Origin: Oceanispirochaeta sp. | Lineage (GTDB): Bacteria > Spirochaetota > Spirochaetia > DSM-2461 | NCBI GenBank assembly: GCA_963663385.2 | Contig: CAXXXD010000002.1 | Location: 608,001-672,000 of the forward strand | Reading direction: 5' to 3' | Length of the DNA: 64,000 bases | Shown: piece by piece, positions 1 to 64,000 of the stretch | How the letters are laid out: every line of letters begins with the position of its first letter | How positions within the stretch are numbered: position 1 is the first letter of the stretch | Program-made: the position numbers and the translations under genes | The notes under the pieces: generated by a model | Databases searched by the model: none | The model's input: only the letters and a program-made list of their open reading frames with translations | Told to the model about the DNA's origin: nothing

Positions 1-621
1 GAGTCGGCCACCTGCCTGGCAACCATGCTCCTGACCCAGTGGGGAACCCCTTTTCTCTATCAGGGTGATGAGATAGGAATGATTAATGCGGGATTTGACT
101 CACTGGATCAGTTCCGGGATCCCCACACGACAATCCGGTATACCGAGGCCGAAAGGAAAGGGGAGGATACGGATAAGGTTCTGGCTGATATGATCCTCAA
201 CGGCCGGGACAACAGCCGGACCCCCATGCAGTGGAACAGTTCCCCCCATGGCGGGTTCTCTACCGGCACTCCCTGGATCGGAATGGCCCGGAAATGGGAG
301 GATATCAATGTGGAAGCCCAGCAGAATAATCCCGATTCCATTCTAAGCTTCTATAAAAAAGCCATAACCCTGAGGAAGAGTCAAAGGTGCCTGGCTTACG
401 GCAGTATGCGGATGGAAGAATACGGGGAGGATATTCTGGCTTACCGCCGGGAGTATGAGGGGCAGTCTCTGCTGGTTCTTCTGAATCTGAGTTCCGCAGA
501 AAGGCCGTTAAGTGAGGATGTCGGATGCGATTCCCGGATTATCCTCTCTAACTATACAGCGGCTCAGGATGGGAACTATACTGTTCTCAGGCCCTGGGAA
601 GCTCTTGTCCTTGATTGTTGA
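1..621 (+). CDS. GH13 alpha-glucosidase/oligo-1,6-glucosidase, C-terminal part (5'-truncated by window edge)
   Basis: Frame is open from base 1. Motifs GTPFLYQGDEIGM, GRDNSRTPMQW, GFSTGTPW and NVEAQ..NPDSILSFYKK are typical of GH13_31-like enzymes. Confidence 0.9.
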   Translation, partial: ESATCLATMLLTQWGTPFLYQGDEIGMINAGFDSLDQFRDPHTTIRYTEAERKGEDTDKVLADMILNGRDNSRTPMQWNSSPHGGFSTGTPWIGMARKWEDINVEAQQNNPDSILSFYKKAITLRKSQRCLAYGSMRMEEYGEDILAYRREYEGQSLLVLLNLSSAERPLSEDVGCDSRIILSNYTAAQDGNYTVLRPWEALVLDC

Positions 622-653
622 CTTGATTCCGGGGAAGGGAGTAGGCTGCCTTA

Positions 654-1262
654 ATGAACAGAAAACCGGGAGGGACCGCTGCCGTTCTGGCCGGAGGAAA
701 GAGCCTCCGCTTCGGCCGGGATAAATCCTTTGCCGATTGCAGCGGGGTTCCCATTATCGAGTATATTACCCTTCAGTTGAAGGATCTTTTCGATGATGTC
801 CTGATTATTTCAGGCAGAAAGGATGATTACGGGTATCTGGGATACCCTGTTGTTCCGGACAGGATTCCCGGTATCGGTCCTCTGGGAGGCATACATGCCG
901 CTCTGAAGGAGGGGGCAGACTCTCCCGTTTTTATTACGGCCTGTGATATGCCCTTTGTATCGAAGTCTCTGGTCTCCCATATGAGGAGTCTCCTGGCAGA
1001 ACACCCTTATGATGCGGTTGCGGCGAAACAGAAAGGTTTTCCCGAACCGCTTCATGCCTTCTACTCGCCGGCTTTGTCCCCCGGAATTGAAGCTTTTGCC
1101 GCCCGGGGAGGAAGAAAAATCTCAGAGTTCCTCCAGTCCTGCGACTGCTGTTATATAGAAGAAGCGACTGTTTCAGAAATCTGCAGCCGGGAGAAATCCC
1201 TCCCATTTTTAAATATCAATACAATGGATGACTTTCTTTTGCTGAAAAGGATTTTATCCTGA
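654..1262 (+). CDS. mobA: Molybdenum cofactor guanylyltransferase
   Basis: VLAGGKSLRFGRDK, GPLGGIHAAL, TACDMPF, EPLHAFYS, FLNINT motifs; RBS GGGGAG upstream. Confidence 0.85.
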   Translation: MNRKPGGTAAVLAGGKSLRFGRDKSFADCSGVPIIEYITLQLKDLFDDVLIISGRKDDYGYLGYPVVPDRIPGIGPLGGIHAALKEGADSPVFITACDMPFVSKSLVSHMRSLLAEHPYDAVAAKQKGFPEPLHAFYSPALSPGIEAFAARGGRKISEFLQSCDCCYIEEATVSEICSREKSLPFLNINTMDDFLLLKRILS

Positions 1263-1309
1263 GCTGTTCCGGATTATACTGAACATAAGATCACCTCCAG
1301 GGAGTTATC

Positions 1310-2299
1310 ATGAAAATCGGTATAATCGGCTGCGGAATTATCACCCGGGAAGCTCATGTCCCGGCTATCCTTAAAATGGGAGATAAAATAGATGTTATCG
1401 CCCTATGCAACCGTTCCCTACCCAAAGCGGAAAAAACGGCGGAGCTTCTGAACGATCCGACCCTGCCCCTGTATACGAGCTGGCATACCATGATAGAGAA
1501 GGAGCCGGATCTGGAAGCTGTTCTCGTATCCCTGCCTATTCCCCTGAACTACCCGGTCAGCCGGGATTGTGTTGCCGCCGGTCTGAATGTTCTTTGCGAG
1601 AAGCCAGCCGGGATAAACGGGAGTGAGGCTGAGTTGACCCTTGAACTGAACCGGGATAAGGGGCCTTACTTTATGACGGCCGAGAATTTCCAGTTCCATC
1701 CGGGGATGCTAAAAGCAGTCGAGCTTATTCATGACGATCTTATCGGGGAGCTGCACTCCCTTCAATGGAATGTCTTTCAGTTTATGAAGGTGGATAATAA
1801 ATTCAATCAGACCGAATGGCGGAATCATAATGCCTATCCCGGAGGGTATGTGATGGACGGGGGGGTGCATTTTATCCACGCTCTGCAGATGCTGGCCGGA
1901 CCGGTTATTTCTGTTATCGGCAAAACCGGAAGTATCAATCCCCGCCTGGGAACCATGGATATGGGATTCGCTCTGCTTACCCATAAATCGGGAGCTGTCA
2001 GCTCTCTGAATATGGGCTGGCAGCACGGATCGGAAAAGGAACCCATTAAAATATTCGGAAGAACCGGATCACTTATTATTAAGGAGACAGAAGTTCTTCA
2101 TCTGGATTCCGAAGGCACCGTTACATCCTGCCCTGTGGATGAGGATGATTCTTTTTATGGCGAGTGGCTGGATTTCTATCAGGTTATCACGGATAAAAAG
2201 GAGCCCGAACTGTCCCAGCAGACGGCTGTCAGGGATGTTAAGGTAATTGAGGCTTTAATCCGGTCGCAGGAAGAGGGTGGAGAGGTATTCCTGGATTGA
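1310..2299 (+). CDS. Gfo/Idh/MocA family oxidoreductase
   Basis: KIGIIGCG Rossmann start, VLCEKP, GGYVMDGGVHFIH. Confidence 0.9.
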   Translation: MKIGIIGCGIITREAHVPAILKMGDKIDVIALCNRSLPKAEKTAELLNDPTLPLYTSWHTMIEKEPDLEAVLVSLPIPLNYPVSRDCVAAGLNVLCEKPAGINGSEAELTLELNRDKGPYFMTAENFQFHPGMLKAVELIHDDLIGELHSLQWNVFQFMKVDNKFNQTEWRNHNAYPGGYVMDGGVHFIHALQMLAGPVISVIGKTGSINPRLGTMDMGFALLTHKSGAVSSLNMGWQHGSEKEPIKIFGRTGSLIIKETEVLHLDSEGTVTSCPVDEDDSFYGEWLDFYQVITDKKEPELSQQTAVRDVKVIEALIRSQEEGGEVFLD

Positions 2300-2394
2300 C
2301 ATAACCCGTCTATGACAATAGGCATGAAAGCAGGGGACTTATAGATTCACTTTAAGCCGTTCTGACCTTCGGGAAAGAGAAATAATAATTTTGA

Positions 2395-2423
2395 TTGACG
2401 ATTCCGGAAAAGGATAGTATTAT
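2395..2423 (+). promoter_or_regulatory. Sigma-70 promoter upstream of the phytase gene
   Basis: TTGACG (2395-2400), 17 bp, TATTAT (2418-2423). Confidence 0.65.
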
Positions 2424-2424
2424 T

Positions 2425-2440
2425 ACTTAAACGTTTTCGT
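2425..2440. promoter_or_regulatory. LacI-family operator O1
   Basis: ACTTAAACGTTTTCGT with central AAACGTTT core, directly after the -10 box; 14/16 identical to the site at 4393. Confidence 0.7.
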
Positions 2441-2456
2441 AAAGTTTGGATTTCAG

Positions 2457-2474
2457 TGAGCACACGTGTGCTCA
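2457..2474. repeat. Perfect 18-bp palindrome
   Basis: TGAGCACACGTGTGCTCA read directly. Confidence 0.9.
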
Positions 2475-2800
2475 AAAGTGAGATTTTTACTGGTTATTTT
2501 TAATAGTTAAATTTAATATTCTCTTTAAACTATTATTGTGTAAAAACATAGAAGGAGTCTGGTTTCTCTCTGCGATATATATAAGACCAGCAAAAAGCCG
2601 GTATAAAGCAGCTTCGTGAAATTTGCTTTTCCATCCCGTGATCTGAAGAGGTTAATTTATGCAACAGTAAACAAATGTATATTATATGCTTCCCTTTTTA
2701 TTTTCATCCCGAGGATATGCCTGTATCAGCATAGGGTGATACATCGATCAATAGTCATGGTCGAAAAAGATCTTAAATGCACTACTTAAAGGAGATTTGC

Positions 2801-4231
2801 ATGAAAAAAATTACATGGCTGATTTTTCTGATGTTTGTATCAGTATCGGTTTTTGCAACCGGGGTTCAGGATACCGGGAGTATGGAAACAGCGACCAGTG
2901 TCACTGGCCAGGATCTGTATCTGGGATCAAAGGTTCCCTATCCCGGACCGGGTACGGCTGAATTGACACCTCCTCCCGCCGGGTATGAGGCCAATTTTAT
3001 ATACTGGCTGAACAGACATGGTTCAAGGAACCTGTCAGGGTTCAAATATGATAAATCCTGGCTGGATATGATTGCCCTGGCCGAGTCGGAAGGGCAGTTG
3101 AAGGATATGGGCAGGACTGTTAAGGCGGATATCCAGAAAATAGCTGATTATGAAAAAGGAAAATACGGCCTGCTGACCCTGCTGGGGAAAAACGAGCTGT
3201 ATCATATCGGCCAGAGGACAGGCGTTGTTTATAGTGATCTTTTTGACTCGGACAGACCACTGCTTGCCGATGCTACCCGGAAAGAGAGAACTCAAGAGTC
3301 CCGGGACAGTTTCCTGACAGGGCTTCTGACAACGGGATACGAGGGGGAAATTACCTCAACCTACTTTAAAAAAGGGGTGGATCCCTATCTGAGGGCTCTG
3401 GATATTGCTCCTCAATACGATGAATATAAGGAAGAGGGTGACTGGCAGAGAAATATTGAGGCTTTCTCCGAAACGGATGAAGCCAGGGTGATGACCGAAC
3501 GGGTCGTTTCCCAGTTTTTTGAACCGGAGTTTGTGGAGAGGCTGGATAAGGGCGAGTTTGAATTTGTCAGTGAGGAAGATGATACAATAATCAAGAGCCT
3601 GGCAACCGCGACAAACGCTCTGTGGGAAATGTATATCATCCTTCCCGCTCTCAAGGATGACGGTTTTGCCGATGTGGATATGAGCGGGTATTTCAATGAA
3701 AAAGAGCTGCAGTTTTTTGAAAAGGTTCAGAATGCCAAATCATTCTATACAAAAGGCCCCGGAGCTGTTGATGAGGACCCGATTGCCCTCAATATTATGG
3801 CGCCTCTGGCTAAAAGGATGATCAATGAAGTAGACGCTTCCCTGTCGGGAGAATCTCCCTATCTGGGTGTTTTCAGCTTTGCCCATGCGGAAACCGTTGT
3901 TCCCCTTGTCGGTTTTCTGGAAATTGAAGAATCTGCCGTTCCCAGTGACGACATCGCAAAGGCTATTGAGTATTGGGACGTGGCTTATTATGGTCCGATG
4001 GCTGCCAACCTGGAATGGATCGTGTATACCGCAGACGGGAAAGAGCCTCTTGTAAAAATGCTGCTTAATGAAAATGAAACAACATTTGCCAGGTCCATTG
4101 AACCTGTTTCCGGTCCTTACTATAAATGGTCCGATATCCGGGCCTACTATGGTGAAAAGGTTGATAAGCTGGGATTCGGTCTCAATACGACTCTGGAAGA
4201 GAATATTGCAACTCTGGAGACCAGGTACTGA
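2801..4231 (+). CDS. Exported histidine acid phosphatase, MINPP/phytase type
   Basis: RHGSRNL catalytic motif, FAHAET (HAE proton-donor motif of MINPPs), PMAANL; signal peptide MKKITWLIFLMFVSVSVFA. Start set at ATG 2801 after AAAGGAG. Confidence 0.85.
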   Translation: MKKITWLIFLMFVSVSVFATGVQDTGSMETATSVTGQDLYLGSKVPYPGPGTAELTPPPAGYEANFIYWLNRHGSRNLSGFKYDKSWLDMIALAESEGQLKDMGRTVKADIQKIADYEKGKYGLLTLLGKNELYHIGQRTGVVYSDLFDSDRPLLADATRKERTQESRDSFLTGLLTTGYEGEITSTYFKKGVDPYLRALDIAPQYDEYKEEGDWQRNIEAFSETDEARVMTERVVSQFFEPEFVERLDKGEFEFVSEEDDTIIKSLATATNALWEMYIILPALKDDGFADVDMSGYFNEKELQFFEKVQNAKSFYTKGPGAVDEDPIALNIMAPLAKRMINEVDASLSGESPYLGVFSFAHAETVVPLVGFLEIEESAVPSDDIAKAIEYWDVAYYGPMAANLEWIVYTADGKEPLVKMLLNENETTFARSIEPVSGPYYKWSDIRAYYGEKVDKLGFGLNTTLEENIATLETRY

Positions 4232-4362
4232 GATCCTCTGCGTCTTTTCAGAGACAGGATTGAACCCCGATCATGGATCATGAGATCCGGTGTGGTTTCT
4301 TTCCCGATTGAGGATTCTGAATAGGGTGAGATAATGAAAAGGGAAGTTTTTTATATTTTTCC

Positions 4363-4391
4363 TTGACGGCACCAGGAATCGCCTGTACTAT
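4363..4391 (+). promoter_or_regulatory. Sigma-70 promoter of the LacI gene
   Basis: TTGACG (4363-4368), 17 bp, TACTAT (4386-4391); same -35 and layout as the promoter at 2395. Confidence 0.7.
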
Positions 4392-4392
4392 A

Positions 4393-4408
4393 ACTTAAAC
4401 GTTATAGT
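4393..4408. promoter_or_regulatory. LacI-family operator O2
   Basis: ACTTAAACGTTATAGT, 1 bp after the -10 box, the same offset as O1. Confidence 0.75.
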
Positions 4409-4420
4409 ACAGGGAGCCTG

Positions 4421-5428
4421 ATGAGAGTCACCATCAAGGATATTGCAAAAAAAGCGGGTGTTTCCACTGCTGCCGTATCAAAAGCTTTGAATGGCCAGCC
4501 GGATATCGGGGAACGCACAAAAGAGCGGATACTCAGTATCAGCAGGGAACTCGGTTACACTCCGAATATGATTGCCAGGAATCTTGTTACCAAGGGCAAT
4601 AAAACCATTGGTGTTCTGATACCCGATATCTCTACACCGATCTATCCCAGTATTTACAAGGGGATAAATGAAACCGCGGTGAAGTATGGTTATACCCTGC
4701 TTCTCGGCGATACCAAGAGAAGTTTGCAAAGTGAAAGAGATTATATACTGACAATGATGGAGAACAGGGTTTCCGGCCTTCTTGTAAGCCCTGTCAGCAA
4801 CAGTATTGATCATTTGGAGGAGGTTGTAAAAGGACAGATTCCTATCATTTATTTCGGTGGAAAAGTAAATGATTCGATGGAAAATTATATTGGAATCGAT
4901 AACTACCGGGGTGCGATCTTTGCGATGGAACACCTTATGGGGTTAGGGCATCGTGATATCGCTATGCTTTGCGATGATCTGATAACCAAAACCCGACAGG
5001 ACAGGGTGAGCGGCTATAAGTATGTAATGGAAAAAAAACACTGCGAACCCAGGATCCTTGTTAACAGGGACGGTCTGAAAGGACGGGAATGCGGGTATTA
5101 CATCACAAAATCATTGCTGGATGGTGACAGTAAACTGCCAACTGCCATTTTTGCTTTAAATGATCTGATGGCTATTGGTGTTATGGAAGCTTTAAGTGAA
5201 AAAGGAATTCGTGTTCCGGAAGACGTTTCTGTCGTGGGATATGACGATATTTCCTATGCTTCTCTGCCAATGATTGGTTTAACAACAGTCTGGCAGCCAA
5301 AGTTTAAAGTAGGAGAGATGGCAATGGAGCTGCTCTATAACAAGCTGAGAGCCGAGGGCCAGGAAGACAGCAGGAATATTATTCTTGATACGGAGCTTCG
5401 CATCCGGACTTCAACGAAGGCAGTATAA
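4421..5428 (+). CDS. LacI-family transcriptional repressor
   Basis: [36 protein letters not shown] hinge, [11 protein letters not shown]. Confidence 0.95.
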
Positions 5429-5444
5429 TTTTTTTTGGAATAAA

Positions 5445-5460
5445 ACTATAACGTTTAAGT
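5445..5460. promoter_or_regulatory. LacI-family operator O3 (exact reverse complement of O2)
   Basis: ACTATAACGTTTAAGT is the reverse complement of 4393-4408; lies upstream of the PHP gene. Confidence 0.75.
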
Positions 5461-5498
5461 TTTCTAATTCTATGATTATTGAATGGAGGAGCGTCCCG

Positions 5499-6191
5499 AT
5501 GGGAAGCTATAGATACGAAACCCATACACATACAGCTGATGTAAGCAGTTGCGGTCATGTTAAGGCGGACGAAGCCGTGCGGATGCACAAAAAGGCCGGG
5601 TATCAGGGAATGGTTCTGACAGATCATTTTAACGAAGATTTCTTTTCCCGATTCGGATCCGTAAGCTGGGAAGAAAAAATCGATGCCTATATGAAGGGCT
5701 ATATTGTAGCGTTAGGCGAAGCTGAAAAATATGATATGGATATTCTTCTAGGGCTTGAACTGAGGTTTACAGAGAATAACAATGATTATCTTGTCTACGG
5801 GCTTGATGAAGCATATTTGAAAGAGAACAGAGATCTTCATCATTCAACCATTAAGGATTTTATGAAGAGTCTGAAAAACCGCAGTGATGTTCTTGTTTAT
5901 CAGGCACACCCCTTCAGGGACGGCTGCCGTATTGTTGATCCCCTGATTGTGCATGGATTGGAGATCTTCAACGGAAATCCCAGGCATGATGACAGAAACG
6001 AGCTGGCTGCCGAGGTTGCTCTCGATAACCAGATGCTTGTTATTTCAGGCTCGGATTTTCACAGGCCGGGAGATCTGGCTTCAGGCGGGATCCTTCTTGA
6101 TGAAAGGGTTACAAATAATGCCGAATTAATCCGGCAGTTAAAAAAACTGGAATATAAATCATTAGTTAAAAAGGATGTAATATGCGTATAG
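5499..6191 (+). CDS. PHP-domain phosphoesterase
   Basis: ETHTHT, LTDHF, GLELRF, QAHPFR, GSDFH metal-binding motifs; start at ATG 5499 after GGAGG. Confidence 0.88.
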   Translation: MGSYRYETHTHTADVSSCGHVKADEAVRMHKKAGYQGMVLTDHFNEDFFSRFGSVSWEEKIDAYMKGYIVALGEAEKYDMDILLGLELRFTENNNDYLVYGLDEAYLKENRDLHHSTIKDFMKSLKNRSDVLVYQAHPFRDGCRIVDPLIVHGLEIFNGNPRHDDRNELAAEVALDNQMLVISGSDFHRPGDLASGGILLDERVTNNAELIRQLKKLEYKSLVKKDVICV

Positions 6192-6943
6192 ATACGATTC
6201 TATTTGATATGGGCGGAACCCTGGAGGACATCCGCTATTCTGAAGATATAGGATCAAAGGTTGCCGGAAATATTGCCGGTATTCTGGACATTGATCCTGT
6301 CGTGTTCTCTACAGACGGAGATGAGGATTTTTATGAAATCCTTCAAAAGCAGTATGGTGTTTACCGGAAATTCAGAGAAGAAACCATGATAGAAGTTCAC
6401 CCGGCCATGGTCTGGAAGGACTGGATTCTGAAGGATTTTCCAATTCCCGCAGACAGGATTTTTGACCATTATGAGGATCTGGCCTATTTCTGGGAAACTG
6501 AGGTCATCACGCGCCGCTGCAGAGAAGAAGTCCGGGATGTTCTGGACGGATTGAAAAAAAGGAAGATCCGTCTGGGAATTATAAGTAATACAGGCAGTTT
6601 TACACAGGTTCATAAGTCTATTGAGAAATACGGGATTAAGGACTACTTTGAATACATCGCTCTCTCCAGTTCCTATGGCATCCGTAAACCTCACGGGTTT
6701 CTGTTCCGGGACGCCCTGAACCAGATGGGATGTGAAGCATCAAAGACCATGTATGTGGGTGATACCATTTCCCGGGATATTGTGGGTGCCAAAGGAGCCG
6801 GCCTGTTCGGAGCTATCCAAATCAAATCCGGTTTTACCGGATTAAGTGACAAAGGGCATAAGAATGAGCTGGAGCCTGATTATGTTATTCATAACCTTTT
6901 AAAGGTTACCGAAATTGTCGATGGTCTGAATCAGGCCGGATAG
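6182..6943 (+). CDS. HAD-superfamily hydrolase (phosphatase)
   Basis: FDMGGTL motif I, ISNT motif II, RKP, YVGDTISRDIVGA motif IV; overlaps the PHP stop. Confidence 0.9.
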   Translation: MRIDTILFDMGGTLEDIRYSEDIGSKVAGNIAGILDIDPVVFSTDGDEDFYEILQKQYGVYRKFREETMIEVHPAMVWKDWILKDFPIPADRIFDHYEDLAYFWETEVITRRCREEVRDVLDGLKKRKIRLGIISNTGSFTQVHKSIEKYGIKDYFEYIALSSSYGIRKPHGFLFRDALNQMGCEASKTMYVGDTISRDIVGAKGAGLFGAIQIKSGFTGLSDKGHKNELEPDYVIHNLLKVTEIVDGLNQAG

Positions 6944-6973
6944 GGGGGATTTATATGAAACAGGAGGAGCTAA

Positions 6974-8812
6974 ATGGAAATAACAGCCAAATTGCAAAAG
7001 GTTAAAATTCCAGTGAACAAATTAAATTTGTATCTAAACCGTATTAAAAACTATTTTCAGAATGCGCAGAACCTGATCAGTATTCTCTCTATTGCTGTTC
7101 TGATTTATCTGGTTGTTTTCCCTCTATGGGAAATTCTGACAACCACTTTCCAGCTTCAGTTCAGAGATGCTTTGAAACTCGGAATTCCGGAAGGATCTTT
7201 TACATTCCGCTATTGGGCCGCAACATTCGCCAGCAAGATCAGCACGGCCATGTTCTATAAACCCCTTATGAACTCGTTGATGATATCACTGAGTGTTTCC
7301 TTCTTCGGAATCCTGATCGGGGGTATACTGGCCTGGCTTGTCTCCCGGACAGACCTGCCCCTGAAGAAGTTCTTCTCTTTTATACTTGTGGTTGCCTATA
7401 TGGTACCATCCTGGAGTAAAGCGCTGGCCTGGGAGGTCGTATTCAAAAATGACAGAATCGGCGGTTATCCCGGGATGTTCCAGTCTCTGTTCGGAGTCAG
7501 TCCTCCCAACTGGATTTCCTACGGGTTTGTCCCTATCGTTGTAACCCTGTCGCTTCATTATTTTGTATTCTCCTTTCTGCTGATTTCATCGGCCCTTGCT
7601 TCAATCGGTGGGGATCTGGAGGAAATGGCGGAAATTACAGGAGCCAAAAGGACAACCATTTTAAGAAAAATTACTTTTCCCCTTGTACTGCCGGCTATCC
7701 TGTCATCCTTTATTCTGACATTTTCAAAAGCCCTGGGATCATTCGGCGCTCCGGCTTTTCTGGGGATGAAAGTGAACTATTATACTTTGTCCACCATGAT
7801 TTATTCCAATATCCGGAACCGGTTGACCACTCAGGCTTTTACACTGGGACTCGTTCTGCTGGTTGTTGCCAGTTTCACGGTTTACCTGAATCAGAAAGCT
7901 ATAGGTAAAAGGAAAAGTTTCACGACTATCGGAGGAAAGAGTACCAGAACGAATCTTATAAAACTGAAAAAGCTTAAACCGCTTATTACGGCTGCGGTTC
8001 TCTGTTTTGTGATTCTGGGTGTGATGATGCCTCTGCTGGTTCTTATTCTGCAGAGTGTTATGCTGGAATCAGGTGTGTACAGCTTTGATAATCTGACGCT
8101 GCACTTCTGGATCGGAGAAGGAACTCCGGCGATTGCCGATGGTGAGGCGGGAATCTTTCATAATCCCCGGATATGGTCGGCTCTGGGAAATACCCTGAAG
8201 CTGGTGGGAGTCGTATCCCTGATCGCTACTGTTGCGGGATTACTTTTGGGATATATCATCTCCAGGGGCAGAAAGAAAATCAGCGGCAGATTCATTGAGC
8301 AGATTTCCTTCACACCCATGCTGATCCCGTCTATCGCTCTGAGTACGATCTATCTGTCCATGTTTTCCAAGCCCCAGCTGTTTATACCGGTTCTGTATGG
8401 AACCTTTGCTCTGCTGGTACTGATCAGTATTGTCAAGTATCTGCCATTTGCGGTTCGTTCCGGAACCAGCAGTATGATGCAGATTAACACAGAACTGGAA
8501 GAAGCGGGAAAAATTGAAGGGGCATCCTGGACGAGGATATTCAGAAGACTGATCCTCCCACTGGCAAAAGGCGGGGTATTCAGTGCTTTTCTGCTGATTT
8601 TTATCAGCGGGATGAAAGAACTGGCCCTCATAATGCTTCTGGTTACCCCGAAAACTGCAACCTTGACGACATTGACATATTCCTACTCCGAATCGGGTTT
8701 TGAGCAGTTTTCCAATGCAATCACGACGTTAATTATTTTTATCATTATCCTGGTGAATTTTATCGCCAGAAAAGTTAGTAAAGCAGATATTTCCAAGGGA
8801 ATGGGAGGTTGA
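6974..8812 (+). CDS. ABC permease, fused two-domain (FbpB/AfuB-like)
   Basis: Two EAA loops (LEEMAEITGA, LEEAGKIEGA) and about 12 hydrophobic segments. Confidence 0.88.
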   Translation: MEITAKLQKVKIPVNKLNLYLNRIKNYFQNAQNLISILSIAVLIYLVVFPLWEILTTTFQLQFRDALKLGIPEGSFTFRYWAATFASKISTAMFYKPLMNSLMISLSVSFFGILIGGILAWLVSRTDLPLKKFFSFILVVAYMVPSWSKALAWEVVFKNDRIGGYPGMFQSLFGVSPPNWISYGFVPIVVTLSLHYFVFSFLLISSALASIGGDLEEMAEITGAKRTTILRKITFPLVLPAILSSFILTFSKALGSFGAPAFLGMKVNYYTLSTMIYSNIRNRLTTQAFTLGLVLLVVASFTVYLNQKAIGKRKSFTTIGGKSTRTNLIKLKKLKPLITAAVLCFVILGVMMPLLVLILQSVMLESGVYSFDNLTLHFWIGEGTPAIADGEAGIFHNPRIWSALGNTLKLVGVVSLIATVAGLLLGYIISRGRKKISGRFIEQISFTPMLIPSIALSTIYLSMFSKPQLFIPVLYGTFALLVLISIVKYLPFAVRSGTSSMMQINTELEEAGKIEGASWTRIFRRLILPLAKGGVFSAFLLIFISGMKELALIMLLVTPKTATLTTLTYSYSESGFEQFSNAITTLIIFIIILVNFIARKVSKADISKGMGG

Positions 8813-8813
8813 G

Positions 8814-9947
8814 ATGAGCCGTATTGAACTGAACAAAGTAAATAAATTTTATGATAAAGTGCATATTCTGAAAGATGTGGATCTGGTGATTGAACAGGGA
8901 GACTTCATGACTCTTCTGGGACCTTCCGGGTGCGGAAAAACTACCACACTACGGGTGATTTCCGGCCTGGAAAACCCCCAGAGCGGAACGGTCGTTATAG
9001 ACGGGGATGCCGTGGCGGATCCGGAATCCGGTCGGTTTGCGCCCCCTTCCAAAAGGAACCTTAATCTGGTTTTTCAGAGCTACGCTCTCTGGCCTCATAT
9101 GACTGTATTTGATAATGTGGCTTTCGGACTGACTGTTAAAAAGATGGCAAAAGATGAAATCCGGAAAAAAGTCCTGTCCGCCCTTGAAAAGATGCAGATC
9201 AGGGAGTATGCCGAGAGGTATCCTTCCGAACTGTCCGGAGGGCAGCAGCAGAGGGTGGCCATCGCACGGGCGATTGTTTCCCAGCCGAAGATCCTTCTTC
9301 TGGATGAACCCCTCTCCAATCTGGATGCCAAACTCCGTGTCGATATGAGAGCAGAGCTTAAAAGGCTGCATAAGGATCTGAATACGACGATTATTTATGT
9401 TACCCACGATCAGGTTGAAGCACTGACTCTCTCTTCCAAGATCGCGGTCTATTTTGAAGGTGTGCTGACCCAGTGTAACAGTCCGGCGGAAATCTACAAT
9501 AATCCCGCTACTCTTAAAGTCGCTGAATTTATCGGGAACCCCAAGATTAATTTCATAAAAGGCGCTGCAAGGGGTGTTTCCGGCGATAAGATGACATTGC
9601 AGTGTGACTTTGGAGAACTGGTTCTGGAGGACTTGAGTAAACGGGAAAATGGAGTGGAATCCCGAAAGGCTATCGCTGATTCCCCGTTGACCCTTGCGAT
9701 ACGGCCGGAGGATATCCTGATCAGTGTATCCGAAAAACCGGGTTACTTTCCCTGTCAGGTCTCTTCCATTCTCCCTGCCGGGTCGGAGACGCTGCTTGAA
9801 CTGGAACTGGGGCAGTCTACGGTAATGGCCAAGGAGATCGGTTCCAAGAGTTATGAAATGGGAGATACCGTTTGGGCCCATTTTAAGCAGGACAGGCTGA
9901 ATCTCTACAACAATGAAAGCGAGGAACTGATCATCCGGGCTGTCTGA
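8814..9947 (+). CDS. ABC ATP-binding subunit (FbpC/PotA-like, C-terminal TOBE)
   Basis: GPSGCGKT, LSGGQQQR, LLLDEPLSNLDAKLR, YVTHDQ. Confidence 0.95.
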   Translation: MSRIELNKVNKFYDKVHILKDVDLVIEQGDFMTLLGPSGCGKTTTLRVISGLENPQSGTVVIDGDAVADPESGRFAPPSKRNLNLVFQSYALWPHMTVFDNVAFGLTVKKMAKDEIRKKVLSALEKMQIREYAERYPSELSGGQQQRVAIARAIVSQPKILLLDEPLSNLDAKLRVDMRAELKRLHKDLNTTIIYVTHDQVEALTLSSKIAVYFEGVLTQCNSPAEIYNNPATLKVAEFIGNPKINFIKGAARGVSGDKMTLQCDFGELVLEDLSKRENGVESRKAIADSPLTLAIRPEDILISVSEKPGYFPCQVSSILPAGSETLLELELGQSTVMAKEIGSKSYEMGDTVWAHFKQDRLNLYNNESEELIIRAV

Positions 9948-9969
9948 TAGTTTTTATATCATAAGGGTT

Positions 9970-10001
9970 TCAGGGGGATGCTCTACGGGTTGTCTCCCTG
10001 A
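9970..10001 (+). other. Intercistronic stem-loop
   Basis: TCAGGGGGATG...TGTCTCCCTGA pairs with G-U wobbles; no U tract follows. Confidence 0.4.
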
Positions 10002-10032
10002 TAAATAATAAGAATTTTAAAAGGAGTATTTT

Positions 10033-11205
10033 ATGAAGATTACTGGAAAACTGGGCTTTATCGCTTTGAGCGTTTTAGTCATGATTTCGGCGGTATCCTG
10101 CACCAAGAAGGGTGATGTGTCCATGTCCGTCAGGGAGAATATCTCCTGGGATGAAAAAGTCGGGCTTGATGATCAGTTGAGCGGAGACGAGCTGTATGCA
10201 AAAGCTAAAGAGGAAGGAACTGTTACGATTTACTCAATGTCCAGCCGTTTTAACGATGTAAAAGAGACCTTTGAAGCCCAGTACCCCGGGATTGAGGTTG
10301 TTGTATACGATATGCGAAATTCAGAAATCGTAGAGAAATTCCAGAGAGAGCATGAAGCGCAGATACGTAATGCGGACCTGTTGTTTATCAAGGATACGGA
10401 TGGAGGTGTTTTTACTGAGTTTGTCAGTATGGGATTACTGAAAGAGTATATTCCTGAAGATATGATGAAAACTGCTCCGGCAACGTTTCAGAAAGGCGCC
10501 TATGTCCCCTATTTTGAGATGAAACAACTATTCTACAATACGGAAGTATACGACTCCTGTCCGATGGACAGCTGGTGGGATCTGACAAGACCTGAATACA
10601 AAAGTAAAATCATTCTGAGAAGCCCCATTGAGAATTCGGAAACCATGGGTCTGTTTATGGCCATAGTCAATAACAGCGATGAGATGGCTGCTGCCTATAA
10701 AAAAGAGTTCGGAGAAGATATTGTACTGAACGGGACAGAAAATGCCGGATATGAGTTTTTGAAAAGGCTGTCGGATAATGATCTGATCGTCATGACTTCC
10801 GATACGGATATTACCAAAGCGGTAGGTGCGCCCGGGCAGGAAAATCCTCCTTTCGGTATTGCTACTTCCAGTAAAATGCGGAAGGCCGGCGACAAGCTTC
10901 TTATCAATGTGGCAGAAGATCTGTCTCCCCGCCTGGGTATACTGGATCCTGCTTTTCTTTATATTGCCGATCAGGCTGAGCATGTCAATGCCGCAAAACT
11001 TATGATGAGATGGGTTGGTGGAGAAAAGGACGGAACAGGACCCGGTTTCAAGCCCTTTCATGTAAGAGGCTCCTGGCCTTCAAGACTGGATGTTGCTCCT
11101 ATCGATACACCTGCACTGGACTCATTAAACCTCTGGGATCTTGATCTGAAACAGAACTACCTGATGCTGGATGATATGAGAACTTTCTGGATGACTCTGC
11201 AGTAG
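10033..11205 (+). CDS. ABC substrate-binding lipoprotein (AfuA/FbpA-like)
   Basis: Lipobox AVSC; LYAKAKEEGTVTIYS, SWWDLTRPEYK and HVNAAKL are typical of this SBP cluster. Confidence 0.85.
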   Translation: MKITGKLGFIALSVLVMISAVSCTKKGDVSMSVRENISWDEKVGLDDQLSGDELYAKAKEEGTVTIYSMSSRFNDVKETFEAQYPGIEVVVYDMRNSEIVEKFQREHEAQIRNADLLFIKDTDGGVFTEFVSMGLLKEYIPEDMMKTAPATFQKGAYVPYFEMKQLFYNTEVYDSCPMDSWWDLTRPEYKSKIILRSPIENSETMGLFMAIVNNSDEMAAAYKKEFGEDIVLNGTENAGYEFLKRLSDNDLIVMTSDTDITKAVGAPGQENPPFGIATSSKMRKAGDKLLINVAEDLSPRLGILDPAFLYIADQAEHVNAAKLMMRWVGGEKDGTGPGFKPFHVRGSWPSRLDVAPIDTPALDSLNLWDLDLKQNYLMLDDMRTFWMTLQ

Positions 11206-11214
11206 GAAATATTA

Positions 11215-11242
11215 CCCTCCTTCCGGTTGATCCGGAGGAGGG
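11215..11242 (+). terminator. Stem-loop after the SBP gene (attenuator or mRNA stabiliser)
   Basis: CCCTCC-T-TCCGG / CCGGA-GGAGGG with 5-nt loop; weak U tract. Confidence 0.5.
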
Positions 11243-11264
11243 GAGTTTAACAAAGGAAAACTTT

Positions 11265-12146
11265 ATGCAATTTGATATCACAATGATTGGTCATATCTGT
11301 AAAGACACTCTGTTCGATATGAACGAAAAAAGCGAAAGCCCCGGCGGAGCTGTTTACTTCTCCTCCATTGCCGCCGCGAGAAGCGGAGCCCGCATTCATG
11401 TTGTTACCATGGCCTCGGAATCGGATGACAGTCTTTTTGACGTTATGCGAAGTGATGGGATATCTGTTACAAGATTAGCATCGGATCAAACAACTCAGAT
11501 TACTCTTAAATACGATTCCCCGGAGAGGGAGAGACGGGAGGTTATCCTCGACTGCCAGGCAGCACCCTTTGCTGTTAATGATTTTCCGGAATCAAAAAGT
11601 TCTATCTACCACCTGGCAGGATTGTTTAAAGGGGAAATCCCGGATGATTTTATCCCTTATCTTTCCCGTAAGGGAGATGTCGCCCTGGATGTACAGGGGG
11701 TCTTAAGATGTAGCGAAGGGGGAAATCTTATCTTTAAAAAATGGGACAGGGTTAAGGAGATGCTCCCGTATATAAAGTATTTAAAGACGGATGCGGCGGA
11801 GGCGGAAATTTTGACAGGAGAGACCGATCGGGAAAAGGCCGGCAGAATACTGAATAAAATGGGTGCCGCTGAAGTAATGATTACCCACAATGAAGAAGTT
11901 ATTATCTGTACCGGGGAGAATATTATTAAAGCGCCCTATAATCCGTCCAATTTGTCCGGCCGGACGGGCAGGGGAGACACCACTTTTGCCGCCTATCTGG
12001 CAAAACGGATAGACCGAGAGCCCTACGAATCCCTCTTTTATGCAGCAGCTCTCTGTTCCATCAAAATGGAGACTCCGGGGCCGTTTAATCAGGGGATCAG
12101 CGAGGTGTATAAGCGAATGGATAGTCTGGGGTATAGGCAAAGGTGA
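11265..12146 (+). CDS. PfkB/ribokinase-family kinase
   Basis: IGHICKD, PGGAVYF, LDVQG, LKTDAAEA, GRTGRGDTTFAAY (PfkB signature 2 variant). Confidence 0.88.
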   Translation: MQFDITMIGHICKDTLFDMNEKSESPGGAVYFSSIAAARSGARIHVVTMASESDDSLFDVMRSDGISVTRLASDQTTQITLKYDSPERERREVILDCQAAPFAVNDFPESKSSIYHLAGLFKGEIPDDFIPYLSRKGDVALDVQGVLRCSEGGNLIFKKWDRVKEMLPYIKYLKTDAAEAEILTGETDREKAGRILNKMGAAEVMITHNEEVIICTGENIIKAPYNPSNLSGRTGRGDTTFAAYLAKRIDREPYESLFYAAALCSIKMETPGPFNQGISEVYKRMDSLGYRQR

Positions 12147-12208
12147 AAAATGACTGTACTGCAGATGCCGGCAGGTACTGTCCGACGGCTATCGGTCAGG
12201 TTGATTTT

Positions 12209-13891
12209 TCAATTATAATCTTTAAAGGTATATCTGTTTCGGCCGTTCTTTTTTGATTCATAGAGGGCCTGGTCCGCCGTTTCCACAAATTGACTGGCTG
12301 TCTGTCCGGGGCCGGGGATGGCATGGGCTATTCCTATGCTGATAGTCACTAAGTCTGATACTTCTGATCCCTGATTGGGAACGGCCAGCTCTTTCAGATC
12401 CTTCTGAATGGCAAGGGCTATCTTTTCGGCACCTTTCCGTTCTGTTCTGGGGAGAAGAATGACAAACTCCTCTCCTCCGTACCTTGCGGCACAGTCCAGG
12501 GGACGACTGGCGTGGTCTGCCAGAATTCGGGCCAGGATCTGAAGGCACTCATCTCCCATCCCGTGACCATATGTATCGTTATACTTTTTAAAGAAATCCA
12601 CATCGATAAACAGCAGAGCTATATTTCGTGATTCTTCACGGCAGAGACTCCACTGGGCTTCCATTTCCCTGTCAAAATACCCCCGGTTTGAAATCTGGGT
12701 CAATCCGTCCAGACTAACCTGCTTTTCCAGATCCATCTGAAGGGTTTTGCTTTGAGTAATATCGTGAAAAGTTACTGCGAGACCTTCACCTATAATCCGT
12801 ACGGAAACCTGAAACCATCCTCGGAGATTTTCAAACTCAAGGTATTTTTCCTTAACAAAGGGTTTTTTTTCTCTGGCTGCCTGTAGAAAATCCGCATAGA
12901 TCTCTTCATCTTTAAGAGACGGGTAACGGGTCAGGAATTTTTTCCCGATGATTTCACTGACTTCCACCGCAAAATTGGCCGACGCCCTGGGATTGGCCAT
13001 AATCCACTCAAAGTCTTCAATTTCTCCATGTTCTGTTTTAACAGTTTTAAGGACCATTATACCGTCGTGAGAACTGTTTAAAACACTTTCCAGCAGGTCC
13101 TGTGATTTCTGGAGTTCTTCAGTTCTCAAAATAACCTGCTTTTCAAGAGAGTTGTTTATATCAGCCAATTTTCGATACATATCGGCATTTTCCCGGGACA
13201 TGACATTGAATATTTTCGCTATGGTTCCAATCTCATTGCTGCAATTTATATCAACCTGTCTGCCAAGTTCCCCGGCTCCCACTTTTTCCATTACACCTGA
13301 TAGCTCTGTGAGATGTTGTGTCACCTGATAGGACAGAATCCGGGATATGAAAAGGAGGATTCCGGCAAGTAAGGTCAGGATCAGGGCTGATATAAGAAGA
13401 AAAGTAATCTGACGCTGTCTGTGCAGCTCCTGCAGATTATAGTAAAAACGGGCGTATCCATGAAAATCACCAGCAACAATCAGGGGCGTTGTATGAATCA
13501 TGGACGGAATTCCCAAAAAGGATCCTTCCGAGTTGCTTTGTATCTCTTTTTTCTGTTCTTTCGGAGAGAGCCGTTTATCCGGTTCCGTCTCGTAACTGGC
13601 AAAAAAAAGCTTACCCTCTGCATCATAGATTTCGGTGGCCAGTATACCGTGGAATTCCAGAATCCCTTTGAGGCTGCTTTCCATTCCCACGGTATTTCTG
13701 AAAAATAGCATATTGCCCAGACTGTTGACTTTATTCTGAACCAGGGCATTGAGAATCGTTTCTATGGACTGAAGCGACTGTCTGTAACGATGATTTTCAA
13801 AAGAGAAAAGAGTTATGCTGAATACCGAGGAAATCGCGAGAAAGACTAAAATGAGTTTTCTTGTTATCTGTTTTCTCAGTGAACCGTTCAT
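12209..13891 (-). CDS. Membrane diguanylate cyclase (periplasmic sensor-HAMP-PAS-GGDEF)
   Basis: Two TM helices, HAMP (NEIGTIAKIFNVM), DGLTQISNR, DVDFFKKYNDTYGH, RPLD I-site, GGEEF. Confidence 0.92.
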   Translation of the reverse strand: MNGSLRKQITRKLILVFLAISSVFSITLFSFENHRYRQSLQSIETILNALVQNKVNSLGNMLFFRNTVGMESSLKGILEFHGILATEIYDAEGKLFFASYETEPDKRLSPKEQKKEIQSNSEGSFLGIPSMIHTTPLIVAGDFHGYARFYYNLQELHRQRQITFLLISALILTLLAGILLFISRILSYQVTQHLTELSGVMEKVGAGELGRQVDINCSNEIGTIAKIFNVMSRENADMYRKLADINNSLEKQVILRTEELQKSQDLLESVLNSSHDGIMVLKTVKTEHGEIEDFEWIMANPRASANFAVEVSEIIGKKFLTRYPSLKDEEIYADFLQAAREKKPFVKEKYLEFENLRGWFQVSVRIIGEGLAVTFHDITQSKTLQMDLEKQVSLDGLTQISNRGYFDREMEAQWSLCREESRNIALLFIDVDFFKKYNDTYGHGMGDECLQILARILADHASRPLDCAARYGGEEFVILLPRTERKGAEKIALAIQKDLKELAVPNQGSEVSDLVTISIGIAHAIPGPGQTASQFVETADQALYESKKNGRNRYTFKDYN

Positions 13892-13912
13892 AATAATGGA
13901 TTATAATTAATA

Positions 13913-15040
13913 TTACGGTTCTATCAATTTAACGAAATCAATAGAGCCGTCTTTATAAGTGAGGATTGCGGCGCTCTTATTCAGTGGATCACCCTGAAAA
14001 TCCATGGTGAACGAACCTGTCACTCCCTGATAGTTTCTTATTCGGGCCATGGCATCCCGTATGTCAGAGCGTACCAGACTGCCGGATTGTCTGATAGCCT
14101 CCATGATTATATTGAAGGAATCGTAAGCCAGAGCAGCACTGGAGGCAATAGGTCCATCACCATATTTGGCATGGTATCGCTGGACAAAGTCTCTGCTTTG
14201 TTCTGTATCTTCATCCTGATGCCAGTGGTTAACAAAATAGTGCCCTTCAGAAGCCTCGGAGCCGGCTACGCCGAGAACACCTTTTCCCCAGCCGTCGCCT
14301 CCCAGAAAAGTGGCTTTAAGCTTCATATTATTAGCCTGTTTTAGTATCAGTCCTGCATCTGCGCCATGCCCCGGTACGAATACTACATCCGGATCAAGAG
14401 TTTTAACCTTTAACAGTATTTCAGAATAGTCACTCTGATCTCCGTTATAGAACTCCTCAGTCAGAACAGTCCCTTCCCTTTCAAAACCTTTACGGAAGTA
14501 TTCGGCCAGACTGACGCTGAAAGTGCTCGGGGCCTTTGTCAGAATTACTGCCGTTTGAGCTGACAGTTCATCCAGCGCGAATGTGGCCATTATCTGTCCC
14601 TGAAAAGGATCGGTGAAACAGGCCCTGAATATATAGTCTCCCAGGCTGCTTATGTCTGGGTGGGTGGATATGGGGGAAATAAGGGGTACTCCCGCCTTTT
14701 GAAAGAGAGGTCCTATCAGTTTCGTTATATTGCTGATATTGGCACCTACTGCAGCGGTCATTTCATTCTCTTCCAGGTATTTAATGGCAAGCTCTTTTCC
14801 CGCAGTTATTTTTGTAACCCCTCCGTCGATAATTTCAACGGATCGGCCGAGTATACCGCCCTCCTCATTGATTCTCTCGGCTGCCAGAATGGCACCCTTC
14901 ATATCTTCGGCAGACTGGAAATTTTCAACAGCTGTGTAGGACTGACCGTATGTAACATAGATTTTGACGGTTTCTTCAGAAAAAAGAGAAAAAGTCGTCC
15001 ATAAAAGGAAGATTCCCGACAGTATAAATAGCTTCTTCAT
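13913..15040 (-). CDS. LivJ/LivK-type periplasmic binding protein
   Basis: AAERINEEGGILGR, GVPLISPIST, YIFRACFTDPFQG, FLGGDGW, YQGVTG; signal peptide. Confidence 0.88.
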   Translation of the reverse strand: MKKLFILSGIFLLWTTFSLFSEETVKIYVTYGQSYTAVENFQSAEDMKGAILAAERINEEGGILGRSVEIIDGGVTKITAGKELAIKYLEENEMTAAVGANISNITKLIGPLFQKAGVPLISPISTHPDISSLGDYIFRACFTDPFQGQIMATFALDELSAQTAVILTKAPSTFSVSLAEYFRKGFEREGTVLTEEFYNGDQSDYSEILLKVKTLDPDVVFVPGHGADAGLILKQANNMKLKATFLGGDGWGKGVLGVAGSEASEGHYFVNHWHQDEDTEQSRDFVQRYHAKYGDGPIASSAALAYDSFNIIMEAIRQSGSLVRSDIRDAMARIRNYQGVTGSFTMDFQGDPLNKSAAILTYKDGSIDFVKLIEP

Positions 15041-15135
15041 CAGTTTTGCTCTCCCGGGTTTCCATTATACAAGATAGCAGGAGGGAATGCGGAAAAAATT
15101 GATGATTTTTATACTTATTATGATACAGTGGTTAA

Positions 15136-15360
15136 ATGGAAAACGACGATAGCCGGCAGATTCTGATTGAGCTGGCAAACACAAAGATGCCCTTCGGGAA
15201 GTACAAGGGGCGGTATCTGATTGATCTGCCCGAGGCCTATGTTCTCTGGTTTAAACAGAAGGGCTTCCCCAAAGGGAAGCTGGGGTATCTCATGGAAAAC
15301 CTGGTGGCTATAAAGGAAAACGGATTGGAGGGACTGGTTCGGTCCCTCATTAAAAGGTAA
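15136..15360 (+). CDS. DUF3820-family small protein
   Basis: MPFGKYKGRYLIDLPEAYVLWF..KGFPKGKLG..IKENGLE. Confidence 0.85.
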   Translation: MENDDSRQILIELANTKMPFGKYKGRYLIDLPEAYVLWFKQKGFPKGKLGYLMENLVAIKENGLEGLVRSLIKR

Positions 15361-15446
15361 AAAAACAAATTGCATTGTATGTGCAATGTTGTCATTCTGT
15401 GTGTATATCTGTTATGATATCTATCGATAATTATTTATAAATAAGG

Positions 15447-16382
15447 ATGATGCATATGCTATACGATGTTCCCGGCCTTCAGAGCTGGGCTATTATGCTT
15501 TCTGTTTTATTTGCACTCATGGCATTTAATGAACTGGGACGGACAACCCGCTGGGGCGGAATAGCCCTTTTTTTCGTGATTCCTCTTATCCTGTCGATTT
15601 TTGTCTGGCCCGAAACAGCCGCCCCCGGCAACGAATACGGGACGGGGACCTGGTTCAACTGGGTAAAGACTTACTCAGCCCTGGCGGGATGCCTCGGTTT
15701 TATGGCCATCCGTTTTATTCCGGGAATGGCAGGAAAAAAGTGGGCCCTTGCCTTCCCGCCCCTTATTCTGGGACTGAATATTTTTGAAGCCTGTCTCCGG
15801 GACTTTCAGTGTTTTAGCTATGCCGCATGGGACGGGGCCTATATTGATCATCTCTGGGTCATGTCGGGTCCCTGGAATATTATGAACGGAATTGCCGGTC
15901 TGCTGAATATCGTGACTATCTGCGGATGGGCCGGGATTGTTATTTCCAGGGACAAAACCAAAGATATGCTTTGGCCGGATATGATCTGGGCCTGGATCAT
16001 CGCCTATGATCTGTGGAATTTCGCCTATACCTACAACTGCATAGCCGATCACTCTTTCTACTGTGGTCTGACACTGCTCCTCTCCTGTACTATACCCGCC
16101 TTCTTTATTAAAAAAGGGGCCTGGCTCCAGCACCGGGCGGCAACTCTTGGCGTATGGATTATGTTTGTTATGACCGTTCCCTCTTTTGCCGACAGGATTG
16201 CGCCGGTGCCGACAACCCATAACCCCAGGGCTTTTTTCCTGTTAAGTCTGCTCTCCCTGTCTGCCAATATTGCTCTGGCGGTATACCAGTTTATAATTAT
16301 TAGAAAGAGAAGACTGAATCCTTTAAAGGATGAGCTGTACAGGGAAACTTCTGTCTATAATAGAGTATTGTCCGAAGTTTAG
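15447..16382 (+). CDS. DUF5692-family membrane protein
   Basis: TWFNWVKTYSAL, NIMNGIAGLLN, WPDM..WIIAYDLWNFAYTYNC, GAWLQHRA. Confidence 0.8.
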   Translation: MMHMLYDVPGLQSWAIMLSVLFALMAFNELGRTTRWGGIALFFVIPLILSIFVWPETAAPGNEYGTGTWFNWVKTYSALAGCLGFMAIRFIPGMAGKKWALAFPPLILGLNIFEACLRDFQCFSYAAWDGAYIDHLWVMSGPWNIMNGIAGLLNIVTICGWAGIVISRDKTKDMLWPDMIWAWIIAYDLWNFAYTYNCIADHSFYCGLTLLLSCTIPAFFIKKGAWLQHRAATLGVWIMFVMTVPSFADRIAPVPTTHNPRAFFLLSLLSLSANIALAVYQFIIIRKRRLNPLKDELYRETSVYNRVLSEV

Positions 16383-16420
16383 AATATCTCGTATAATAAA
16401 ACATCATCAGGAGGTTTCCT

Positions 16421-17149
16421 ATGGACGAGAAGATTGGAACAAGATCATTTTTAACTGGATTAACCATTACGGGAATCTTCCTGACCGCAGGGCTCTGGGG
16501 GCTGGGGATTATACTGAGCCATGGAGCTGAAAATATAAAGTCCCTTGAGCGGTGTGTTACAGTAAAAGGGCTTTCCGAAAGGGAGTATCCCGCTGATATT
16601 GTAATATGGCCTATACAGTTCAGCGAAGCAGGGAATGATGCTTCGGCCCTGTACGAAACAATTGAAGAAAAATCCCGGCAAATTATAAGCTATCTGGAGA
16701 CAAACGGCCTCTCTCCGGAGGAAATCACTCTTTCCGCTCCGTCTGTTGTGGATAAATCGGCCCGGGAGTACGGCGATAACGCCAATGCCGCCTTTCGGTA
16801 CACGTCTTCACGGATTGTAACAGTCTACTCTGATAAAATTGAAACAGTGCGCAAGCTGATGAATTCCCTTTCAGTGCTTGGCAGAGAAGGAATCATCTTT
16901 GCCGATACAAGCTATCAGGTCGAATACCTTTTCAATCGTTTAAATGAAGTGAAACCGGAAATGATTGAAGAGGCAACCCGCAATGCCAGGGAAGTCGCCC
17001 AGCGTTTTGCAGATGATTCGGACAGTACTCTGGGAAAGATCAGACAGGCTTCCCAGGGGCAGTTCAGTATCTCGTCCCGGGACGGAAATAATCCCCATAT
17101 CAAAAAGGTCCGGGTTGTTTCCACGGTGGAGTATTATCTCTCTGACTAA
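16421..17149 (+). CDS. SIMPL (DUF541) domain protein
   Basis: VTVKGLSERE, KPEMIEEATRNAREVAQRFA, KKVRVVSTVEY. Confidence 0.88.
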   Translation: MDEKIGTRSFLTGLTITGIFLTAGLWGLGIILSHGAENIKSLERCVTVKGLSEREYPADIVIWPIQFSEAGNDASALYETIEEKSRQIISYLETNGLSPEEITLSAPSVVDKSAREYGDNANAAFRYTSSRIVTVYSDKIETVRKLMNSLSVLGREGIIFADTSYQVEYLFNRLNEVKPEMIEEATRNAREVAQRFADDSDSTLGKIRQASQGQFSISSRDGNNPHIKKVRVVSTVEYYLSD

Positions 17150-17273
17150 CCGGAAAATCCTTTGGGAATAATTGCTGCCTGTTCTCCTTTTGTCAGGAAG
17201 ATTGAAATACGGGAATTTATCCTTTAGACTTATAATGAGTAATGTAATATAAAAGCTGTTTAAAGGGTTTGCG

Positions 17274-19193
17274 ATGAAAACGCCGGTATGGGAGGGATTT
17301 TCCTGTTTTGACAAGATAGAGGAAGCCTGTTTTTTACTGGATCCGGGAAAAGGATTTATCCACGGAAATAAAAGCGCTCTGTCTCTCTTCTCTGTGAACA
17401 GCATTGAAGAGTTCAGCAAACTGAACCCTGTCCTTTTATCTCCCGAATTTCAGTATGACGGCGCTCCTTCAAAGGAGAAGGCCAGGGAAATTCAGGAACT
17501 GGCTCTCCAGAGAGGATCCCTTATATTTCAGTGGATACACAAAAGACCGGATGGAAGTGAATTCCCGGCGTCAATTACCCTTAACAGGATCCGGACTGAC
17601 GAAGGTCCCGTACTGCTGGGTTTTATTCAAAAAGCACTGCCCCATCTCCGGGAACCCGGTGGGGGAAATCAGGATGATGAGTATGAATCAACAATTAATA
17701 ACCTTCCCATAGGCGTTATTGTTCATAGTGCGGATTCCTCTATTATCTTATGCAACCCGATGGCGGAACACATACTGGGAGTCTCAAAAGAGCAGTTGAT
17801 GAAGCGTCAGGCAATGGACCCGGAATGGCGTTTTGTCAATGAGGAGGGAAACAGGCTTTCGCCCGAGGAATTCCCTGTAAGTCTGGTTATGGCAAGTAGA
17901 AAGTCCCTTGATAACAGGATCTTCGGTATTCAAAGAACAGATCGGGCGGGGTATACCTGGATTCTGGTTAATGCTGTTCCCCTGTTTGATGCAGAGAATT
18001 TTATTCATAAAATTATTGTGAATTTCTATGATATTACCCAGATGAGAAAAATCGAGGAGGAGTTGACTCAAAGCAGAAAAATGGACGCCATAGGACAGCT
18101 GGCCGGAGGAGTCGCCCATGATTTCAATAATGTCCTGACCGGGATTATCAGCTCTGTGGAACTGTTGAAAACAAGTGTAGCTCCCGGAAGCTTGGAAGAT
18201 ACCTATCTGGATATTATTATGCAGTCATCTCAACGGGCTGCCGATCTAAATGCCAAGCTGCTGTCTTTTTCAAGGAAGGGAAAATCCGTATCGACGCCGG
18301 TGAATGTTCATTCCATTATCGATGATACTACGGCCATTCTGGAAAGGAGCCTTGATAAGCGGAACAGGATCCTCACAAGAAAAAAGGCCCCCTATCATAC
18401 CGTAACAGGAGATGATTCCCAGCTTCAGAACGCTCTGTTAAATCTCTGTATTAATGCGGCGAATGCCATGCCGGAGGGGGGAGAAATTCTGATCTCAACA
18501 GAGAATATCGAGTTGGAGGATGCTTTCTGTGAGTCCAGTTCCTTTGATCTGATACCCGGAGAATATCTGCTTATTGAGATACAGGATTCGGGAACGGGAA
18601 TTCCCCAGAAACATATCAACAGGATATTTGAACCTTTCTTTACGACAAAAAAGGCCGGTAAGGGAACGGGCCTGGGACTTGCCTCGGTATATGGGACTGT
18701 AAAGCAGCATCATGGGGCCATTTCTGTTTACAGCGAAGTAGGTGTCGGCTCATCTTTTCATATCTATCTGCCTGTGTGCAGCGATTCTACTCCCATCAGA
18801 AAGAGAGTGGAGAATCTGATTCAGGGAACAGGCGTCATCCTCCTTGTGGACGATGAGGAAATAATCAGGATTACAGCGGAAAAAATGCTCAAAAGTATGA
18901 ATTATGAAGTGATCCTTGCCAGGGATGGCAGGGAAGCTGTTGATATTTTCCGGGAGAATCACAGGAAGATCGATCTTGTGCTTCTGGATATGATCATGCC
19001 TGTTCTGAATGGGCGGGAAACTTTCAATATGATACGGCAGATTGATCCGGATGTTAAAGTTGTTCTGTCATCAGGATTTTCCAAAGCAGAGGATGTAAAG
19101 CAGATGACGGAAAAAGGTTTGAGCGGGTTTATCAGAAAACCCTACCGGAAAGCTGAGTTAAGTAGAATCATAGCAGATATCCTGACAAAATAA
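17274..19193 (+). CDS. Cytoplasmic hybrid histidine kinase (PAS-PAS-HisKA-HATPase-REC)
   Basis: GQLAGGVAHDFNN H-box, NLCINA, FEPFFTTK, GTGLGL; receiver ILLVDDE, LLDMIMP, RKP. Confidence 0.93.
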   Translation: MKTPVWEGFSCFDKIEEACFLLDPGKGFIHGNKSALSLFSVNSIEEFSKLNPVLLSPEFQYDGAPSKEKAREIQELALQRGSLIFQWIHKRPDGSEFPASITLNRIRTDEGPVLLGFIQKALPHLREPGGGNQDDEYESTINNLPIGVIVHSADSSIILCNPMAEHILGVSKEQLMKRQAMDPEWRFVNEEGNRLSPEEFPVSLVMASRKSLDNRIFGIQRTDRAGYTWILVNAVPLFDAENFIHKIIVNFYDITQMRKIEEELTQSRKMDAIGQLAGGVAHDFNNVLTGIISSVELLKTSVAPGSLEDTYLDIIMQSSQRAADLNAKLLSFSRKGKSVSTPVNVHSIIDDTTAILERSLDKRNRILTRKKAPYHTVTGDDSQLQNALLNLCINAANAMPEGGEILISTENIELEDAFCESSSFDLIPGEYLLIEIQDSGTGIPQKHINRIFEPFFTTKKAGKGTGLGLASVYGTVKQHHGAISVYSEVGVGSSFHIYLPVCSDSTPIRKRVENLIQGTGVILLVDDEEIIRITAEKMLKSMNYEVILARDGREAVDIFRENHRKIDLVLLDMIMPVLNGRETFNMIRQIDPDVKVVLSSGFSKAEDVKQMTEKGLSGFIRKPYRKAELSRIIADILTK

Positions 19194-19196
19194 TGA

Positions 19197-19771
19197 CGGC
19201 GGTTTTTTATATCTACCATATTCCAGTTTCTCGTTATTGCAGAGAAGCACTCTCTGATTGTGGAACAGAATAAACTGCTCAATCACGTGGCTGCCAGAGA
19301 CGGGATGACCAATCTGTATGAAAAGGAACACTTTCAAAAACTGACGGGAGAGATAATAGAGGACTGGGATTTTATTATGCAGCATGCCATGATGTTTGTG
19401 GACATCGATAATTTCAAGTATTAAACGATACCTATGGTCATGATACAGGTGACGAACTGATTATCCATATTGCGGAAACACTGGTACGGTCCCTGCGCTA
19501 CTCGGATATTGCCAGCCGTTACGGAGGGAATGAATTTGTTCTGTGGCTGCATAATACAAAAGTGGAAGACAGCGAATATATTGCCAGAAGGATCCTGGAA
19601 AATTTTTCGCATCCCGTAAAACTGAAAGATCGGGAAATCTCTATCAGCGTAAGCATCGGTATCAGTTATTTCCCCGATGACGGAGACAACCTGGATAAGC
19701 TTCGGGAAGTCTGCGACAAACGGATGTATAAGGCCAAAAAAGCCGGGGAAAACCGGTTTCAGGGGAAATAG
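19197..19771 (+). pseudogene. Truncated, frameshifted GGDEF gene
   Basis: Frame A reads ...ARDGMTNLY...MFVDIDNFKY* (TAA 19422-19424). Frame B from 19421 reads LNDTYGHDTGDELI...RYSDIASRYGGNEF...SIGISYFP...MYKAKKAGENRF*. The active-site motif is degenerate (GGNEF) and there is no convincing start. Confidence 0.85.
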
Positions 19772-19966
19772 AAAGAGATGTATTGTTGAATCTTTTCGGG
19801 GTAAATAAGACTTCATTGTCAATACGGGTAGAGTTTGTGTTCTTTTCTTTAGAAGGAGAGTTGGAAGGGGGAGTACTGTTCCTGAAATAAATGCCTTCTG
19901 CCGGAAAATCCCTAAAAAATGAACTACTAGACAGTTTTCTTATCAACATGTATTATTTGTTTAATA

Positions 19967-20752
19967 ATGAACATCAAGTCTGTGCTTTTCTTTATTATCT
20001 TAATGACGTTCTGGCAAATCTTTGCCCTTCCTGTCAGCACAAGTTCTACTCTACTCAATATGGAAGTTTCAGCTGATTTCCTAACAATAGGTGAGGTTTC
20101 TACCTCTTCCCTCTGGTACGAGACGGTTATGCCGGGGTATAAAATCAATTACACTTACAATTATCTCAATCGGAAAAATCAGCTTCATCAGTTTGGGCTT
20201 GGAATCAAGTATTTTGAAAGTAATACATTTAAACTGAATTCCGCCGACCTGGATCCGGGTGATCTGAGATATCTCTCTGTTAATCTTAACGGGGATTATA
20301 AACGTTATCTCCCGATACGGACTCATGTTGATTATATTACGGGCATTGAAATGGCCGGTGCTTACAACAGTTTTGGACAGGTCATAACCTATAATGCAGC
20401 TCGAATAGATAGTTCCTGCTTCTTTAAGATAGGCTCTCTGAATGGTATTTCCTTCAATATCCGGGACCGAATGGAATTTAAAACGCTTCTCTCTTTACAT
20501 GCGGGTCTTCCCGTATATGGTTCTATAGACTATCCCGATGATGTTGAACAAAGTGTGAAACCTTATAATCTGGGAATGAATTTTCATTCGGGGATTTCTG
20601 CTGATATCAGGGATATTTATCTTTGCTTGTACTACGATTGGTTCTACGACTATATTCTATTGCTGGATGATTCCAGTGATTATTTTACTCCCGAAGGCCT
20701 CAGGCCTGAAAGCATCCACAGTATTGGACTGCAAGTCGGAGTGAGGTTATGA
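19967..20752 (+). CDS. Hypothetical exported protein, probable outer-membrane beta-barrel
   Basis: Signal peptide ending QIFA; alternating aromatic/glycine strands; C-terminus IGLQVGVRL. Confidence 0.6.
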   Translation: MNIKSVLFFIILMTFWQIFALPVSTSSTLLNMEVSADFLTIGEVSTSSLWYETVMPGYKINYTYNYLNRKNQLHQFGLGIKYFESNTFKLNSADLDPGDLRYLSVNLNGDYKRYLPIRTHVDYITGIEMAGAYNSFGQVITYNAARIDSSCFFKIGSLNGISFNIRDRMEFKTLLSLHAGLPVYGSIDYPDDVEQSVKPYNLGMNFHSGISADIRDIYLCLYYDWFYDYILLLDDSSDYFTPEGLRPESIHSIGLQVGVRL

Positions 20753-21474
20753 AGTCTGTTCTTAAATTGATTCTACTGGCTATACTTGTTTCCTGTTCGA
20801 TCATAGTAGAGCCAGATGAATATGAAACCATCGAAGGAGATTCTTGTATAGTCATCTGTGACGGTTCTTTCTCCAGAGAAGAATATGAGAGCATTCAGGT
20901 AATGGCCGACCTGGCTATTGCAGATATCCGGGAGTTTACAGGAATTGATTTGACATTTCTCATCCCTTTTTATTTTGAAGATAGGACTGTACAAAACGCT
21001 GACGGATTTGCTTTAGGAAATGGGATTTATCTCAGAAGTAGTTTCCTGTCTTATGACACGGAATACCAGCGCTATCTTTTAAGGCATGAAATAACACATC
21101 TGTTTTTCTCATTGAATTTCGGATATACAACATCGTTTCTTTTCTCTGAAGGGACGGCTGAGTATTTCTCTCATAATATGGTATACGATAAAGGATCAAC
21201 CTCTTTCAAGGATGAACTTGAAGACTGGATAGAACTGTCCTATATCCAGTATTTTCTCAACGAAGAGGAATATACAGAGATCAATGAAGATTTATATCTG
21301 CTAAGTTACCAGTTTATATATTTTTGGAGCAAAACCTACGGAGAAAACAGTTTATTCGAACTTTACCCGGAGATTACTGCCGAGAATATTGTTGAAAAAT
21401 TGGAAGACTACAGCCGCATTGATTTTGACGAATTAGCTTACAATTTTCGCTGTTTTATAGGAAATGATACATGA
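20749..21474 (+). CDS. Lipoprotein with gluzincin (peptidase MA-like) zinc motif
   Basis: Lipobox ILVSC; GFA, HEITH, then FSEGTAEY; ATGA overlap with the previous gene. Confidence 0.75.
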   Translation: MKSVLKLILLAILVSCSIIVEPDEYETIEGDSCIVICDGSFSREEYESIQVMADLAIADIREFTGIDLTFLIPFYFEDRTVQNADGFALGNGIYLRSSFLSYDTEYQRYLLRHEITHLFFSLNFGYTTSFLFSEGTAEYFSHNMVYDKGSTSFKDELEDWIELSYIQYFLNEEEYTEINEDLYLLSYQFIYFWSKTYGENSLFELYPEITAENIVEKLEDYSRIDFDELAYNFRCFIGNDT

Positions 21475-22763
21475 AAAAATCTATGCTTGTTTCAACCCTT
21501 ATGTTCTTCCTGTTAATATCATGTCATCAACTGGATTTGAGCGAAACTGAAGATGAAACTTCTGATAATTCGGATTTTATATCCGAGATTACTCTGGATG
21601 ATGGAGGTGAGAGTGAGAGGATTTATATCGGCTATAGTGAACTGAATCCTCTTTTGGTGAAAGTTCCCGTTATACAGAATTCCGGATATTTTAAATTGAC
21701 TCTTTCACCAGCTTCGGCGGGAGCCCGTTCAATTTATAGGGGAGATATAGCTGTAAGGGTTTATGATGACAGATCTTTTATAGGAGACAGCCTGTATACT
21801 GTTTTTTCCAACTGGGTTGATGGCAATCTTGAATTCTATTTTCTTTCGGATGGCCTGGAAAAGAACATTGTTCTTTATCACGATGATGAAGAAGCAGAAG
21901 GGGATTGTATTTTTAATGCCTCTGTTGAATCAATTGATTATGAGGTTGACCTGAGCTTACAATCCGATGATACATTTCTGCGGTCCCTCTCTCCGGGAAT
22001 CCCCGTTAGCGCAACAGTTCCTTACTGGGGGAGTATTACATATTCATATGAAATAAAGAGTATCATAATTGATCAGGAGTATGAACTGATTGTCTCCTGG
22101 GATAAAACCGCTTCTCCACTGCCTATCAAATCGGAAATTATTTCCAGATTATATGAAGTTGATGATGATTACAGTATTGAGGAGCTTTATCGGTGCAGCC
22201 AGGAGACAGGGGAATCCCGCATTTTTCGCATCATTTCCGATATGGGGAGTACTGGAACTGTTGACGGTGTTACTGCTTTGGACTTAGATAACTGCTATAC
22301 GGGGGATACATTTCAGGTTAATTTGAGAGAGGCAACGTCTCACGTTTTCTCTCCTGATCCCTTTGAACCCGATCAGGGGCCTGTCGCGGCATCGATTGAT
22401 AGTATTTCGGGCAGTCAAACCAGCAGTGCTGTACACACTTTCATAAACGATGATATTGATTGGGTGAAGTGGCAGCCCTGGGGGTCCGGGGAGTACAAAT
22501 TTTATCTGGAGCTGGATGATGCCTGGTATATTGACGGAGTGACTGAAGGGATTGAATATAAAGTGATTGTCCATTTAGTAAGCAGGAACGGGGCAGAGAT
22601 TGAAGTATATAAGTCTTACAGCTTTACCGAACCGCCTGTCAATCCTATTATCAGTAGCGATATATTGGAATACACACTGGAGACGGATACAGGGGAACCC
22701 CTTTATTTTGAGATAATTGCAGACGATGAGATAAGCTACAGGATCATTGCTGAAAAACTGTAA
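21471..22763 (+). CDS. Acidic lipoprotein with probable beta-sandwich/pre-peptidase-C-terminal-like domains
   Basis: Lipobox LLISC; PDPFEPD...DDIDWVKW motif; ATGA overlap. Confidence 0.6.
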   Translation: MKKSMLVSTLMFFLLISCHQLDLSETEDETSDNSDFISEITLDDGGESERIYIGYSELNPLLVKVPVIQNSGYFKLTLSPASAGARSIYRGDIAVRVYDDRSFIGDSLYTVFSNWVDGNLEFYFLSDGLEKNIVLYHDDEEAEGDCIFNASVESIDYEVDLSLQSDDTFLRSLSPGIPVSATVPYWGSITYSYEIKSIIIDQEYELIVSWDKTASPLPIKSEIISRLYEVDDDYSIEELYRCSQETGESRIFRIISDMGSTGTVDGVTALDLDNCYTGDTFQVNLREATSHVFSPDPFEPDQGPVAASIDSISGSQTSSAVHTFINDDIDWVKWQPWGSGEYKFYLELDDAWYIDGVTEGIEYKVIVHLVSRNGAEIEVYKSYSFTEPPVNPIISSDILEYTLETDTGEPLYFEIIADDEISYRIIAEKL

Positions 22764-22972
22764 GACAACGGAATTATCGGGTGATTTCAGTACATATCAA
22801 ACTCATTGTTATCATTATGCTTGAATCCATGTGTGCCTTGATCAGAAATCGTTATATTTCACTAAGAACTCCATTTATTATTTTGACAGCCCCTATTGCC
22901 GTAGAAGAAAACTTATAGTCGCCATAATTGTTTTTTAGTATAATGCTTCCTATCAATCAGGAGTATTATAAA

Positions 22973-23873
22973 ATGAATCACCCCGCACATAAAATCTGTA
23001 TTGTGTTTCTTGTTCTTTACTGTATCTTCCCTGTTTCCGCCCAGTTCGGAGGAAGACCTGGAGGAGCAGACGGACTTGTCGGAGTCGCCGGTTCGGCAAA
23101 GCAGGGTGATTACCGTAGGCGGCCGTCTAACCCCCTTTCGGAAAATAGATCACTCTTTTACTGTAAACGGCTATGTGGACACCCTTCTTGTCAAGGCGGG
23201 AGACCGGGTTCGGTCCGGTTCCCCCCTGGTGAAAATAACACGGGAGGTGATTGGGGAAACCTATCGCCCGGTTATCCTCGAGTCCCGAATCGACGGGATC
23301 GTATCAGAGATTAATGTTTATGAAAAAGAGGAAGTATCGGGCGGACAGTCGGCAGTAACGGTTCTGGATGACAGTCTCTACCTTCTTATGGTAAGCCTGA
23401 GTGACCGGGATGCTCAGGCCGTAAGAAACCTGGGGCGTATTTCTGTAAAAGGGGTTTCGCCGGAAGGAGCGGAATTCTCCGGAAAAATACGGGATATCAC
23501 TACAGAACCTGACTATACGACGGGGCTTTTTACCCTGACAATGGAGTTTCCCCGAAACCGGGATCTGTACCTGGGGTCCGTTCTGTTTGTAGACCTGCCT
23601 GTCCAGAAGGCTGCGGGTATTTCGATTGATCTGTCCGCTTTGGTAAGAGAGGGGGATTCCGACTTTATCTGGGTGCTGAATAAAGAGAACACCCTGGAAA
23701 AAAGGCCTATAGTTCCGGGAGAGGAACAGGATGATAAAATCGCTGTTACTGAAGGAATGACCGCTGGAGAACGGTATGTCCGTAAACCGGGCGGGCTTGA
23801 AAAAGCAGGCATGACCATACGGGAGCTGGTACAGGCCAATATGGCCGGTAATCCGGAACAGGAAAAAAGATAA
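22973..23873 (+). CDS. RND periplasmic adaptor (MFP); N-terminus apparently in a different frame from the body
   Basis: The body (ORF 23001-23873) has the lipoyl-like GYVDTLLVKAGDRVRSGSPL and ESRIDGIVSEI. The only ATG with an RBS (AGGAG, ATG 22973) opens a signal peptide in another frame. Confidence 0.75.
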
Positions 23874-26800
23874 TGCTGCCCCTGATATTTCGAAAATCCA
23901 CAGGATTCTTTCTTCTGGTCGTACTTATGATTATTTCAGGGTTCATTGTATTGTTCCGGCTTCCCGTCATGATGTATCCCCAAACCCGTCGCCCCCAGGT
24001 TATGGTTCAATTGAGTCATCCCGGTATATCTGCCGTGGATTTTCAGGAACAGTATGCCGAGGACATCGAATCCGTTCTGATGTCCCTGACGGACCTGGAC
24101 CTTCTGGAAACGACCTACTCCACAGATTCCAGCCGCTTCAATCTTACCTTCAACTGGAATGTGGACAGTGATGATGCCAGAACCGCTGTCGAGAATCAGA
24201 TGGTTTCCATAAATGCCTCTTTACCCGATGTGATCAAGGACTCCTACAGTGTCCGTTACTGGCAGGGAGAAAATGCCGGTTACATGGTTATGGGGCTGAC
24301 TTCTCCGTCAACTCCCTCGGAGGAGCTTTACTATATTCTGAAAAACAATATCGAACCCCGTCTATTGAAAATCCCGGATGTGGAAGAGATAGGTTTCTAT
24401 AATACCAGACGCCTTATTGTGGACATTGAACTGGAGCAGAAAAAGATGCTTTCCTACGGGATTACCATCAACGATGTCAACCAGGCCCTGCAGTCGGGAT
24501 TCCTGCCCCAGCCTCTGGGATCCATAGATACGGAAGAGGGAAGACTGAGCGTCCGGTTAAAGAGAAATGACAGAAGCCTGGAAAAACTGTCCCGTCTGGA
24601 AATCCGTCAGGTGGGCGATTCCAGCATCACCCTGGATGATATCGCTCTTCTGGATATCCGGTATACCCTTCCTTCCCGGGTTTTTCTGGTTGAGGGAACT
24701 CCGGCCGTTCAGTTAACCGCCACACCCCTGGAAGGGGGAAATGTCAGTTCCATGACCAGTGATATTCAGGAAATCCTGTACCAGGGAATCGAGAACGGTT
24801 TGATCCCGGCCGATACGGATATGGCCCTTTATCTTGATCCGGCCAAGTATATTCAAAACTCAATCAGAAATGTTATACAGGCAGCCCTGCTGGGCGGGTT
24901 TCTGGCTATAACAGTTGTTTTTCTTATTCTGGGAGAGTGGAAAAATACAATCCTTATTGCGGCTTCTCTGCCTGTGACCATAATTATAAGTTTTCTGTTT
25001 ATGGGTATTTTCGGTGTCTCCATTAACCTTATCTCATTGGGAGGACTGGCTCTGGCCGTGGGGATGATAGTGGATTCAACGATCGTTGTTATGGAGAACA
25101 TCCATCGGCACAGACTGGAATCGGAAGGGGCCGAGCGTATTGTCCACTGGAAGACCGTTGTTCTGGATGCGGTAGACCAGGTCCGTTCCCCCGTGATTGC
25201 GTCCACCCTGACTTCGGTTCTGGTTTTTCTCCCCATCTCCTTTACGGCTCCCCTGACCAATGCCATCCTGGGCGATCAGGCCCGAACGGTCGTGTTTGCC
25301 CTGCTGGGTTCTCTGCTTGTTTCTCTGACTCTGGTTCCGGTTCTGGCTTTTTATGCTTTTATGGGGCATCAGAAAAAGGGACAGATCACAGGCCGGCTTC
25401 AGAGGGGGGACGAGAAAATGTTTCACGGGTTGATCGCTCTTTACAGCAGGAGCCTGAAATGGATACTGCGGAGAAAATACAGGGCGGCCCTGTTTCTGCT
25501 TTCAGCTTTCGGTATCCTCCTTTTTTCTCTCTTTGCCGTACTGCCCCGGATCCCCCGGGAGATTATTTCCGTTCCGACTTCCGACCGGGTCGTCCTGTTT
25601 TTCCGAAACTCCGATATTTCCGATCCGGAAGTGTATCTGAAAGAGATCATTCCGGAAATGAATGCCAGAATCGATGCTGTTCTGGGAGATCTTCTTCTGG
25701 AGCGGTTTACCAATCTTTCGGGCCGGTTTAACCAGACCTTCCTCGATCTGCGCAGCTCCGATGATACGGAGGAAGCCATTTCCCGTTTACAGAACGCCTT
25801 TGTTTCGGAAGGAGACTGGTACTACAATGTGATGGCATGGGATCCCGCTGCGCTGCCCCTCCCCCGGAGTTTTGATTTCCAGCTCAGCCTGTTCGGTCCG
25901 GATGCCGCGGAAAAGGTGAAGCTCCTGGCCTCTATTCAAACTCTTCTGAATGAGGAGGGGATATTCCGCCGGACATTTACCGAACCCTCCTCATCCATTA
26001 TTCAGCAGCTGAACCTGACTGCCCGGGAGGAGACCATAAACAGTTTCGCCTCTCTTTCCGAATCAGGCCTGACATCCCTGATCAGGCGTATTTTAAGCGG
26101 GACAAGCTCAATCACCCTTACGGACGGAACCGAAGATGTGGAAGTTTCTGCGGATTACCCTTCCGAACTGATAGACAGCCGGGAGGAACTGGAGGATTTT
26201 CTGATTCCCTGGCAGCAGCACTTTATCCCGCTGAAACACTTTTTCAACTTCAGTTCAAACAGTGGGGTGTCTCAGGTATACAGTGAAAACGGAGAGCCCG
26301 CCTTCCGGATTTACGGAATGGCCGGGTTTCAGATCAGCGACAGCAAACGCCTTGAGATGCAGCGGGAGGCGGAGCAGTTCCTTTCGGAAAATCTGGTTCT
26401 CCCGGAGGGGTACAGCTATACTTTCGATAACCCCAGGGTAGAGATGGACAGGGCCATTCAGTCCCTTTTTATAGCGCTGGGAATTTCAATCGTACTGATT
26501 TATCTTCTTCTGGCCTTTCAGTTTAACTCCCTCTGGATTCCTATGGTTATCCTTGTGACGATCCCTCTCGGGTTTGTGGGAGTTGTATTCAGTCTCTGGC
26601 TTTTTAATTCCACCCTGAACCTGAACTCCCTTCTGGGTACGATTCTTCTGGGAGGGGTCGTTGTGAATAATGCCATTATCATGATCGATTTCTACCTTAG
26701 ATCCAGATTGGAATTCAGCGATTACAGGGAAGCCCTGGCCTATGCCGCCGGAATCCGTTTTCAACCGATAATCATTACTACCCTAACCACCATTTTCGGG

Positions 26801-26983
26801 ATGCTGCCTCTCGCCATCGGTTTGGGAGAGGGGTCCAATATCCTGCAGCCTTTGGGTATAGCGGTTTCGGGAGGTCTGCTTGTTTCGACTCTTTTTGCCC
26901 TATATGCCGTGCCGTCCCTGCTGGTTTTAACTCACAGCAACCGGAAAACCCACCATCATAAAAAACTGGAAGGCAGACAATGA
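23873..26983 (+). CDS. RND efflux permease (AcrB/AcrD/AcrF family)
   Basis: 1036 aa; SINLISLGGLALAVGMIVDS, STLTSVLVFLP, RFQPIIITTLTTIFGMLPLA. Confidence 0.93.
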   Translation: MLPLIFRKSTGFFLLVVLMIISGFIVLFRLPVMMYPQTRRPQVMVQLSHPGISAVDFQEQYAEDIESVLMSLTDLDLLETTYSTDSSRFNLTFNWNVDSDDARTAVENQMVSINASLPDVIKDSYSVRYWQGENAGYMVMGLTSPSTPSEELYYILKNNIEPRLLKIPDVEEIGFYNTRRLIVDIELEQKKMLSYGITINDVNQALQSGFLPQPLGSIDTEEGRLSVRLKRNDRSLEKLSRLEIRQVGDSSITLDDIALLDIRYTLPSRVFLVEGTPAVQLTATPLEGGNVSSMTSDIQEILYQGIENGLIPADTDMALYLDPAKYIQNSIRNVIQAALLGGFLAITVVFLILGEWKNTILIAASLPVTIIISFLFMGIFGVSINLISLGGLALAVGMIVDSTIVVMENIHRHRLESEGAERIVHWKTVVLDAVDQVRSPVIASTLTSVLVFLPISFTAPLTNAILGDQARTVVFALLGSLLVSLTLVPVLAFYAFMGHQKKGQITGRLQRGDEKMFHGLIALYSRSLKWILRRKYRAALFLLSAFGILLFSLFAVLPRIPREIISVPTSDRVVLFFRNSDISDPEVYLKEIIPEMNARIDAVLGDLLLERFTNLSGRFNQTFLDLRSSDDTEEAISRLQNAFVSEGDWYYNVMAWDPAALPLPRSFDFQLSLFGPDAAEKVKLLASIQTLLNEEGIFRRTFTEPSSSIIQQLNLTAREETINSFASLSESGLTSLIRRILSGTSSITLTDGTEDVEVSADYPSELIDSREELEDFLIPWQQHFIPLKHFFNFSSNSGVSQVYSENGEPAFRIYGMAGFQISDSKRLEMQREAEQFLSENLVLPEGYSYTFDNPRVEMDRAIQSLFIALGISIVLIYLLLAFQFNSLWIPMVILVTIPLGFVGVVFSLWLFNSTLNLNSLLGTILLGGVVVNNAIIMIDFYLRSRLEFSDYREALAYAAGIRFQPIIITTLTTIFGMLPLAIGLGEGSNILQPLGIAVSGGLLVSTLFALYAVPSLLVLTHSNRKTHHHKKLEGRQ

Positions 26984-28314
26984 AAAGCAAAATCCTTCTG
27001 ATATTCTCTCTCATTTTTATTACACCGGATCTGTTTTACCCTGCTGACACTTCCGGGGATGATAAGGCGGTGCTTCTGTCTCTGGATCAGGCCTGGGATC
27101 TGATGCTGGAAAGTAACGGGACCCTTCATAAGCTCCATACGGAATGGGGCGCGGCCAGAAGAAAGGCCGGCGCGTATGATCAGTGGATCCCCTCTCTCAG
27201 TGCCGGGGCTTCTCTGAATCGCGCCTCCCCCCTGATCAGCCGCTATACCATGCCTTCCGAATCCGAACAGGTGGAAAGTGATTTCTGGTCTCTCCGGGCT
27301 ACATTGAATATGCAGTTGAAAATTGCTCCGGGACTCTCAATAGAAGAGGAATTGAGACAGCTGAGAGCCGATCTGCTGGATCTGGAAATTGCAAAGACCG
27401 TCAGGTCCTTCCGATATGACCTGACCATCCTCTATTATGAGATCCTGGCGGGAGAGAACCGGATTGCTCTTCAGCAGGAGAGTCTGAATCTGGCAAAAAG
27501 CCGTCTCCGCCAGACGGAACTGCAGTTTGAACAGGGGGTGAAATCGGATCTGGAACTGCTGTCCGCCAGGATCGCCGTGGCAAGGGATATCCCCGCTCTG
27601 CAAAAGGAAGAGGCCAATCAGGAAAAAAGGTATATCACTCTGCGCAATTACCTTGGGCTGGAAGACTCGGCGGTTGTCAAACTTACTCCGGTTTCTTTGA
27701 AGGAGGGGGGGATTCCCGAATCCGAAGCAGTTTTGAGTTCCATTCCCGTCAATCCGGATATGCTTATACTGGAAAACAGGATCCGGCAGGCCGAGCTGCA
27801 GTACCGGCAGTCTGTAAAAGAGGGGCGGGGGCCGTCCCTCGGGATGAGCATGGGCTGGTCTTCCAGTCTGGATCCGGCTTTCGAAAAGGAATCCTGGACC
27901 AGTGAGGAGTGGCGAGATAATCTGAGCCTGGGGCTGTCCCTTACCCTTCCTCTGGACAGTTATATCAGAGGCTCTTCGGACCAGTTGAGTCTGAAGGAGC
28001 TGGAAGAAGATATTGAAGCGGCCCGGATAACCCTGGACGATGCCGGACGGGCTTTAAGGGATGAGGTCCGCACCCTCTACCTGGATATTGAGCTGAGCCG
28101 TTCCAATATCGAAATGAATGAGCTGAATGTCTCTCTGCTGACGCAGAATGCAAATAAAATGGAACAGAATTACAACAACGGGAGAGTCCCTCTCCGGGAC
28201 CTGGATGAAAGCCGTCAGGAACTGAAGGAGGCCCTTCTGGCTCTGGAGGATGAGAAACTGAAGTTGACGACCCTTACGGTGGAACTGCTTACTCTGCTTG
28301 GGCTGGAGTGGTGA
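26980..28314 (+). CDS. TolC-family outer-membrane efflux protein
   Basis: Two OEP repeats (QFEQGVKSDLELLSA, NYNNGRVPLRDLDES); third gene of the RND operon. Confidence 0.85.
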   Translation: MKSKILLIFSLIFITPDLFYPADTSGDDKAVLLSLDQAWDLMLESNGTLHKLHTEWGAARRKAGAYDQWIPSLSAGASLNRASPLISRYTMPSESEQVESDFWSLRATLNMQLKIAPGLSIEEELRQLRADLLDLEIAKTVRSFRYDLTILYYEILAGENRIALQQESLNLAKSRLRQTELQFEQGVKSDLELLSARIAVARDIPALQKEEANQEKRYITLRNYLGLEDSAVVKLTPVSLKEGGIPESEAVLSSIPVNPDMLILENRIRQAELQYRQSVKEGRGPSLGMSMGWSSSLDPAFEKESWTSEEWRDNLSLGLSLTLPLDSYIRGSSDQLSLKELEEDIEAARITLDDAGRALRDEVRTLYLDIELSRSNIEMNELNVSLLTQNANKMEQNYNNGRVPLRDLDESRQELKEALLALEDEKLKLTTLTVELLTLLGLEW

Positions 28315-28443
28315 AAGAATCACCGGAATCAGTGTTTTGTTTTGTTTGTAGTGCTATGAGGACTGGTGTTATGGGGACGGAGGTTTTATTTCTTTTTTAT
28401 AGAAAAATTGAATTTCTTAGTGAAATCCTCCTGTTAAGTTAAC

Positions 28444-28935
28444 ATGCGTAAACCAAGAGTTCTTATAACGGGGGCCCTATATCATGTAGTGGCAAAAACT
28501 AATCGAGGGGAGTTTATTCTGAATTCCGATGAAGTGAAAGACCTTTTTATGTCTGTTCTGGAATTGGCTCACGAAAAGTATGATTTTAAGATAAAGCATT
28601 TCTGTATAATGAGTAATCATGTTCATCTTCTGATAAAGCCTGGTTTGGATACCAGCCTGTCAGATTTGATGAGGTATGTTTTGAGTGTCTTTGCCGGTAG
28701 ATTTAATAGAATGTTTGGATTGAAGGGACATGTCTGGTATGATAGGTTTAAAAGCATAATCATCCAAAGTTTTAATCAGCTTATAAATACATTCAACTAT
28801 ATTTCCAACAATCCGGTTAAAGCTGGTCTCTGTCTGGATGCCCGAAAATACTTCTATTGTGGATTATATGAACTGAAAAGGAAGCGATTTCGGGTAATGG
28901 AACCACCGGATGAGTGGATGAAACTTGTTCTGTAA
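28444..28935 (+). CDS. REP-associated tyrosine transposase (RAYT, Y1/HUH, IS200-like fold)
   Basis: MRKPR..YHVVAKTN, CIMSNHVHLL (HUH), GHVWYDRFKS, YISNNPVKAGL (catalytic Tyr plus NPVxAG). Confidence 0.88.
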   Translation: MRKPRVLITGALYHVVAKTNRGEFILNSDEVKDLFMSVLELAHEKYDFKIKHFCIMSNHVHLLIKPGLDTSLSDLMRYVLSVFAGRFNRMFGLKGHVWYDRFKSIIIQSFNQLINTFNYISNNPVKAGLCLDARKYFYCGLYELKRKRFRVMEPPDEWMKLVL

Positions 28936-29211
28936 AATCCTTCTGCTTTTTTTCTCATACATTTTCTGATTAAATAATCTCATTATAAGTATTTGCCAGA
29001 GTACTCTTTTCTTGTTGCTATGAAATACACAAAAACTCTGAGAACTTATTTGATTTATACCATACCAAGTCATAAATCCACAGTCCTTTTAGTGGATATT
29101 AGCCTTTTTGTGTTCATTATTGTTTTACAGTTTTTATATGATGATCTCTTTTAGTGTTTATGAACTGATAGGCAAAAAACAACAGATAAAACCATGAATT
29201 TCATCAAATAT

Positions 29212-29253
29212 TAACCTCCGTCCCTATTGGAGTAACCTCCGTCCCTATTGGAG
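29212..29253. repeat. Perfect 21-bp tandem repeat, 2 copies
   Basis: TAACCTCCGTCCCTATTGGAG at 29212-29232 and 29233-29253. Confidence 0.95.
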
Positions 29254-29330
29254 TGCTATGCGGCAGAGATGAGCTGCATCTGCACGGTCTGTTCTGTCCA
29301 ACCCTGTAATGACAATCCATTTTTCCGGAT

Positions 29331-29396
29331 AAATCAAAAACGCTAACATAAAAATCAATATCTGAAATATCCTCCAGATCAGGGTGCGGGTACAAT
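29331..29396 (+). promoter_or_regulatory. Putative AraC-activated promoter of the UroD/MtaA gene
   Basis: AAATCAA at 29331 and 29352 (21-bp period); -10 TACAAT 29391-29396; no recognisable -35. Confidence 0.4.
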
Positions 29397-29425
29397 TAAT
29401 CATCACATTTTCAAAGGATGATACG

Positions 29426-30472
29426 ATGAAAGAAATGACCAGCCTGGAGCGATGCCTGGCCGTATTGAATAATGAGAAGCCAGACAGGGTGCCTGTTGTA
29501 CCCCAAACCTTTATGTTTGCGGCAGAAACAGCCGGATTCCGGATCGGAGATATCAACCGGGACGGGAAAAAGATGGCGGAAAGCCACAGGATCAGTCAGG
29601 ATAAATACGGTTATGACGGCTGCTGTATCGATATCGACGACGCGTCCCTGGCGGAAGCCTGCGGAGCCGTCACTCTTTTTACCAACCCGGACGAGCCGGC
29701 CATTACGGATGAACACAATCCCCTTGTTACCGACCTTAGACAGGTGCCCGATCTGAAACTGCCCGATCCCTGGAAGGACGGGCGTTTGCCGGCCTGGCTG
29801 GAAGCGACCGGTTCGCTTGTTGAGTCCATAGGGGATCATGTCTTTATCATGGGCCGGGCCGATCAGGGGCCCTTTGATCTGCTCTGTCTGCTCAGGGGAA
29901 CGGAAAACCTGATGATGGAACTGGTTACGGAAGAGCCGGAGGTTCTCTGGGCCGCTCTGGACTGGTGCCGGGAAGCCTGCCTTCTTTTTGCCAAAGCCCA
30001 GAAGGATGCCGGAGCTCATGCCACATCCATCGGAGATGCCTACGCCGGGCCTAATCTTATCAGCCCCGATATGTACAGACAGTTCGCCCTGGAGCATGAA
30101 ACGACCCTGGCCCGGCAGGTTCAGGAATACGGAATCCCCTGGAGTCTTCATATCTGCGGCGACACTTCCAATATTATTGACGATATGGCCTCCACCGGTG
30201 CCGCTATTCTGGAGGTGGACTGGCAGGTGGATCTGAGAAAGGCAAAGGATATTGTGGGGAACCGCTGTGTTCTGATGGGCAATGTGGATCCCAGCTACCC
30301 ACTGGTCCACGGGACTCCCGCCGATGTGGATGCGAAAGCAAGAGAGGCGATCGAAATTATGGGTGAAAACAGGTTTTTTCTCTCCAGCGGCTGTGCCATG
30401 GGACGGAAGACTCCTCCGGAAAACATGAAAGCCCTGGTGAATGCTGCTGTAAAGTACGGTCAGTTTGAATAG
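29426..30472 (+). CDS. Uroporphyrinogen decarboxylase-family / MtaA-CmuA-type methyltransferase
   Basis: MTSLERCLAVL...PDRVPV, GPFD..LRG, LHICG, LMGNVDP, LSSGC (His/Cys/Cys zinc ligands); start at ATG 29426. Confidence 0.88.
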   Translation: MKEMTSLERCLAVLNNEKPDRVPVVPQTFMFAAETAGFRIGDINRDGKKMAESHRISQDKYGYDGCCIDIDDASLAEACGAVTLFTNPDEPAITDEHNPLVTDLRQVPDLKLPDPWKDGRLPAWLEATGSLVESIGDHVFIMGRADQGPFDLLCLLRGTENLMMELVTEEPEVLWAALDWCREACLLFAKAQKDAGAHATSIGDAYAGPNLISPDMYRQFALEHETTLARQVQEYGIPWSLHICGDTSNIIDDMASTGAAILEVDWQVDLRKAKDIVGNRCVLMGNVDPSYPLVHGTPADVDAKAREAIEIMGENRFFLSSGCAMGRKTPPENMKALVNAAVKYGQFE

Positions 30473-31359
30473 TACTGCCCGGGAGACAATCCTTCCCTCT
30501 TTCTGAACCAGGTGCTGAAGTGGGAGCTGGATTTAAACCCGCAGGAAAAAGCCGTATCCTGTATGGATGATCCTCTGGCCAGGTGCTCCCTGGCTTCATT
30601 CATACGGCATTTTTCATGATACAGGCGCGGTGATAGACCGAATTTTTTCTTAAATGCCCGGGAGAAGTGTTCACTGGAATAACCGATTCTCCCGGCCAGC
30701 TTTCCAAAATCGATCTTCTCTCTGCAGTGACTGTTCAGATACCGGCAGGCATAATCCAGAGGACTGTCTGTCCCGGCCGGCCGGGGGAGGGACAGTCTGA
30801 CAATACCGGTAAAAATCTCCATCAGTTTCTGATAGATCAGCATTTCGCTGAAATCATCCCTGTGATGCAGTTCATGCTCAATACTCTGAAAAAGCCTGTT
30901 GAAATGAGGGACTTTTCTGAATACACAGTGTTTCTGAATCCGGATTTTACGGCTGATGGAAGAGATCTCCTCATTCATCTGGTGGAGTAATTCAACTCTT
31001 CCGCGCGGCAGATCCTTCTCTCTGTTCAGAAGGCGGCAGGGGGGCGTCATATGATTCTCTGCAAGGATAACATCCTCTCCCGTCTGAAATCCAAGCCAGT
31101 AGAAATCTATATTTTCCTGATTATACTGAAATTTATGGACTTCTCCCGGAGGGATGACCCATAAATCATCCTGTTTCAACGAGAGGTATTCCGAGTTTCC
31201 GAACATTTGTGTTTCCGCTTCACCCCTTGTCACATAGATAAGTTCATAACCATAGTGTCTGTGAGGCCCGAAGTGGTTCTTTTCTACCTGATTCGAATAC
31301 CCGAAATGAGTCAGGCGCGGAAGGGCTTTAAGGGGGAATTCCATCTGTTCCCGAGGCAT
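30460..31359 (-). CDS. AraC-family regulator with N-terminal cupin
   Basis: PHRHYGYELIYV cupin; HFSRAFKK...P; CGFKSSSHFSTWFRKREGLSP. Confidence 0.93.
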   Translation of the reverse strand: MPREQMEFPLKALPRLTHFGYSNQVEKNHFGPHRHYGYELIYVTRGEAETQMFGNSEYLSLKQDDLWVIPPGEVHKFQYNQENIDFYWLGFQTGEDVILAENHMTPPCRLLNREKDLPRGRVELLHQMNEEISSISRKIRIQKHCVFRKVPHFNRLFQSIEHELHHRDDFSEMLIYQKLMEIFTGIVRLSLPRPAGTDSPLDYACRYLNSHCREKIDFGKLAGRIGYSSEHFSRAFKKKFGLSPRLYHEKCRMNEAREHLARGSSIQDTAFSCGFKSSSHFSTWFRKREGLSPGQYYSN

Positions 31360-31538
31360 CTTTTTACCTCCTGTGGCTTTCAGTTCAGGGGCAGCCGGAA
31401 GAAATCCCCTGTATTAAGCGGGAATTCCCATGTGCCTGATAGCCTCCGGTCCCTCTCCGTTCAGAGCAGGTTATGAAATATGAACCCCGGAAAAAACCGG
31501 GGAGGAGCAGGACGGTCCGGCTGGTAGGAGCCTGCCGA

Positions 31539-32543
31539 TCAGGACGCGGTTTCCGTTTTTTCGGCCAGACTGCTGATCGTGTTTTTTTCATGTACCACAT
31601 TGAGGAGTACCGCTCCGAGAATCAGTCCGCCTCTTACAACATACTGCCAGTATTCATTAATATTCAGCAGGGTCATGCCGTTAACAAGAACTCCCAGAAA
31701 GATGATTCCGATGAATGTTCCCTTGATGGTACCGCTTCCACCGCTCATACTGGTTCCACCTATTACTACAGCGGATATAACATCCAGTTCCCATCCCTTG
31801 GCCGTCGTGGCTGTTCCCGACATAATCTGGGAGGCCACCATAACTCCGCTCAATGCCATGAGCATGGATGTCAGCCCCATAATCATTACCTTGATACGGG
31901 CTACCCGGATGCCGCTGAGACGGGCAGCTTCCATATTTCCTCCGATGGCATATACGGATCGTCCGAAAGTGGTGGAGGTCATGATGAAATTCACCACAAA
32001 GAATACAATCAGGAAAATTATGGCGGGGAAGGGAATACCCAGCACATACCCGCCTCCCAGAAAATTGTACCACATGGGAAAGGAGGTTATGGGAAATCCC
32101 CCTGTGATCAGATTGGCGAATCCCGATAGAGACGTCATCAGGGCCAGGGTTATAATAAAAGTCGGAACATCGTATCTGTTCCGGATTGCCGCAGAAAAGC
32201 TGCCCAGGGCGAAACCGGCCGTCAGAGCCAGGACGATTCCGCAGATTACCGCCAGAGCGGGAGATACTCCCCCGGCGGTCATAACCTTGACAACCCAGGC
32301 GCTTATACAGCCCGAAAAGGCCACAGCGGACCCGACGCTCAAGTCGATTTCTCCCGCCACCATAACCATTGTCATCCCGAAGGCGATAATCCCCTGCATG
32401 GAGGAGTTTCTAAGGATATTGAGAAAGTTATCAATGGTGAAGAATCCCTTTGCCGTCAGGGACAGGAAAATACAGAGCATTATCAGAATACTCAGAAGCA
32501 TCTGTTTTTTTAAAGGGTTGTTCTCCCTGATCCATTTTATCAT
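31539..32543 (-). CDS. Monosaccharide ABC permease (RbsC-like)
   Basis: GEIDLSVGS, FGRSVYAIGGNMEAARLSGI, ELDVISAVVIGGTS; start at ATG 32543 after GGAGG. Confidence 0.92.
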   Translation of the reverse strand: MIKWIRENNPLKKQMLLSILIMLCIFLSLTAKGFFTIDNFLNILRNSSMQGIIAFGMTMVMVAGEIDLSVGSAVAFSGCISAWVVKVMTAGGVSPALAVICGIVLALTAGFALGSFSAAIRNRYDVPTFIITLALMTSLSGFANLITGGFPITSFPMWYNFLGGGYVLGIPFPAIIFLIVFFVVNFIMTSTTFGRSVYAIGGNMEAARLSGIRVARIKVMIMGLTSMLMALSGVMVASQIMSGTATTAKGWELDVISAVVIGGTSMSGGSGTIKGTFIGIIFLGVLVNGMTLLNINEYWQYVVRGGLILGAVLLNVVHEKNTISSLAEKTETAS

Positions 32544-32545
32544 GG

Positions 32546-34045
32546 TTAAGCCTCCATACACATGGCATAAATTTTTTCTATTGTCATATCTTCGGGATAC
32601 ACTTCATCCACTATACGGCCCTGACGCATAATCAGAATCCTGTGGCAGATCTCCAGAAGCTCTTCCAGCTCCGATGAAACCACGAGGGAGGAGATGCCTT
32701 CCCGGCTGAGGTCCCACATAATCTGGAATATCTGCTGTTTTGCCTGTACATCGATTCCCCGGGACGGTTCATCGTAGATCATCAGGCGGGGATTTGTATT
32801 AAGCCAGTTCCCTACAACAATTTTCTGCTGATTCCCGCCGCTCAGGGAAGAAACGGGCAGATCCCCCCGGGGAACCTTGGCCTGCAGTTTTTCTATGGGA
32901 CCTTTAATATAGGGTTCTTCCATTTTTTTATTGATATAACCGCCGCGGCCGCCCATTGTATCCAATGAGGCCAGGCAGAGGTTTTCGTTTGTTGTCAATA
33001 CCTGAACCAGACCCTCTTCCTTGCGGTTTTCCGGGGTCAGTCCCATACCCAGTTTTTTCATTCTGGCAGGGGAGGGCTGATCTATCAGTGTATTGTTGAA
33101 CAGGATGCTCCCGCTGCTATGGGAGTCTGCGCCGAAGATGGCACGGAGGAGTTCGGTTCTCCCCGATCCGAGCATCCCGGCAATTCCCAGGATCTCCCCT
33201 TTCATAACCTTGAAGCTGATATCTCTGAAATGCTGTCCCCTTGTCAGATCTCTGACTTCCAGGATCGGTTCATCCTGAATCTTCAGGTCCGCAGGGCGTG
33301 TCTTCTGCTCCACTTTGCCAAACATCATATGGACTATTTCTTCAGATGTCACATCGGACATATTTTTTCTGCCGATATAAATGCCATCCCGTATAACGGT
33401 TACGGTGTCGGCTATTTCATTCAGTTCCTGGAGCCGGTGGGATATGTAGAGAATCCCGACTCCCTTTTCTTTTAAGGTTCGTATAACTTTAAAAAGGCTG
33501 TTTACCTCATGCTGAGCCAGGGCTGATGTAGGTTCGTCCAGCATCAGAACTGTCGGGTTGAAACTCATGGCTTTGGCAATTTCCACAACCTGCTGCTGTC
33601 CTACGCTCAGGTATTTCACCGGGCTGGTGACAGGGATATTCACTCCCATTTCATCCAGTACATGCTGGGCTCTCGCATAGGAGGACTTCCAGTCAATTTG
33701 CGAAATCAGGCCGCTCTTTTTATAACTCAATCGTCCAAGGAGGATATTCTCCGCCACTGTCAGATCGGGTATAAGGCTCAGTTCCTGATAAACCGTGGCG
33801 ATCCCCTGACGAAAGGCGTCCAGAGGAGTCTCCATTTTTACTTCTGTATCATTTACCCGGAGGGTTCCACTGGTCGGATGTATGGCGCCGGAAATAATCT
33901 TTATTAGCGTACTTTTCCCGGAGCCGTTTTTACCGATAATGGCATGAACTTTTCCGCCCTCATATGTAACGGAAAAGTTATCCAGTGCAACCGTACCGGG
34001 GTAAACCTTTCGCAGTCCTACTGTTTCCAGTTTATTCTGTTTCAT
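32546..34045 (-). CDS. Monosaccharide ABC ATPase (RbsA-like, two domains)
   Basis: GKNGSGKST, LDEPTSAL, ENRKEEGL, LSGGNQQK, VSSELEE. Confidence 0.93.
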   Translation of the reverse strand: MKQNKLETVGLRKVYPGTVALDNFSVTYEGGKVHAIIGKNGSGKSTLIKIISGAIHPTSGTLRVNDTEVKMETPLDAFRQGIATVYQELSLIPDLTVAENILLGRLSYKKSGLISQIDWKSSYARAQHVLDEMGVNIPVTSPVKYLSVGQQQVVEIAKAMSFNPTVLMLDEPTSALAQHEVNSLFKVIRTLKEKGVGILYISHRLQELNEIADTVTVIRDGIYIGRKNMSDVTSEEIVHMMFGKVEQKTRPADLKIQDEPILEVRDLTRGQHFRDISFKVMKGEILGIAGMLGSGRTELLRAIFGADSHSSGSILFNNTLIDQPSPARMKKLGMGLTPENRKEEGLVQVLTTNENLCLASLDTMGGRGGYINKKMEEPYIKGPIEKLQAKVPRGDLPVSSLSGGNQQKIVVGNWLNTNPRLMIYDEPSRGIDVQAKQQIFQIMWDLSREGISSLVVSSELEELLEICHRILIMRQGRIVDEVYPEDMTIEKIYAMCMEA

Positions 34046-34067
34046 AGATTTCCCCGTATCGGATCTT

Positions 34068-35033
34068 TTATTCTGTCAGTTCTTTCTGCATTTTCAAAAA
34101 CTCTTCAATTCCCTCCGGGTTGCTGCGGGACAGCAGCAGGCCTGGTACGATTACCGTGGGTTCAACGGGCTCGTTCCTGATGGCTTTTACAGCAAACTCT
34201 ATGGCCTGGTAACCAATCTGATAAGGCTGCTGTCCTGTTGTCGCCTGAAGAATATTATCACTGTCTTTCAGGAAGGTAGCCAGCTGTTCACTGGCATCGA
34301 TACCGAATACGGCCATATCTTTACCGGAGTTTTTCACGGCCATTACAGCGCCGACAGTTCCACCGTCGTTGGCGGCATAGATAATATCCAGATCGGGATT
34401 GGCAGTCATAATATCCCCGGCCTTTGCCAGAGCCATTTCGGCCAGCCAGGCATCCTGCTGGGCAACCACTTCCACACCGGGCATATCGGTTATTTCATTT
34501 AAGAATCCATTTACTCTCATATCGGATATTTCCGGAAGCTGTGATTTGAAGGCAAGTGTTGCCACTTTTGCTTTTCCACCCAGCTGTGACTCAATATATT
34601 CTCTGGCCTGCTTACCGGAAGACGCACCCAGTTCGCTCTGGGAGCTGTTGATATAGGAGGCAGGAAAGTCTGCTCCCAGGGGAGAGTTGTAGGTTATAAC
34701 ACTGATTCCCTTGTCATTGGCTCTTTTAAGAGCGGCTACAGAAGCTGTTTCACTGAGAGGAGAAATAACAATGGCATCAACACCCCTTGTTATATAGGTG
34801 TTAACCAGCTCCATTTCCTTCTCGGGCTTGTTATTGCTGTTGGCCAGAAAAAGTTCAACACCCAGGTCATCTGCCGCATCCTGCATCCCTTTCTGGATTA
34901 CATTGAAGAACTGGTCGTCCTGAAATACGATACCCGCAATAGTCAGTTTCTCACTGTCTTCGTTCTGACCTCCCGCCCAAACGGCAGTAGTCAGCAATAA
35001 TATGGCGAGAGCCATCAGTAAAAGTTTTTTCAT
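34068..35033 (-). CDS. Monosaccharide ABC substrate-binding protein (RbsB-like)
   Basis: Signal MKKLLLMALAILLLTTAVWA-GGQ, DAIVISP, IYAANDG, FGIDA; RBS AAAGGAG before ATG 35033. Confidence 0.9.
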   Translation of the reverse strand: MKKLLLMALAILLLTTAVWAGGQNEDSEKLTIAGIVFQDDQFFNVIQKGMQDAADDLGVELFLANSNNKPEKEMELVNTYITRGVDAIVISPLSETASVAALKRANDKGISVITYNSPLGADFPASYINSSQSELGASSGKQAREYIESQLGGKAKVATLAFKSQLPEISDMRVNGFLNEITDMPGVEVVAQQDAWLAEMALAKAGDIMTANPDLDIIYAANDGGTVGAVMAVKNSGKDMAVFGIDASEQLATFLKDSDNILQATTGQQPYQIGYQAIEFAVKAIRNEPVEPTVIVPGLLLSRSNPEGIEEFLKMQKELTE

Positions 35034-35081
35034 TATAAAACTCCTTTGATTTTTTTCCCCTTGGGGCTGACTATCGTAAAA

Positions 35082-35096
35082 ACAAGAAATGGGCCA
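35082..35096 (-). promoter_or_regulatory. Putative sigma-54 (-24/-12) promoter
   Basis: Minus strand TGGCCC-ATTTC-TTGT against consensus TGGCAC-N5-TTGC, about 50 bp before the SBP start. Confidence 0.55.
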
Positions 35097-35226
35097 TTTT
35101 TTCAAAAAAAACATAATAAAATACAAAAAATTTCCTATTTGTTTTCATTATATATAAATAATTTCTTTTCGTACAAACGGGCCAGGGCGCAGGCCTATAA
35201 GCCGGATAGGGTCTTCAAGGTTGCAC

Positions 35227-35266
35227 CGGGTCATTCATGTCCCGGAAAGCGGGTCATTTATGTCCC
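35227..35266. promoter_or_regulatory. Tandem upstream activator sites for the sigma-54 activator
   Basis: CGGGTCATTCATGTCCC (35227-35243) and CGGGTCATTTATGTCCC (35250-35266); each is an imperfect GGGACA-N4-TGTCCC palindrome; 23-bp period. Confidence 0.65.
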
Positions 35267-36676
35267 ACTGCTCTCTGATATCCCGTAGGACTGCAGTTTT
35301 CTGCCAATGGTTTTTCTTGTTATACCAAGCTCTTCAGCTGTCCTTGTTCTGTTAAAATTGTTTTTTGTCAGCGCTTCTGTCAGAATCTGTTTCTCGTATT
35401 GTTCAATTACAGGATTCAGTCTTTCCGACAGGGTTCCTGTTTTCTTAACAGGGCCCCTGTCGTCCCGGGGCAGATCGGTTTTCACGATACTGTCATGATT
35501 TCCCAGAAGCCGTTTAATCTGATCACTATGGATTTCTTCCTTTTCTGTCAGAATAACTATCCGGTTTATCAGATTTTTCAGTTCCCTGATATTCCCCGGC
35601 CAATGATACTCTCTGAGTATCTGAATTTCCTGTTCTCCCAGAGGGAGAATATTCTTTCTATACTGGCGGGCGTACATTTCGATAAAGCTGTTGGCCAGTA
35701 TTCCGATATCCTCTTTTCTCTCCCGTAAAGGGGGCAGGTTGAAGTGAATGACATTCAGCCGGAAAAAAAGGTCCTCCCTGAAGAGATCTTTCCTGATCAG
35801 TGCAGGGATATTATGATTGGTAGCGGCAATAATGTGGGTATCAACTTCTATTCTGTTGTTTCCCCCGAGAGGTTCAAAAGACCGTTCCTCCAGAACCCTG
35901 AGGAACTTGGCCTGGATATCCATACTCATATCTCCCACCTCATCCAGAAACAGGGTCCCCTTATGGGCCAGTTCAAACTTGCCGGACTTATTTTCCACGG
36001 CTCCGGTAAAGGCCCCTTTCCGGTGGCCGAACAACTCGCTGAGCAGAAGGTTATCAGACAGGGCGGCGCTGTTCAGGCCCACAAAATTACTCCGGCTGCG
36101 GTTTCCCGTATTGTGAATATAGCGGGCGAGCACCTCTTTTCCCGTACCGCTCTCACCTGTAATCAGTATATTGGGAGCCAGATCCTTCACCTGATCGGCC
36201 GTTCGGATTATCTCTTTCATTACAGGGCTTTCTGAAATAAACAGGGGCTGCTTACTGCCTTTATTGAGCTCTTCCTTAAGCTGCCTGTTTTCCCGGCGAA
36301 GCTGATGAAGTTCCCTGTTCTTTAAAATGGAATCCAGAACCTTTTCTTTTTCCAGCGGTTTCTGCAGGTAGTCATTCGCCCCCTTCCTGAGGGCTTCGAT
36401 CGCCGTATCCAGCTGGGCAAATCCTGTAATAATCAGTATTACCATGTCCGGATTCTGCTCTTTCAGGGCGTGCATTAAATCCAGTCCGCTCTCTTCATCC
36501 TTCAGGCGGATATCCAGTATGGCTATATCAAAGGTATGATCCCGCATCAGGTTTCCGGCTTCAGTCAGGTTCCCGGCTTCAAAAACGGAAAAACCTTTCC
36601 GGGACAGGAATACTCTCAGACCGAACCTTAATCCTTCTTCATCATCAACTATCAGAATATGTCCTTTCTGTTCCAT
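35258..36676 (-). CDS. Sigma-54-dependent response regulator (NtrC/AtoC family)
   Basis: REC domain, GESGTGKE, ELFGHRKGAFTGA, FLDEVG, WPGNIRELKN, Fis-type HTH. Confidence 0.95.
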   Translation of the reverse strand: MEQKGHILIVDDEEGLRFGLRVFLSRKGFSVFEAGNLTEAGNLMRDHTFDIAILDIRLKDEESGLDLMHALKEQNPDMVILIITGFAQLDTAIEALRKGANDYLQKPLEKEKVLDSILKNRELHQLRRENRQLKEELNKGSKQPLFISESPVMKEIIRTADQVKDLAPNILITGESGTGKEVLARYIHNTGNRSRSNFVGLNSAALSDNLLLSELFGHRKGAFTGAVENKSGKFELAHKGTLFLDEVGDMSMDIQAKFLRVLEERSFEPLGGNNRIEVDTHIIAATNHNIPALIRKDLFREDLFFRLNVIHFNLPPLRERKEDIGILANSFIEMYARQYRKNILPLGEQEIQILREYHWPGNIRELKNLINRIVILTEKEEIHSDQIKRLLGNHDSIVKTDLPRDDRGPVKKTGTLSERLNPVIEQYEKQILTEALTKNNFNRTRTAEELGITRKTIGRKLQSYGISESSGT

Positions 36677-36702
36677 ATATCTCCTTGTCGGGCGTGAATT
36701 CC

Positions 36703-38808
36703 CTAGTCCCTCGGCAGTATCACTGTAAACACGCTGCCTTTTCCGGGATCCGACTGTACCTTGATGGATCCGTGGTACCGGTTTACCAGACCATATACAA
36801 TGGATAATCCCAGTCCGGTCCCCTTTCCCACTGGTTTTGTCGTATAAAAAGGATCAAATATCCTCATCTGGTCCATTTGCGAAATACCGGATCCCGTATC
36901 GCTGACAGATAAAACAAGGCTTTTTTTTCCCGCCCTGTTTTCTTCCGATAATTCCAGATGAGCTTTCCCTCCCGACTCCATTGCCTGTACCGCATTATTC
37001 AGGAGGTTGATTATTACCTGGAGGAGCTCGTCGGGAGGCATGAGGCATTGAAGATCCGTAAATCCCTCTGTTCTGGTATAACTTATACGGGAATACTCTT
37101 TCAAGAGGTATTTCATATAATGGTCAAGTTCGGGCAGCCAATTCGTATCATTTGTATTATCCCCGTTCCGTTCTTTACTCCCTGTAAACCGGAACAGATT
37201 CTGGATAATGGTGGCGATTCTTCTGGTTTCGTTTTTTATCCATTTCAGGGACTCTTCGCCTTCCCTGCTTTTTATCTCTCCCTCGAGATTTTCAACATTC
37301 AGCATGATGGCCCCGAGGGGATTATTAATCTCATGGGCCACTCCGGCGGTTAATATGGATATGGAATTGAGCTTTTCAGCCTGAATCATACGGGATTCCA
37401 TCTCCTCTTTGGATGTAATATCCTCCAGCATGAGAATACAGGAGGATTCGGTTCTGTCCTCTTCTTTGTGAAGCAAATAAAGCCTTACGTCGTAGACTCT
37501 TCCATTGTTTGATTGGCAGATCCTGCTATAGTTGTCCAGCTCGCCGTTCCGTATTCGTTCGAGTTTCTCCTGAAGGGAGGAGTTCCAGAAAGGGAGATTT
37601 TCTGTTACCAGGGGTTTTCCGATGTCTTTTCTGATGAAAAAACGGGAGAAGGCGCTGTTTATTTTGGTAAGACTGTTCTGTCCGTCAATGACAGCAATCC
37701 CCTCCTGGATGGAATCCATAATCTGTTCGTTGTAATCCTTTAAAAAGGTTATTTCCTGTATGTATTTCTGCTGTTTTACCGCATCTTCCTTTAAGCTCCC
37801 GGCCATCATATTGAATCCGTTATAGAGCTGGGTGATTTCCGTTGAGCGTCCTTTGGCATCGACCCTGGGGTAGCTGCCGTTTGTAAGGATACCCATTGCC
37901 GTACACAACTCCTGAATCGGCCTGGTTATGGATTTGGAAAGTCCGAAACTGATGATCACTGCCAGAAACACGCATAGTATGCTTATAAGGAAAAACTGCT
38001 GTTTGATGGCAGCCATTCGCTGTTTCAGGGGAAGGTTGGGAGAAAATATTACGGCGTTTACGGATTTGCCTCTGTCTTCCTGGTGTTCCAGCGGGGTAAT
38101 CAGTATGTTATAGCTTTTATTGTAAAAAATCTGATCGAACCGAAGCCGTTCTCCATTCTGCTGCGGCGGTTCCTTCATCATTTCCCGTATTTTTGAGATG
38201 TAATATTCCGGATCCATTGTACCGGATACCGCTTCCCCTTCATTCATCAGTATTATTCCGGAAACCGTATCATAAGCCAGTTCCTTGCAGAAATCGTTAT
38301 TCAGTTCCTTATACAAATGAAAGAGAAGGGGATCCCTGTTTTCCGGTTCTGTCCGTATTGTTCCTGTCATATACAGGGAACCGTCTTTTTCCAGAATAAC
38401 AACACTGGGATGCCACTTCCCCATGGTTTCGGGAAGCCTGGAAAGCGGGAGTCCTCCATAGGGATTCTGAAGGTTAAGCCCCTCCGTCCTGTTTCCCTGC
38501 GTCATGGTCAGATAATCCAGATTGTCAGTATGAATCTCTTTTATTATCTCCGGCAGTAATTTTTCAAAATCATCAATTGAGGCGTCCTCTAAAAGCGCGG
38601 TATTATCAATATGGACAATGTCCTGCCATACAAGAAAATGGAACTGACTGAAATGGTTGTGGACGACTGTTTTTTCATGAGTCAGGGTTTCTCTGCCATC
38701 CTTGTGGCTTATTCTGGTCAATGACAGGGAGAGGAAGTTAAAGGCCAGTAAAGCCTGAATAAAAACCAGCCCGGTCATAAATAGAAATGTTCTCGTCAGT
38801 ATTTTCAT
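36703..38808 (-). CDS. Membrane sensor histidine kinase (HAMP-PAS-HisKA-HATPase)
   Basis: Two TM helices, AGVAHEINNPL, QVIINLLNNA, FDPFYTTK, GTGLGLS. Confidence 0.93.
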   Translation of the reverse strand: MKILTRTFLFMTGLVFIQALLAFNFLSLSLTRISHKDGRETLTHEKTVVHNHFSQFHFLVWQDIVHIDNTALLEDASIDDFEKLLPEIIKEIHTDNLDYLTMTQGNRTEGLNLQNPYGGLPLSRLPETMGKWHPSVVILEKDGSLYMTGTIRTEPENRDPLLFHLYKELNNDFCKELAYDTVSGIILMNEGEAVSGTMDPEYYISKIREMMKEPPQQNGERLRFDQIFYNKSYNILITPLEHQEDRGKSVNAVIFSPNLPLKQRMAAIKQQFFLISILCVFLAVIISFGLSKSITRPIQELCTAMGILTNGSYPRVDAKGRSTEITQLYNGFNMMAGSLKEDAVKQQKYIQEITFLKDYNEQIMDSIQEGIAVIDGQNSLTKINSAFSRFFIRKDIGKPLVTENLPFWNSSLQEKLERIRNGELDNYSRICQSNNGRVYDVRLYLLHKEEDRTESSCILMLEDITSKEEMESRMIQAEKLNSISILTAGVAHEINNPLGAIMLNVENLEGEIKSREGEESLKWIKNETRRIATIIQNLFRFTGSKERNGDNTNDTNWLPELDHYMKYLLKEYSRISYTRTEGFTDLQCLMPPDELLQVIINLLNNAVQAMESGGKAHLELSEENRAGKKSLVLSVSDTGSGISQMDQMRIFDPFYTTKPVGKGTGLGLSIVYGLVNRYHGSIKVQSDPGKGSVFTVILPRD

Positions 38809-38928
38809 AGAAAGCCATTATGACATGAATCTTACTCCTGCGGAGAAATAGTACTGATTTATACCCATAATTCGGTCTCCTTCTTTCTCTACTTGTCTTT
38901 CTACACCATATTATTTTAATATAAAGTC

Positions 38929-40137
38929 ATGAATCAGGATCAGGTCTCTCCGCTTATCTATTTTATGATAGGCTGTTTTTCTTTGAATTCCCTTTATCAC
39001 TACAGTCTGTTTCTGTTCTATAAGAAAAACTTCCCGGCCCTCTATTTCGCCTTTATCAATACGGTAGCACTGGCCTTCAATCTGCTTCACCTTTTTCAGT
39101 CTGTCTACGATCAGAAAATCGGTTCGCTTATTTTTATTCTGAATCCCCTGTTTTTTCTTCTCTTTCTCAATTCTTTGTTTCAGGATGAATTCAATATAAC
39201 CATTAACAGGATCTATAAAGCTGTTTCGGTTCTGCTGTTTGTTACAATTCTGGTTTTTCCCAACAGTTTATACCTGAGTGTATTCATATATTTCAATAAG
39301 GTTGTAATGGCGCTGATGCTTTTTGATATAGTCTATATTCTTCAGGCTCTGGTCAGGGCTGTCCTCAAAAGAAGGGAGGACGCTCCGGCCATTATGACCG
39401 GGATGGCCGTTATGGCTCTGCTGAGTATATCCCGCTATCTTTTCAGGGACAGTTTTGTCCGCATCCCCAATCCTGTAGGGGCTCTGTTTCTGATGTTTTT
39501 TTATTCACTCACCCTGGCGAAACGCTTTTCTGACTCCTATTACAGAAGAGAGGAACTGATTCAGCAGAAAACTGCCGCATTAAACAGTATGAATGCCCGG
39601 CTCAATGAACTGGCTATACGGGATCCTTTAACCAATCTCTATAACCGCCGCTACTTTTTCGAATATGCGGATCATATCTTTGATCAGTTTAAAAGATCGG
39701 GAACGGAATTTTCACTTGTAATTTTTGATATTGACAATTTTAAAAGGATTAATGACAGTTACGGACACCTGACCGGGGACCATATCCTGAAAAATCTGGC
39801 GAAACTGATGGATGAAACATTGCGCAGGGCCGATATTTCCGCCCGCTTCGGAGGGGAGGAGTTTGTCCTCCTTTTTTGTGACACCGGTCTGTCGGATGCA
39901 GTAAAGGTGTCTGAGAAAATCCGGAAGAGAATTGCCGGTATGGAATTCTCTGCTGAAGATGAGCGGACCTTCGCTATAACAGCCAGTTTCGGGATTGCCT
40001 CCTCTCAACCCGAAAAAAAGGATTTTCTCAGTATTGTCCATGATGCCGATACCGCTCTCTATCATTCCAAGGCGAACGGAAGGAACTGCACCTCTTTTAC
40101 AGACCGGGACGGGCAGCTGAACAGGATAGAATACTGA
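38929..40137 (+). CDS. Multi-TM diguanylate cyclase
   Basis: About 7 hydrophobic segments (7TM-DISM-like), RDPLTNLYNRR, DIDNFKRINDSYGH, RRAD I-site, GGEEF. Confidence 0.92.
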   Translation: MNQDQVSPLIYFMIGCFSLNSLYHYSLFLFYKKNFPALYFAFINTVALAFNLLHLFQSVYDQKIGSLIFILNPLFFLLFLNSLFQDEFNITINRIYKAVSVLLFVTILVFPNSLYLSVFIYFNKVVMALMLFDIVYILQALVRAVLKRREDAPAIMTGMAVMALLSISRYLFRDSFVRIPNPVGALFLMFFYSLTLAKRFSDSYYRREELIQQKTAALNSMNARLNELAIRDPLTNLYNRRYFFEYADHIFDQFKRSGTEFSLVIFDIDNFKRINDSYGHLTGDHILKNLAKLMDETLRRADISARFGGEEFVLLFCDTGLSDAVKVSEKIRKRIAGMEFSAEDERTFAITASFGIASSQPEKKDFLSIVHDADTALYHSKANGRNCTSFTDRDGQLNRIEY

Positions 40138-40230
40138 ATTCAAAATCAAAAAGAACAATAATCCTCCTCCTGTTTGTTTAATAACAAAGTACCGGGATAT
40201 AAAAGAACCCGGAATAACAGGCAGGATAAA

Positions 40231-41286
40231 ATGAAAAAAAATAAAACGATTTGTATCATTCTTATGGTAATGGCCGGGGTTACTGTTCAGGTAAGCGCTG
40301 TAGAGGCGGAAAAAAGCCGGGCCGGACAGATTACGTTCTTCTATCCCATGGGGAGCAGCGGGGCTCAATCCATGGAATACTCAAACTGTTTCTCCCTGAA
40401 TATGGTATACGGTATGAACGGCGGTGTGGATGCCTTTGAGCTGGGCGGCGTGGGAAACTTCAACACCCATAATGTCAGCGGGACTCAGATTGCCGGTGTA
40501 TCCAATATAAACATGGAGGAGACAAAGGGATTCCAGATTGCGGGAGTGACCAATACAAACTTCGGGGATTCCACAGGGCTGATCTGGTCGGGGACTCTAA
40601 ACAGCGTCTTTGGAAATACCAGAGGTGTCATGATTTCCAATATTAATGTGACAACCGGCGAGATGAAGGGGCTGCAAGTCGGTACCCTGAACTATGCGGC
40701 CCGGTCGAAGGGCGTACAGCTGGGCGTTATTAATGTGGCGGCGGAAGGGGCCGACTCCCTTCCCATCGGTATCATCAGTGTCGTCAAGGACGGGTATTTC
40801 GCCATGGAAACGTCAATTGGTGATACCCTCTACGGAAACCTCAGCTACAAGATGGGGGTGGAGCTTTTTTATACCATCTTCAGTATCGGTGGATCCGTAC
40901 TGGACGGAGAGTCTCTGCTGGAAGGGGATTTTCCTGAGGATCAGGATTATATCTTCTCCCACGGTCTTGGATGGGGATCACTGATTTCTCTGGGCGGCCG
41001 GAATGCCCTGGCCATTGAAGCTTCAAGCCATCACATTGTTCATGAATGGAGCTGGGATGATGATATTAATCTCCTGAACAAGGTCAATATGAACTGCCAT
41101 ATTGGTCTGGGAGAGCATATATCCTTTTTTGCAGGTCCCTCTTTCAATGTGTACGTAACGGATGAGAAGATTGACGGAGAATACGGCACCCTTCCTGTTC
41201 CCTATACCTGTTTTGAAAAAGTATATGATGATATTCAGGTATCCATGTGGGTCGGAGGGAATGCCGGAATCACCTACAGGTTTTAA
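40231..41286 (+). CDS. Exported protein with LA_2272-like G-x-Q-x-G-x-x-N repeats and a probable C-terminal beta-barrel
   Basis: Repeats GTQIAGVSN, GFQIAGVTN, GLQVGTLN, GVQLGVIN; ends AGITYRF; signal peptide from ATG 40231. Confidence 0.7.
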   Translation: MKKNKTICIILMVMAGVTVQVSAVEAEKSRAGQITFFYPMGSSGAQSMEYSNCFSLNMVYGMNGGVDAFELGGVGNFNTHNVSGTQIAGVSNINMEETKGFQIAGVTNTNFGDSTGLIWSGTLNSVFGNTRGVMISNINVTTGEMKGLQVGTLNYAARSKGVQLGVINVAAEGADSLPIGIISVVKDGYFAMETSIGDTLYGNLSYKMGVELFYTIFSIGGSVLDGESLLEGDFPEDQDYIFSHGLGWGSLISLGGRNALAIEASSHHIVHEWSWDDDINLLNKVNMNCHIGLGEHISFFAGPSFNVYVTDEKIDGEYGTLPVPYTCFEKVYDDIQVSMWVGGNAGITYRF

Positions 41287-41294
41287 TAGCTTCA

Positions 41295-41331
41295 ATCCGG
41301 GTTCTATCTGTGTTAAATATAGAACCCGGAT
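41295..41331. terminator. Intrinsic terminator between convergent genes
   Basis: 13-bp stem ATCCGGGTTCTAT / ATAGAACCCGGAT followed by ACTTTTCTTTT. Confidence 0.8.
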
Positions 41332-41340
41332 ACTTTTCTT

Positions 41341-43080
41341 TTAAACGCAGATCTTTGCGGACTGGGCATCCAGCATACCGGCAAACACACCATTCCTGCT
41401 GCGAAGATCATCCGCCGTTCCCTCTTCGGCCACCATACCATCTTTCAGGACGACAATATGATCGGCATGACTGATTGTCCGCATCCGGTGGGCAATAATC
41501 AGAAGGGTTTTGTTTTTTACAAGGGCGGATATCCCTTCCTGAATCTTGGTTTCATTCTCCACATCAATACTGGCGGTGGCTTCATCCAGCAGAACAATAG
41601 GGGCGTCTTTTAAGAGAGCCCGGGCAATCGATACCCGCTGCCTCTCTCCTCCGGAGAGGGTTTCGCCATTTTCTCCGATAATTGTATTGTATCCTTCGGG
41701 CATCCTTTCGATAAAATCATGACAGCGGGCTGCCCTGGCGGCTTCTATTACCTCTTCTTGGGTAGCGTCTTTTTTCCCGATGCGGATGTTATCGGCAATA
41801 CTCGCATTAAATAGAACAACATCCTGAAATACTACCGAGTAGTACTGCAGCAGGGCCTCGGGGTCGATTCTGGAAATATCCTCTCCGCCAAGGAGAATCC
41901 TGCCCCTGTCTATATCCCAGAAACGGGCGGCCAGTTTGGCCGATGTGCTTTTGCCTCCGCCGGAAGGACCGACAAGAGCTGTCACTTCTCCCTGTCGTGC
42001 TGTAAATGATACATCTTTTAGAACCTGTTTCCCCGATTCATAGGAAAAATCGACATTTTGAAATTCTATATTGAAATCCCTGGGGATAAATCCGGTAAAT
42101 CCCTGCTGAACGGGAAGTGCTTCCATTTCCTTCATTCGGTTAATGCGGACATCCAGAAAAACAAGAACCGCCATATTGCTGAATACCTCCATTACCGGAT
42201 TGTAGATGCTGGAGGAGATCATTAGAAAAATCAGATAGGTAAAGAGATCGATCATCCCCTGTTCCAATAAGAGAACTCCGGCTACAGCTACGGATGCCAG
42301 GCCGAGTTTCAGAATTATATAGGATAGGTTAATCAGAACGCCGACCAGAAGTTCTCCCTTAATCTGATCCTGTTCATACCCTTTTAGATTTTCGTCCAGC
42401 CTGCGTACGTAGGCTTCCTCCTGATTGTAGGCTTTTATCTCCTGAATGGTTTCAAGCCCCTCCTGGATCTGTTCGGTCACCCCTCTTTTTATTTGATAGT
42501 GTCCGCTGTGAGCCCTCCCCATAGCCCTCCGGGAGAGTAGAATAACCGCCGCCGCCAAAGGGACCACCCAGAACAGGGCAATCGACATCTGCCAGTTAAA
42601 GAAGAATAGTCCCAGGGCTATGACACCCAGACTGAGAAGGGACGCATAGAGCTGTGGAACAGAATGGGAGAATATTTGTTCCAGAGCGGTACAGTCATCC
42701 ATGATGGTAGAGGTTAAATCGGACAGATTCTTCTCTCCGAAAAAAGCCAGTGGCAGTTTCCGGAGTTTTTCAGCAAGTTCGACGCGGCGCCGGGCGCTTT
42801 CGTTATAGGTCACCGTATAGGTGCTGCGATACTGGAATCTGGCGATAACGTACATAAGAACCATCAGGGCAACACCTGTTAGCAGGTAGAAAGAGAATCC
42901 CCGGTCCGAAAAGGCGGTCCCATTCAGAACGGGCTGCAGATAATCCTGAAGGAAATAATAGACGAGTATAGGGGGAAACATAAGAGAAATAAAATGAAGA
43001 AAGGTAAAGAACACTCCTTTGGAAAAATCCTTTGCCCCTTTCTCTGACATGGCGAAACGGTCCTGAAAAAACTTAAGCAT
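41341..43080 (-). CDS. ABC transporter fused permease/ATPase (YbtQ/IrtB-like half)
   Basis: TMD then GPSGGGKST, LSGGERQR, LLDEATAS, IIAHR. Confidence 0.9.
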   Translation of the reverse strand: MLKFFQDRFAMSEKGAKDFSKGVFFTFLHFISLMFPPILVYYFLQDYLQPVLNGTAFSDRGFSFYLLTGVALMVLMYVIARFQYRSTYTVTYNESARRRVELAEKLRKLPLAFFGEKNLSDLTSTIMDDCTALEQIFSHSVPQLYASLLSLGVIALGLFFFNWQMSIALFWVVPLAAAVILLSRRAMGRAHSGHYQIKRGVTEQIQEGLETIQEIKAYNQEEAYVRRLDENLKGYEQDQIKGELLVGVLINLSYIILKLGLASVAVAGVLLLEQGMIDLFTYLIFLMISSSIYNPVMEVFSNMAVLVFLDVRINRMKEMEALPVQQGFTGFIPRDFNIEFQNVDFSYESGKQVLKDVSFTARQGEVTALVGPSGGGKSTSAKLAARFWDIDRGRILLGGEDISRIDPEALLQYYSVVFQDVVLFNASIADNIRIGKKDATQEEVIEAARAARCHDFIERMPEGYNTIIGENGETLSGGERQRVSIARALLKDAPIVLLDEATASIDVENETKIQEGISALVKNKTLLIIAHRMRTISHADHIVVLKDGMVAEEGTADDLRSRNGVFAGMLDAQSAKICV

Positions 43081-44854
43081 AACTCACCTCCGATTCAATG
43101 GTCCATTCAACAGCCTGCTGATACTCATTCCACATGCGATTGTACATACCGTCCATAGCCATCAGTTCTCCGTGGGAACCGGCTTCAGCAATCTTTCCTT
43201 CATTAATCACAAGGATTTTATCCACATCCTGAACAGTGGTCAGGCGGTGCACAATCATAAGAACCGTCTTTCCTTTTGTCAGCTCGCGCAGAGCCTTCTG
43301 GATTAGATGTTCGTTTTCCGGATCAGCGAAAGCGGTGGCTTCATCGAGAACGACAATGGGCGCATTCTTGAGAAAAGCCCTTGCCAGGGCAATCCGCTGC
43401 TGTTCTCCTCCGGAAAGGTAGGTCCCGTCCGCACCTATCTTTGTATTAAGCCCATCGGGCAGCCTGTCGATGATCTCGCGGCACTGGGCGAGCTCAAGGG
43501 CCCGCTCAACCTCATCTATAGACGCTTCGGCATTTCCATATCTTATATTTTCAAGAAGGCTTGTTTTAAAAAGCCTTGTATTCTGAAACACAAAGGAAAC
43601 ATTATTCATTAGATCGTCTTTTGAAATATCTCTTACATCGGTTTCGCCTATGGTGACGCTGCCGCTCTGGACATCCCAGAACCGGGGGATCAGCCTGGCT
43701 ATGGTCGTCTTACCGCCCCCCGAGGCTCCTACAAGGGCAAAGGTCCGTCCCTGGGGAATTGTAAAGCTGACTCCATCAACCGCATTCTGTTCGGTTCCCG
43801 GATACTTGAAAAGGACGTTATTGAAAGAAACATCATAGTTTTTTATGGCAGCAGAATGCTCCGGATAGGAAAAAGCCGTAACATCCGTCAGGTTCTCAAT
43901 CCGTGTTATGGCTTCACCGGCAAGAAAGAGATTCTGACTGATATGCATGCTCTTCATGATATTGACCGATAGTATAGGAGTCAGAAGAACATAGAGAAAC
44001 ATATCCACGATAACCTGGGAAGAACCGCCGGTTCTCCGGATCAGCAGAATCGCCATGGGAATGAGAAAGAAGGCGAAACAATGGACGATCACCCCGTAGA
44101 AAGAGTAGGGCTTCTCCCAGCTGTCTGTATACTTTTTTACCAGATCATTGTACTTCCGGATACTGTCGTGAAAGCGTTTAAAAGAGAAGATCGTCTGCTG
44201 AAAGACCTTCACTACCGGAATACCACGGACGTATTCGACAGCCTCCATACTCATATTCTCTTGTGCATCCATATAGAGCTTCTGGAATTTCATGGAGCCT
44301 GTTGTCATCATGGTTCCCATGGTTCCGAAAGCCAGAACAAGAGGTATCAGACAGGCCAGCCCCAGTCGCCAGTCAAAAATAAAGATCATGGCAACGGTCG
44401 TCAGAGGCATGACGATGGTTCCGGCTAAATCGGGTAGCTGATGAGCCAGGAAGGTATGGGTTGTTGAGCTGTCATCATCAATGATCTTTCTGATGCGCCC
44501 GCTGGTATTGTTATCGAAGAAACCGAGAGGCAGATGAACAATCTTCTTCATGGCCTCCCGGCGGATATTCCCTTCTACCCTGAAGGCCGCCAGGTGGGAA
44601 CTCATCAAAGCTATAAAGTAGAGGACAACGCTTAAAACAGCCGTTCCACCGGCCCACCAGGCATAACTTGCAACGGCGGTTCCCGCGATGCGGCCGGAAT
44701 TCGTCAGAAGTGCACGTACGATAAGCCAGATAAATATGTAAGGCATCATCCCCGCCGCCGCCGACAGGGCTGAAGTAATCAGAGACAGGGGCAGCAGGGC
44801 CCTTCGGCCTCCCATATACTTCTCCAGCCTTTTCAATACAGAATCTTTTTTCAT
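43073..44854 (-). CDS. ABC transporter fused permease/ATPase (YbtP/IrtA-like half)
   Basis: SHLAAFRV, FLAHQLPD, VEYVRGIPVVK, GASGGGKTT, LSGGEQQR, LDEATAFADPENE. Confidence 0.9.
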   Translation of the reverse strand: MKKDSVLKRLEKYMGGRRALLPLSLITSALSAAAGMMPYIFIWLIVRALLTNSGRIAGTAVASYAWWAGGTAVLSVVLYFIALMSSHLAAFRVEGNIRREAMKKIVHLPLGFFDNNTSGRIRKIIDDDSSTTHTFLAHQLPDLAGTIVMPLTTVAMIFIFDWRLGLACLIPLVLAFGTMGTMMTTGSMKFQKLYMDAQENMSMEAVEYVRGIPVVKVFQQTIFSFKRFHDSIRKYNDLVKKYTDSWEKPYSFYGVIVHCFAFFLIPMAILLIRRTGGSSQVIVDMFLYVLLTPILSVNIMKSMHISQNLFLAGEAITRIENLTDVTAFSYPEHSAAIKNYDVSFNNVLFKYPGTEQNAVDGVSFTIPQGRTFALVGASGGGKTTIARLIPRFWDVQSGSVTIGETDVRDISKDDLMNNVSFVFQNTRLFKTSLLENIRYGNAEASIDEVERALELAQCREIIDRLPDGLNTKIGADGTYLSGGEQQRIALARAFLKNAPIVVLDEATAFADPENEHLIQKALRELTKGKTVLMIVHRLTTVQDVDKILVINEGKIAEAGSHGELMAMDGMYNRMWNEYQQAVEWTIESEVSYA

Positions 44855-44881
44855 TAACTTTTCTCCTCAAAGTTTTTATTT

Positions 44882-46264
44882 TTATGCCGAGACCTGTTCT
44901 GTCTGCATTCTGTTTACTTCTCCCCGCCGGAGTTTTCTGAACTCCGCTGTAACCATGGTGAAAACCCATAAAACGATTATCAGGTCGATACAGAAGGAGC
45001 CCTTGTATACCCAGTCAACACCGAAAAAACGCGGCAGGGTCAGCATGACCGGTACATAGAAGACCAGTTGTCTGGCAATGCCCATAATCGAAGCGGGTTT
45101 ACCGTTGTTTATGGCAGGGAAGAAGGTCATGGCCATAAAAATGATGGGAAGAACCGGAAGCAGGGCCATGAATATACGGAAATTGGACAGATCGGATGAC
45201 AGAAATTCTTTGGCCGGCAGCATTATATGCAGTACCAGTTGGGGATCTATCATCATAACAGCCCAGAATGGAGACATCAGAATGGTCGCCGCCACACCGA
45301 AAATCCTGAAGCTGCTGATAACACGGTCGTATTTTTCGGCGCCGAAATTAATTCCAACCGCCGGCTGCAGCGCCCGCATAAGGCCGAATATCGGGGTCAG
45401 CATAAACATAAACAGGCGGTAAGCTATCCCGTAAAAGGCAATATCTGCGGTCGTTCCGTAGCGGCTCAATGCATTGAGCACAACGACTCCCTGTATCAGG
45501 GTCATAAAGGTCATAATCAGGGAGGGAATACCGTTGGACATGATCACTTTCATAATTTCCCTGTCCCTTGAGATTGTAAAAGGTCTGGCGTCAAATGAAA
45601 TCCGTTTGCCCGAGGCATAGACGTAAAAGACGATTGTGTAGACCAGCATCCCCATATTGGTTCCCCAGGCGGCGCCCTTCACGCCAAAGCCCAGAATAAC
45701 TATCAGGATGTAATTGGCTATTATGTTCACCACAAGGCCCACGGCCATCATAATAGCCGCCGATCCCATCTTTCCTTCGGAGCGGACCACCATATTCCCC
45801 GACAATCCGGCAATCCAGAATACAGCGCCGTAGAGGGTCACCTTAAAATAGTCGACTCCAAAGATAAGCTCTTCACCGGAGCCTCCCATCATACGGACAA
45901 GAGGCCGGGCCAGAAAAAGACCGGCAATGGTCAGACCGATCCCGTATACAATATTCAGATAATTCACATTGCCGATCAGTTTTTTCTGTGTGGCATGATC
46001 ATTCGCGCCCAGGGCAATACTCAAAACCGATCCGGCTCCGACCCCCACCAGCGAACCGAACCCCAGAGAAAGCTGGCTCAGGGGATAGGCCAGAGAGACA
46101 CCGGCCAGGGCTGTTTCACCTACAAAGCGTCCTACAAAAATCGCATCAAAAACAGTGTTCAATCCGTATAGAACCATGGCAATGACAGCCGGCCAGGAAA
46201 GGTTGATCATAACCTTCCAGATATTCTCTTCCAGAATCATATTCTTCTGTTTATCTCTTTCCAT
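44882..46264 (-). CDS. MATE-family efflux transporter
   Basis: DAIFVGRFVGETALAGV, VRSEG, GVKGAAWGT, QPAVGINFGA; start at ATG 46264 after GGAGG. Confidence 0.9.
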   Translation of the reverse strand: MERDKQKNMILEENIWKVMINLSWPAVIAMVLYGLNTVFDAIFVGRFVGETALAGVSLAYPLSQLSLGFGSLVGVGAGSVLSIALGANDHATQKKLIGNVNYLNIVYGIGLTIAGLFLARPLVRMMGGSGEELIFGVDYFKVTLYGAVFWIAGLSGNMVVRSEGKMGSAAIMMAVGLVVNIIANYILIVILGFGVKGAAWGTNMGMLVYTIVFYVYASGKRISFDARPFTISRDREIMKVIMSNGIPSLIMTFMTLIQGVVVLNALSRYGTTADIAFYGIAYRLFMFMLTPIFGLMRALQPAVGINFGAEKYDRVISSFRIFGVAATILMSPFWAVMMIDPQLVLHIMLPAKEFLSSDLSNFRIFMALLPVLPIIFMAMTFFPAINNGKPASIMGIARQLVFYVPVMLTLPRFFGVDWVYKGSFCIDLIIVLWVFTMVTAEFRKLRRGEVNRMQTEQVSA

Positions 46265-46294
46265 ACATCCTCCATATACGTCTTCCAACCATCT

Positions 46295-46942
46295 TCAGTT
46301 CTCTTCAAAAAGCCTGTCCCAGCCGGCGGAATAGAATTTCCAGAGCATAACCACATGATCTCCGGCTTCTTTTCTGGAAAGATCATGGACAATGGTCTCA
46401 AAAACAGCATTGAAGTATCCGTTTATCAGCAGATGAATCAGGTTGGGACTCAGGGATATCTCTTTTTTTTCCGTCCTGTTAATCATGTCTATATAACGGT
46501 AGGTATATTCGGTTTCTATCTCTACCAGAGAATCTGTAAAACCCGAATACTCCGTCCCGTCCGAACGGGAAAGGATCAGTTTGAATTCAGTAAAATTGTC
46601 ATACATATAGTCCAGCATCTCATTCAGTTTTTTCAGACTGTAATCATGCATCCAGGCCTGGTCTGTCTCATCCTCCAGGGTGAAATCCTCCTGGGCTTTG
46701 ATAAACATATCCCTCAGCTGCCGGGCGGGAGCCTCCACAAGGGTTTTGAACAGAGTCTGTTTATCCGGGAAGAGTCCGTAAAATGCGCCAGTTGTTACTC
46801 CGGCGGCTTTTGCAATTCCCCGCAGGGATGCTTCCCTGAATCCCTTTTCCATAAACTCCCTGAGCGCCGCTTCGAGTATGCGTTCTCTGGTTGTTGTTAT
46901 TTCCTGCTTCAAATCGGATCTCCTTTCCCTTCTTTCATACAT
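46295..46942 (-). CDS. TetR/AcrR-family regulator
   Basis: TRERILEAALREFMEKGFREASLRGIAKAAGVTTGAFYGLFPDK HTH. Confidence 0.92.
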   Translation of the reverse strand: MYERRERRSDLKQEITTTRERILEAALREFMEKGFREASLRGIAKAAGVTTGAFYGLFPDKQTLFKTLVEAPARQLRDMFIKAQEDFTLEDETDQAWMHDYSLKKLNEMLDYMYDNFTEFKLILSRSDGTEYSGFTDSLVEIETEYTYRYIDMINRTEKKEISLSPNLIHLLINGYFNAVFETIVHDLSRKEAGDHVVMLWKFYSAGWDRLFEEN

Positions 46943-46951
46943 TCCTGATGG

Positions 46952-48985
46952 TTAAAAAATCAGAAGACCGACCCTGTAGGCAAGACCGCCGGCTATAAGA
47001 GAGGTCACTATGTAGTACAGGGAGCTGCCGGCCGTCCATTTCCAGGACTTTGTTTCCGAATAGATTGTCGCCACCGTACCCAGGCAGGGGATGGAGAAGA
47101 AGAAGGCGAAGATAAACGCCAGGGCGGAAGCGGGGGAGACCGACTGGAGCAGGGTTCCGGTCAGGGTCGCTGCCTCATAACCTCCTTCGCCGATCATGAA
47201 ACTGGTGATGGAGTTGGCTCCCGCACCGAGTCCGTACAGTACGGCGATTACCGACATGGACGCTTCTTTGGCAATCATGGCGGCCATTAAGGCTATAAGC
47301 AGCTTCCAGTCCAGCCCCAGCAGACTGGTCACTGGGTCAAAGAAACGCCCGATGGCTGCCAGTATGGAATTCTCCATATTCCCGTCTTTCTGATAGGACA
47401 GAGCCCATATAATAAGCGATAAAAGGGTGATAAGGGTGACGGCCCGTTTGACAAAGGCCTTAGCCTGAACCCATACATGGGAAAATACGGTTTTCCAGTT
47501 GGGTTTATGATAGGGCGGCAGTTCCATGATGAGTCCCATGGCTTCTCCCGGGACAATAAACTTCCGCATTAGGACCGATGTAAAGGCAAGGTGAAACACC
47601 ATGACAACCAGCAGGGACAGAATAACAAGGGGCATGCCGCTGCCGAAGAAGATAGCTCCCATAAAACTGACCACAGACCAGAGGGCCAGGCAGGGGATTA
47701 TGGAAACCATTACCAGGGTCACCATCCTCTGTCTCCAGGAATCGATGACCCTGGTGCCCGTTACACCGGCAATATTGCAGCCGAAGCTCATAAGAAGAGG
47801 CATAAAGGATTTTCCGTGCAGTCCCACCCTGTTCATGGACCGGTCGAACAGATAAGCCAGTCGGGAGAGATAGCCCACATCTTCCAGAATCCCGAAAACC
47901 GTATAGATTCCGATGATATAGGCCAGCATGCAGACGGCTACGCTCAATCCCGGGATAAGCCCGTCCGTGACAAGGGCTATATACCAGGGCAGGCTGTCTC
48001 CAAAGATCGTACGCATCTGCTCTGCCAGAAGGGGGGCCGACCCCATGACAATACCCATTACGGGACCCGCCACAATCATGGCAGCTCCAAAAGCAATGAT
48101 CAGTATGAAGAATGCCAGAATTTTTCCAAAGAAAGGGTGAGTCGCGTATTTATCCAGGGAGCTGTCTTTTTTTTCCTTTTTCAGATCGCCGGTTCTTTTC
48201 AATACTGATGTGAGGACTTCGTTTATCCAGCTGTACCGGGCGCCAGCCATAATCAGCTGGCCGTCATCATAATCATTGAGGATCATTTCCATCCTGTTCC
48301 GATCATCCCTGTCCAGTCGTTCCCGGGCTGTCTTATAGACCTCTTCATCTCCTTCGATCAGCTTTACAATCATCCAGTTTTCCCGGTTCGGATCACCAAG
48401 CTTTCCATTCAGAAGAGACTTAAGGCTGTTGTATACATCAAACTCTGTAAAATCGGGTCCCCTGTGATTATTTCTGCCTTCCTCTACTGTTTTTTCTGCA
48501 GCAACAAGAAGTTCATCAAGTCCCCGGTTTTTTGATGCTGTCATGGGTACTACAGGAATGCCCAGCTGTTCTTCCAGCAGAGCCGTATTGATCTCTTTTC
48601 CCTGATCGGCGGCTACATCCATCATATTAAGGGCCAGGATGACAGGCGCCTGGAGCAGTTTCATTTCCGTGAGCAGGTAGAGGCTCCTTTCCAGCTGGGA
48701 CGCATCGGCCATTACAACCAGAACATCGGGTTTTTCTCCGATGATAAAGTCCCGGGCAATCCGTTCTTCCACGGAATTGGCCGATAAACTGTAGGTTCCC
48801 GGTAGATCGACAACTTCCCACTCCCTCCTGTTCCGGTTGAACCGGCCGGACTTCTGTTCTATTGTTTTTCCCGGCCAGTTTCCCACATGCTGGTGGGCCC
48901 CGGTTAATCTGTTGAATACAGTCGATTTGCCCGTATTGGGCTGTCCAGCCAGGGCAATGGTTCTGGTTTTTACTGCTGTTTTCAT
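46952..48985 (-). CDS. feoB: Ferrous iron transporter B
   Basis: G1 GQPNTGKS, G2 NWPGKT, G3 DLPG, G4 NMMD, FGCNI, MELPPYHKP; start 48985 overlaps the feoA stop. Confidence 0.95.
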   Translation of the reverse strand: MKTAVKTRTIALAGQPNTGKSTVFNRLTGAHQHVGNWPGKTIEQKSGRFNRNRREWEVVDLPGTYSLSANSVEERIARDFIIGEKPDVLVVMADASQLERSLYLLTEMKLLQAPVILALNMMDVAADQGKEINTALLEEQLGIPVVPMTASKNRGLDELLVAAEKTVEEGRNNHRGPDFTEFDVYNSLKSLLNGKLGDPNRENWMIVKLIEGDEEVYKTARERLDRDDRNRMEMILNDYDDGQLIMAGARYSWINEVLTSVLKRTGDLKKEKKDSSLDKYATHPFFGKILAFFILIIAFGAAMIVAGPVMGIVMGSAPLLAEQMRTIFGDSLPWYIALVTDGLIPGLSVAVCMLAYIIGIYTVFGILEDVGYLSRLAYLFDRSMNRVGLHGKSFMPLLMSFGCNIAGVTGTRVIDSWRQRMVTLVMVSIIPCLALWSVVSFMGAIFFGSGMPLVILSLLVVMVFHLAFTSVLMRKFIVPGEAMGLIMELPPYHKPNWKTVFSHVWVQAKAFVKRAVTLITLLSLIIWALSYQKDGNMENSILAAIGRFFDPVTSLLGLDWKLLIALMAAMIAKEASMSVIAVLYGLGAGANSITSFMIGEGGYEAATLTGTLLQSVSPASALAFIFAFFFSIPCLGTVATIYSETKSWKWTAGSSLYYIVTSLIAGGLAYRVGLLIF

Positions 48986-49212
48986 AGTTTCTGCTCCATA
49001 ACCTTTATGCATTGTGATTCCCTGCGGCCAACGGCTATCCGGCTATCCCTCAGGGATACAATAAGGGGGCCTCTCCGGTTGTTCCGGAAGATGGACAGTT
49101 TTGTTCCGGGGGTGAACCCCATGGCGGTGATGCGGCTGAGGAAATGCCTGCTCCCGTTCAGTGAATGGATAATGGCCGATTCTCCTTTTTTCAGATTACC
49201 GAGTGTGCACAT
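48982..49212 (-). CDS. feoA: FeoA (SH3-like)
   Basis: RITAMGFTPG, GPLIVSLRDSRIAVGR. Confidence 0.9.
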   Translation of the reverse strand: MCTLGNLKKGESAIIHSLNGSRHFLSRITAMGFTPGTKLSIFRNNRRGPLIVSLRDSRIAVGRRESQCIKVMEQKL

Positions 49213-49456
49213 AGCGTTCTCCTTTTCTGGTTAATATCCAAATGACTCCCGATCCCTGTGGGCATCCGGCGGAATCCCTGCATCCCGGGCATCTGGAGCA
49301 TCCGTTTTCTGTTTTCAACTGTTTCAGGTATCCAAGTCTGACAAGCTCATGGATCATATGGGATGCCAGATCCGTACTGGTATTCAATTCCGAGGCAATA
49401 TCCCGGATATTTCCGGCGTTGCCGCCGCTGATGGATTTCAGTACCCTGTCAAGCAT
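49196..49456 (-). CDS. FeoC-like winged-helix protein with Cys cluster
   Basis: IASELNTS..ELVRLGYL then CSRCPGC....CP; ATG 49456 after GAGG. Confidence 0.75.
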   Translation of the reverse strand: MLDRVLKSISGGNAGNIRDIASELNTSTDLASHMIHELVRLGYLKQLKTENGCSRCPGCRDSAGCPQGSGVIWILTRKGERYVHTR

Positions 49457-49471
49457 TTCTTCTACCTCATG

Positions 49472-49504
49472 TAACAGTGTTATATTGTTAATAATAGTTA
49501 ACAA
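49472..49504. promoter_or_regulatory. Two palindromic operator candidates upstream of the feo operon
   Basis: TAACA-G-TGTTA (49472-49482) and TTGTTAA-N6-TTAACAA (49485-49504); minus-strand TTGACA at 49519-49524. Confidence 0.5.
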
Positions 49505-49757
49505 AAGCTGTCTGGTTTTGTCAATAGTTAGTCGCTATTAATAATATTATTTATATATAAATATATTTAGAGTCTAAAATATCCTGTAGGCTTATCCATT
49601 TGGCTCTCTGCTTTTTCGTTATTTTTATATCGATTAGATTGACTTAATCAGTAGGCGGGGTATACAATTTTCTTTATCTGAGAAACTGCTTAAGGGAGTT
49701 TCAAGGATTCAAAAACATACTGAACCTGAGGCTCTGTGCTGAAGGAAAGGGGATCAT

Positions 49758-51260
49758 ATGCCAATTACTCTTGAAAAAAAGAAATCCTGGATGGAATCTG
49801 TAATCCGTCCGGAGGAAAACGAGCGCTTTCTGAAAAACGGAAAAGATTTTATTGATGAAGAGAAAATCTTCGGTCTGCTGAACGATACCGCATCGACCGA
49901 TCCGGCCTTTATCAGGGCTATCCTGGACAAAAGCCGGAGCATTCAGCGACTGGAACCGGAAGAAACCGCCGCTCTCCTGCGGGTGGAAGATCCCTCCCTG
50001 ATCTATGAAATGGAGGAGTGTGCCAGACAGGTCAAAAAAAAGGTCTATGACAACAGGATTGTTACTTTTGCTCCTCTCTACTGCAGCAATCACTGTGTGA
50101 ACAACTGCCTCTACTGCGGATTCCGGAAAGACAACAGCGGTGAGGTTCGCCGCCGGCTTTCCATGGACGAGATTAAAAAGGAAACCGAAGCCCTGGTTAA
50201 ACTGGGACATAAGCGGCTGATTGTTGTATACGGGGAACATCCCATGTCCGATGCGGACTATATGGCCGATTCCATAAGAGCCATTTACGATGTAAAGGTT
50301 CCCGCCCGGCGGGGAACCGGCGAGATCCGGCGGGTAAACATAAATGCCGCCCCCCTCTCGGTTGAAGACTATAAAAAAGTGGCGGATGCGGGAATCGGGA
50401 CCTACCAGATCTTTCAGGAAACCTATCACCATGAAACCTACGCCCGTATGCACCCATCGGGACTCAAGGCAGACTATCACTGGCGTCTCTATGCCCTGCA
50501 CCGGGCCATGGATGCGGGTATTGACGATCTGGCTATCGGAGGTCTGTTCGGTCTTTATAACTGGAAGTTCGAAGTGATGGGGCTTCTCCAGCATGCCATT
50601 GATCTGGAGGAACATTTTGGAATCGGTCCCCATACGGTTTCCTTTCCCCGTCTGAATCAGGCCTCGGGGACGGAGCTGCCCGGAACAAGCGGGTGGAAGG
50701 TTTCCGATCAGGCCCTCAGAAGGCTTATTACGGTACTGCGTCTGTCCATCCCTTATTCGGGGATGATCCTGACCGCACGGGAAACGCCCGAACTGCGCCG
50801 GGAGCTGATACCTCTGGGGATTACCCAGATAGACTGCTCCAGCAAAATAGGAATCGGTGCCTACAGCGCCGAAACGGACGAGCAGAAACTGGACGAGCAG
50901 CAGTTTATGCTGGGGGATACCCGGAGTCTGAACAGCGTTATAAATGAATTCGCCGATGAGAATCTGATTATGTCCTTCTGTACCGCCGGATACCGCTGCG
51001 GGCGGACGGGCGACAAGATAATGGACCTGTTGAAGACAGGAACAGAAGGTAAATTCTGCAAGCTCAATGCGGTTCTTACCTATCAGGAGTGGCTGGACGA
51101 CTATGCCGATGAGGAAACCCGCCGGAAGGGGGAGGCTGTTATCCGGAAGGAGCTGGCCGAGATTGATGCTGACCCTCACTTTGACAAGGGGAATCTGAGA
51201 GACTCCTTCTACGGCCTTCTGGACAGGATCCGCAAGGGCGAGAGGGATATCTATATCTGA
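49758..51260 (+). CDS. hydG: [FeFe]-hydrogenase H-cluster radical SAM maturase
   Basis: FAPLYCSNHCVNNCLYCGF (CX3CX2C), EIRRVNIN, GIGTYQIFQETYH, GPHTVSFPR, C-terminal SFCTAGYRC...FC, GERDIY. Confidence 0.92.
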   Translation: MPITLEKKKSWMESVIRPEENERFLKNGKDFIDEEKIFGLLNDTASTDPAFIRAILDKSRSIQRLEPEETAALLRVEDPSLIYEMEECARQVKKKVYDNRIVTFAPLYCSNHCVNNCLYCGFRKDNSGEVRRRLSMDEIKKETEALVKLGHKRLIVVYGEHPMSDADYMADSIRAIYDVKVPARRGTGEIRRVNINAAPLSVEDYKKVADAGIGTYQIFQETYHHETYARMHPSGLKADYHWRLYALHRAMDAGIDDLAIGGLFGLYNWKFEVMGLLQHAIDLEEHFGIGPHTVSFPRLNQASGTELPGTSGWKVSDQALRRLITVLRLSIPYSGMILTARETPELRRELIPLGITQIDCSSKIGIGAYSAETDEQKLDEQQFMLGDTRSLNSVINEFADENLIMSFCTAGYRCGRTGDKIMDLLKTGTEGKFCKLNAVLTYQEWLDDYADEETRRKGEAVIRKELAEIDADPHFDKGNLRDSFYGLLDRIRKGERDIYI

Positions 51261-51266
51261 TTATTA

Positions 51267-51309
51267 CCGGATTTTCTGCAGAAGCTGCCGGGTTCTGCAG
51301 AAAATCCGG
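51267..51309. terminator. Bidirectional hairpin between hydG and the methyltransferase gene
   Basis: 17-bp perfect stem CCGGATTTTCTGCAGAA / TTCTGCAGAAAATCCGG, 9-nt loop. Confidence 0.75.
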
Positions 51310-51332
51310 ACATCCCTCCGGCCGCTGTATTT

Positions 51333-51968
51333 CTATCCCGTGGATTTCTGCACCGTAAAGTACAGCAGCGCTCCGTTTTCTTCAGGTTCAATTTTAAAAC
51401 AGAAACCGGCTCTGCAGAAAAGAGTCTTCAGCTCTTCCGCTGTATACAACTGCCCCCTGATCCGTACCCCTGTCTCCATCCGCTCGAGACAGGGTACACA
51501 GAACAGAATTGTCGAACCTGTGCGCATAACCCGATTCAGTTCTTCCAGTGCTTTTTCTGTATTATCAATAAAGTTCAAAGTCAGCAGGCAAATCCCGTAA
51601 TCGAAACATCCGTTTTCAAAAGGCAGGGACTCTGCCCCGGCGCGATAAAAAGAGGCGTTCTCTTCCAGTTTAAATCCCTTTCGGGCAAATCTTTTTTCTG
51701 CCCGCTTCATAAGTCCAGGGCTGATGTCCGAACCGGAGTATCGGTTGTCCGGAGCGAGATACGCTGCGGTAAAACCGGAACCCGTACCGACCTCCAGGAT
51801 ATCCTTTTTATGAACCTCTGCCAGATGTGTTTCAATAATCCGGCAGTGTTTATCATAATCCGCCCGGAATTTCCGGGGAAAGACGGAGCGGACCATTATT
51901 GTGTCATAGATTGCAGCTACCAGATCCCCTCTCCAGGGACGCAGTTTTTTCGACCTCTTTATTTTCAT
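51333..51968 (-). CDS. Class I SAM-dependent methyltransferase
   Basis: ILEVGTGSG, GSDISPG, AESLPFENGCFD. Confidence 0.88.
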   Translation of the reverse strand: MKIKRSKKLRPWRGDLVAAIYDTIMVRSVFPRKFRADYDKHCRIIETHLAEVHKKDILEVGTGSGFTAAYLAPDNRYSGSDISPGLMKRAEKRFARKGFKLEENASFYRAGAESLPFENGCFDYGICLLTLNFIDNTEKALEELNRVMRTGSTILFCVPCLERMETGVRIRGQLYTAEELKTLFCRAGFCFKIEPEENGALLYFTVQKSTG

Positions 51969-51970
51969 AG

Positions 51971-52453
51971 TTATTCCTTCTGTTTCTCACCTTCCAGCTC
52001 TCTGACAAGAAGGGAGCGGCGGTGCATAAGATCAAGAAGCTTGAGTACGCCGTCGGCTTCCTTCCGGGTAAAACTTTCAATCTCCTCTATAAAAGGAGTT
52101 TCCACCTGTGCATGAAAATCCTTGTGCGCCCTAAAAGCCCTTTGTCCGTCTTCGGTCAGGCGAAACAGTACTTCCTTTTTGTTTTCCGGGATCTTGAAGC
52201 GTTCAAGCAGTCCCCGGGCCTCTATCTTTTTTACAGCCTGGGATACGGCGCTTTTGGATATCTCATGTTTCTGTGCCAGTACGGTTACGTTTATTCCGGG
52301 ATACCTTCCCACCGTATCAATCAGGTGTATTTCCAGCCTGTTGTATTTTTTATCCGATCCGTAACTTTTCGGTGTCGCCGCCAGATTGATATAGTCTTCG
52401 ATCGTCCAGAGCAGTTTTTCAATGATGGCGTGGGCTTCTTCTTTCTTTATCAT
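51971..52453 (-). CDS. MarR-family regulator
   Basis: EIHLIDTVG..GINVTVLAQ..ISKSAVSQAVKKIEARGLL..NKKEVLFRLTEDG. Confidence 0.92.
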   Translation of the reverse strand: MIKKEEAHAIIEKLLWTIEDYINLAATPKSYGSDKKYNRLEIHLIDTVGRYPGINVTVLAQKHEISKSAVSQAVKKIEARGLLERFKIPENKKEVLFRLTEDGQRAFRAHKDFHAQVETPFIEEIESFTRKEADGVLKLLDLMHRRSLLVRELEGEKQKE

Positions 52454-52459
52454 TACTAT

Positions 52460-52522
52460 AATATTAACATGTTTAACAATATTGTAAAGAAGCTAAACAA
52501 TAATATTAATCAGATTAACAAT
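52460..52522. promoter_or_regulatory. Three abutting 21-bp palindromic operators (putative MarR sites)
   Basis: AATATTAACATGTTTAACAAT / ATTGTAAAGAAGCTAAACAAT / AATATTAATCAGATTAACAAT; idealised palindrome ATTGTTAA-N5-TTAACAAT. Confidence 0.7.
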
Positions 52523-52566
52523 AATTTTCAAAACCAGATCAGATGAACTACTTCATTCAGCTCAAA

Positions 52567-52594
52567 CCATGCCCGGAGTAAGATCCGGGCATGG
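52567..52594 (-). terminator. Terminator of the permease pair
   Basis: 11-bp stem CCATGCCCGGA / TCCGGGCATGG just past the 52603 stop. Confidence 0.65.
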
Positions 52595-52602
52595 AGGGTT
52601 TA

Positions 52603-53130
52603 TCAGACCGGTACGTCCCCTTCTGTCTCAACATGGCCCTTCAGTAAGCGCCCCAGCAGCAGCGATGTGATTATAGTCAGGGGGATAGCCGTCAGGTAAC
52701 GGGTGAGGGTGAACAGCGGCCCCAGGTAGGTGATTTCAAATATGGTCATAGGGATACGGCATATTGCCGCCGCTCCTATATAGGCAAGGACAACGCTCAG
52801 GGCCGCCCCTTTTTTCAGCAGGGATTGGGCTACAGGAAGGGCTGTCAGCATGGGGCCGATGGTCATGCCTCCCAGAAGAAAAACCCATAGATAGCTTTTC
52901 CATCCCCCTTCTTCCCCCAGGTGTTTTTCCACCGTTTCCCGTTTGACCCAGACTTCAAAGAGTCCTATCAGGATAAAAGCAAAGGGAAGAATAAGAAACA
53001 TATCCTTCAGGGTTTTGAAAAATTCCATTCCCATCCGACTGCCGGTGTCAAAACCCGTCAGGAAGGATACAATAACAAAAATACCGAAAACAGCAATAAC
53101 CGTCAGGTTGATAATAGTTGATTTTTTCAT
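52603..53130 (-). CDS. Small permease (ArsP/DUF318-like half)
   Basis: ILIGLFEVWV..VEKHLG, GP..ALPVAQSLLKKGA, RIPMTIFE..LG..FTLTR. Confidence 0.75.
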   Translation of the reverse strand: MKKSTIINLTVIAVFGIFVIVSFLTGFDTGSRMGMEFFKTLKDMFLILPFAFILIGLFEVWVKRETVEKHLGEEGGWKSYLWVFLLGGMTIGPMLTALPVAQSLLKKGAALSVVLAYIGAAAICRIPMTIFEITYLGPLFTLTRYLTAIPLTIITSLLLGRLLKGHVETEGDVPV

Positions 53131-53609
53131 TATAGAATCTCTCCGAAAACAAGTCCCATAATCAGGGCGATCAGCAGGGAAATCACAACGCTCGAAATAT
53201 TTCTGAGCAGGGCAAAACGGGTTCCGAAAAACTGACGTTCAACAGGAAAGGTCAGAATCCCCACCATCATAAGGCTGCAGGTAAAGGCGGCAATGACCAT
53301 ATACTGAACACCCTGATCCCGCAGTACGCTTCCCAGGGGAAAGGCGACGAATCCGGGCATGACGGCCACCGATCCCAGCGCCAGGCCGATGAGGACCCCG
53401 AAAGAACTGTTGCTGCCGGAAAGGTATTCCGAAATCATGTTTTCCGGCATAAGAGTCAGTGCCATGGCGATGAAAACAAGCATCATCAGGAACACAGGCA
53501 TTATCTTAAGGAACTTTTTTCCCCCCATCCTGAGACCTTTCAGGGTTTTTTCCCGGTCTTTTATGAACAGGATGAGGGTTACGGCTGTTACGAATATGAT
53601 GAATCCCAT
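53130..53609 (-). CDS. Small permease (ArsP/DUF318-like half), partner of the downstream gene
   Basis: KDREKTLKGL, LGSVAVMPGFVAFPLG..L..QG, TFPVERQFFGTRFALLRN; TAATG overlap. Confidence 0.75.
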   Translation of the reverse strand: MGFIIFVTAVTLILFIKDREKTLKGLRMGGKKFLKIMPVFLMMLVFIAMALTLMPENMISEYLSGSNSSFGVLIGLALGSVAVMPGFVAFPLGSVLRDQGVQYMVIAAFTCSLMMVGILTFPVERQFFGTRFALLRNISSVVISLLIALIMGLVFGEIL

Positions 53610-53807
53610 GTCTTTCCTCCTTTTTCAGAACTGATCATATCTATCATTCCATACGTGAAAGCTGTAATCAAGCATGTTCTGCGGTTCCGGCAGCAGATTT
53701 TGCAGAGAAGGGGATATCTGCGGCAAGTGGTAATGCAGTTTTCCTTCCCCTTTAGCAGTAGACCCTAAAATCTCTCCTGCTGTTCTATGGCCGCTGAAAA
53801 ATAAATA

Positions 53808-53912
53808 TTGACAGATCTCAGAACTGTGTTAGGATTATAGTGGTTCGACAAAAGAACCAGTTAGAATTATTTAATTGAATAAAATTGTAATAAATGTGGA
53901 TAACTGGTTCTT
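53808..53912 (+). promoter_or_regulatory. Sigma-70 promoter and FadR-like operator region
   Basis: TTGACA 53808-53813; TG-n-TAGGAT 53827-53835; TGGTTCGACAA 53841-53851; inverted pair AAGAACCAGTTA (53852-53863) / TAACTGGTTCTT (53901-53912). Confidence 0.55.
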
Positions 53913-53979
53913 AATTCGGTGTGATTCCTATTGTTAGCAGGATTCTTCTCTTATTCAAATTCTAAAAGGAGCAATTGAA

Positions 53980-55320
53980 ATGAAGAAAAAGGTTTTGGCA
54001 TTTTTGTTTGTACTTATTGGATTGACATTCTGTCTTTCCGCTTCCGGCGGCACAGAGGACGCTGTGTCTGAGGACCTGCGGTTTATAGATGTATCCCCCA
54101 GTCCGACAAGACAGGAGTATTTCACAGGAATCTTTGAAAAGTTCAATAATGAAACAGGTAAAAAAGTAGTCTATGAGAGTGTTCCATGGGATGATGCGGC
54201 AAATAAACTGACTGTTCTGGGTGCTTCCGGAGAACTTCCTGATGTTATGACTACCTGGGCCGGCTGGCTTGGTCAATTTACCGAAGCCGGTTGGGTTGAA
54301 CCCCTTGCTCCCTATATAGGGAATACTGCAGATGAATACGCTGCGACAGTAACAAAGCTGGTCTGGAAAGCGGAAAAAGAACTTTACGGAAATATCTACA
54401 CAGTTCCCGATGGTGTAATGGTTAAAGGTGTTTTTGTCAGAAAAGACTGGGCGGATGAGGCCGGACTTGATCTTGATCCTGCAGCAGGCTGGACTTACAG
54501 TGAATATTTCGACACTGTCTATGCCCTTACAGATTCAGACAAGAACAGATATGGAACTTCCTTCCGTGGATCCCGCGGAGCCTTTGACCCCCTTTATGTA
54601 TACCTTGAAAGTCTGAATGGCGGCGCCGCGTATGCAGAAGACGGATCTTCTCTTATGACAAACAATGAAGCCGTTAAAGCATATGAAACCTGGGGTAATC
54701 TCTATCTTAACGGGGCTGCACCAAAAGATGCCATTAACTGGGGATTCGTTGAAATGGTTGATAACTTTGTCGGCGGGCTTACAGGAACACTCATTAATGA
54801 TTCCGAGGTTGCCGCTACCTGTATAGAAAGAATGGAAGAGGATCAGTGGTTTGTCATGCCCATGCCCAGGAGTGATAAGGACGGGAAAATATACAATACT
54901 GTCAATTCCCCCTATGCCTACAGTATCGCCGCTACATCCAGCCGTAAGGATGATGCCTGGGAGCTAATCCAGTTTCTTACCAAACCTGAGAACAATATCG
55001 AATATTGTAAGCTCACCGGTTTGATTCCCATTAAAAAAGCCGTTGGAGACGATCCTTTTTACGGACCTGACGGACCCTATGCCGCATTCGTACAGCAGCT
55101 GAACGATCCTGCCATGGTTGTACCGGTAGCCTACGGTTCATTCAGCTATACCGATATGCACCAGGGCATGATGCATGAGGAACTTCAGAAATATCTTCTT
55201 GGCAAGCAGAGTGCGGAAGATTCTCTTTTCAAAGTTATGCTGGAACTGGAGAAGAGAATGAAGGCCTATCTGAAGGATAACCCCGGATCGGCCGTTGAGC
55301 AGCCAAAGGGACTCCTCTAA
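53980..55320 (+). CDS. Oligosaccharide ABC substrate-binding protein (CUT1)
   Basis: Signal peptide ending LSA-SG, GELPDV, IYTVP, VRKDW, AWELIQFLT. Confidence 0.9.
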   Translation: MKKKVLAFLFVLIGLTFCLSASGGTEDAVSEDLRFIDVSPSPTRQEYFTGIFEKFNNETGKKVVYESVPWDDAANKLTVLGASGELPDVMTTWAGWLGQFTEAGWVEPLAPYIGNTADEYAATVTKLVWKAEKELYGNIYTVPDGVMVKGVFVRKDWADEAGLDLDPAAGWTYSEYFDTVYALTDSDKNRYGTSFRGSRGAFDPLYVYLESLNGGAAYAEDGSSLMTNNEAVKAYETWGNLYLNGAAPKDAINWGFVEMVDNFVGGLTGTLINDSEVAATCIERMEEDQWFVMPMPRSDKDGKIYNTVNSPYAYSIAATSSRKDDAWELIQFLTKPENNIEYCKLTGLIPIKKAVGDDPFYGPDGPYAAFVQQLNDPAMVVPVAYGSFSYTDMHQGMMHEELQKYLLGKQSAEDSLFKVMLELEKRMKAYLKDNPGSAVEQPKGLL

Positions 55321-55338
55321 ATTCATTTAATGTAATTG

Positions 55339-55367
55339 GTACTGCAGAACTGGAAATTCTGCAGTAC
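55339..55367 (+). other. Intercistronic hairpin after the SBP gene (mRNA stabiliser or partial terminator)
   Basis: GTACTGCAGAA / TTCTGCAGTAC, 7-nt loop. Confidence 0.65.
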
Positions 55368-55397
55368 TATTTAAAAATCCAAACGGAAGGAAGCGCA

Positions 55398-56381
55398 ATG
55401 GGAATTCTCCTGCTCTATTTAATCGGCCTTACAGTCATTGTTATTGCGGCTGTAATGGTTCTCAGTAGATATATTCAAAAAAAAGGAAGACGATCATTAT
55501 CCCGGTCAAGAAAAGCCGAGCCTTATCTTTTTCTGTTTCCCACGGTTTTTCTGCTGGTGCTTATGTTCGGATATCCTCTGATCAACAGTTTTATCATGGC
55601 GTTTCAGCATTATAAACTGACGAATCCCGGAAACATCAGCTTTAACGGGTTTGAAAACTTCCGGAACCTTTTCAGCGAATCCGATATCGGACTGATAATC
55701 AGGAACTCCTTTATCTATGTAGTCGTGTCGGTTCTCAGTCAGCTGGTCCTCGGTATGATTCTGGCTCTGGCTTTGAATAGAAAATTCAGGCTGAGGGGTG
55801 TTTACCAGGCCATCGTGTTTCTGCCCTGGTCCCTGTCTGCTTTTGTAATAGGCCTTATGCACCGCTGGTCTTTCAACGGAGAGTACGGGGTGGTAAATGA
55901 TCTGCTGCTTAAGGCGGGAATCATCAGCGAAAAAATTGCCTGGCTGGGTACGCCCGGTTTTTCTCTGGCTGTTGTGATTATTGCGATGGTTTGGATGGGA
56001 ATACCTTTCTTTGCCATAATGATTCTCGCTTCTCTTCAGTCGATTCCCGTGACTATTTATGAAGCTTCCTATATAGACGGCTGCGGAGCGCTGCGACGAT
56101 TCTGGACAATTATCATGCCCTATATCAAACCGACAGTCATCATAACGTCCCTGCTGAGGACTATCTGGATCTTTAATTCATTCGATCTGATAGTGGTTAT
56201 TACAAACGGCGGTCCTGCCAATTATTCACAGACTCTGCCTTCCTACATGTATACAAAAGCATTCTCCAGTTATGATTTCGGACTGGCTTCCGCATTAGGT
56301 GTCCTTCTGATCGGCGTTCTGGTGCTTTATGTGTTCTTTTTTCTTAAAGTGACAAAATATAATAAAGCGGGGGAATTCTAA
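55398..56381 (+). CDS. Carbohydrate ABC permease (MalF-like)
   Basis: FNGFENF, LQSIPVTIYEASYIDGC, TNGGP. Confidence 0.92.
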   Translation: MGILLLYLIGLTVIVIAAVMVLSRYIQKKGRRSLSRSRKAEPYLFLFPTVFLLVLMFGYPLINSFIMAFQHYKLTNPGNISFNGFENFRNLFSESDIGLIIRNSFIYVVVSVLSQLVLGMILALALNRKFRLRGVYQAIVFLPWSLSAFVIGLMHRWSFNGEYGVVNDLLLKAGIISEKIAWLGTPGFSLAVVIIAMVWMGIPFFAIMILASLQSIPVTIYEASYIDGCGALRRFWTIIMPYIKPTVIITSLLRTIWIFNSFDLIVVITNGGPANYSQTLPSYMYTKAFSSYDFGLASALGVLLIGVLVLYVFFFLKVTKYNKAGEF

Positions 56382-57223
56382 TGAATTTTCGATTAAAACG
56401 AAAACTGGGCGAAGCCGGACGGATGCTGGTTCTTCTCTTTTTCCTGCTTCTGGTGATACTGCCGATCTACTGGATGATCTCGAGTTCTCTGAAACCGGCT
56501 AATGAGATTATCAACGCTCAGGAAATCACCTATTACCCCCATGACATTACCGGTGAGAACTATAATCAGCTGTTCCGTCTCTATAATTACCGGCAGATGC
56601 TTGCCAATAGTCTGACAATTTCCATAGCAACCGGGTTTTGTATTACCGTGCTGTCGATTTTCGGAGGGTACGGTCTGGCCCGGTACACATTCAGGGGAAA
56701 GGAGTCCATGCTGCTGTTCTTTCTGGCTACGCAGATGATCCCCGGTATTCTTGTAATCATTCCTCTTTATATTATTTTTTCAAAGATGGGGATTATCAAT
56801 ACCCATTTCGGACTTTTTCTATTCTACCTTATTACAAACCTTCCGTTCTGTGTCATCACTATGCGCAGCTTCTTTGAACGGATTCCCTATACCCTTGAGG
56901 AAGCGGCCTATGTGGACGGATGCACAAAGATGGACAGCCTGTTCCGAATCATACTTCCGGTGATGTTTCCCGGCATCGTTGCGGTATTTGTCTTTGCTTT
57001 TATCGGAGCATGGAATGAACTGATCGCCGGTACCATCTTCATCAACACATCCAATTTATGGACGGTCCCTGTCGGCCTGAAGTCTCTGATAGGGAAATAT
57101 GATGTTAAATGGGGAGTCCTGATGGCCGGCGGCGTTGGCGCTCTGGTTCCCACCGCCCTGATGTTCGCGTTTATGCAGAAGTTTGTTGTTGATGGACTCA
57201 CTGCCGGGGCTGTAAAGGAGTAG
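56381..57223 (+). CDS. Carbohydrate ABC permease (MalG-like)
   Basis: IPYTLEEAAYVDGC, FIGAWNE, GLTAGAVKE. Confidence 0.92.
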   Translation: MNFRLKRKLGEAGRMLVLLFFLLLVILPIYWMISSSLKPANEIINAQEITYYPHDITGENYNQLFRLYNYRQMLANSLTISIATGFCITVLSIFGGYGLARYTFRGKESMLLFFLATQMIPGILVIIPLYIIFSKMGIINTHFGLFLFYLITNLPFCVITMRSFFERIPYTLEEAAYVDGCTKMDSLFRIILPVMFPGIVAVFVFAFIGAWNELIAGTIFINTSNLWTVPVGLKSLIGKYDVKWGVLMAGGVGALVPTALMFAFMQKFVVDGLTAGAVKE

Positions 57224-57229
57224 GTACGC

Positions 57230-57943
57230 ATGAGCAAGGTAAAAAAAGTGGAAAACATGGAGCCTATTTCCAAGGATCTTCTGCACCAGAAGGTTTCGGA
57301 TTCCATCATAAGCTATATTTTTAAAAACGGCCTCAAGCCCGGGGATAAACTGCCGGGTGAACGGGTGCTGTCGTCAGAGCTTGCGGTTGGAAGAAACTCT
57401 GTCCGGCTGGGGCTTTCCCAGCTGGAGGAAGAGGGGATTATCGAACGAAAAGCGGCCAGGGGGGCATTCGTTAAAAAAGAGGTCTCTGTGGATTCCATGG
57501 AATTGAAGCTGATGCAGGTAGATTATATGGATCTGCTTGAAATCAAGATCTCCCTTGAACAGCTCGCCATCCGCCGTGCCGTGAAAAATGCAAGCGATGA
57601 ACAGATTGCAAAACTGAGGGTGCTGGCAGAAAAGCTTATGGAACATGCTGACCGGAATGTATTCTCTCTCGAACTGGACAGGGAGTTTCATTCCGCTCTT
57701 ATCGAATGCGGAGGGTCTCCTACTCTGTCACAGTTTGTTTTCAGCCTGATCGATAACCTTGACAGCTATATGAATGTGTTTGGAGACGGGTCGAATGTGT
57801 GGATAAAAACCATACCCTTTCATCTTGATATAGTTGAGGCCCTGGAAAAGCGTCAGCTGGAATATGCTCTGGCAGCCCATCAGTATATCTACCAGTATGA
57901 CACAAAAGTTCTGGAAGACCTTTCAGAGAAAAATTCACAATAA
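57230..57943 (+). CDS. GntR/FadR-family regulator (FCD domain)
   Basis: LKPGDKLPGERVLSSELAVGRNSVRLGL; LDREFHSAL; HLDIVEAL. Confidence 0.92.
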   Translation: MSKVKKVENMEPISKDLLHQKVSDSIISYIFKNGLKPGDKLPGERVLSSELAVGRNSVRLGLSQLEEEGIIERKAARGAFVKKEVSVDSMELKLMQVDYMDLLEIKISLEQLAIRRAVKNASDEQIAKLRVLAEKLMEHADRNVFSLELDREFHSALIECGGSPTLSQFVFSLIDNLDSYMNVFGDGSNVWIKTIPFHLDIVEALEKRQLEYALAAHQYIYQYDTKVLEDLSEKNSQ

Positions 57944-57958
57944 CAGAGAGAACGCTAT

Positions 57959-59203
57959 ATGAATCAAACATTACCTCAATGGTGGAAAGACGGTAAATTC
58001 GGACTTTTTATCCATTTCGGACTTTACTCAGTACTTGCCGGAGAATATAAAGGTGTAAAAACCGATAATATCGCCGAATGGATCATGCATGATCTTGATA
58101 TCCCCCGGGAGGAGTATCGAAAACTGTCCGGACAGTTCAATCCGGTCAATTTTGATGCGGACCGGATTGTCTCTTCCGCCAGGGCCGCGGGAATGTCGTA
58201 TGTGGTTTTTACATCAAAACACCATGACGGATTTGCCATGTACGATTCCAAAGTGAGTTCCTATTCCTGCATGAAAGCCTCTCCCTTTTCCCGCGATCCC
58301 CTGGCGGAATTACGGAAGGCCTGTGACAAGTACGGTTTAAAGTTATGCATCTATTACAGTCAGGCTCAGGACTGGGATGAACCGGATGCCTGCCGTGACG
58401 GCCATAGCGGAGATGGAAAGGATTTTGATGCTTATTTTTATAATAAATGTATTCCCCAGGTAAAAGAACTCTTAACAAATTATGGTGAGATCGGTCTGAT
58501 GTGGTTCGATACTCCCATGTATATGAGCAGAGCCCGGTCGACGGAACTGAAGGAACTGGTAAACAGTCTGCAGCCCGACTGTCTGGTAAGCGGCCGTATC
58601 GGCAGCGGTATTGGTGACTACATGACAACGGGTGATAATTTTATTCCTCTCCTGCCTTTTAACGGTCCTTTCGAGGTCCCTGCAACCATGAATGCAACAT
58701 GGGGATTTAACAAGTATGACCAAAACTGGAAAAGTACAGAGTATCTTATCAGATCCCTTGTAAAAATCGTAAGCCGGGGAGGCAACTATCTGCTGAATAT
58801 CGGACCGGACGGAACAGGTAGAGTCCCGGAGGAAAGTTTTAAACTCCTGGAAGAGATCGGATCATTTATGAAGCGGAATGGCGACAGTATCCGCTCCGCC
58901 TCTCCTGTTCCCGTCTATCCCTATGATGTGGAGGGAATTTTTTTTACAACATCTCCGCACCGCCTCTATATTCATAATTTCAGGGATCAGGAATCTCTCT
59001 ATCTACTGAACATCGCCAGCAAACCATTGAAATGTTACAGGCTCAGTGACGGTAAGCCGCTGGAGCTGAAAGAACGTACTACCTGCGAAGATGACAGCAG
59101 CTGGCTGATTTCCCTTCCATCGAGGGAAAAAAATGAAATCAACCAGGTAATTTGTGTTGAAATGGAAGATGAACATGTTGAGTTTGAGTCGGTTCACTGG
59201 TAG
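57959..59203 (+). CDS. GH29 alpha-L-fucosidase
   Basis: WWKDGKFGLFIHFGLYS, TSKHHDGF, LMWFD nucleophile, VSRGGNYLLNIGP; no signal peptide. Confidence 0.92.
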   Translation: MNQTLPQWWKDGKFGLFIHFGLYSVLAGEYKGVKTDNIAEWIMHDLDIPREEYRKLSGQFNPVNFDADRIVSSARAAGMSYVVFTSKHHDGFAMYDSKVSSYSCMKASPFSRDPLAELRKACDKYGLKLCIYYSQAQDWDEPDACRDGHSGDGKDFDAYFYNKCIPQVKELLTNYGEIGLMWFDTPMYMSRARSTELKELVNSLQPDCLVSGRIGSGIGDYMTTGDNFIPLLPFNGPFEVPATMNATWGFNKYDQNWKSTEYLIRSLVKIVSRGGNYLLNIGPDGTGRVPEESFKLLEEIGSFMKRNGDSIRSASPVPVYPYDVEGIFFTTSPHRLYIHNFRDQESLYLLNIASKPLKCYRLSDGKPLELKERTTCEDDSSWLISLPSREKNEINQVICVEMEDEHVEFESVHW

Positions 59204-59220
59204 AAGGAGTGGAAAAAACT

Positions 59221-60375
59221 ATGAAACTGAATGAAAAGCTGATGCCCGAAGATATTTTAACTGATGATTCATTTGATTATCCCCGGGATGAGAGGCCCGC
59301 GGCAGCTCCCCTCTATCAGACATCCCTGTTTACCTTCCCTTCGGCTGAGGCTCTGGAGAACGCGATAGCTGATGAGTATTCAAGTTTTCTGTACAGCCGG
59401 GGGCATAATCCCACGGTAAAACCCGTGGAAGAAAAAATGGCTGCTCTTGAGGGAGGAGAAAAGGCAAAACTTTTATCCTCCGGTGCTGCGGCTATTGCTT
59501 CAAGCATTCTCTCCTGTGTCAGGCAGGGCGACCATATTGTCTGCAGCAATGAAGCATATACCTGGGCCCGCTATATCAGCAGCACATACCTTGAACGTTT
59601 CGGGATTACCGTAACTTTCGTTGATGCATCCGATATGGCGGCGGTAGAACAGGCTATTACTGAAAAAACGAAAGTTCTCTATCTGGAGAGCCCCAGCACC
59701 CTGTTGTTGCGGATACAGGATCTCAGCTCGCTGGCAGACCTTGCAAAAGCCCATGGAATAACGACGATCGTGGACAATACGTGGGCTACACCGCTCTATC
59801 AGAACCCGCTGAAGATGGGAATTGACATGGTTGTTCATTCGGCATCAAAGTACCTTGGCGGCCACAGCGACCTTGTCGGCGGCGTTGTAGTCAGCAGTGC
59901 CGAACGGATTCGGCATCTGTTCAGCACCGAGTTTCTGCCGATCGGGCAGGTGCCCGATCCCCATCAGGCCTGGCTTATACAGAGAGGTATGCGAACCCTT
60001 CATATCAGGCTTGCCCATCATTATAAAGCGGCCCTTGAGGTCTGTGACTATTTATATGATCACCCCAAGGTCGCCGAAGTGAATTATCCCATGCATCCGA
60101 AAAGTCCCTGGTATGAGCTTGCGGCCAGGCAGATGTCCGGAGGATCCGGTCTGCTTTCCCTTCGGTTGAAATCAGCTGATCGGGAAAGGGTCTTCAAGGC
60201 CGTAAATGCTCTTTCCCATTTTCGTATCGGAGTAAGCTGGGGCGGGTACGAGAGCCTTGTATTTCCGTCAGGTGTCAGTAAAGAGGGTGATCCTTCGCTG
60301 CTTCGGCTTCATATCGGTCTGGAATCGGTTAATTCTCTTATCGAAGATATCGATAGAGCTTTCTCCATGATTTAA
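59221..60375 (+). CDS. PLP-dependent trans-sulfuration-family lyase (cystathionine beta/gamma-lyase-like)
   Basis: PLYQTSLF, YSRGHNPT, YLESP, VDNTWATP, HSASKYLGGHSD (PLP Lys), GVSWGGYESL, RLHIGLE. Confidence 0.9.
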   Translation: MKLNEKLMPEDILTDDSFDYPRDERPAAAPLYQTSLFTFPSAEALENAIADEYSSFLYSRGHNPTVKPVEEKMAALEGGEKAKLLSSGAAAIASSILSCVRQGDHIVCSNEAYTWARYISSTYLERFGITVTFVDASDMAAVEQAITEKTKVLYLESPSTLLLRIQDLSSLADLAKAHGITTIVDNTWATPLYQNPLKMGIDMVVHSASKYLGGHSDLVGGVVVSSAERIRHLFSTEFLPIGQVPDPHQAWLIQRGMRTLHIRLAHHYKAALEVCDYLYDHPKVAEVNYPMHPKSPWYELAARQMSGGSGLLSLRLKSADRERVFKAVNALSHFRIGVSWGGYESLVFPSGVSKEGDPSLLRLHIGLESVNSLIEDIDRAFSMI

Positions 60376-62205
60376 ATGAGGTTTAACAGTTCCATGATTA
60401 ACGATCCTCGTCCTTATACCCGCTGGTGGTGGTTTTCCGGAACCATATTGAACAGTGATATTGATAACCAGCTTGACTGGATAGCCGAACAGGAGTTCGG
60501 CGGTGTTGAGATTGCCTGGGTTTATCCGCAGAAGGGAACAGATCCCGGAGATGGCGCCCGTTTCCTGGAGCCCGATTTTATGGCTTCAATCCATTATGCC
60601 GCCGAAGGCTGCAGGGTTCGCGGGCTGGGTGTCGATCTGACTTTCGGCAGTCTCTGGCCTTTTAACGGGACTTTTATTCCCGAAGAACATACAAGTAAAA
60701 CTCTCTCGGGGTTTTCAGACCAGAATGTGGATCGTTCCTGGGAGAGCCGGTACTCGGCAGATCCCTCTCCTGTACTTGATCATGTCAGCAGAGAGGCTCT
60801 GGAGTGGTATGCCGGATATCTGCTGGATAAGGGATTCTCTGAAGTTAAAGCCGGTTCTTTCTTCTGCGATTCTTGGGAAGTGGATCCCATATTGCTCGGA
60901 TACGAAGGTATTTTTGAAGATTTTTATAAAGAATACGGGTATGAACTCACTCCCTGTCAGGAAACACTTGATAGCTGTGCCGATGTAAGATTTGATTACA
61001 GAAAACTGCTTTCCGATAAAATCCTCAGCTCTTTCTATGGGCCCTATCGTGAGATATGCCATAAGGCCGGCACACTGGCCCGGGTTCAGTGCCACGGGGC
61101 TCCCACGGACATTCTGGCAGCCTACGGGCTTAGTGATATACCCGAGACGGAAACGCTCCTGTTTGATCCTGATTTTGCTCTTATTGCGGCTTCAGCCGCT
61201 GCAATGACAGATAAACCTGTCGTTTCAAGCGAGTCATTTACCTGCCTTTACGGATGGATTCCTTCCGGTATTGCTCCTCCCGGTATGGGAGAGGAACAGA
61301 TCCGTGACCTCCGCTGCGTGGCAGATGCCCAGTTCGCCTGGGGGGTAAACCGTGTTGTCTGGCATGGCATGCCTTTCAGTACGGAAGACCGCCCGGCCCG
61401 TTTCTATGCAACCGTTCACGTGGGGCCCGATGGGGGACTGGCTCCCTATCTCCCCTCTTTCAACCGCTATCTGGCTGCCGTAAGTGACTATATGAGCCGG
61501 GGAGAGAGCGTTTCCCGGCTTGCGGTCTATCTGCCTCTTGAAGACCAGTGGATGAGGGATGAAGTGCCGGATACACTGAAAAAGCCGAGCAGCAACTGGC
61601 ACTGGGAGCTGCAGGAGCTGAAGATGGATTATGACCTTCTTCCCTACCGTCCGCTCTGGTTTTCAGCCTCCTGGCTTGAAGAACTTGAGTTTACGGAGGG
61701 GAAACTGCTGTACCATGATCGTGATATCGGGGCTCTGTACTGCGATAGCGAGTGGATGCTCTGCAGTTCCCTGGAGAAACTGACGGAGCTGGTGGAAGCC
61801 GGGGCTCCTGTCATCTTTAATCGTCTGCCTGAAGAGCCGGGAAAAGTCCGCCATGAGGCCTATGACAAATTGACAGGAAGAATTCAGAACTCTCATATGA
61901 CATCATTAAAGGATATTCCTCCATTGATTAAGTCGGATGTCTCCCTTGAATACTGGTGTCGAAGAGAGGGGGATAAACTGTTTTTCTTTTTTGCTCACCC
62001 CCAGATGCAGGGACTCCGTTATCCCATGCCGTACGGGTATGGGGATACCCTTAAGGAACAATCTGCAACGGTTGAGATTTTTCCGGATATCGGTTCCGAA
62101 TCGCCATATACCCTTAATCTTGAATTCGGAGCTGTCGAAAGTCTCCTGTACGAGGTTGATACGGAAAGGGGGAGTATCAGACGGGTTGAACTGGATTTCC
62201 TTTGA
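60376..62205 (+). CDS. GH106-like glycoside hydrolase (alpha-L-rhamnosidase-like)
   Basis: RPYTRWWW, GGVEI, FFCDSWE, DIPETE, VSSESFT, GVNRVVWHG; shorter than typical GH106 proteins. Confidence 0.72.
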   Translation: MRFNSSMINDPRPYTRWWWFSGTILNSDIDNQLDWIAEQEFGGVEIAWVYPQKGTDPGDGARFLEPDFMASIHYAAEGCRVRGLGVDLTFGSLWPFNGTFIPEEHTSKTLSGFSDQNVDRSWESRYSADPSPVLDHVSREALEWYAGYLLDKGFSEVKAGSFFCDSWEVDPILLGYEGIFEDFYKEYGYELTPCQETLDSCADVRFDYRKLLSDKILSSFYGPYREICHKAGTLARVQCHGAPTDILAAYGLSDIPETETLLFDPDFALIAASAAAMTDKPVVSSESFTCLYGWIPSGIAPPGMGEEQIRDLRCVADAQFAWGVNRVVWHGMPFSTEDRPARFYATVHVGPDGGLAPYLPSFNRYLAAVSDYMSRGESVSRLAVYLPLEDQWMRDEVPDTLKKPSSNWHWELQELKMDYDLLPYRPLWFSASWLEELEFTEGKLLYHDRDIGALYCDSEWMLCSSLEKLTELVEAGAPVIFNRLPEEPGKVRHEAYDKLTGRIQNSHMTSLKDIPPLIKSDVSLEYWCRREGDKLFFFFAHPQMQGLRYPMPYGYGDTLKEQSATVEIFPDIGSESPYTLNLEFGAVESLLYEVDTERGSIRRVELDFL

Positions 62206-62226
62206 ATCATAATACCACTCACCAAC

Positions 62227-64000
62227 TTAAAACTGTCGTATTGCTATGGTCCTGCAATTGCTGGAATCCTTGCTGCAGTTGTAGACGGATTGAGTACTCC
62301 CTGAGTTGGAAATATATCTGAACGAAGAAGCATTCGGTTGGGTGGATGAGGCCATATCTATAGTAGAATTTTTTAGATAAGTGTTATTAATAAGATGAGA
62401 TGCTTCATCTATACTCGGCATATACCAGTCTGTGAAGCCTCCAAGAGTGGAGTTCCTGCAAAAAGAGGCTAACACCGCATTTTCTCCTATTTTCTGCAGA
62501 ATAATATCTGTATTACTCTTTCCGGTACCCAGAATATATGCAGTTCCCGGAATATCTGTATTGGCTTCGCTGGCTGTTGCCCATATGCCGTAATCTGAAT
62601 AATCTCCATATTCCAGGTAACGCCATCCTTCACTGTAACCGGTTTTATCATAAAACAATTTTCCGCCGGAAGGACCAGTCGCATCCATTACGAATGCTTT
62701 TGTCGCAACACCGTAGCTGCCTGCTATTCCTGATCCATCTGTAGCCGCAGCCGTGATCGTGGCAGAGCCAGCTCCATCAGTGATTCCTGTTATCTCTCCT
62801 GAAGAAACCGAAACATCACTGCTGCTGCATGCCCAAGTTAAAGTCTGATTAGTTGCCGTTGAAGGATTGATCTCAACTGTTAACTGTTCTTTTACTCCCG
62901 GAAGATAATAGCTGTATTTGCCGCCAAGTGTTATTGATTCGATAAGAATTCCCGCCATCCCGGTTCCAGCTGTGGAAAAGGCAGTGGATCCCGTGCTGTT
63001 CCTGGCAATTATCCAGACATTGTAGTCAGTATAGTTATCAAGACCTGTAAATGTGCAGGATGTCGTTGTCAGATCGGTCGGGCCGTTTGCCGTATCAGGT
63101 CTTGTCTCGGCAGCTTTGCAATAGTAGACATCATATGTAGTGGAAGAGCTGTTGGATGAAGTCCAGGAAACGTCCAGCATTCCGCTTCCCGCTGCATAGG
63201 GAACCGCAGAGACTGTAACGTCTGTGACAACTGCCGGTTTGGTCCTGAAGGAAACCTGTGTACCGTATCCGGTGGAAATCCCGTTGGAGGCATAGGCTCT
63301 TATATAATAGAGGGTATCACAGGTCAGGTTTTTCAGCTGATTGGAATATTCTCCTGTTCCGGTTGTTCCGTCGCTGATGAAATTGTCATGAATCGTCGGA
63401 CTCGGTTCGGTTCCCCAGCAGATGCCCCTTTCAATGATATCAGTTCCTCCGTCGTTTGTAATATCACCGCTGCAGTTGGCGGTTGTGGCTTCGATACTGC
63501 TGACACTGCCGGTTGTCAGAATTATGACTCCCCCGGCTCCGGTGAGGGTGAAACTGCAGGAAGGGGTATTAAAATCATTGGAGGGAATGGTTACTCTCGC
63601 GGATTTAGCCCCTTCCGATTCCGGTGTAAAGCTGACAGTAAATGAAGTAGTGCCATCGACAGCAACTTCAGCTGCCGGAGTTGCTGTTAAGGTGAATGTA
63701 TCCTCTTCCGTATCGGATCCCATGGTCATTACCAGACCGGATAGATCTATTGACAGAGGACTTTCCCCGGAATTTTTTATAGTGAATGTAACTTCATTTG
63801 ATTTTCCGACAGATACCTGATCAAAATCGTAATTCCCTTCATCTTTCAGGGTTGAGTCTGTTCCGTAAGCTATAACCAGAACCGGTGAAATAGCATCCGC
63901 CCTCATCACGTCAATTTCATCTATCAGATTATTTTTACAGGAAAAAAGGACCAGTATAGTCAGTCCCGCCATAAGGAGAGAAGCCCCCCCCCGGGGGGAA
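62227..64000 (-). CDS. Surface lipoprotein: choice-of-anchor-D/ASH-like, two FN3-like, Big_2 and C-terminal DUF1566/Lcl-like domains (start at 63972 or beyond the window edge)
   Basis: Lipobox LFSC; TFTIKNSG..FTVSF.P; TLYYIRAYASN; ATNQTLTW.SSS..ATITA; GPSGG.LFYD..GWRYLE..GGFTDWYMPS..AIRQF. Frame stays open to base 64000. Confidence 0.75.
   Translation of the reverse strand, partial: SPRGGASLLMAGLTILVLFSCKNNLIDEIDVMRADAISPVLVIAYGTDSTLKDEGNYDFDQVSVGKSNEVTFTIKNSGESPLSIDLSGLVMTMGSDTEEDTFTLTATPAAEVAVDGTTSFTVSFTPESEGAKSARVTIPSNDFNTPSCSFTLTGAGGVIILTTGSVSSIEATTANCSGDITNDGGTDIIERGICWGTEPSPTIHDNFISDGTTGTGEYSNQLKNLTCDTLYYIRAYASNGISTGYGTQVSFRTKPAVVTDVTVSAVPYAAGSGMLDVSWTSSNSSSTTYDVYYCKAAETRPDTANGPTDLTTTSCTFTGLDNYTDYNVWIIARNSTGSTAFSTAGTGMAGILIESITLGGKYSYYLPGVKEQLTVEINPSTATNQTLTWACSSSDVSVSSGEITGITDGAGSATITAAATDGSGIAGSYGVATKAFVMDATGPSGGKLFYDKTGYSEGWRYLEYGDYSDYGIWATASEANTDIPGTAYILGTGKSNTDIILQKIGENAVLASFCRNSTLGGFTDWYMPSIDEASHLINNTYLKNSTIDMASSTQPNASSFRYISNSGSTQSVYNCSKDSSNCRTIAIRQF
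63984..63998. repeat. Homopolymer C9 followed by G6 (C6-G9 on the coding strand)
   Basis: CCCCCCCCCGGGGGG read directly. Confidence 0.9.

Follow-up and report, generated by a model that had tools for sequence, protein, structure and literature searches.

Eight genes lie on the + strand of the DNA of a marine spirochaete of the Oceanispirochaeta type, in a window of 64,000 nucleotides, which is the whole stretch analysed. They encode, in order, a MINPP-type phosphatase, a LacI-family repressor, a PHP protein, a HAD-IA protein, a fused permease, an ABC ATPase, a solute-binding protein (SBP) and a PfkB kinase (Table 1). Open reading frames and domain matches agree with the one-strand gene set and the families named in an initial annotation of this DNA.

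Table 1. Genes and regulatory features of the locus
Feature	Position	Strand	Remarks
Promoter-like site P1, TTGACG-17 nt-TATTAT	2395..2423	+	before MINPP gene; 10/12 matches
Operator O1, ACTTAAACGTTTTCGT	2425..2440	+	exact genome-wide match; abuts -10 of P1
Leader, AT-rich, ~360 nt, O1 to MINPP start	2441..2800	+	holds palindrome GAGCACACGTGTGCTC
MINPP-type histidine phosphatase, exported (predicted)	2801..4231	+	alternative in-frame ATG 2777
Promoter-like site P2, TTGACG-17 nt-TACTAT	4363..4391	+	before lacI
Operator O2, ACTTAAACGTTATAGT	4393..4408	+	exact genome-wide match
LacI-family repressor	4421..5428	+	LacI HTH and Peripla_BP_3/1
Operator O3, O2 16-mer inverted	5445..5460	-	lacI-PHP spacer
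PHP-family metal-dependent phosphoesterase (predicted), 230 aa	5499..6191	+	PHP and PHP_C
HAD-IA-like hydrolase, atypical motif I FDMGGT	6182..6943	+	Hydrolase/HAD_2
Fused double ABC permease, 612 aa	6974..8812	+	two BPD_transp_1 domains
ABC ATPase, C-terminal TOBE domain	8814..9947	+	domain and NCBIfam searches
Lipoprotein SBP, Fbp/Afu/PhnS fold class	10033..11205	+	weak Pfam matches SBP_bac_1/6
TM0415-type PfkB kinase, predicted pyrophosphate-dependent inositol kinase	11265..12146	+	PDB matches

Operators and their conservation

A 16-nt palindromic operator, ACTTAAACGTTWTNGT, occurs exactly three times in the 5,307,927 bases (5.3 Mb) of the genome searched, and all three copies fall within the locus. 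O1 and O2 each abut a TTGACG-17-TAxTAT promoter-like site on its downstream side; P2/O2 and P1/O1 form a 60-nt direct repeat (70% identical), and O2 and O3 an inverted repeat of 17 nt with 100% complementarity. The operator keeps its relative positions in related genomes, with equivalents of O1 5′ of the MINPP gene in G008 (L007) and G019 (L010), where P1 is also kept and promoter and operator align, equivalents of O2 5′ of lacI in L007, L011, L014 and L018, and equivalents of O3 between lacI and the PHP gene in L007 and L010 to L014. Allowing up to two mismatches gave 9 genome matches against 33 with a reversed-pattern control, and a looser 13-mer with two mismatches was found 3 times in the window alone, a count that 46 of 100 shuffles reach and that is not above chance; the evidence for the operator therefore lies in its exactness, clustering and conservation. 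As a class, promoter-like sites show no enrichment in the region (18 against an expected 16.5). The claim that three operator copies tie the locus together was upheld, and LacI operators are supported as the probable link between the MINPP gene, lacI and the PHP-to-PfkB genes.

The leader had no Rfam match at E ≤ 1 and held no convincing small ORF; its CACACGTGTG core is common to G008 only. The LacI protein falls below every NCBIfam equivalog cut-off, its best match being RbsR-like (265 bits against 382).

Phosphatases and kinase

Read from ATG 2801, which has AAGGAG 7 nt 5′ of it, the phosphatase opens with an N-terminal signal peptide (MKKITWLIFLMFVSVSVFA, then TG) and contains a His_Phos_2 domain (8.6e-17) with the motifs NRHGSRN and FAHAET, in keeping with its first description as an exported histidine phosphatase with RHGxR and HAE. 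Solved relatives support a MINPP-type rather than an AppA/Agp-type assignment: 14 of the 16 PDB phmmer matches at E ≤ 10 are MINPP-type, the remaining two being noise at E > 1, and AppA, Agp and PhyA are absent from the matches even at this threshold. The top match is BtMinpp (4fdt, 3.3e-33, residues 46-464); like it and the Bifidobacterium MINPPs, the protein has a histidine phosphatase fold, with RHG and the proton-donor motif HAE. The canonical MINPP motif has the form RHGxRxP, whereas the present protein reads RHGSRNL; it also differs from bacterial MINPP phytases in its setting, a cluster joined by operators that also encodes an importer, cytoplasmic phosphatases and a kinase.

The PHP gene starts at ATG 5499, after GGAGGAG, and not at TTG 5385 as in the ORF list. 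By sequence, its product has a complete metal site, with H9, H11, D42, H43, E87, H137, H163, D186 and H188 invariant across 15 homologues. The AF2 model (pLDDT 91.9) has TM0559 as its top fold match and BAD_1165, RNase AM and Cv1693 among the further matches; PDB searches gave no sequence match at E ≤ 0.1. For the protein previously called a HAD phosphatase, the HAD-IA family stands, but the second catalytic Asp of HAD phosphatases (Asp+2, the general acid/base) is missing, D-x-G-G-T being present in 57/57 aligned homologue matches, and the protein lies below all NCBIfam equivalog cut-offs.

The PfkB assignment of the last gene was likewise correct, but its TM0415 type had been missed and the scheme then proposed gave it no role. 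PDB matches 7e4l, 1vk4 and 5ysp stand at ~1e-45, and myo-inositol 3-kinase 3w4s at 5e-7. TM0415 of Thermotoga is a pyrophosphate-dependent myo-inositol kinase, and the roles of the residues mapped here come from the same study (PMC5931981). The RxGRGD motif is kept, K171, R229, R232, M266, D234, D11, Q141 and R145 are identical, F221 is changed to Y and N78 to L, and the acceptor residues match those holding myo-inositol in TM0415. The mapped residues are also kept in all 30 kinase matches (27 distinct genes) that adjoin the SBP-transporter family. The prediction is thus a PPi-dependent inositol kinase of the TM0415 type and not a kinase for sugars in general.

Importer family and its probable cargo

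The N-terminus of the SBP (...MISAVSC) reads as a lipobox. The best Foldseek matches of its AF2 model (pLDDT 89.4) are MctA, IbpS, PhnS, FbpA, VcA0625 and P5PA at TM ~0.65, and the ligands bound by the closest solved structures, 14-18% identical to the SBP, are metal-citrate, Fe(III), 2-AEP, G6P or PLP. The earlier assignment to an AfuABC/Fbp-class importer holds for the fold and the fused permease, but not for a sequence-level relation, the SBP having no match to AfuA at E ≤ 0.1; the model suggests Afu/Fbp class at the level of fold only. PhnU2 was the best NCBIfam match of the permease and was rejected, its 143 bits falling short of the cut-off of 593.

A synteny search, suggested in the initial annotation, found that the SBP family recurs with phytase-type enzymes and often with kinase, HAD and PHP genes. 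Across the 79 loci surveyed, its neighbours include HAD-IA (41/79), EEP phosphatase-like (26/79), Cof-HAD (20/79), PHP (16/79) and TM0415-type PfkB proteins (22/79, 21 with RxGRGD). PTP-like phytase accompanies it in Paenibacillus (12/79), Kelch/purple-acid phosphatase in Clostridia (3/79) and MINPP in spirochaetes (2/79 outside close relatives); at 62/79 loci none of the three lies within the sequence covered, many contigs being short. Because the phytase-bearing loci belong to three lineages only, the counts are not independent. Pfam confirmed PF14566 in Paenibacillus thalictri; the loop of the Paenibacillus PTP-like phytase reads HCRGGVGRT, and the protein lacks a signal peptide. Reading the Kelch-purple-acid phosphatase as a phytase is tentative, since the available part of PMC12838507 describes purple-acid phytases as plant-specific. 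Among 41 related genomes, five encode MINPP, all with an SBP orthologue, which is present in six; G008, G019 and G007 carry MINPP with the cluster, each in a gene order of its own, and two further copies, in G003 and G007 C2, are not linked to it. In Treponema sp. HNW, IolB, an IolD-like TPP enzyme and an IolG-like Gfo/Idh/MocA protein (Pfam-confirmed) are encoded 5′ of a cluster ending with four SBPs and MINPP. These neighbourhoods in other phyla support inositol phosphates as the probable cargo, and on the same basis we propose that the SBP binds them. Bacteria from soil and the gut carry the importer family too, beside phytases of other types.

We consider it likely, at roughly 70%, that the cluster is a LacI-repressed locus for the use of inositol polyphosphates, comprising phytate and its partial hydrolysates. 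The inositol-phosphate reading has three independent lines of support in the TM0415 homology of the kinase, the SBP-family neighbourhoods and the host's own iol pathway, which lies outside the locus (three IolG matches, IolB and IolD, all above cut-off, on contig C3). Against it count the absence of the operator 16-mer from the iol genes in the genome-wide exact search, the SBP loci without any of the three phytase-type enzymes, the rarity of MINPP beside the SBP family, the unlinked MINPP copies in relatives and the varied ligands of the nearest solved SBP folds.

The best-placed alternative, itself unlikely, is general sugar-phosphate or organophosphate scavenging, in which hexose or other sugar phosphates would enter by AfuABC-like import, the exported enzyme would act as an acid phosphatase of broad range, and sugar phosphates would be reshuffled in the cytoplasm by the phosphatases and the kinase. 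Within the SBP's fold class, VcA0625 and AfuA bind G6P and P5PA binds PLP; a carbon source fits LacI control, and a true AfuA homologue is encoded elsewhere in the genome and, in relatives, within the same extended cluster (6.6e-75 to 8x1a, 9.2e-71 to 4r72). However, the myo-inositol-type acceptor residues of the kinase, the company that the SBP family keeps with iol genes and three inositol-phosphate-specific or phytase-type families, and the missing AfuA match of the window's SBP argue against it. The locus resembles AfuABC (Actinobacillus AfuA, 4r72-4r75; Vibrio VcA0625, 8x1a) in SBP fold class, fused-permease architecture and the close AfuA homologue accompanying MINPP in relatives, and differs in SBP sequence and in a proposed cargo of cyclitol rather than hexose phosphates.

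Next in standing, and improbable, is a source other than phytate: phosphoinositide lipids or inositol-phosphate osmolytes would release the cargo, glycerophosphoinositol or inositol monophosphates, and MINPP would have a side role. A GDPD glycerophosphodiesterase is encoded 5′ of MINPP in G019, most SBP loci lack MINPP, and the EEP superfamily, represented at the loci counted above, has inositol polyphosphate 5-phosphatases among its members. Yet MINPP, PTP-like phytase and several phosphatases per locus better suit polyphosphorylated substrates, and the three or four SBP paralogues per locus in Paenibacillus and Treponema suggest many isomers.

Salvage of nucleotides or bisphosphate nucleotides is highly improbable; it would make the PHP protein a pAp-type phosphatase, the HAD protein a nucleotidase and the PfkB protein a nucleoside kinase. 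The resemblance of the PHP fold to Cv1693 and RNase AM and weak YjjG-type nucleotidase matches of the HAD protein (70 bits against a cut-off of 160) would fit, but the kinase is TM0415-type, and wherever TM0415 homologues tested on 14 acceptors, three of them nucleosides, were active, it was with myo-inositol (PMC5931981). Nucleotide genes are also absent from the neighbourhoods examined. Least probable of all is uptake of iron(III) or metal-citrate, as implied by the JGI label 'iron(III) transport system substrate-binding protein' on several SBP homologues and by MctA, IbpS and FbpA among the nearest folds, against which stand regulation by LacI, the phosphatase and kinase genes that adjoin the family in different phyla, an identity of only 13-18% to the iron binders and a family alignment with no invariant adjacent Tyr-Tyr pair of the kind that FbpA uses.

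Proposed route and known systems

Under the inositol-polyphosphate reading, the most likely function of the cluster is extracellular trimming of phytate, followed by uptake of the smaller inositol phosphates and their final breakdown within the cell. InsP6 and InsP5 would be trimmed by MINPP in the periplasm, and the lower inositol phosphates captured by the SBP and imported by the ABC system; PHP, perhaps also the HAD-like enzyme, would remove the remaining phosphates, and myo-inositol would pass to the iol pathway. Accumulating inositol phosphate or inositol would take the LacI protein off its operators. The kinase may use PPi and Pi to convert inositol to an inositol monophosphate or back; of all the steps this one, in direction and purpose, is the least certain. 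The trim-import-finish scheme under LacI had been advanced beforehand; MINPP, operators and cargo neighbourhoods favour it, while a HAD protein without Asp+2 and a kinase without a role do not. A kinase within a dephosphorylation pathway is in itself a point against the reading. In its favour, the genome also encodes PPi-PFK, PPDK and two membrane PPases.

The initial annotation knew of no described pathway with such a make-up; a partial precedent is the Thermotoga regulon described below. In the gut, Mitsuokella jalaludinii also combines a phytase with an inositol utilisation cluster, turning phytate into a carbon source, in a model with full dephosphorylation and an induced inositol transporter; unlike the present locus, no inositol-phosphate importer or kinase is described in the available text, where 'abc' has 0 occurrences and 'kinase' one, in the reference list (PMC7618129).

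Nearest among known systems is the inositol regulon of Thermotoga maritima (InoEFGK and TM0415). It includes the iol genes TM0411-TM0416, TM0415 being one of them. It shares with the present locus a TM0415-type PPi-dependent inositol kinase encoded together with an ABC importer, which the available part of PMC3750489 lists for the regulon; genes of inositol catabolism are also members of the regulon (PMC5931981). Its regulator is a ROK-family IolR rather than LacI (PMC3750489, same part), and neither an exported phytase nor a PHP/HAD set is reported in that part or in PMC5931981. InoEFGK is named an inositol-phosphate transporter in KEGG-style annotation, as given in the accessible portion of PMC11767280. 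By naming, InoEFGK has two permease genes, whereas here a single fused permease is paired with an SBP of the Fbp/Afu class. In work by Rodionova in 2013, InoE reportedly bound inositol phosphate in vitro.

Gene order, operators and regulation

The genes that the initial annotation had grouped into a phytate or inositol-phosphate scavenging regulon do lie on a single strand, eight of them head to tail at ~2.4-12.1 kb of the window. Downstream, the cluster meets a convergent GGDEF gene. On its 5′ side are genes for an alpha-amylase-family fragment, a MobA-like transferase and a Gfo/Idh/MocA oxidoreductase, which were excluded from the unit because none of the three has a match in the corresponding stretch of G008, the closest syntenic relative, a stretch reaching only ~2.5 kb upstream of the phosphatase gene. 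The excluded oxidoreductase gene (1310-2299) is a weak relative of IolG, scoring 81 bits where the cut-off is 355. Further into the window, an IS200-like (Y1_Tnp) transposase gene (28444-28935) sits just 3′ of an RND efflux operon (23001-28314). Three successive + strand ORFs of 261, 241 and 430 aa with no Pfam family at E ≤ 1e-6 (19967-22763) lie between the hybrid histidine kinase and RND efflux genes.

Genes and operator copies of the candidate inositol-phosphate cluster (window coordinates)
Feature	Position	Strand	Remarks
Operator copy O1	2425-2440		exact genome-wide match
Histidine phosphatase, branch 2 (MINPP)	2801-4231	+	ATG 2801 start
Operator copy O2	4393-4408		exact genome-wide match
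LacI-family regulator	4421-5428	+	domain match
Operator copy O3	5445-5460		exact genome-wide match; inverted
PHP phosphoesterase	5499-6191	+	ATG 5499 behind GGAGGAG ribosome site; listed ORF opens at upstream TTG
HAD-IA-like hydrolase	6182-6943	+	
Permease	6974-8812	+	612 aa, two BPD_transp_1 domains
ABC ATPase	8814-9947	+	TOBE domain
Solute-binding protein (SBP)	10033-11205	+	
PfkB kinase	11265-12146	+	

Three copies of one operator had been reported to tie these genes together, and this holds: the 16-mer ACTTAAACGTTWTNGT matches perfectly at just three places in the genome (5.3 Mb), each of them within the locus. With up to two mismatches, 9 matches were found genome-wide against 33 for a control with the pattern reversed; a looser test confined to the window did not reach significance, so that the case for the operator rests on exactness, clustering and conservation. 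A TTGACG-17-TAxTAT promoter-like site precedes O1, and likewise O2, by one base, the two promoter/operator blocks forming a 60-nt direct repeat. The same palindrome is found in related genomes 5′ of the phosphatase gene, 5′ of lacI and between lacI and the PHP gene; in one Spirochaetota MAG it is a perfect ACTTAAACGTTTAAGT. As in the LacI/GalR family, the regulator has an N-terminal LacI HTH and a periplasmic-binding-like effector domain, with a palindromic operator bearing a central CG (ACTTAAA-CG-TTTAAGT-like). Given these shared operators, the phosphatase gene, lacI and the PHP-to-PfkB genes most likely constitute one small regulon. A genome-wide search placed no operator at the iol genes.

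The long leader of the phosphatase gene also contains a perfect 16-nt palindrome, GAGCACACGTGTGCTC, at 2456-2480 (~20 nt 3′ of O1), whose CACACGTGTG core is common to G008 and absent from the related genome G019. It could be a site for a second regulator or an RNA hairpin. An Rfam scan of this 360-nt leader gave no match at E ≤ 1, and the leader held no credible candidate for a leader peptide.

The exported phosphatase and the cytoplasmic enzymes

The N-terminal catalytic motif of the exported phosphatase, NRHGSRNLS, corresponds to the canonical RHGxRxP form with the final P replaced by L. Its C-terminal motif is HAE, with Glu as the proton donor, and not the HD of AppA/PhyA-type enzymes; FAHAETV aligns with the FAHAETV of BtMinpp. 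Translation from the ATG start yields a Sec signal peptide. The original MINPP call had come with a proposed check against AppA and Agp, and a comparison was made with PDB sequences, 16 of which matched at E ≤ 10: 14 are of MINPP type (3e-33 to 2e-17), including Bifidobacterium enzymes and BtMinpp (3.3e-33 over nearly full length), the other two are unrelated at E > 1, and AppA, Agp and fungal PhyA are all missing from the set. The protein can be assigned to MINPP as firmly as its sequence allows.

Among the predicted cytoplasmic enzymes, the PHP protein carries metal ligands (H9, H11, D42, H43, E87, H137, H163, D186 and H188) that are invariant in 15 sequences and include the N-terminal HxH. 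It gave no match to PDB sequences at E ≤ 0.1; its model (pLDDT 92) is nearest to uncharacterised PHP phosphoesterases and more distantly resembles RNase AM and 3′,5′-bisphosphate nucleotidase. Ligands and model together predict a competent phosphoesterase. The neighbouring protein, first described as a HAD phosphatase, retains that description in part: the nucleophile Asp is present, and motif I, FDMGGT, departs from DxDx(T/V) in lacking Asp+2. Since D-x-G-G-T occurs in 57 of 57 aligned homologue matches, this general acid/base is missing throughout the HAD-IA subfamily, whose chemistry may differ from that of ordinary HAD phosphatases. A putative phosphatase role for the HAD-like protein is suggested only by its gene context.

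IolB, IolD and IolG exceed curated cut-offs on contig C3 of the same genome (IolG with three matches over the cut-off, two of them on C3), so that free myo-inositol is probably usable as a carbon source, which fits with LacI-type control.

The solute-binding protein family and its gene neighbourhoods

The SBP has a lipoprotein-like N-terminus and weak Pfam and NCBIfam matches only. Its AlphaFold model (pLDDT 89) resembles metal-citrate MctA, IbpS, PhnS, ferric FbpA/FutA, the G6P binder VcA0625 and the PLP binder P5PA, with TM ~0.65 and 13-18% identity to the nearest structures (Foldseek). The predicted fold fixes a class that includes binders of phosphorylated and of polyanionic organic molecules, and not the ligand. 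An AfuABC/Fbp-class importer had been proposed; the Fbp/Afu-type fold with a single fused permease agrees with this, and membership of AfuA at the sequence level does not hold. The SBP has no match to AfuA (4r72) or VcA0625 at E ≤ 0.1, unlike SBP2, a true AfuA-type protein in the extended clusters of relatives, which matches both at 1e-70 to 1e-75. A PhnSTUV-type 2-aminoethylphosphonate transporter was rejected on the NCBIfam models PhnU2 (143.5 vs 593), PhnT2 (322.5 vs 458) and PhnS (34.6 vs 310). Names within the family (321 relatives at E ≤ 1e-5) go no further than ‘ABC transporter’ or ‘iron(III) transport’, and the clusters returned by the ESM Atlas were all generic (‘ABC transporter substrate-binding protein’).

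MINPP was present in 5 of the 41 genomes searched, counting the organism's own, and an SBP orthologue (at least 57% identity) in six, including all five with MINPP. The synteny search proposed at the outset recovered three more arrangements in which MINPP is linked to the cluster: G008 keeps the gene order of the window, and the related genomes G019 and G007 have MINPP, an AfuA-type ABC system, Cof, kinase, LacI, PHP, HAD and the ABC system. MINPP lies away from the cluster in a further relative, G003, and in a second G007 copy. The G003 matches to MINPP (locus L003, contig G003:C15) and to the kinase (G003:C9:128373-129248) each contain one in-frame TAA, which in this MAG could reflect decay or assembly error. 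Two additional ORFs gave no Pfam family at E ≤ 1, one of 1009 aa in the extended cluster of G019 (L010:9522-12551) and one of 501 aa between PfkB and lacI in Oceanispirochaeta (L014:2809-4314), the latter also without similarity to MINPP.

A wider scan, in which an alignment of 14 SBP family members was run against a single genome from each species, yielded 291 relatives; the 79 best loci were retained and their neighbours called by tblastn (coverage ≥ 0.5, E ≤ 1e-10); Pfam scans of six representative loci confirmed the calls. Beside the SBP gene we found the same HAD-IA type in 41 of the 79 loci, an endonuclease/exonuclease/phosphatase-family (EEP) protein in 26, a TM0415-type kinase in 22 (21 with RxGRGD), a Cof-type HAD in 20, the same PHP type in 16, a PTP-like phytase in 12, a Kelch plus purple-acid-phosphatase (Kelch/PAP) protein in 3 and MINPP in 2, counts that are minima because many of the loci are short contigs, and that are not independent trials because only a few lineages contribute, each made up of related members. 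None of the last three was seen in 62 of the 79 loci, many of them again short contigs.

Pfam identifies, in Paenibacillus thalictri, LacI, PF14566 ‘PTPlike_phytase’, three SBP paralogues, permease, ATPase and Cof. The phytase (L017:9021-9899), placed between LacI and the SBP paralogues, has an intact HCRGGVGRT loop but leaves no space for a signal peptide, a hint that highly phosphorylated inositol phosphates may be imported intact in this lineage. Treponema sp. HNW (L029:1010-16329) carries on one strand IolB, an IolD-like TPP enzyme, a Gfo/Idh/MocA dehydrogenase, an EEP protein, HAD, permease, ATPase, four tandem SBP paralogues and a MINPP sharing 61% identity with that of the window, so catabolism and predicted inositol-phosphate uptake are fused in one cluster. 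In Anaerovirgula and in a Firmicutes MAG, the Kelch/PAP protein is accompanied by kinase, LacI and dehydrogenases, and the Butyricicoccus pullicaecorum locus adds a PHO4 phosphate transporter and PhoU_div. Across three lineages, phosphatases of three unrelated families swap beside one transporter family; at least two of these families are inositol-polyphosphate-specific, and this swapping is the strongest support for a putative inositol-phosphate cargo.

The kinase, the candidate pathway and described systems

The PfkB assignment of the last gene stands at the family level and is narrowed here to the type of TM0415, the PPi-dependent myo-inositol kinase of Thermotoga maritima, the main addition to the initial annotation. 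The protein matches TM0415 at ~1e-45 and an archaeal myo-inositol 3-kinase at 5e-7. Excerpts of the TM0415 study (PMC5931981) describe conversion of myo-inositol to Ins(1)P with pyrophosphate, not ATP; they assign donor specificity to K171, F221, R229, R232 and M266 plus the RxGRGD motif and inositol contacts to D11, N78, Q141 and R145, and tie changes at N78, S89 and L116 to altered phosphorylation position. The corresponding donor positions in the window kinase are K, Y, R, R and M, with the Y at 221 still large, the motif is GRTGRGD (residues 232-238), and the contacts are D, L, Q and R. Among the 30 kinase matches adjoining this transporter family, every one keeps the donor residues, the catalytic Asp, D11, Q141 and R145; they represent 27 distinct genes, since three of the matches duplicate a gene that appears in a second locus. 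At position 78, 25 matches have N and 5 have L, the latter being the five nearest relatives of the window kinase. The organism's own genome has a second kinase paralogue of N78 type, 57% identical, on contig C2 at ~403.5 kb. About 6 kb from it are a LacI-like gene and an AfuA-type SBP (77% to the SBP2 of relatives) with permease, and this locus (L099, ~403.5-413 kb) is probably a second import module for phosphorylated cyclitols or sugar phosphates. According to the same excerpts, TM0415 has a Km for inositol of 12 mM, and its discoverers doubted inositol as the true acceptor and left the role open (PMC5931981). The supplements of that paper gave no text match to spirochaete or other taxon names. 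The genome also encodes a PPi-dependent phosphofructokinase, a pyruvate phosphate dikinase and two membrane pyrophosphatases, each scoring above its cut-off, an energy economy with which a putative PPi-linked kinase fits.

From the gene families, motifs, operators and synteny observed, we infer the activities, ligands and inducer of the following scheme. The exported MINPP would trim phytate in the periplasm, the lipoprotein SBP and ABC system would take up lower inositol phosphates, PHP and possibly the HAD-like protein would strip the remaining phosphates, and inositol would enter the iol pathway; LacI would let go of its three operators once a pathway intermediate builds up. The weakest link is the role of the kinase, which may convert inositol and PPi to inositol monophosphate, as an inducer or trapped intermediate. 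Alternatively, in a bolder reading that we regard as unlikely, it may run backwards. Hydrolysis of PPi yields roughly -19 kJ/mol and that of simple phosphate monoesters -9 to -14 kJ/mol, so that the reverse reaction would be feasible at a high Pi/PPi ratio, the last ester being conserved as PPi. With independent comparative evidence now behind it, the interpretation first given to the locus is largely supported at the sequence level, and we class the locus as probable phytate use through MINPP together with an undescribed, predicted inositol-phosphate import and processing module that has a putative PPi-type inositol kinase.

The nearest described system is the inositol regulon of Thermotoga maritima, whose InoE binding protein is said, in 2013 work by Rodionova, to have bound inositol phosphate in vitro. 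Portions of two papers place TM0415 in the iol operon and assign the InoEFGK ABC transporter to inositol (PMC3750489), or label it, KEGG-style, an inositol-phosphate transporter (PMC11767280). Its regulator is of the ROK family and, by gene count, it has two separate permeases, whereas the window has LacI and one fused permease; an exported phytase, PHP and HAD set, all present in the window cluster, is not reported in those portions (PMC3750489, PMC11767280). Gut phytate degradation is described, in sections of PMC7618129, as full extracellular dephosphorylation followed by inositol uptake. Neither an ABC system nor a kinase is mentioned in the retrieved text of a 2025 review of gut inositol metabolism (PMC12482443; ‘abc’ 0, ‘kinase’ 0) or of a 2026 pig-gut study (PMC12838507). 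The initial annotation knew of no described pathway with this make-up, and full-text search of open-access papers and bioRxiv found none: queries combining MINPP with ABC transporter and operon, solute-binding protein with inositol phosphate, and PPi-dependent inositol kinase with phytate gave no description of it, and those for an inositol-phosphate or phytate transporter led only to transporters of plants and to KEGG-style InoEFGK labels.

Plants store organic phosphorus mainly as phytate, which also makes up a large pool in sediments, soils and animal diets. If the cluster imports partly dephosphorylated inositol phosphates, a transporter family and cytoplasmic phosphatases would be named for a missing step, PPi-dependent inositol kinases would gain a physiological setting, and culturable gut commensals would be indicated as places to test the idea.

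A more ambitious combination, which we regard as unlikely, would make the SBP family the first dedicated inositol-polyphosphate importer of the Fbp/Afu ABC class, spread over spirochaetes, Paenibacillus and gut Clostridia (Butyricicoccus, Agathobaculum, Oscillibacter, Dysosmobacter), with the accompanying kinases reversed and their paralogues split by isomer. The kinase would then be an inositol-monophosphate:phosphate phosphotransferase (InsP + Pi -> inositol + PPi), the last phosphate ester would be saved as pyrophosphate feeding PPi-PFK, PPDK and the membrane PPases, and the N78 and L78 kinase types would serve different monophosphate isomers. The organism's own genome has a second kinase paralogue of N78 type, 57% identical, on contig C2 at ~403.5 kb. 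About 6 kb from it are a LacI-like gene and an AfuA-type SBP (77% to the SBP2 of relatives) with permease, and this locus (L099, ~403.5-413 kb) is probably a second import module for phosphorylated cyclitols or sugar phosphates.
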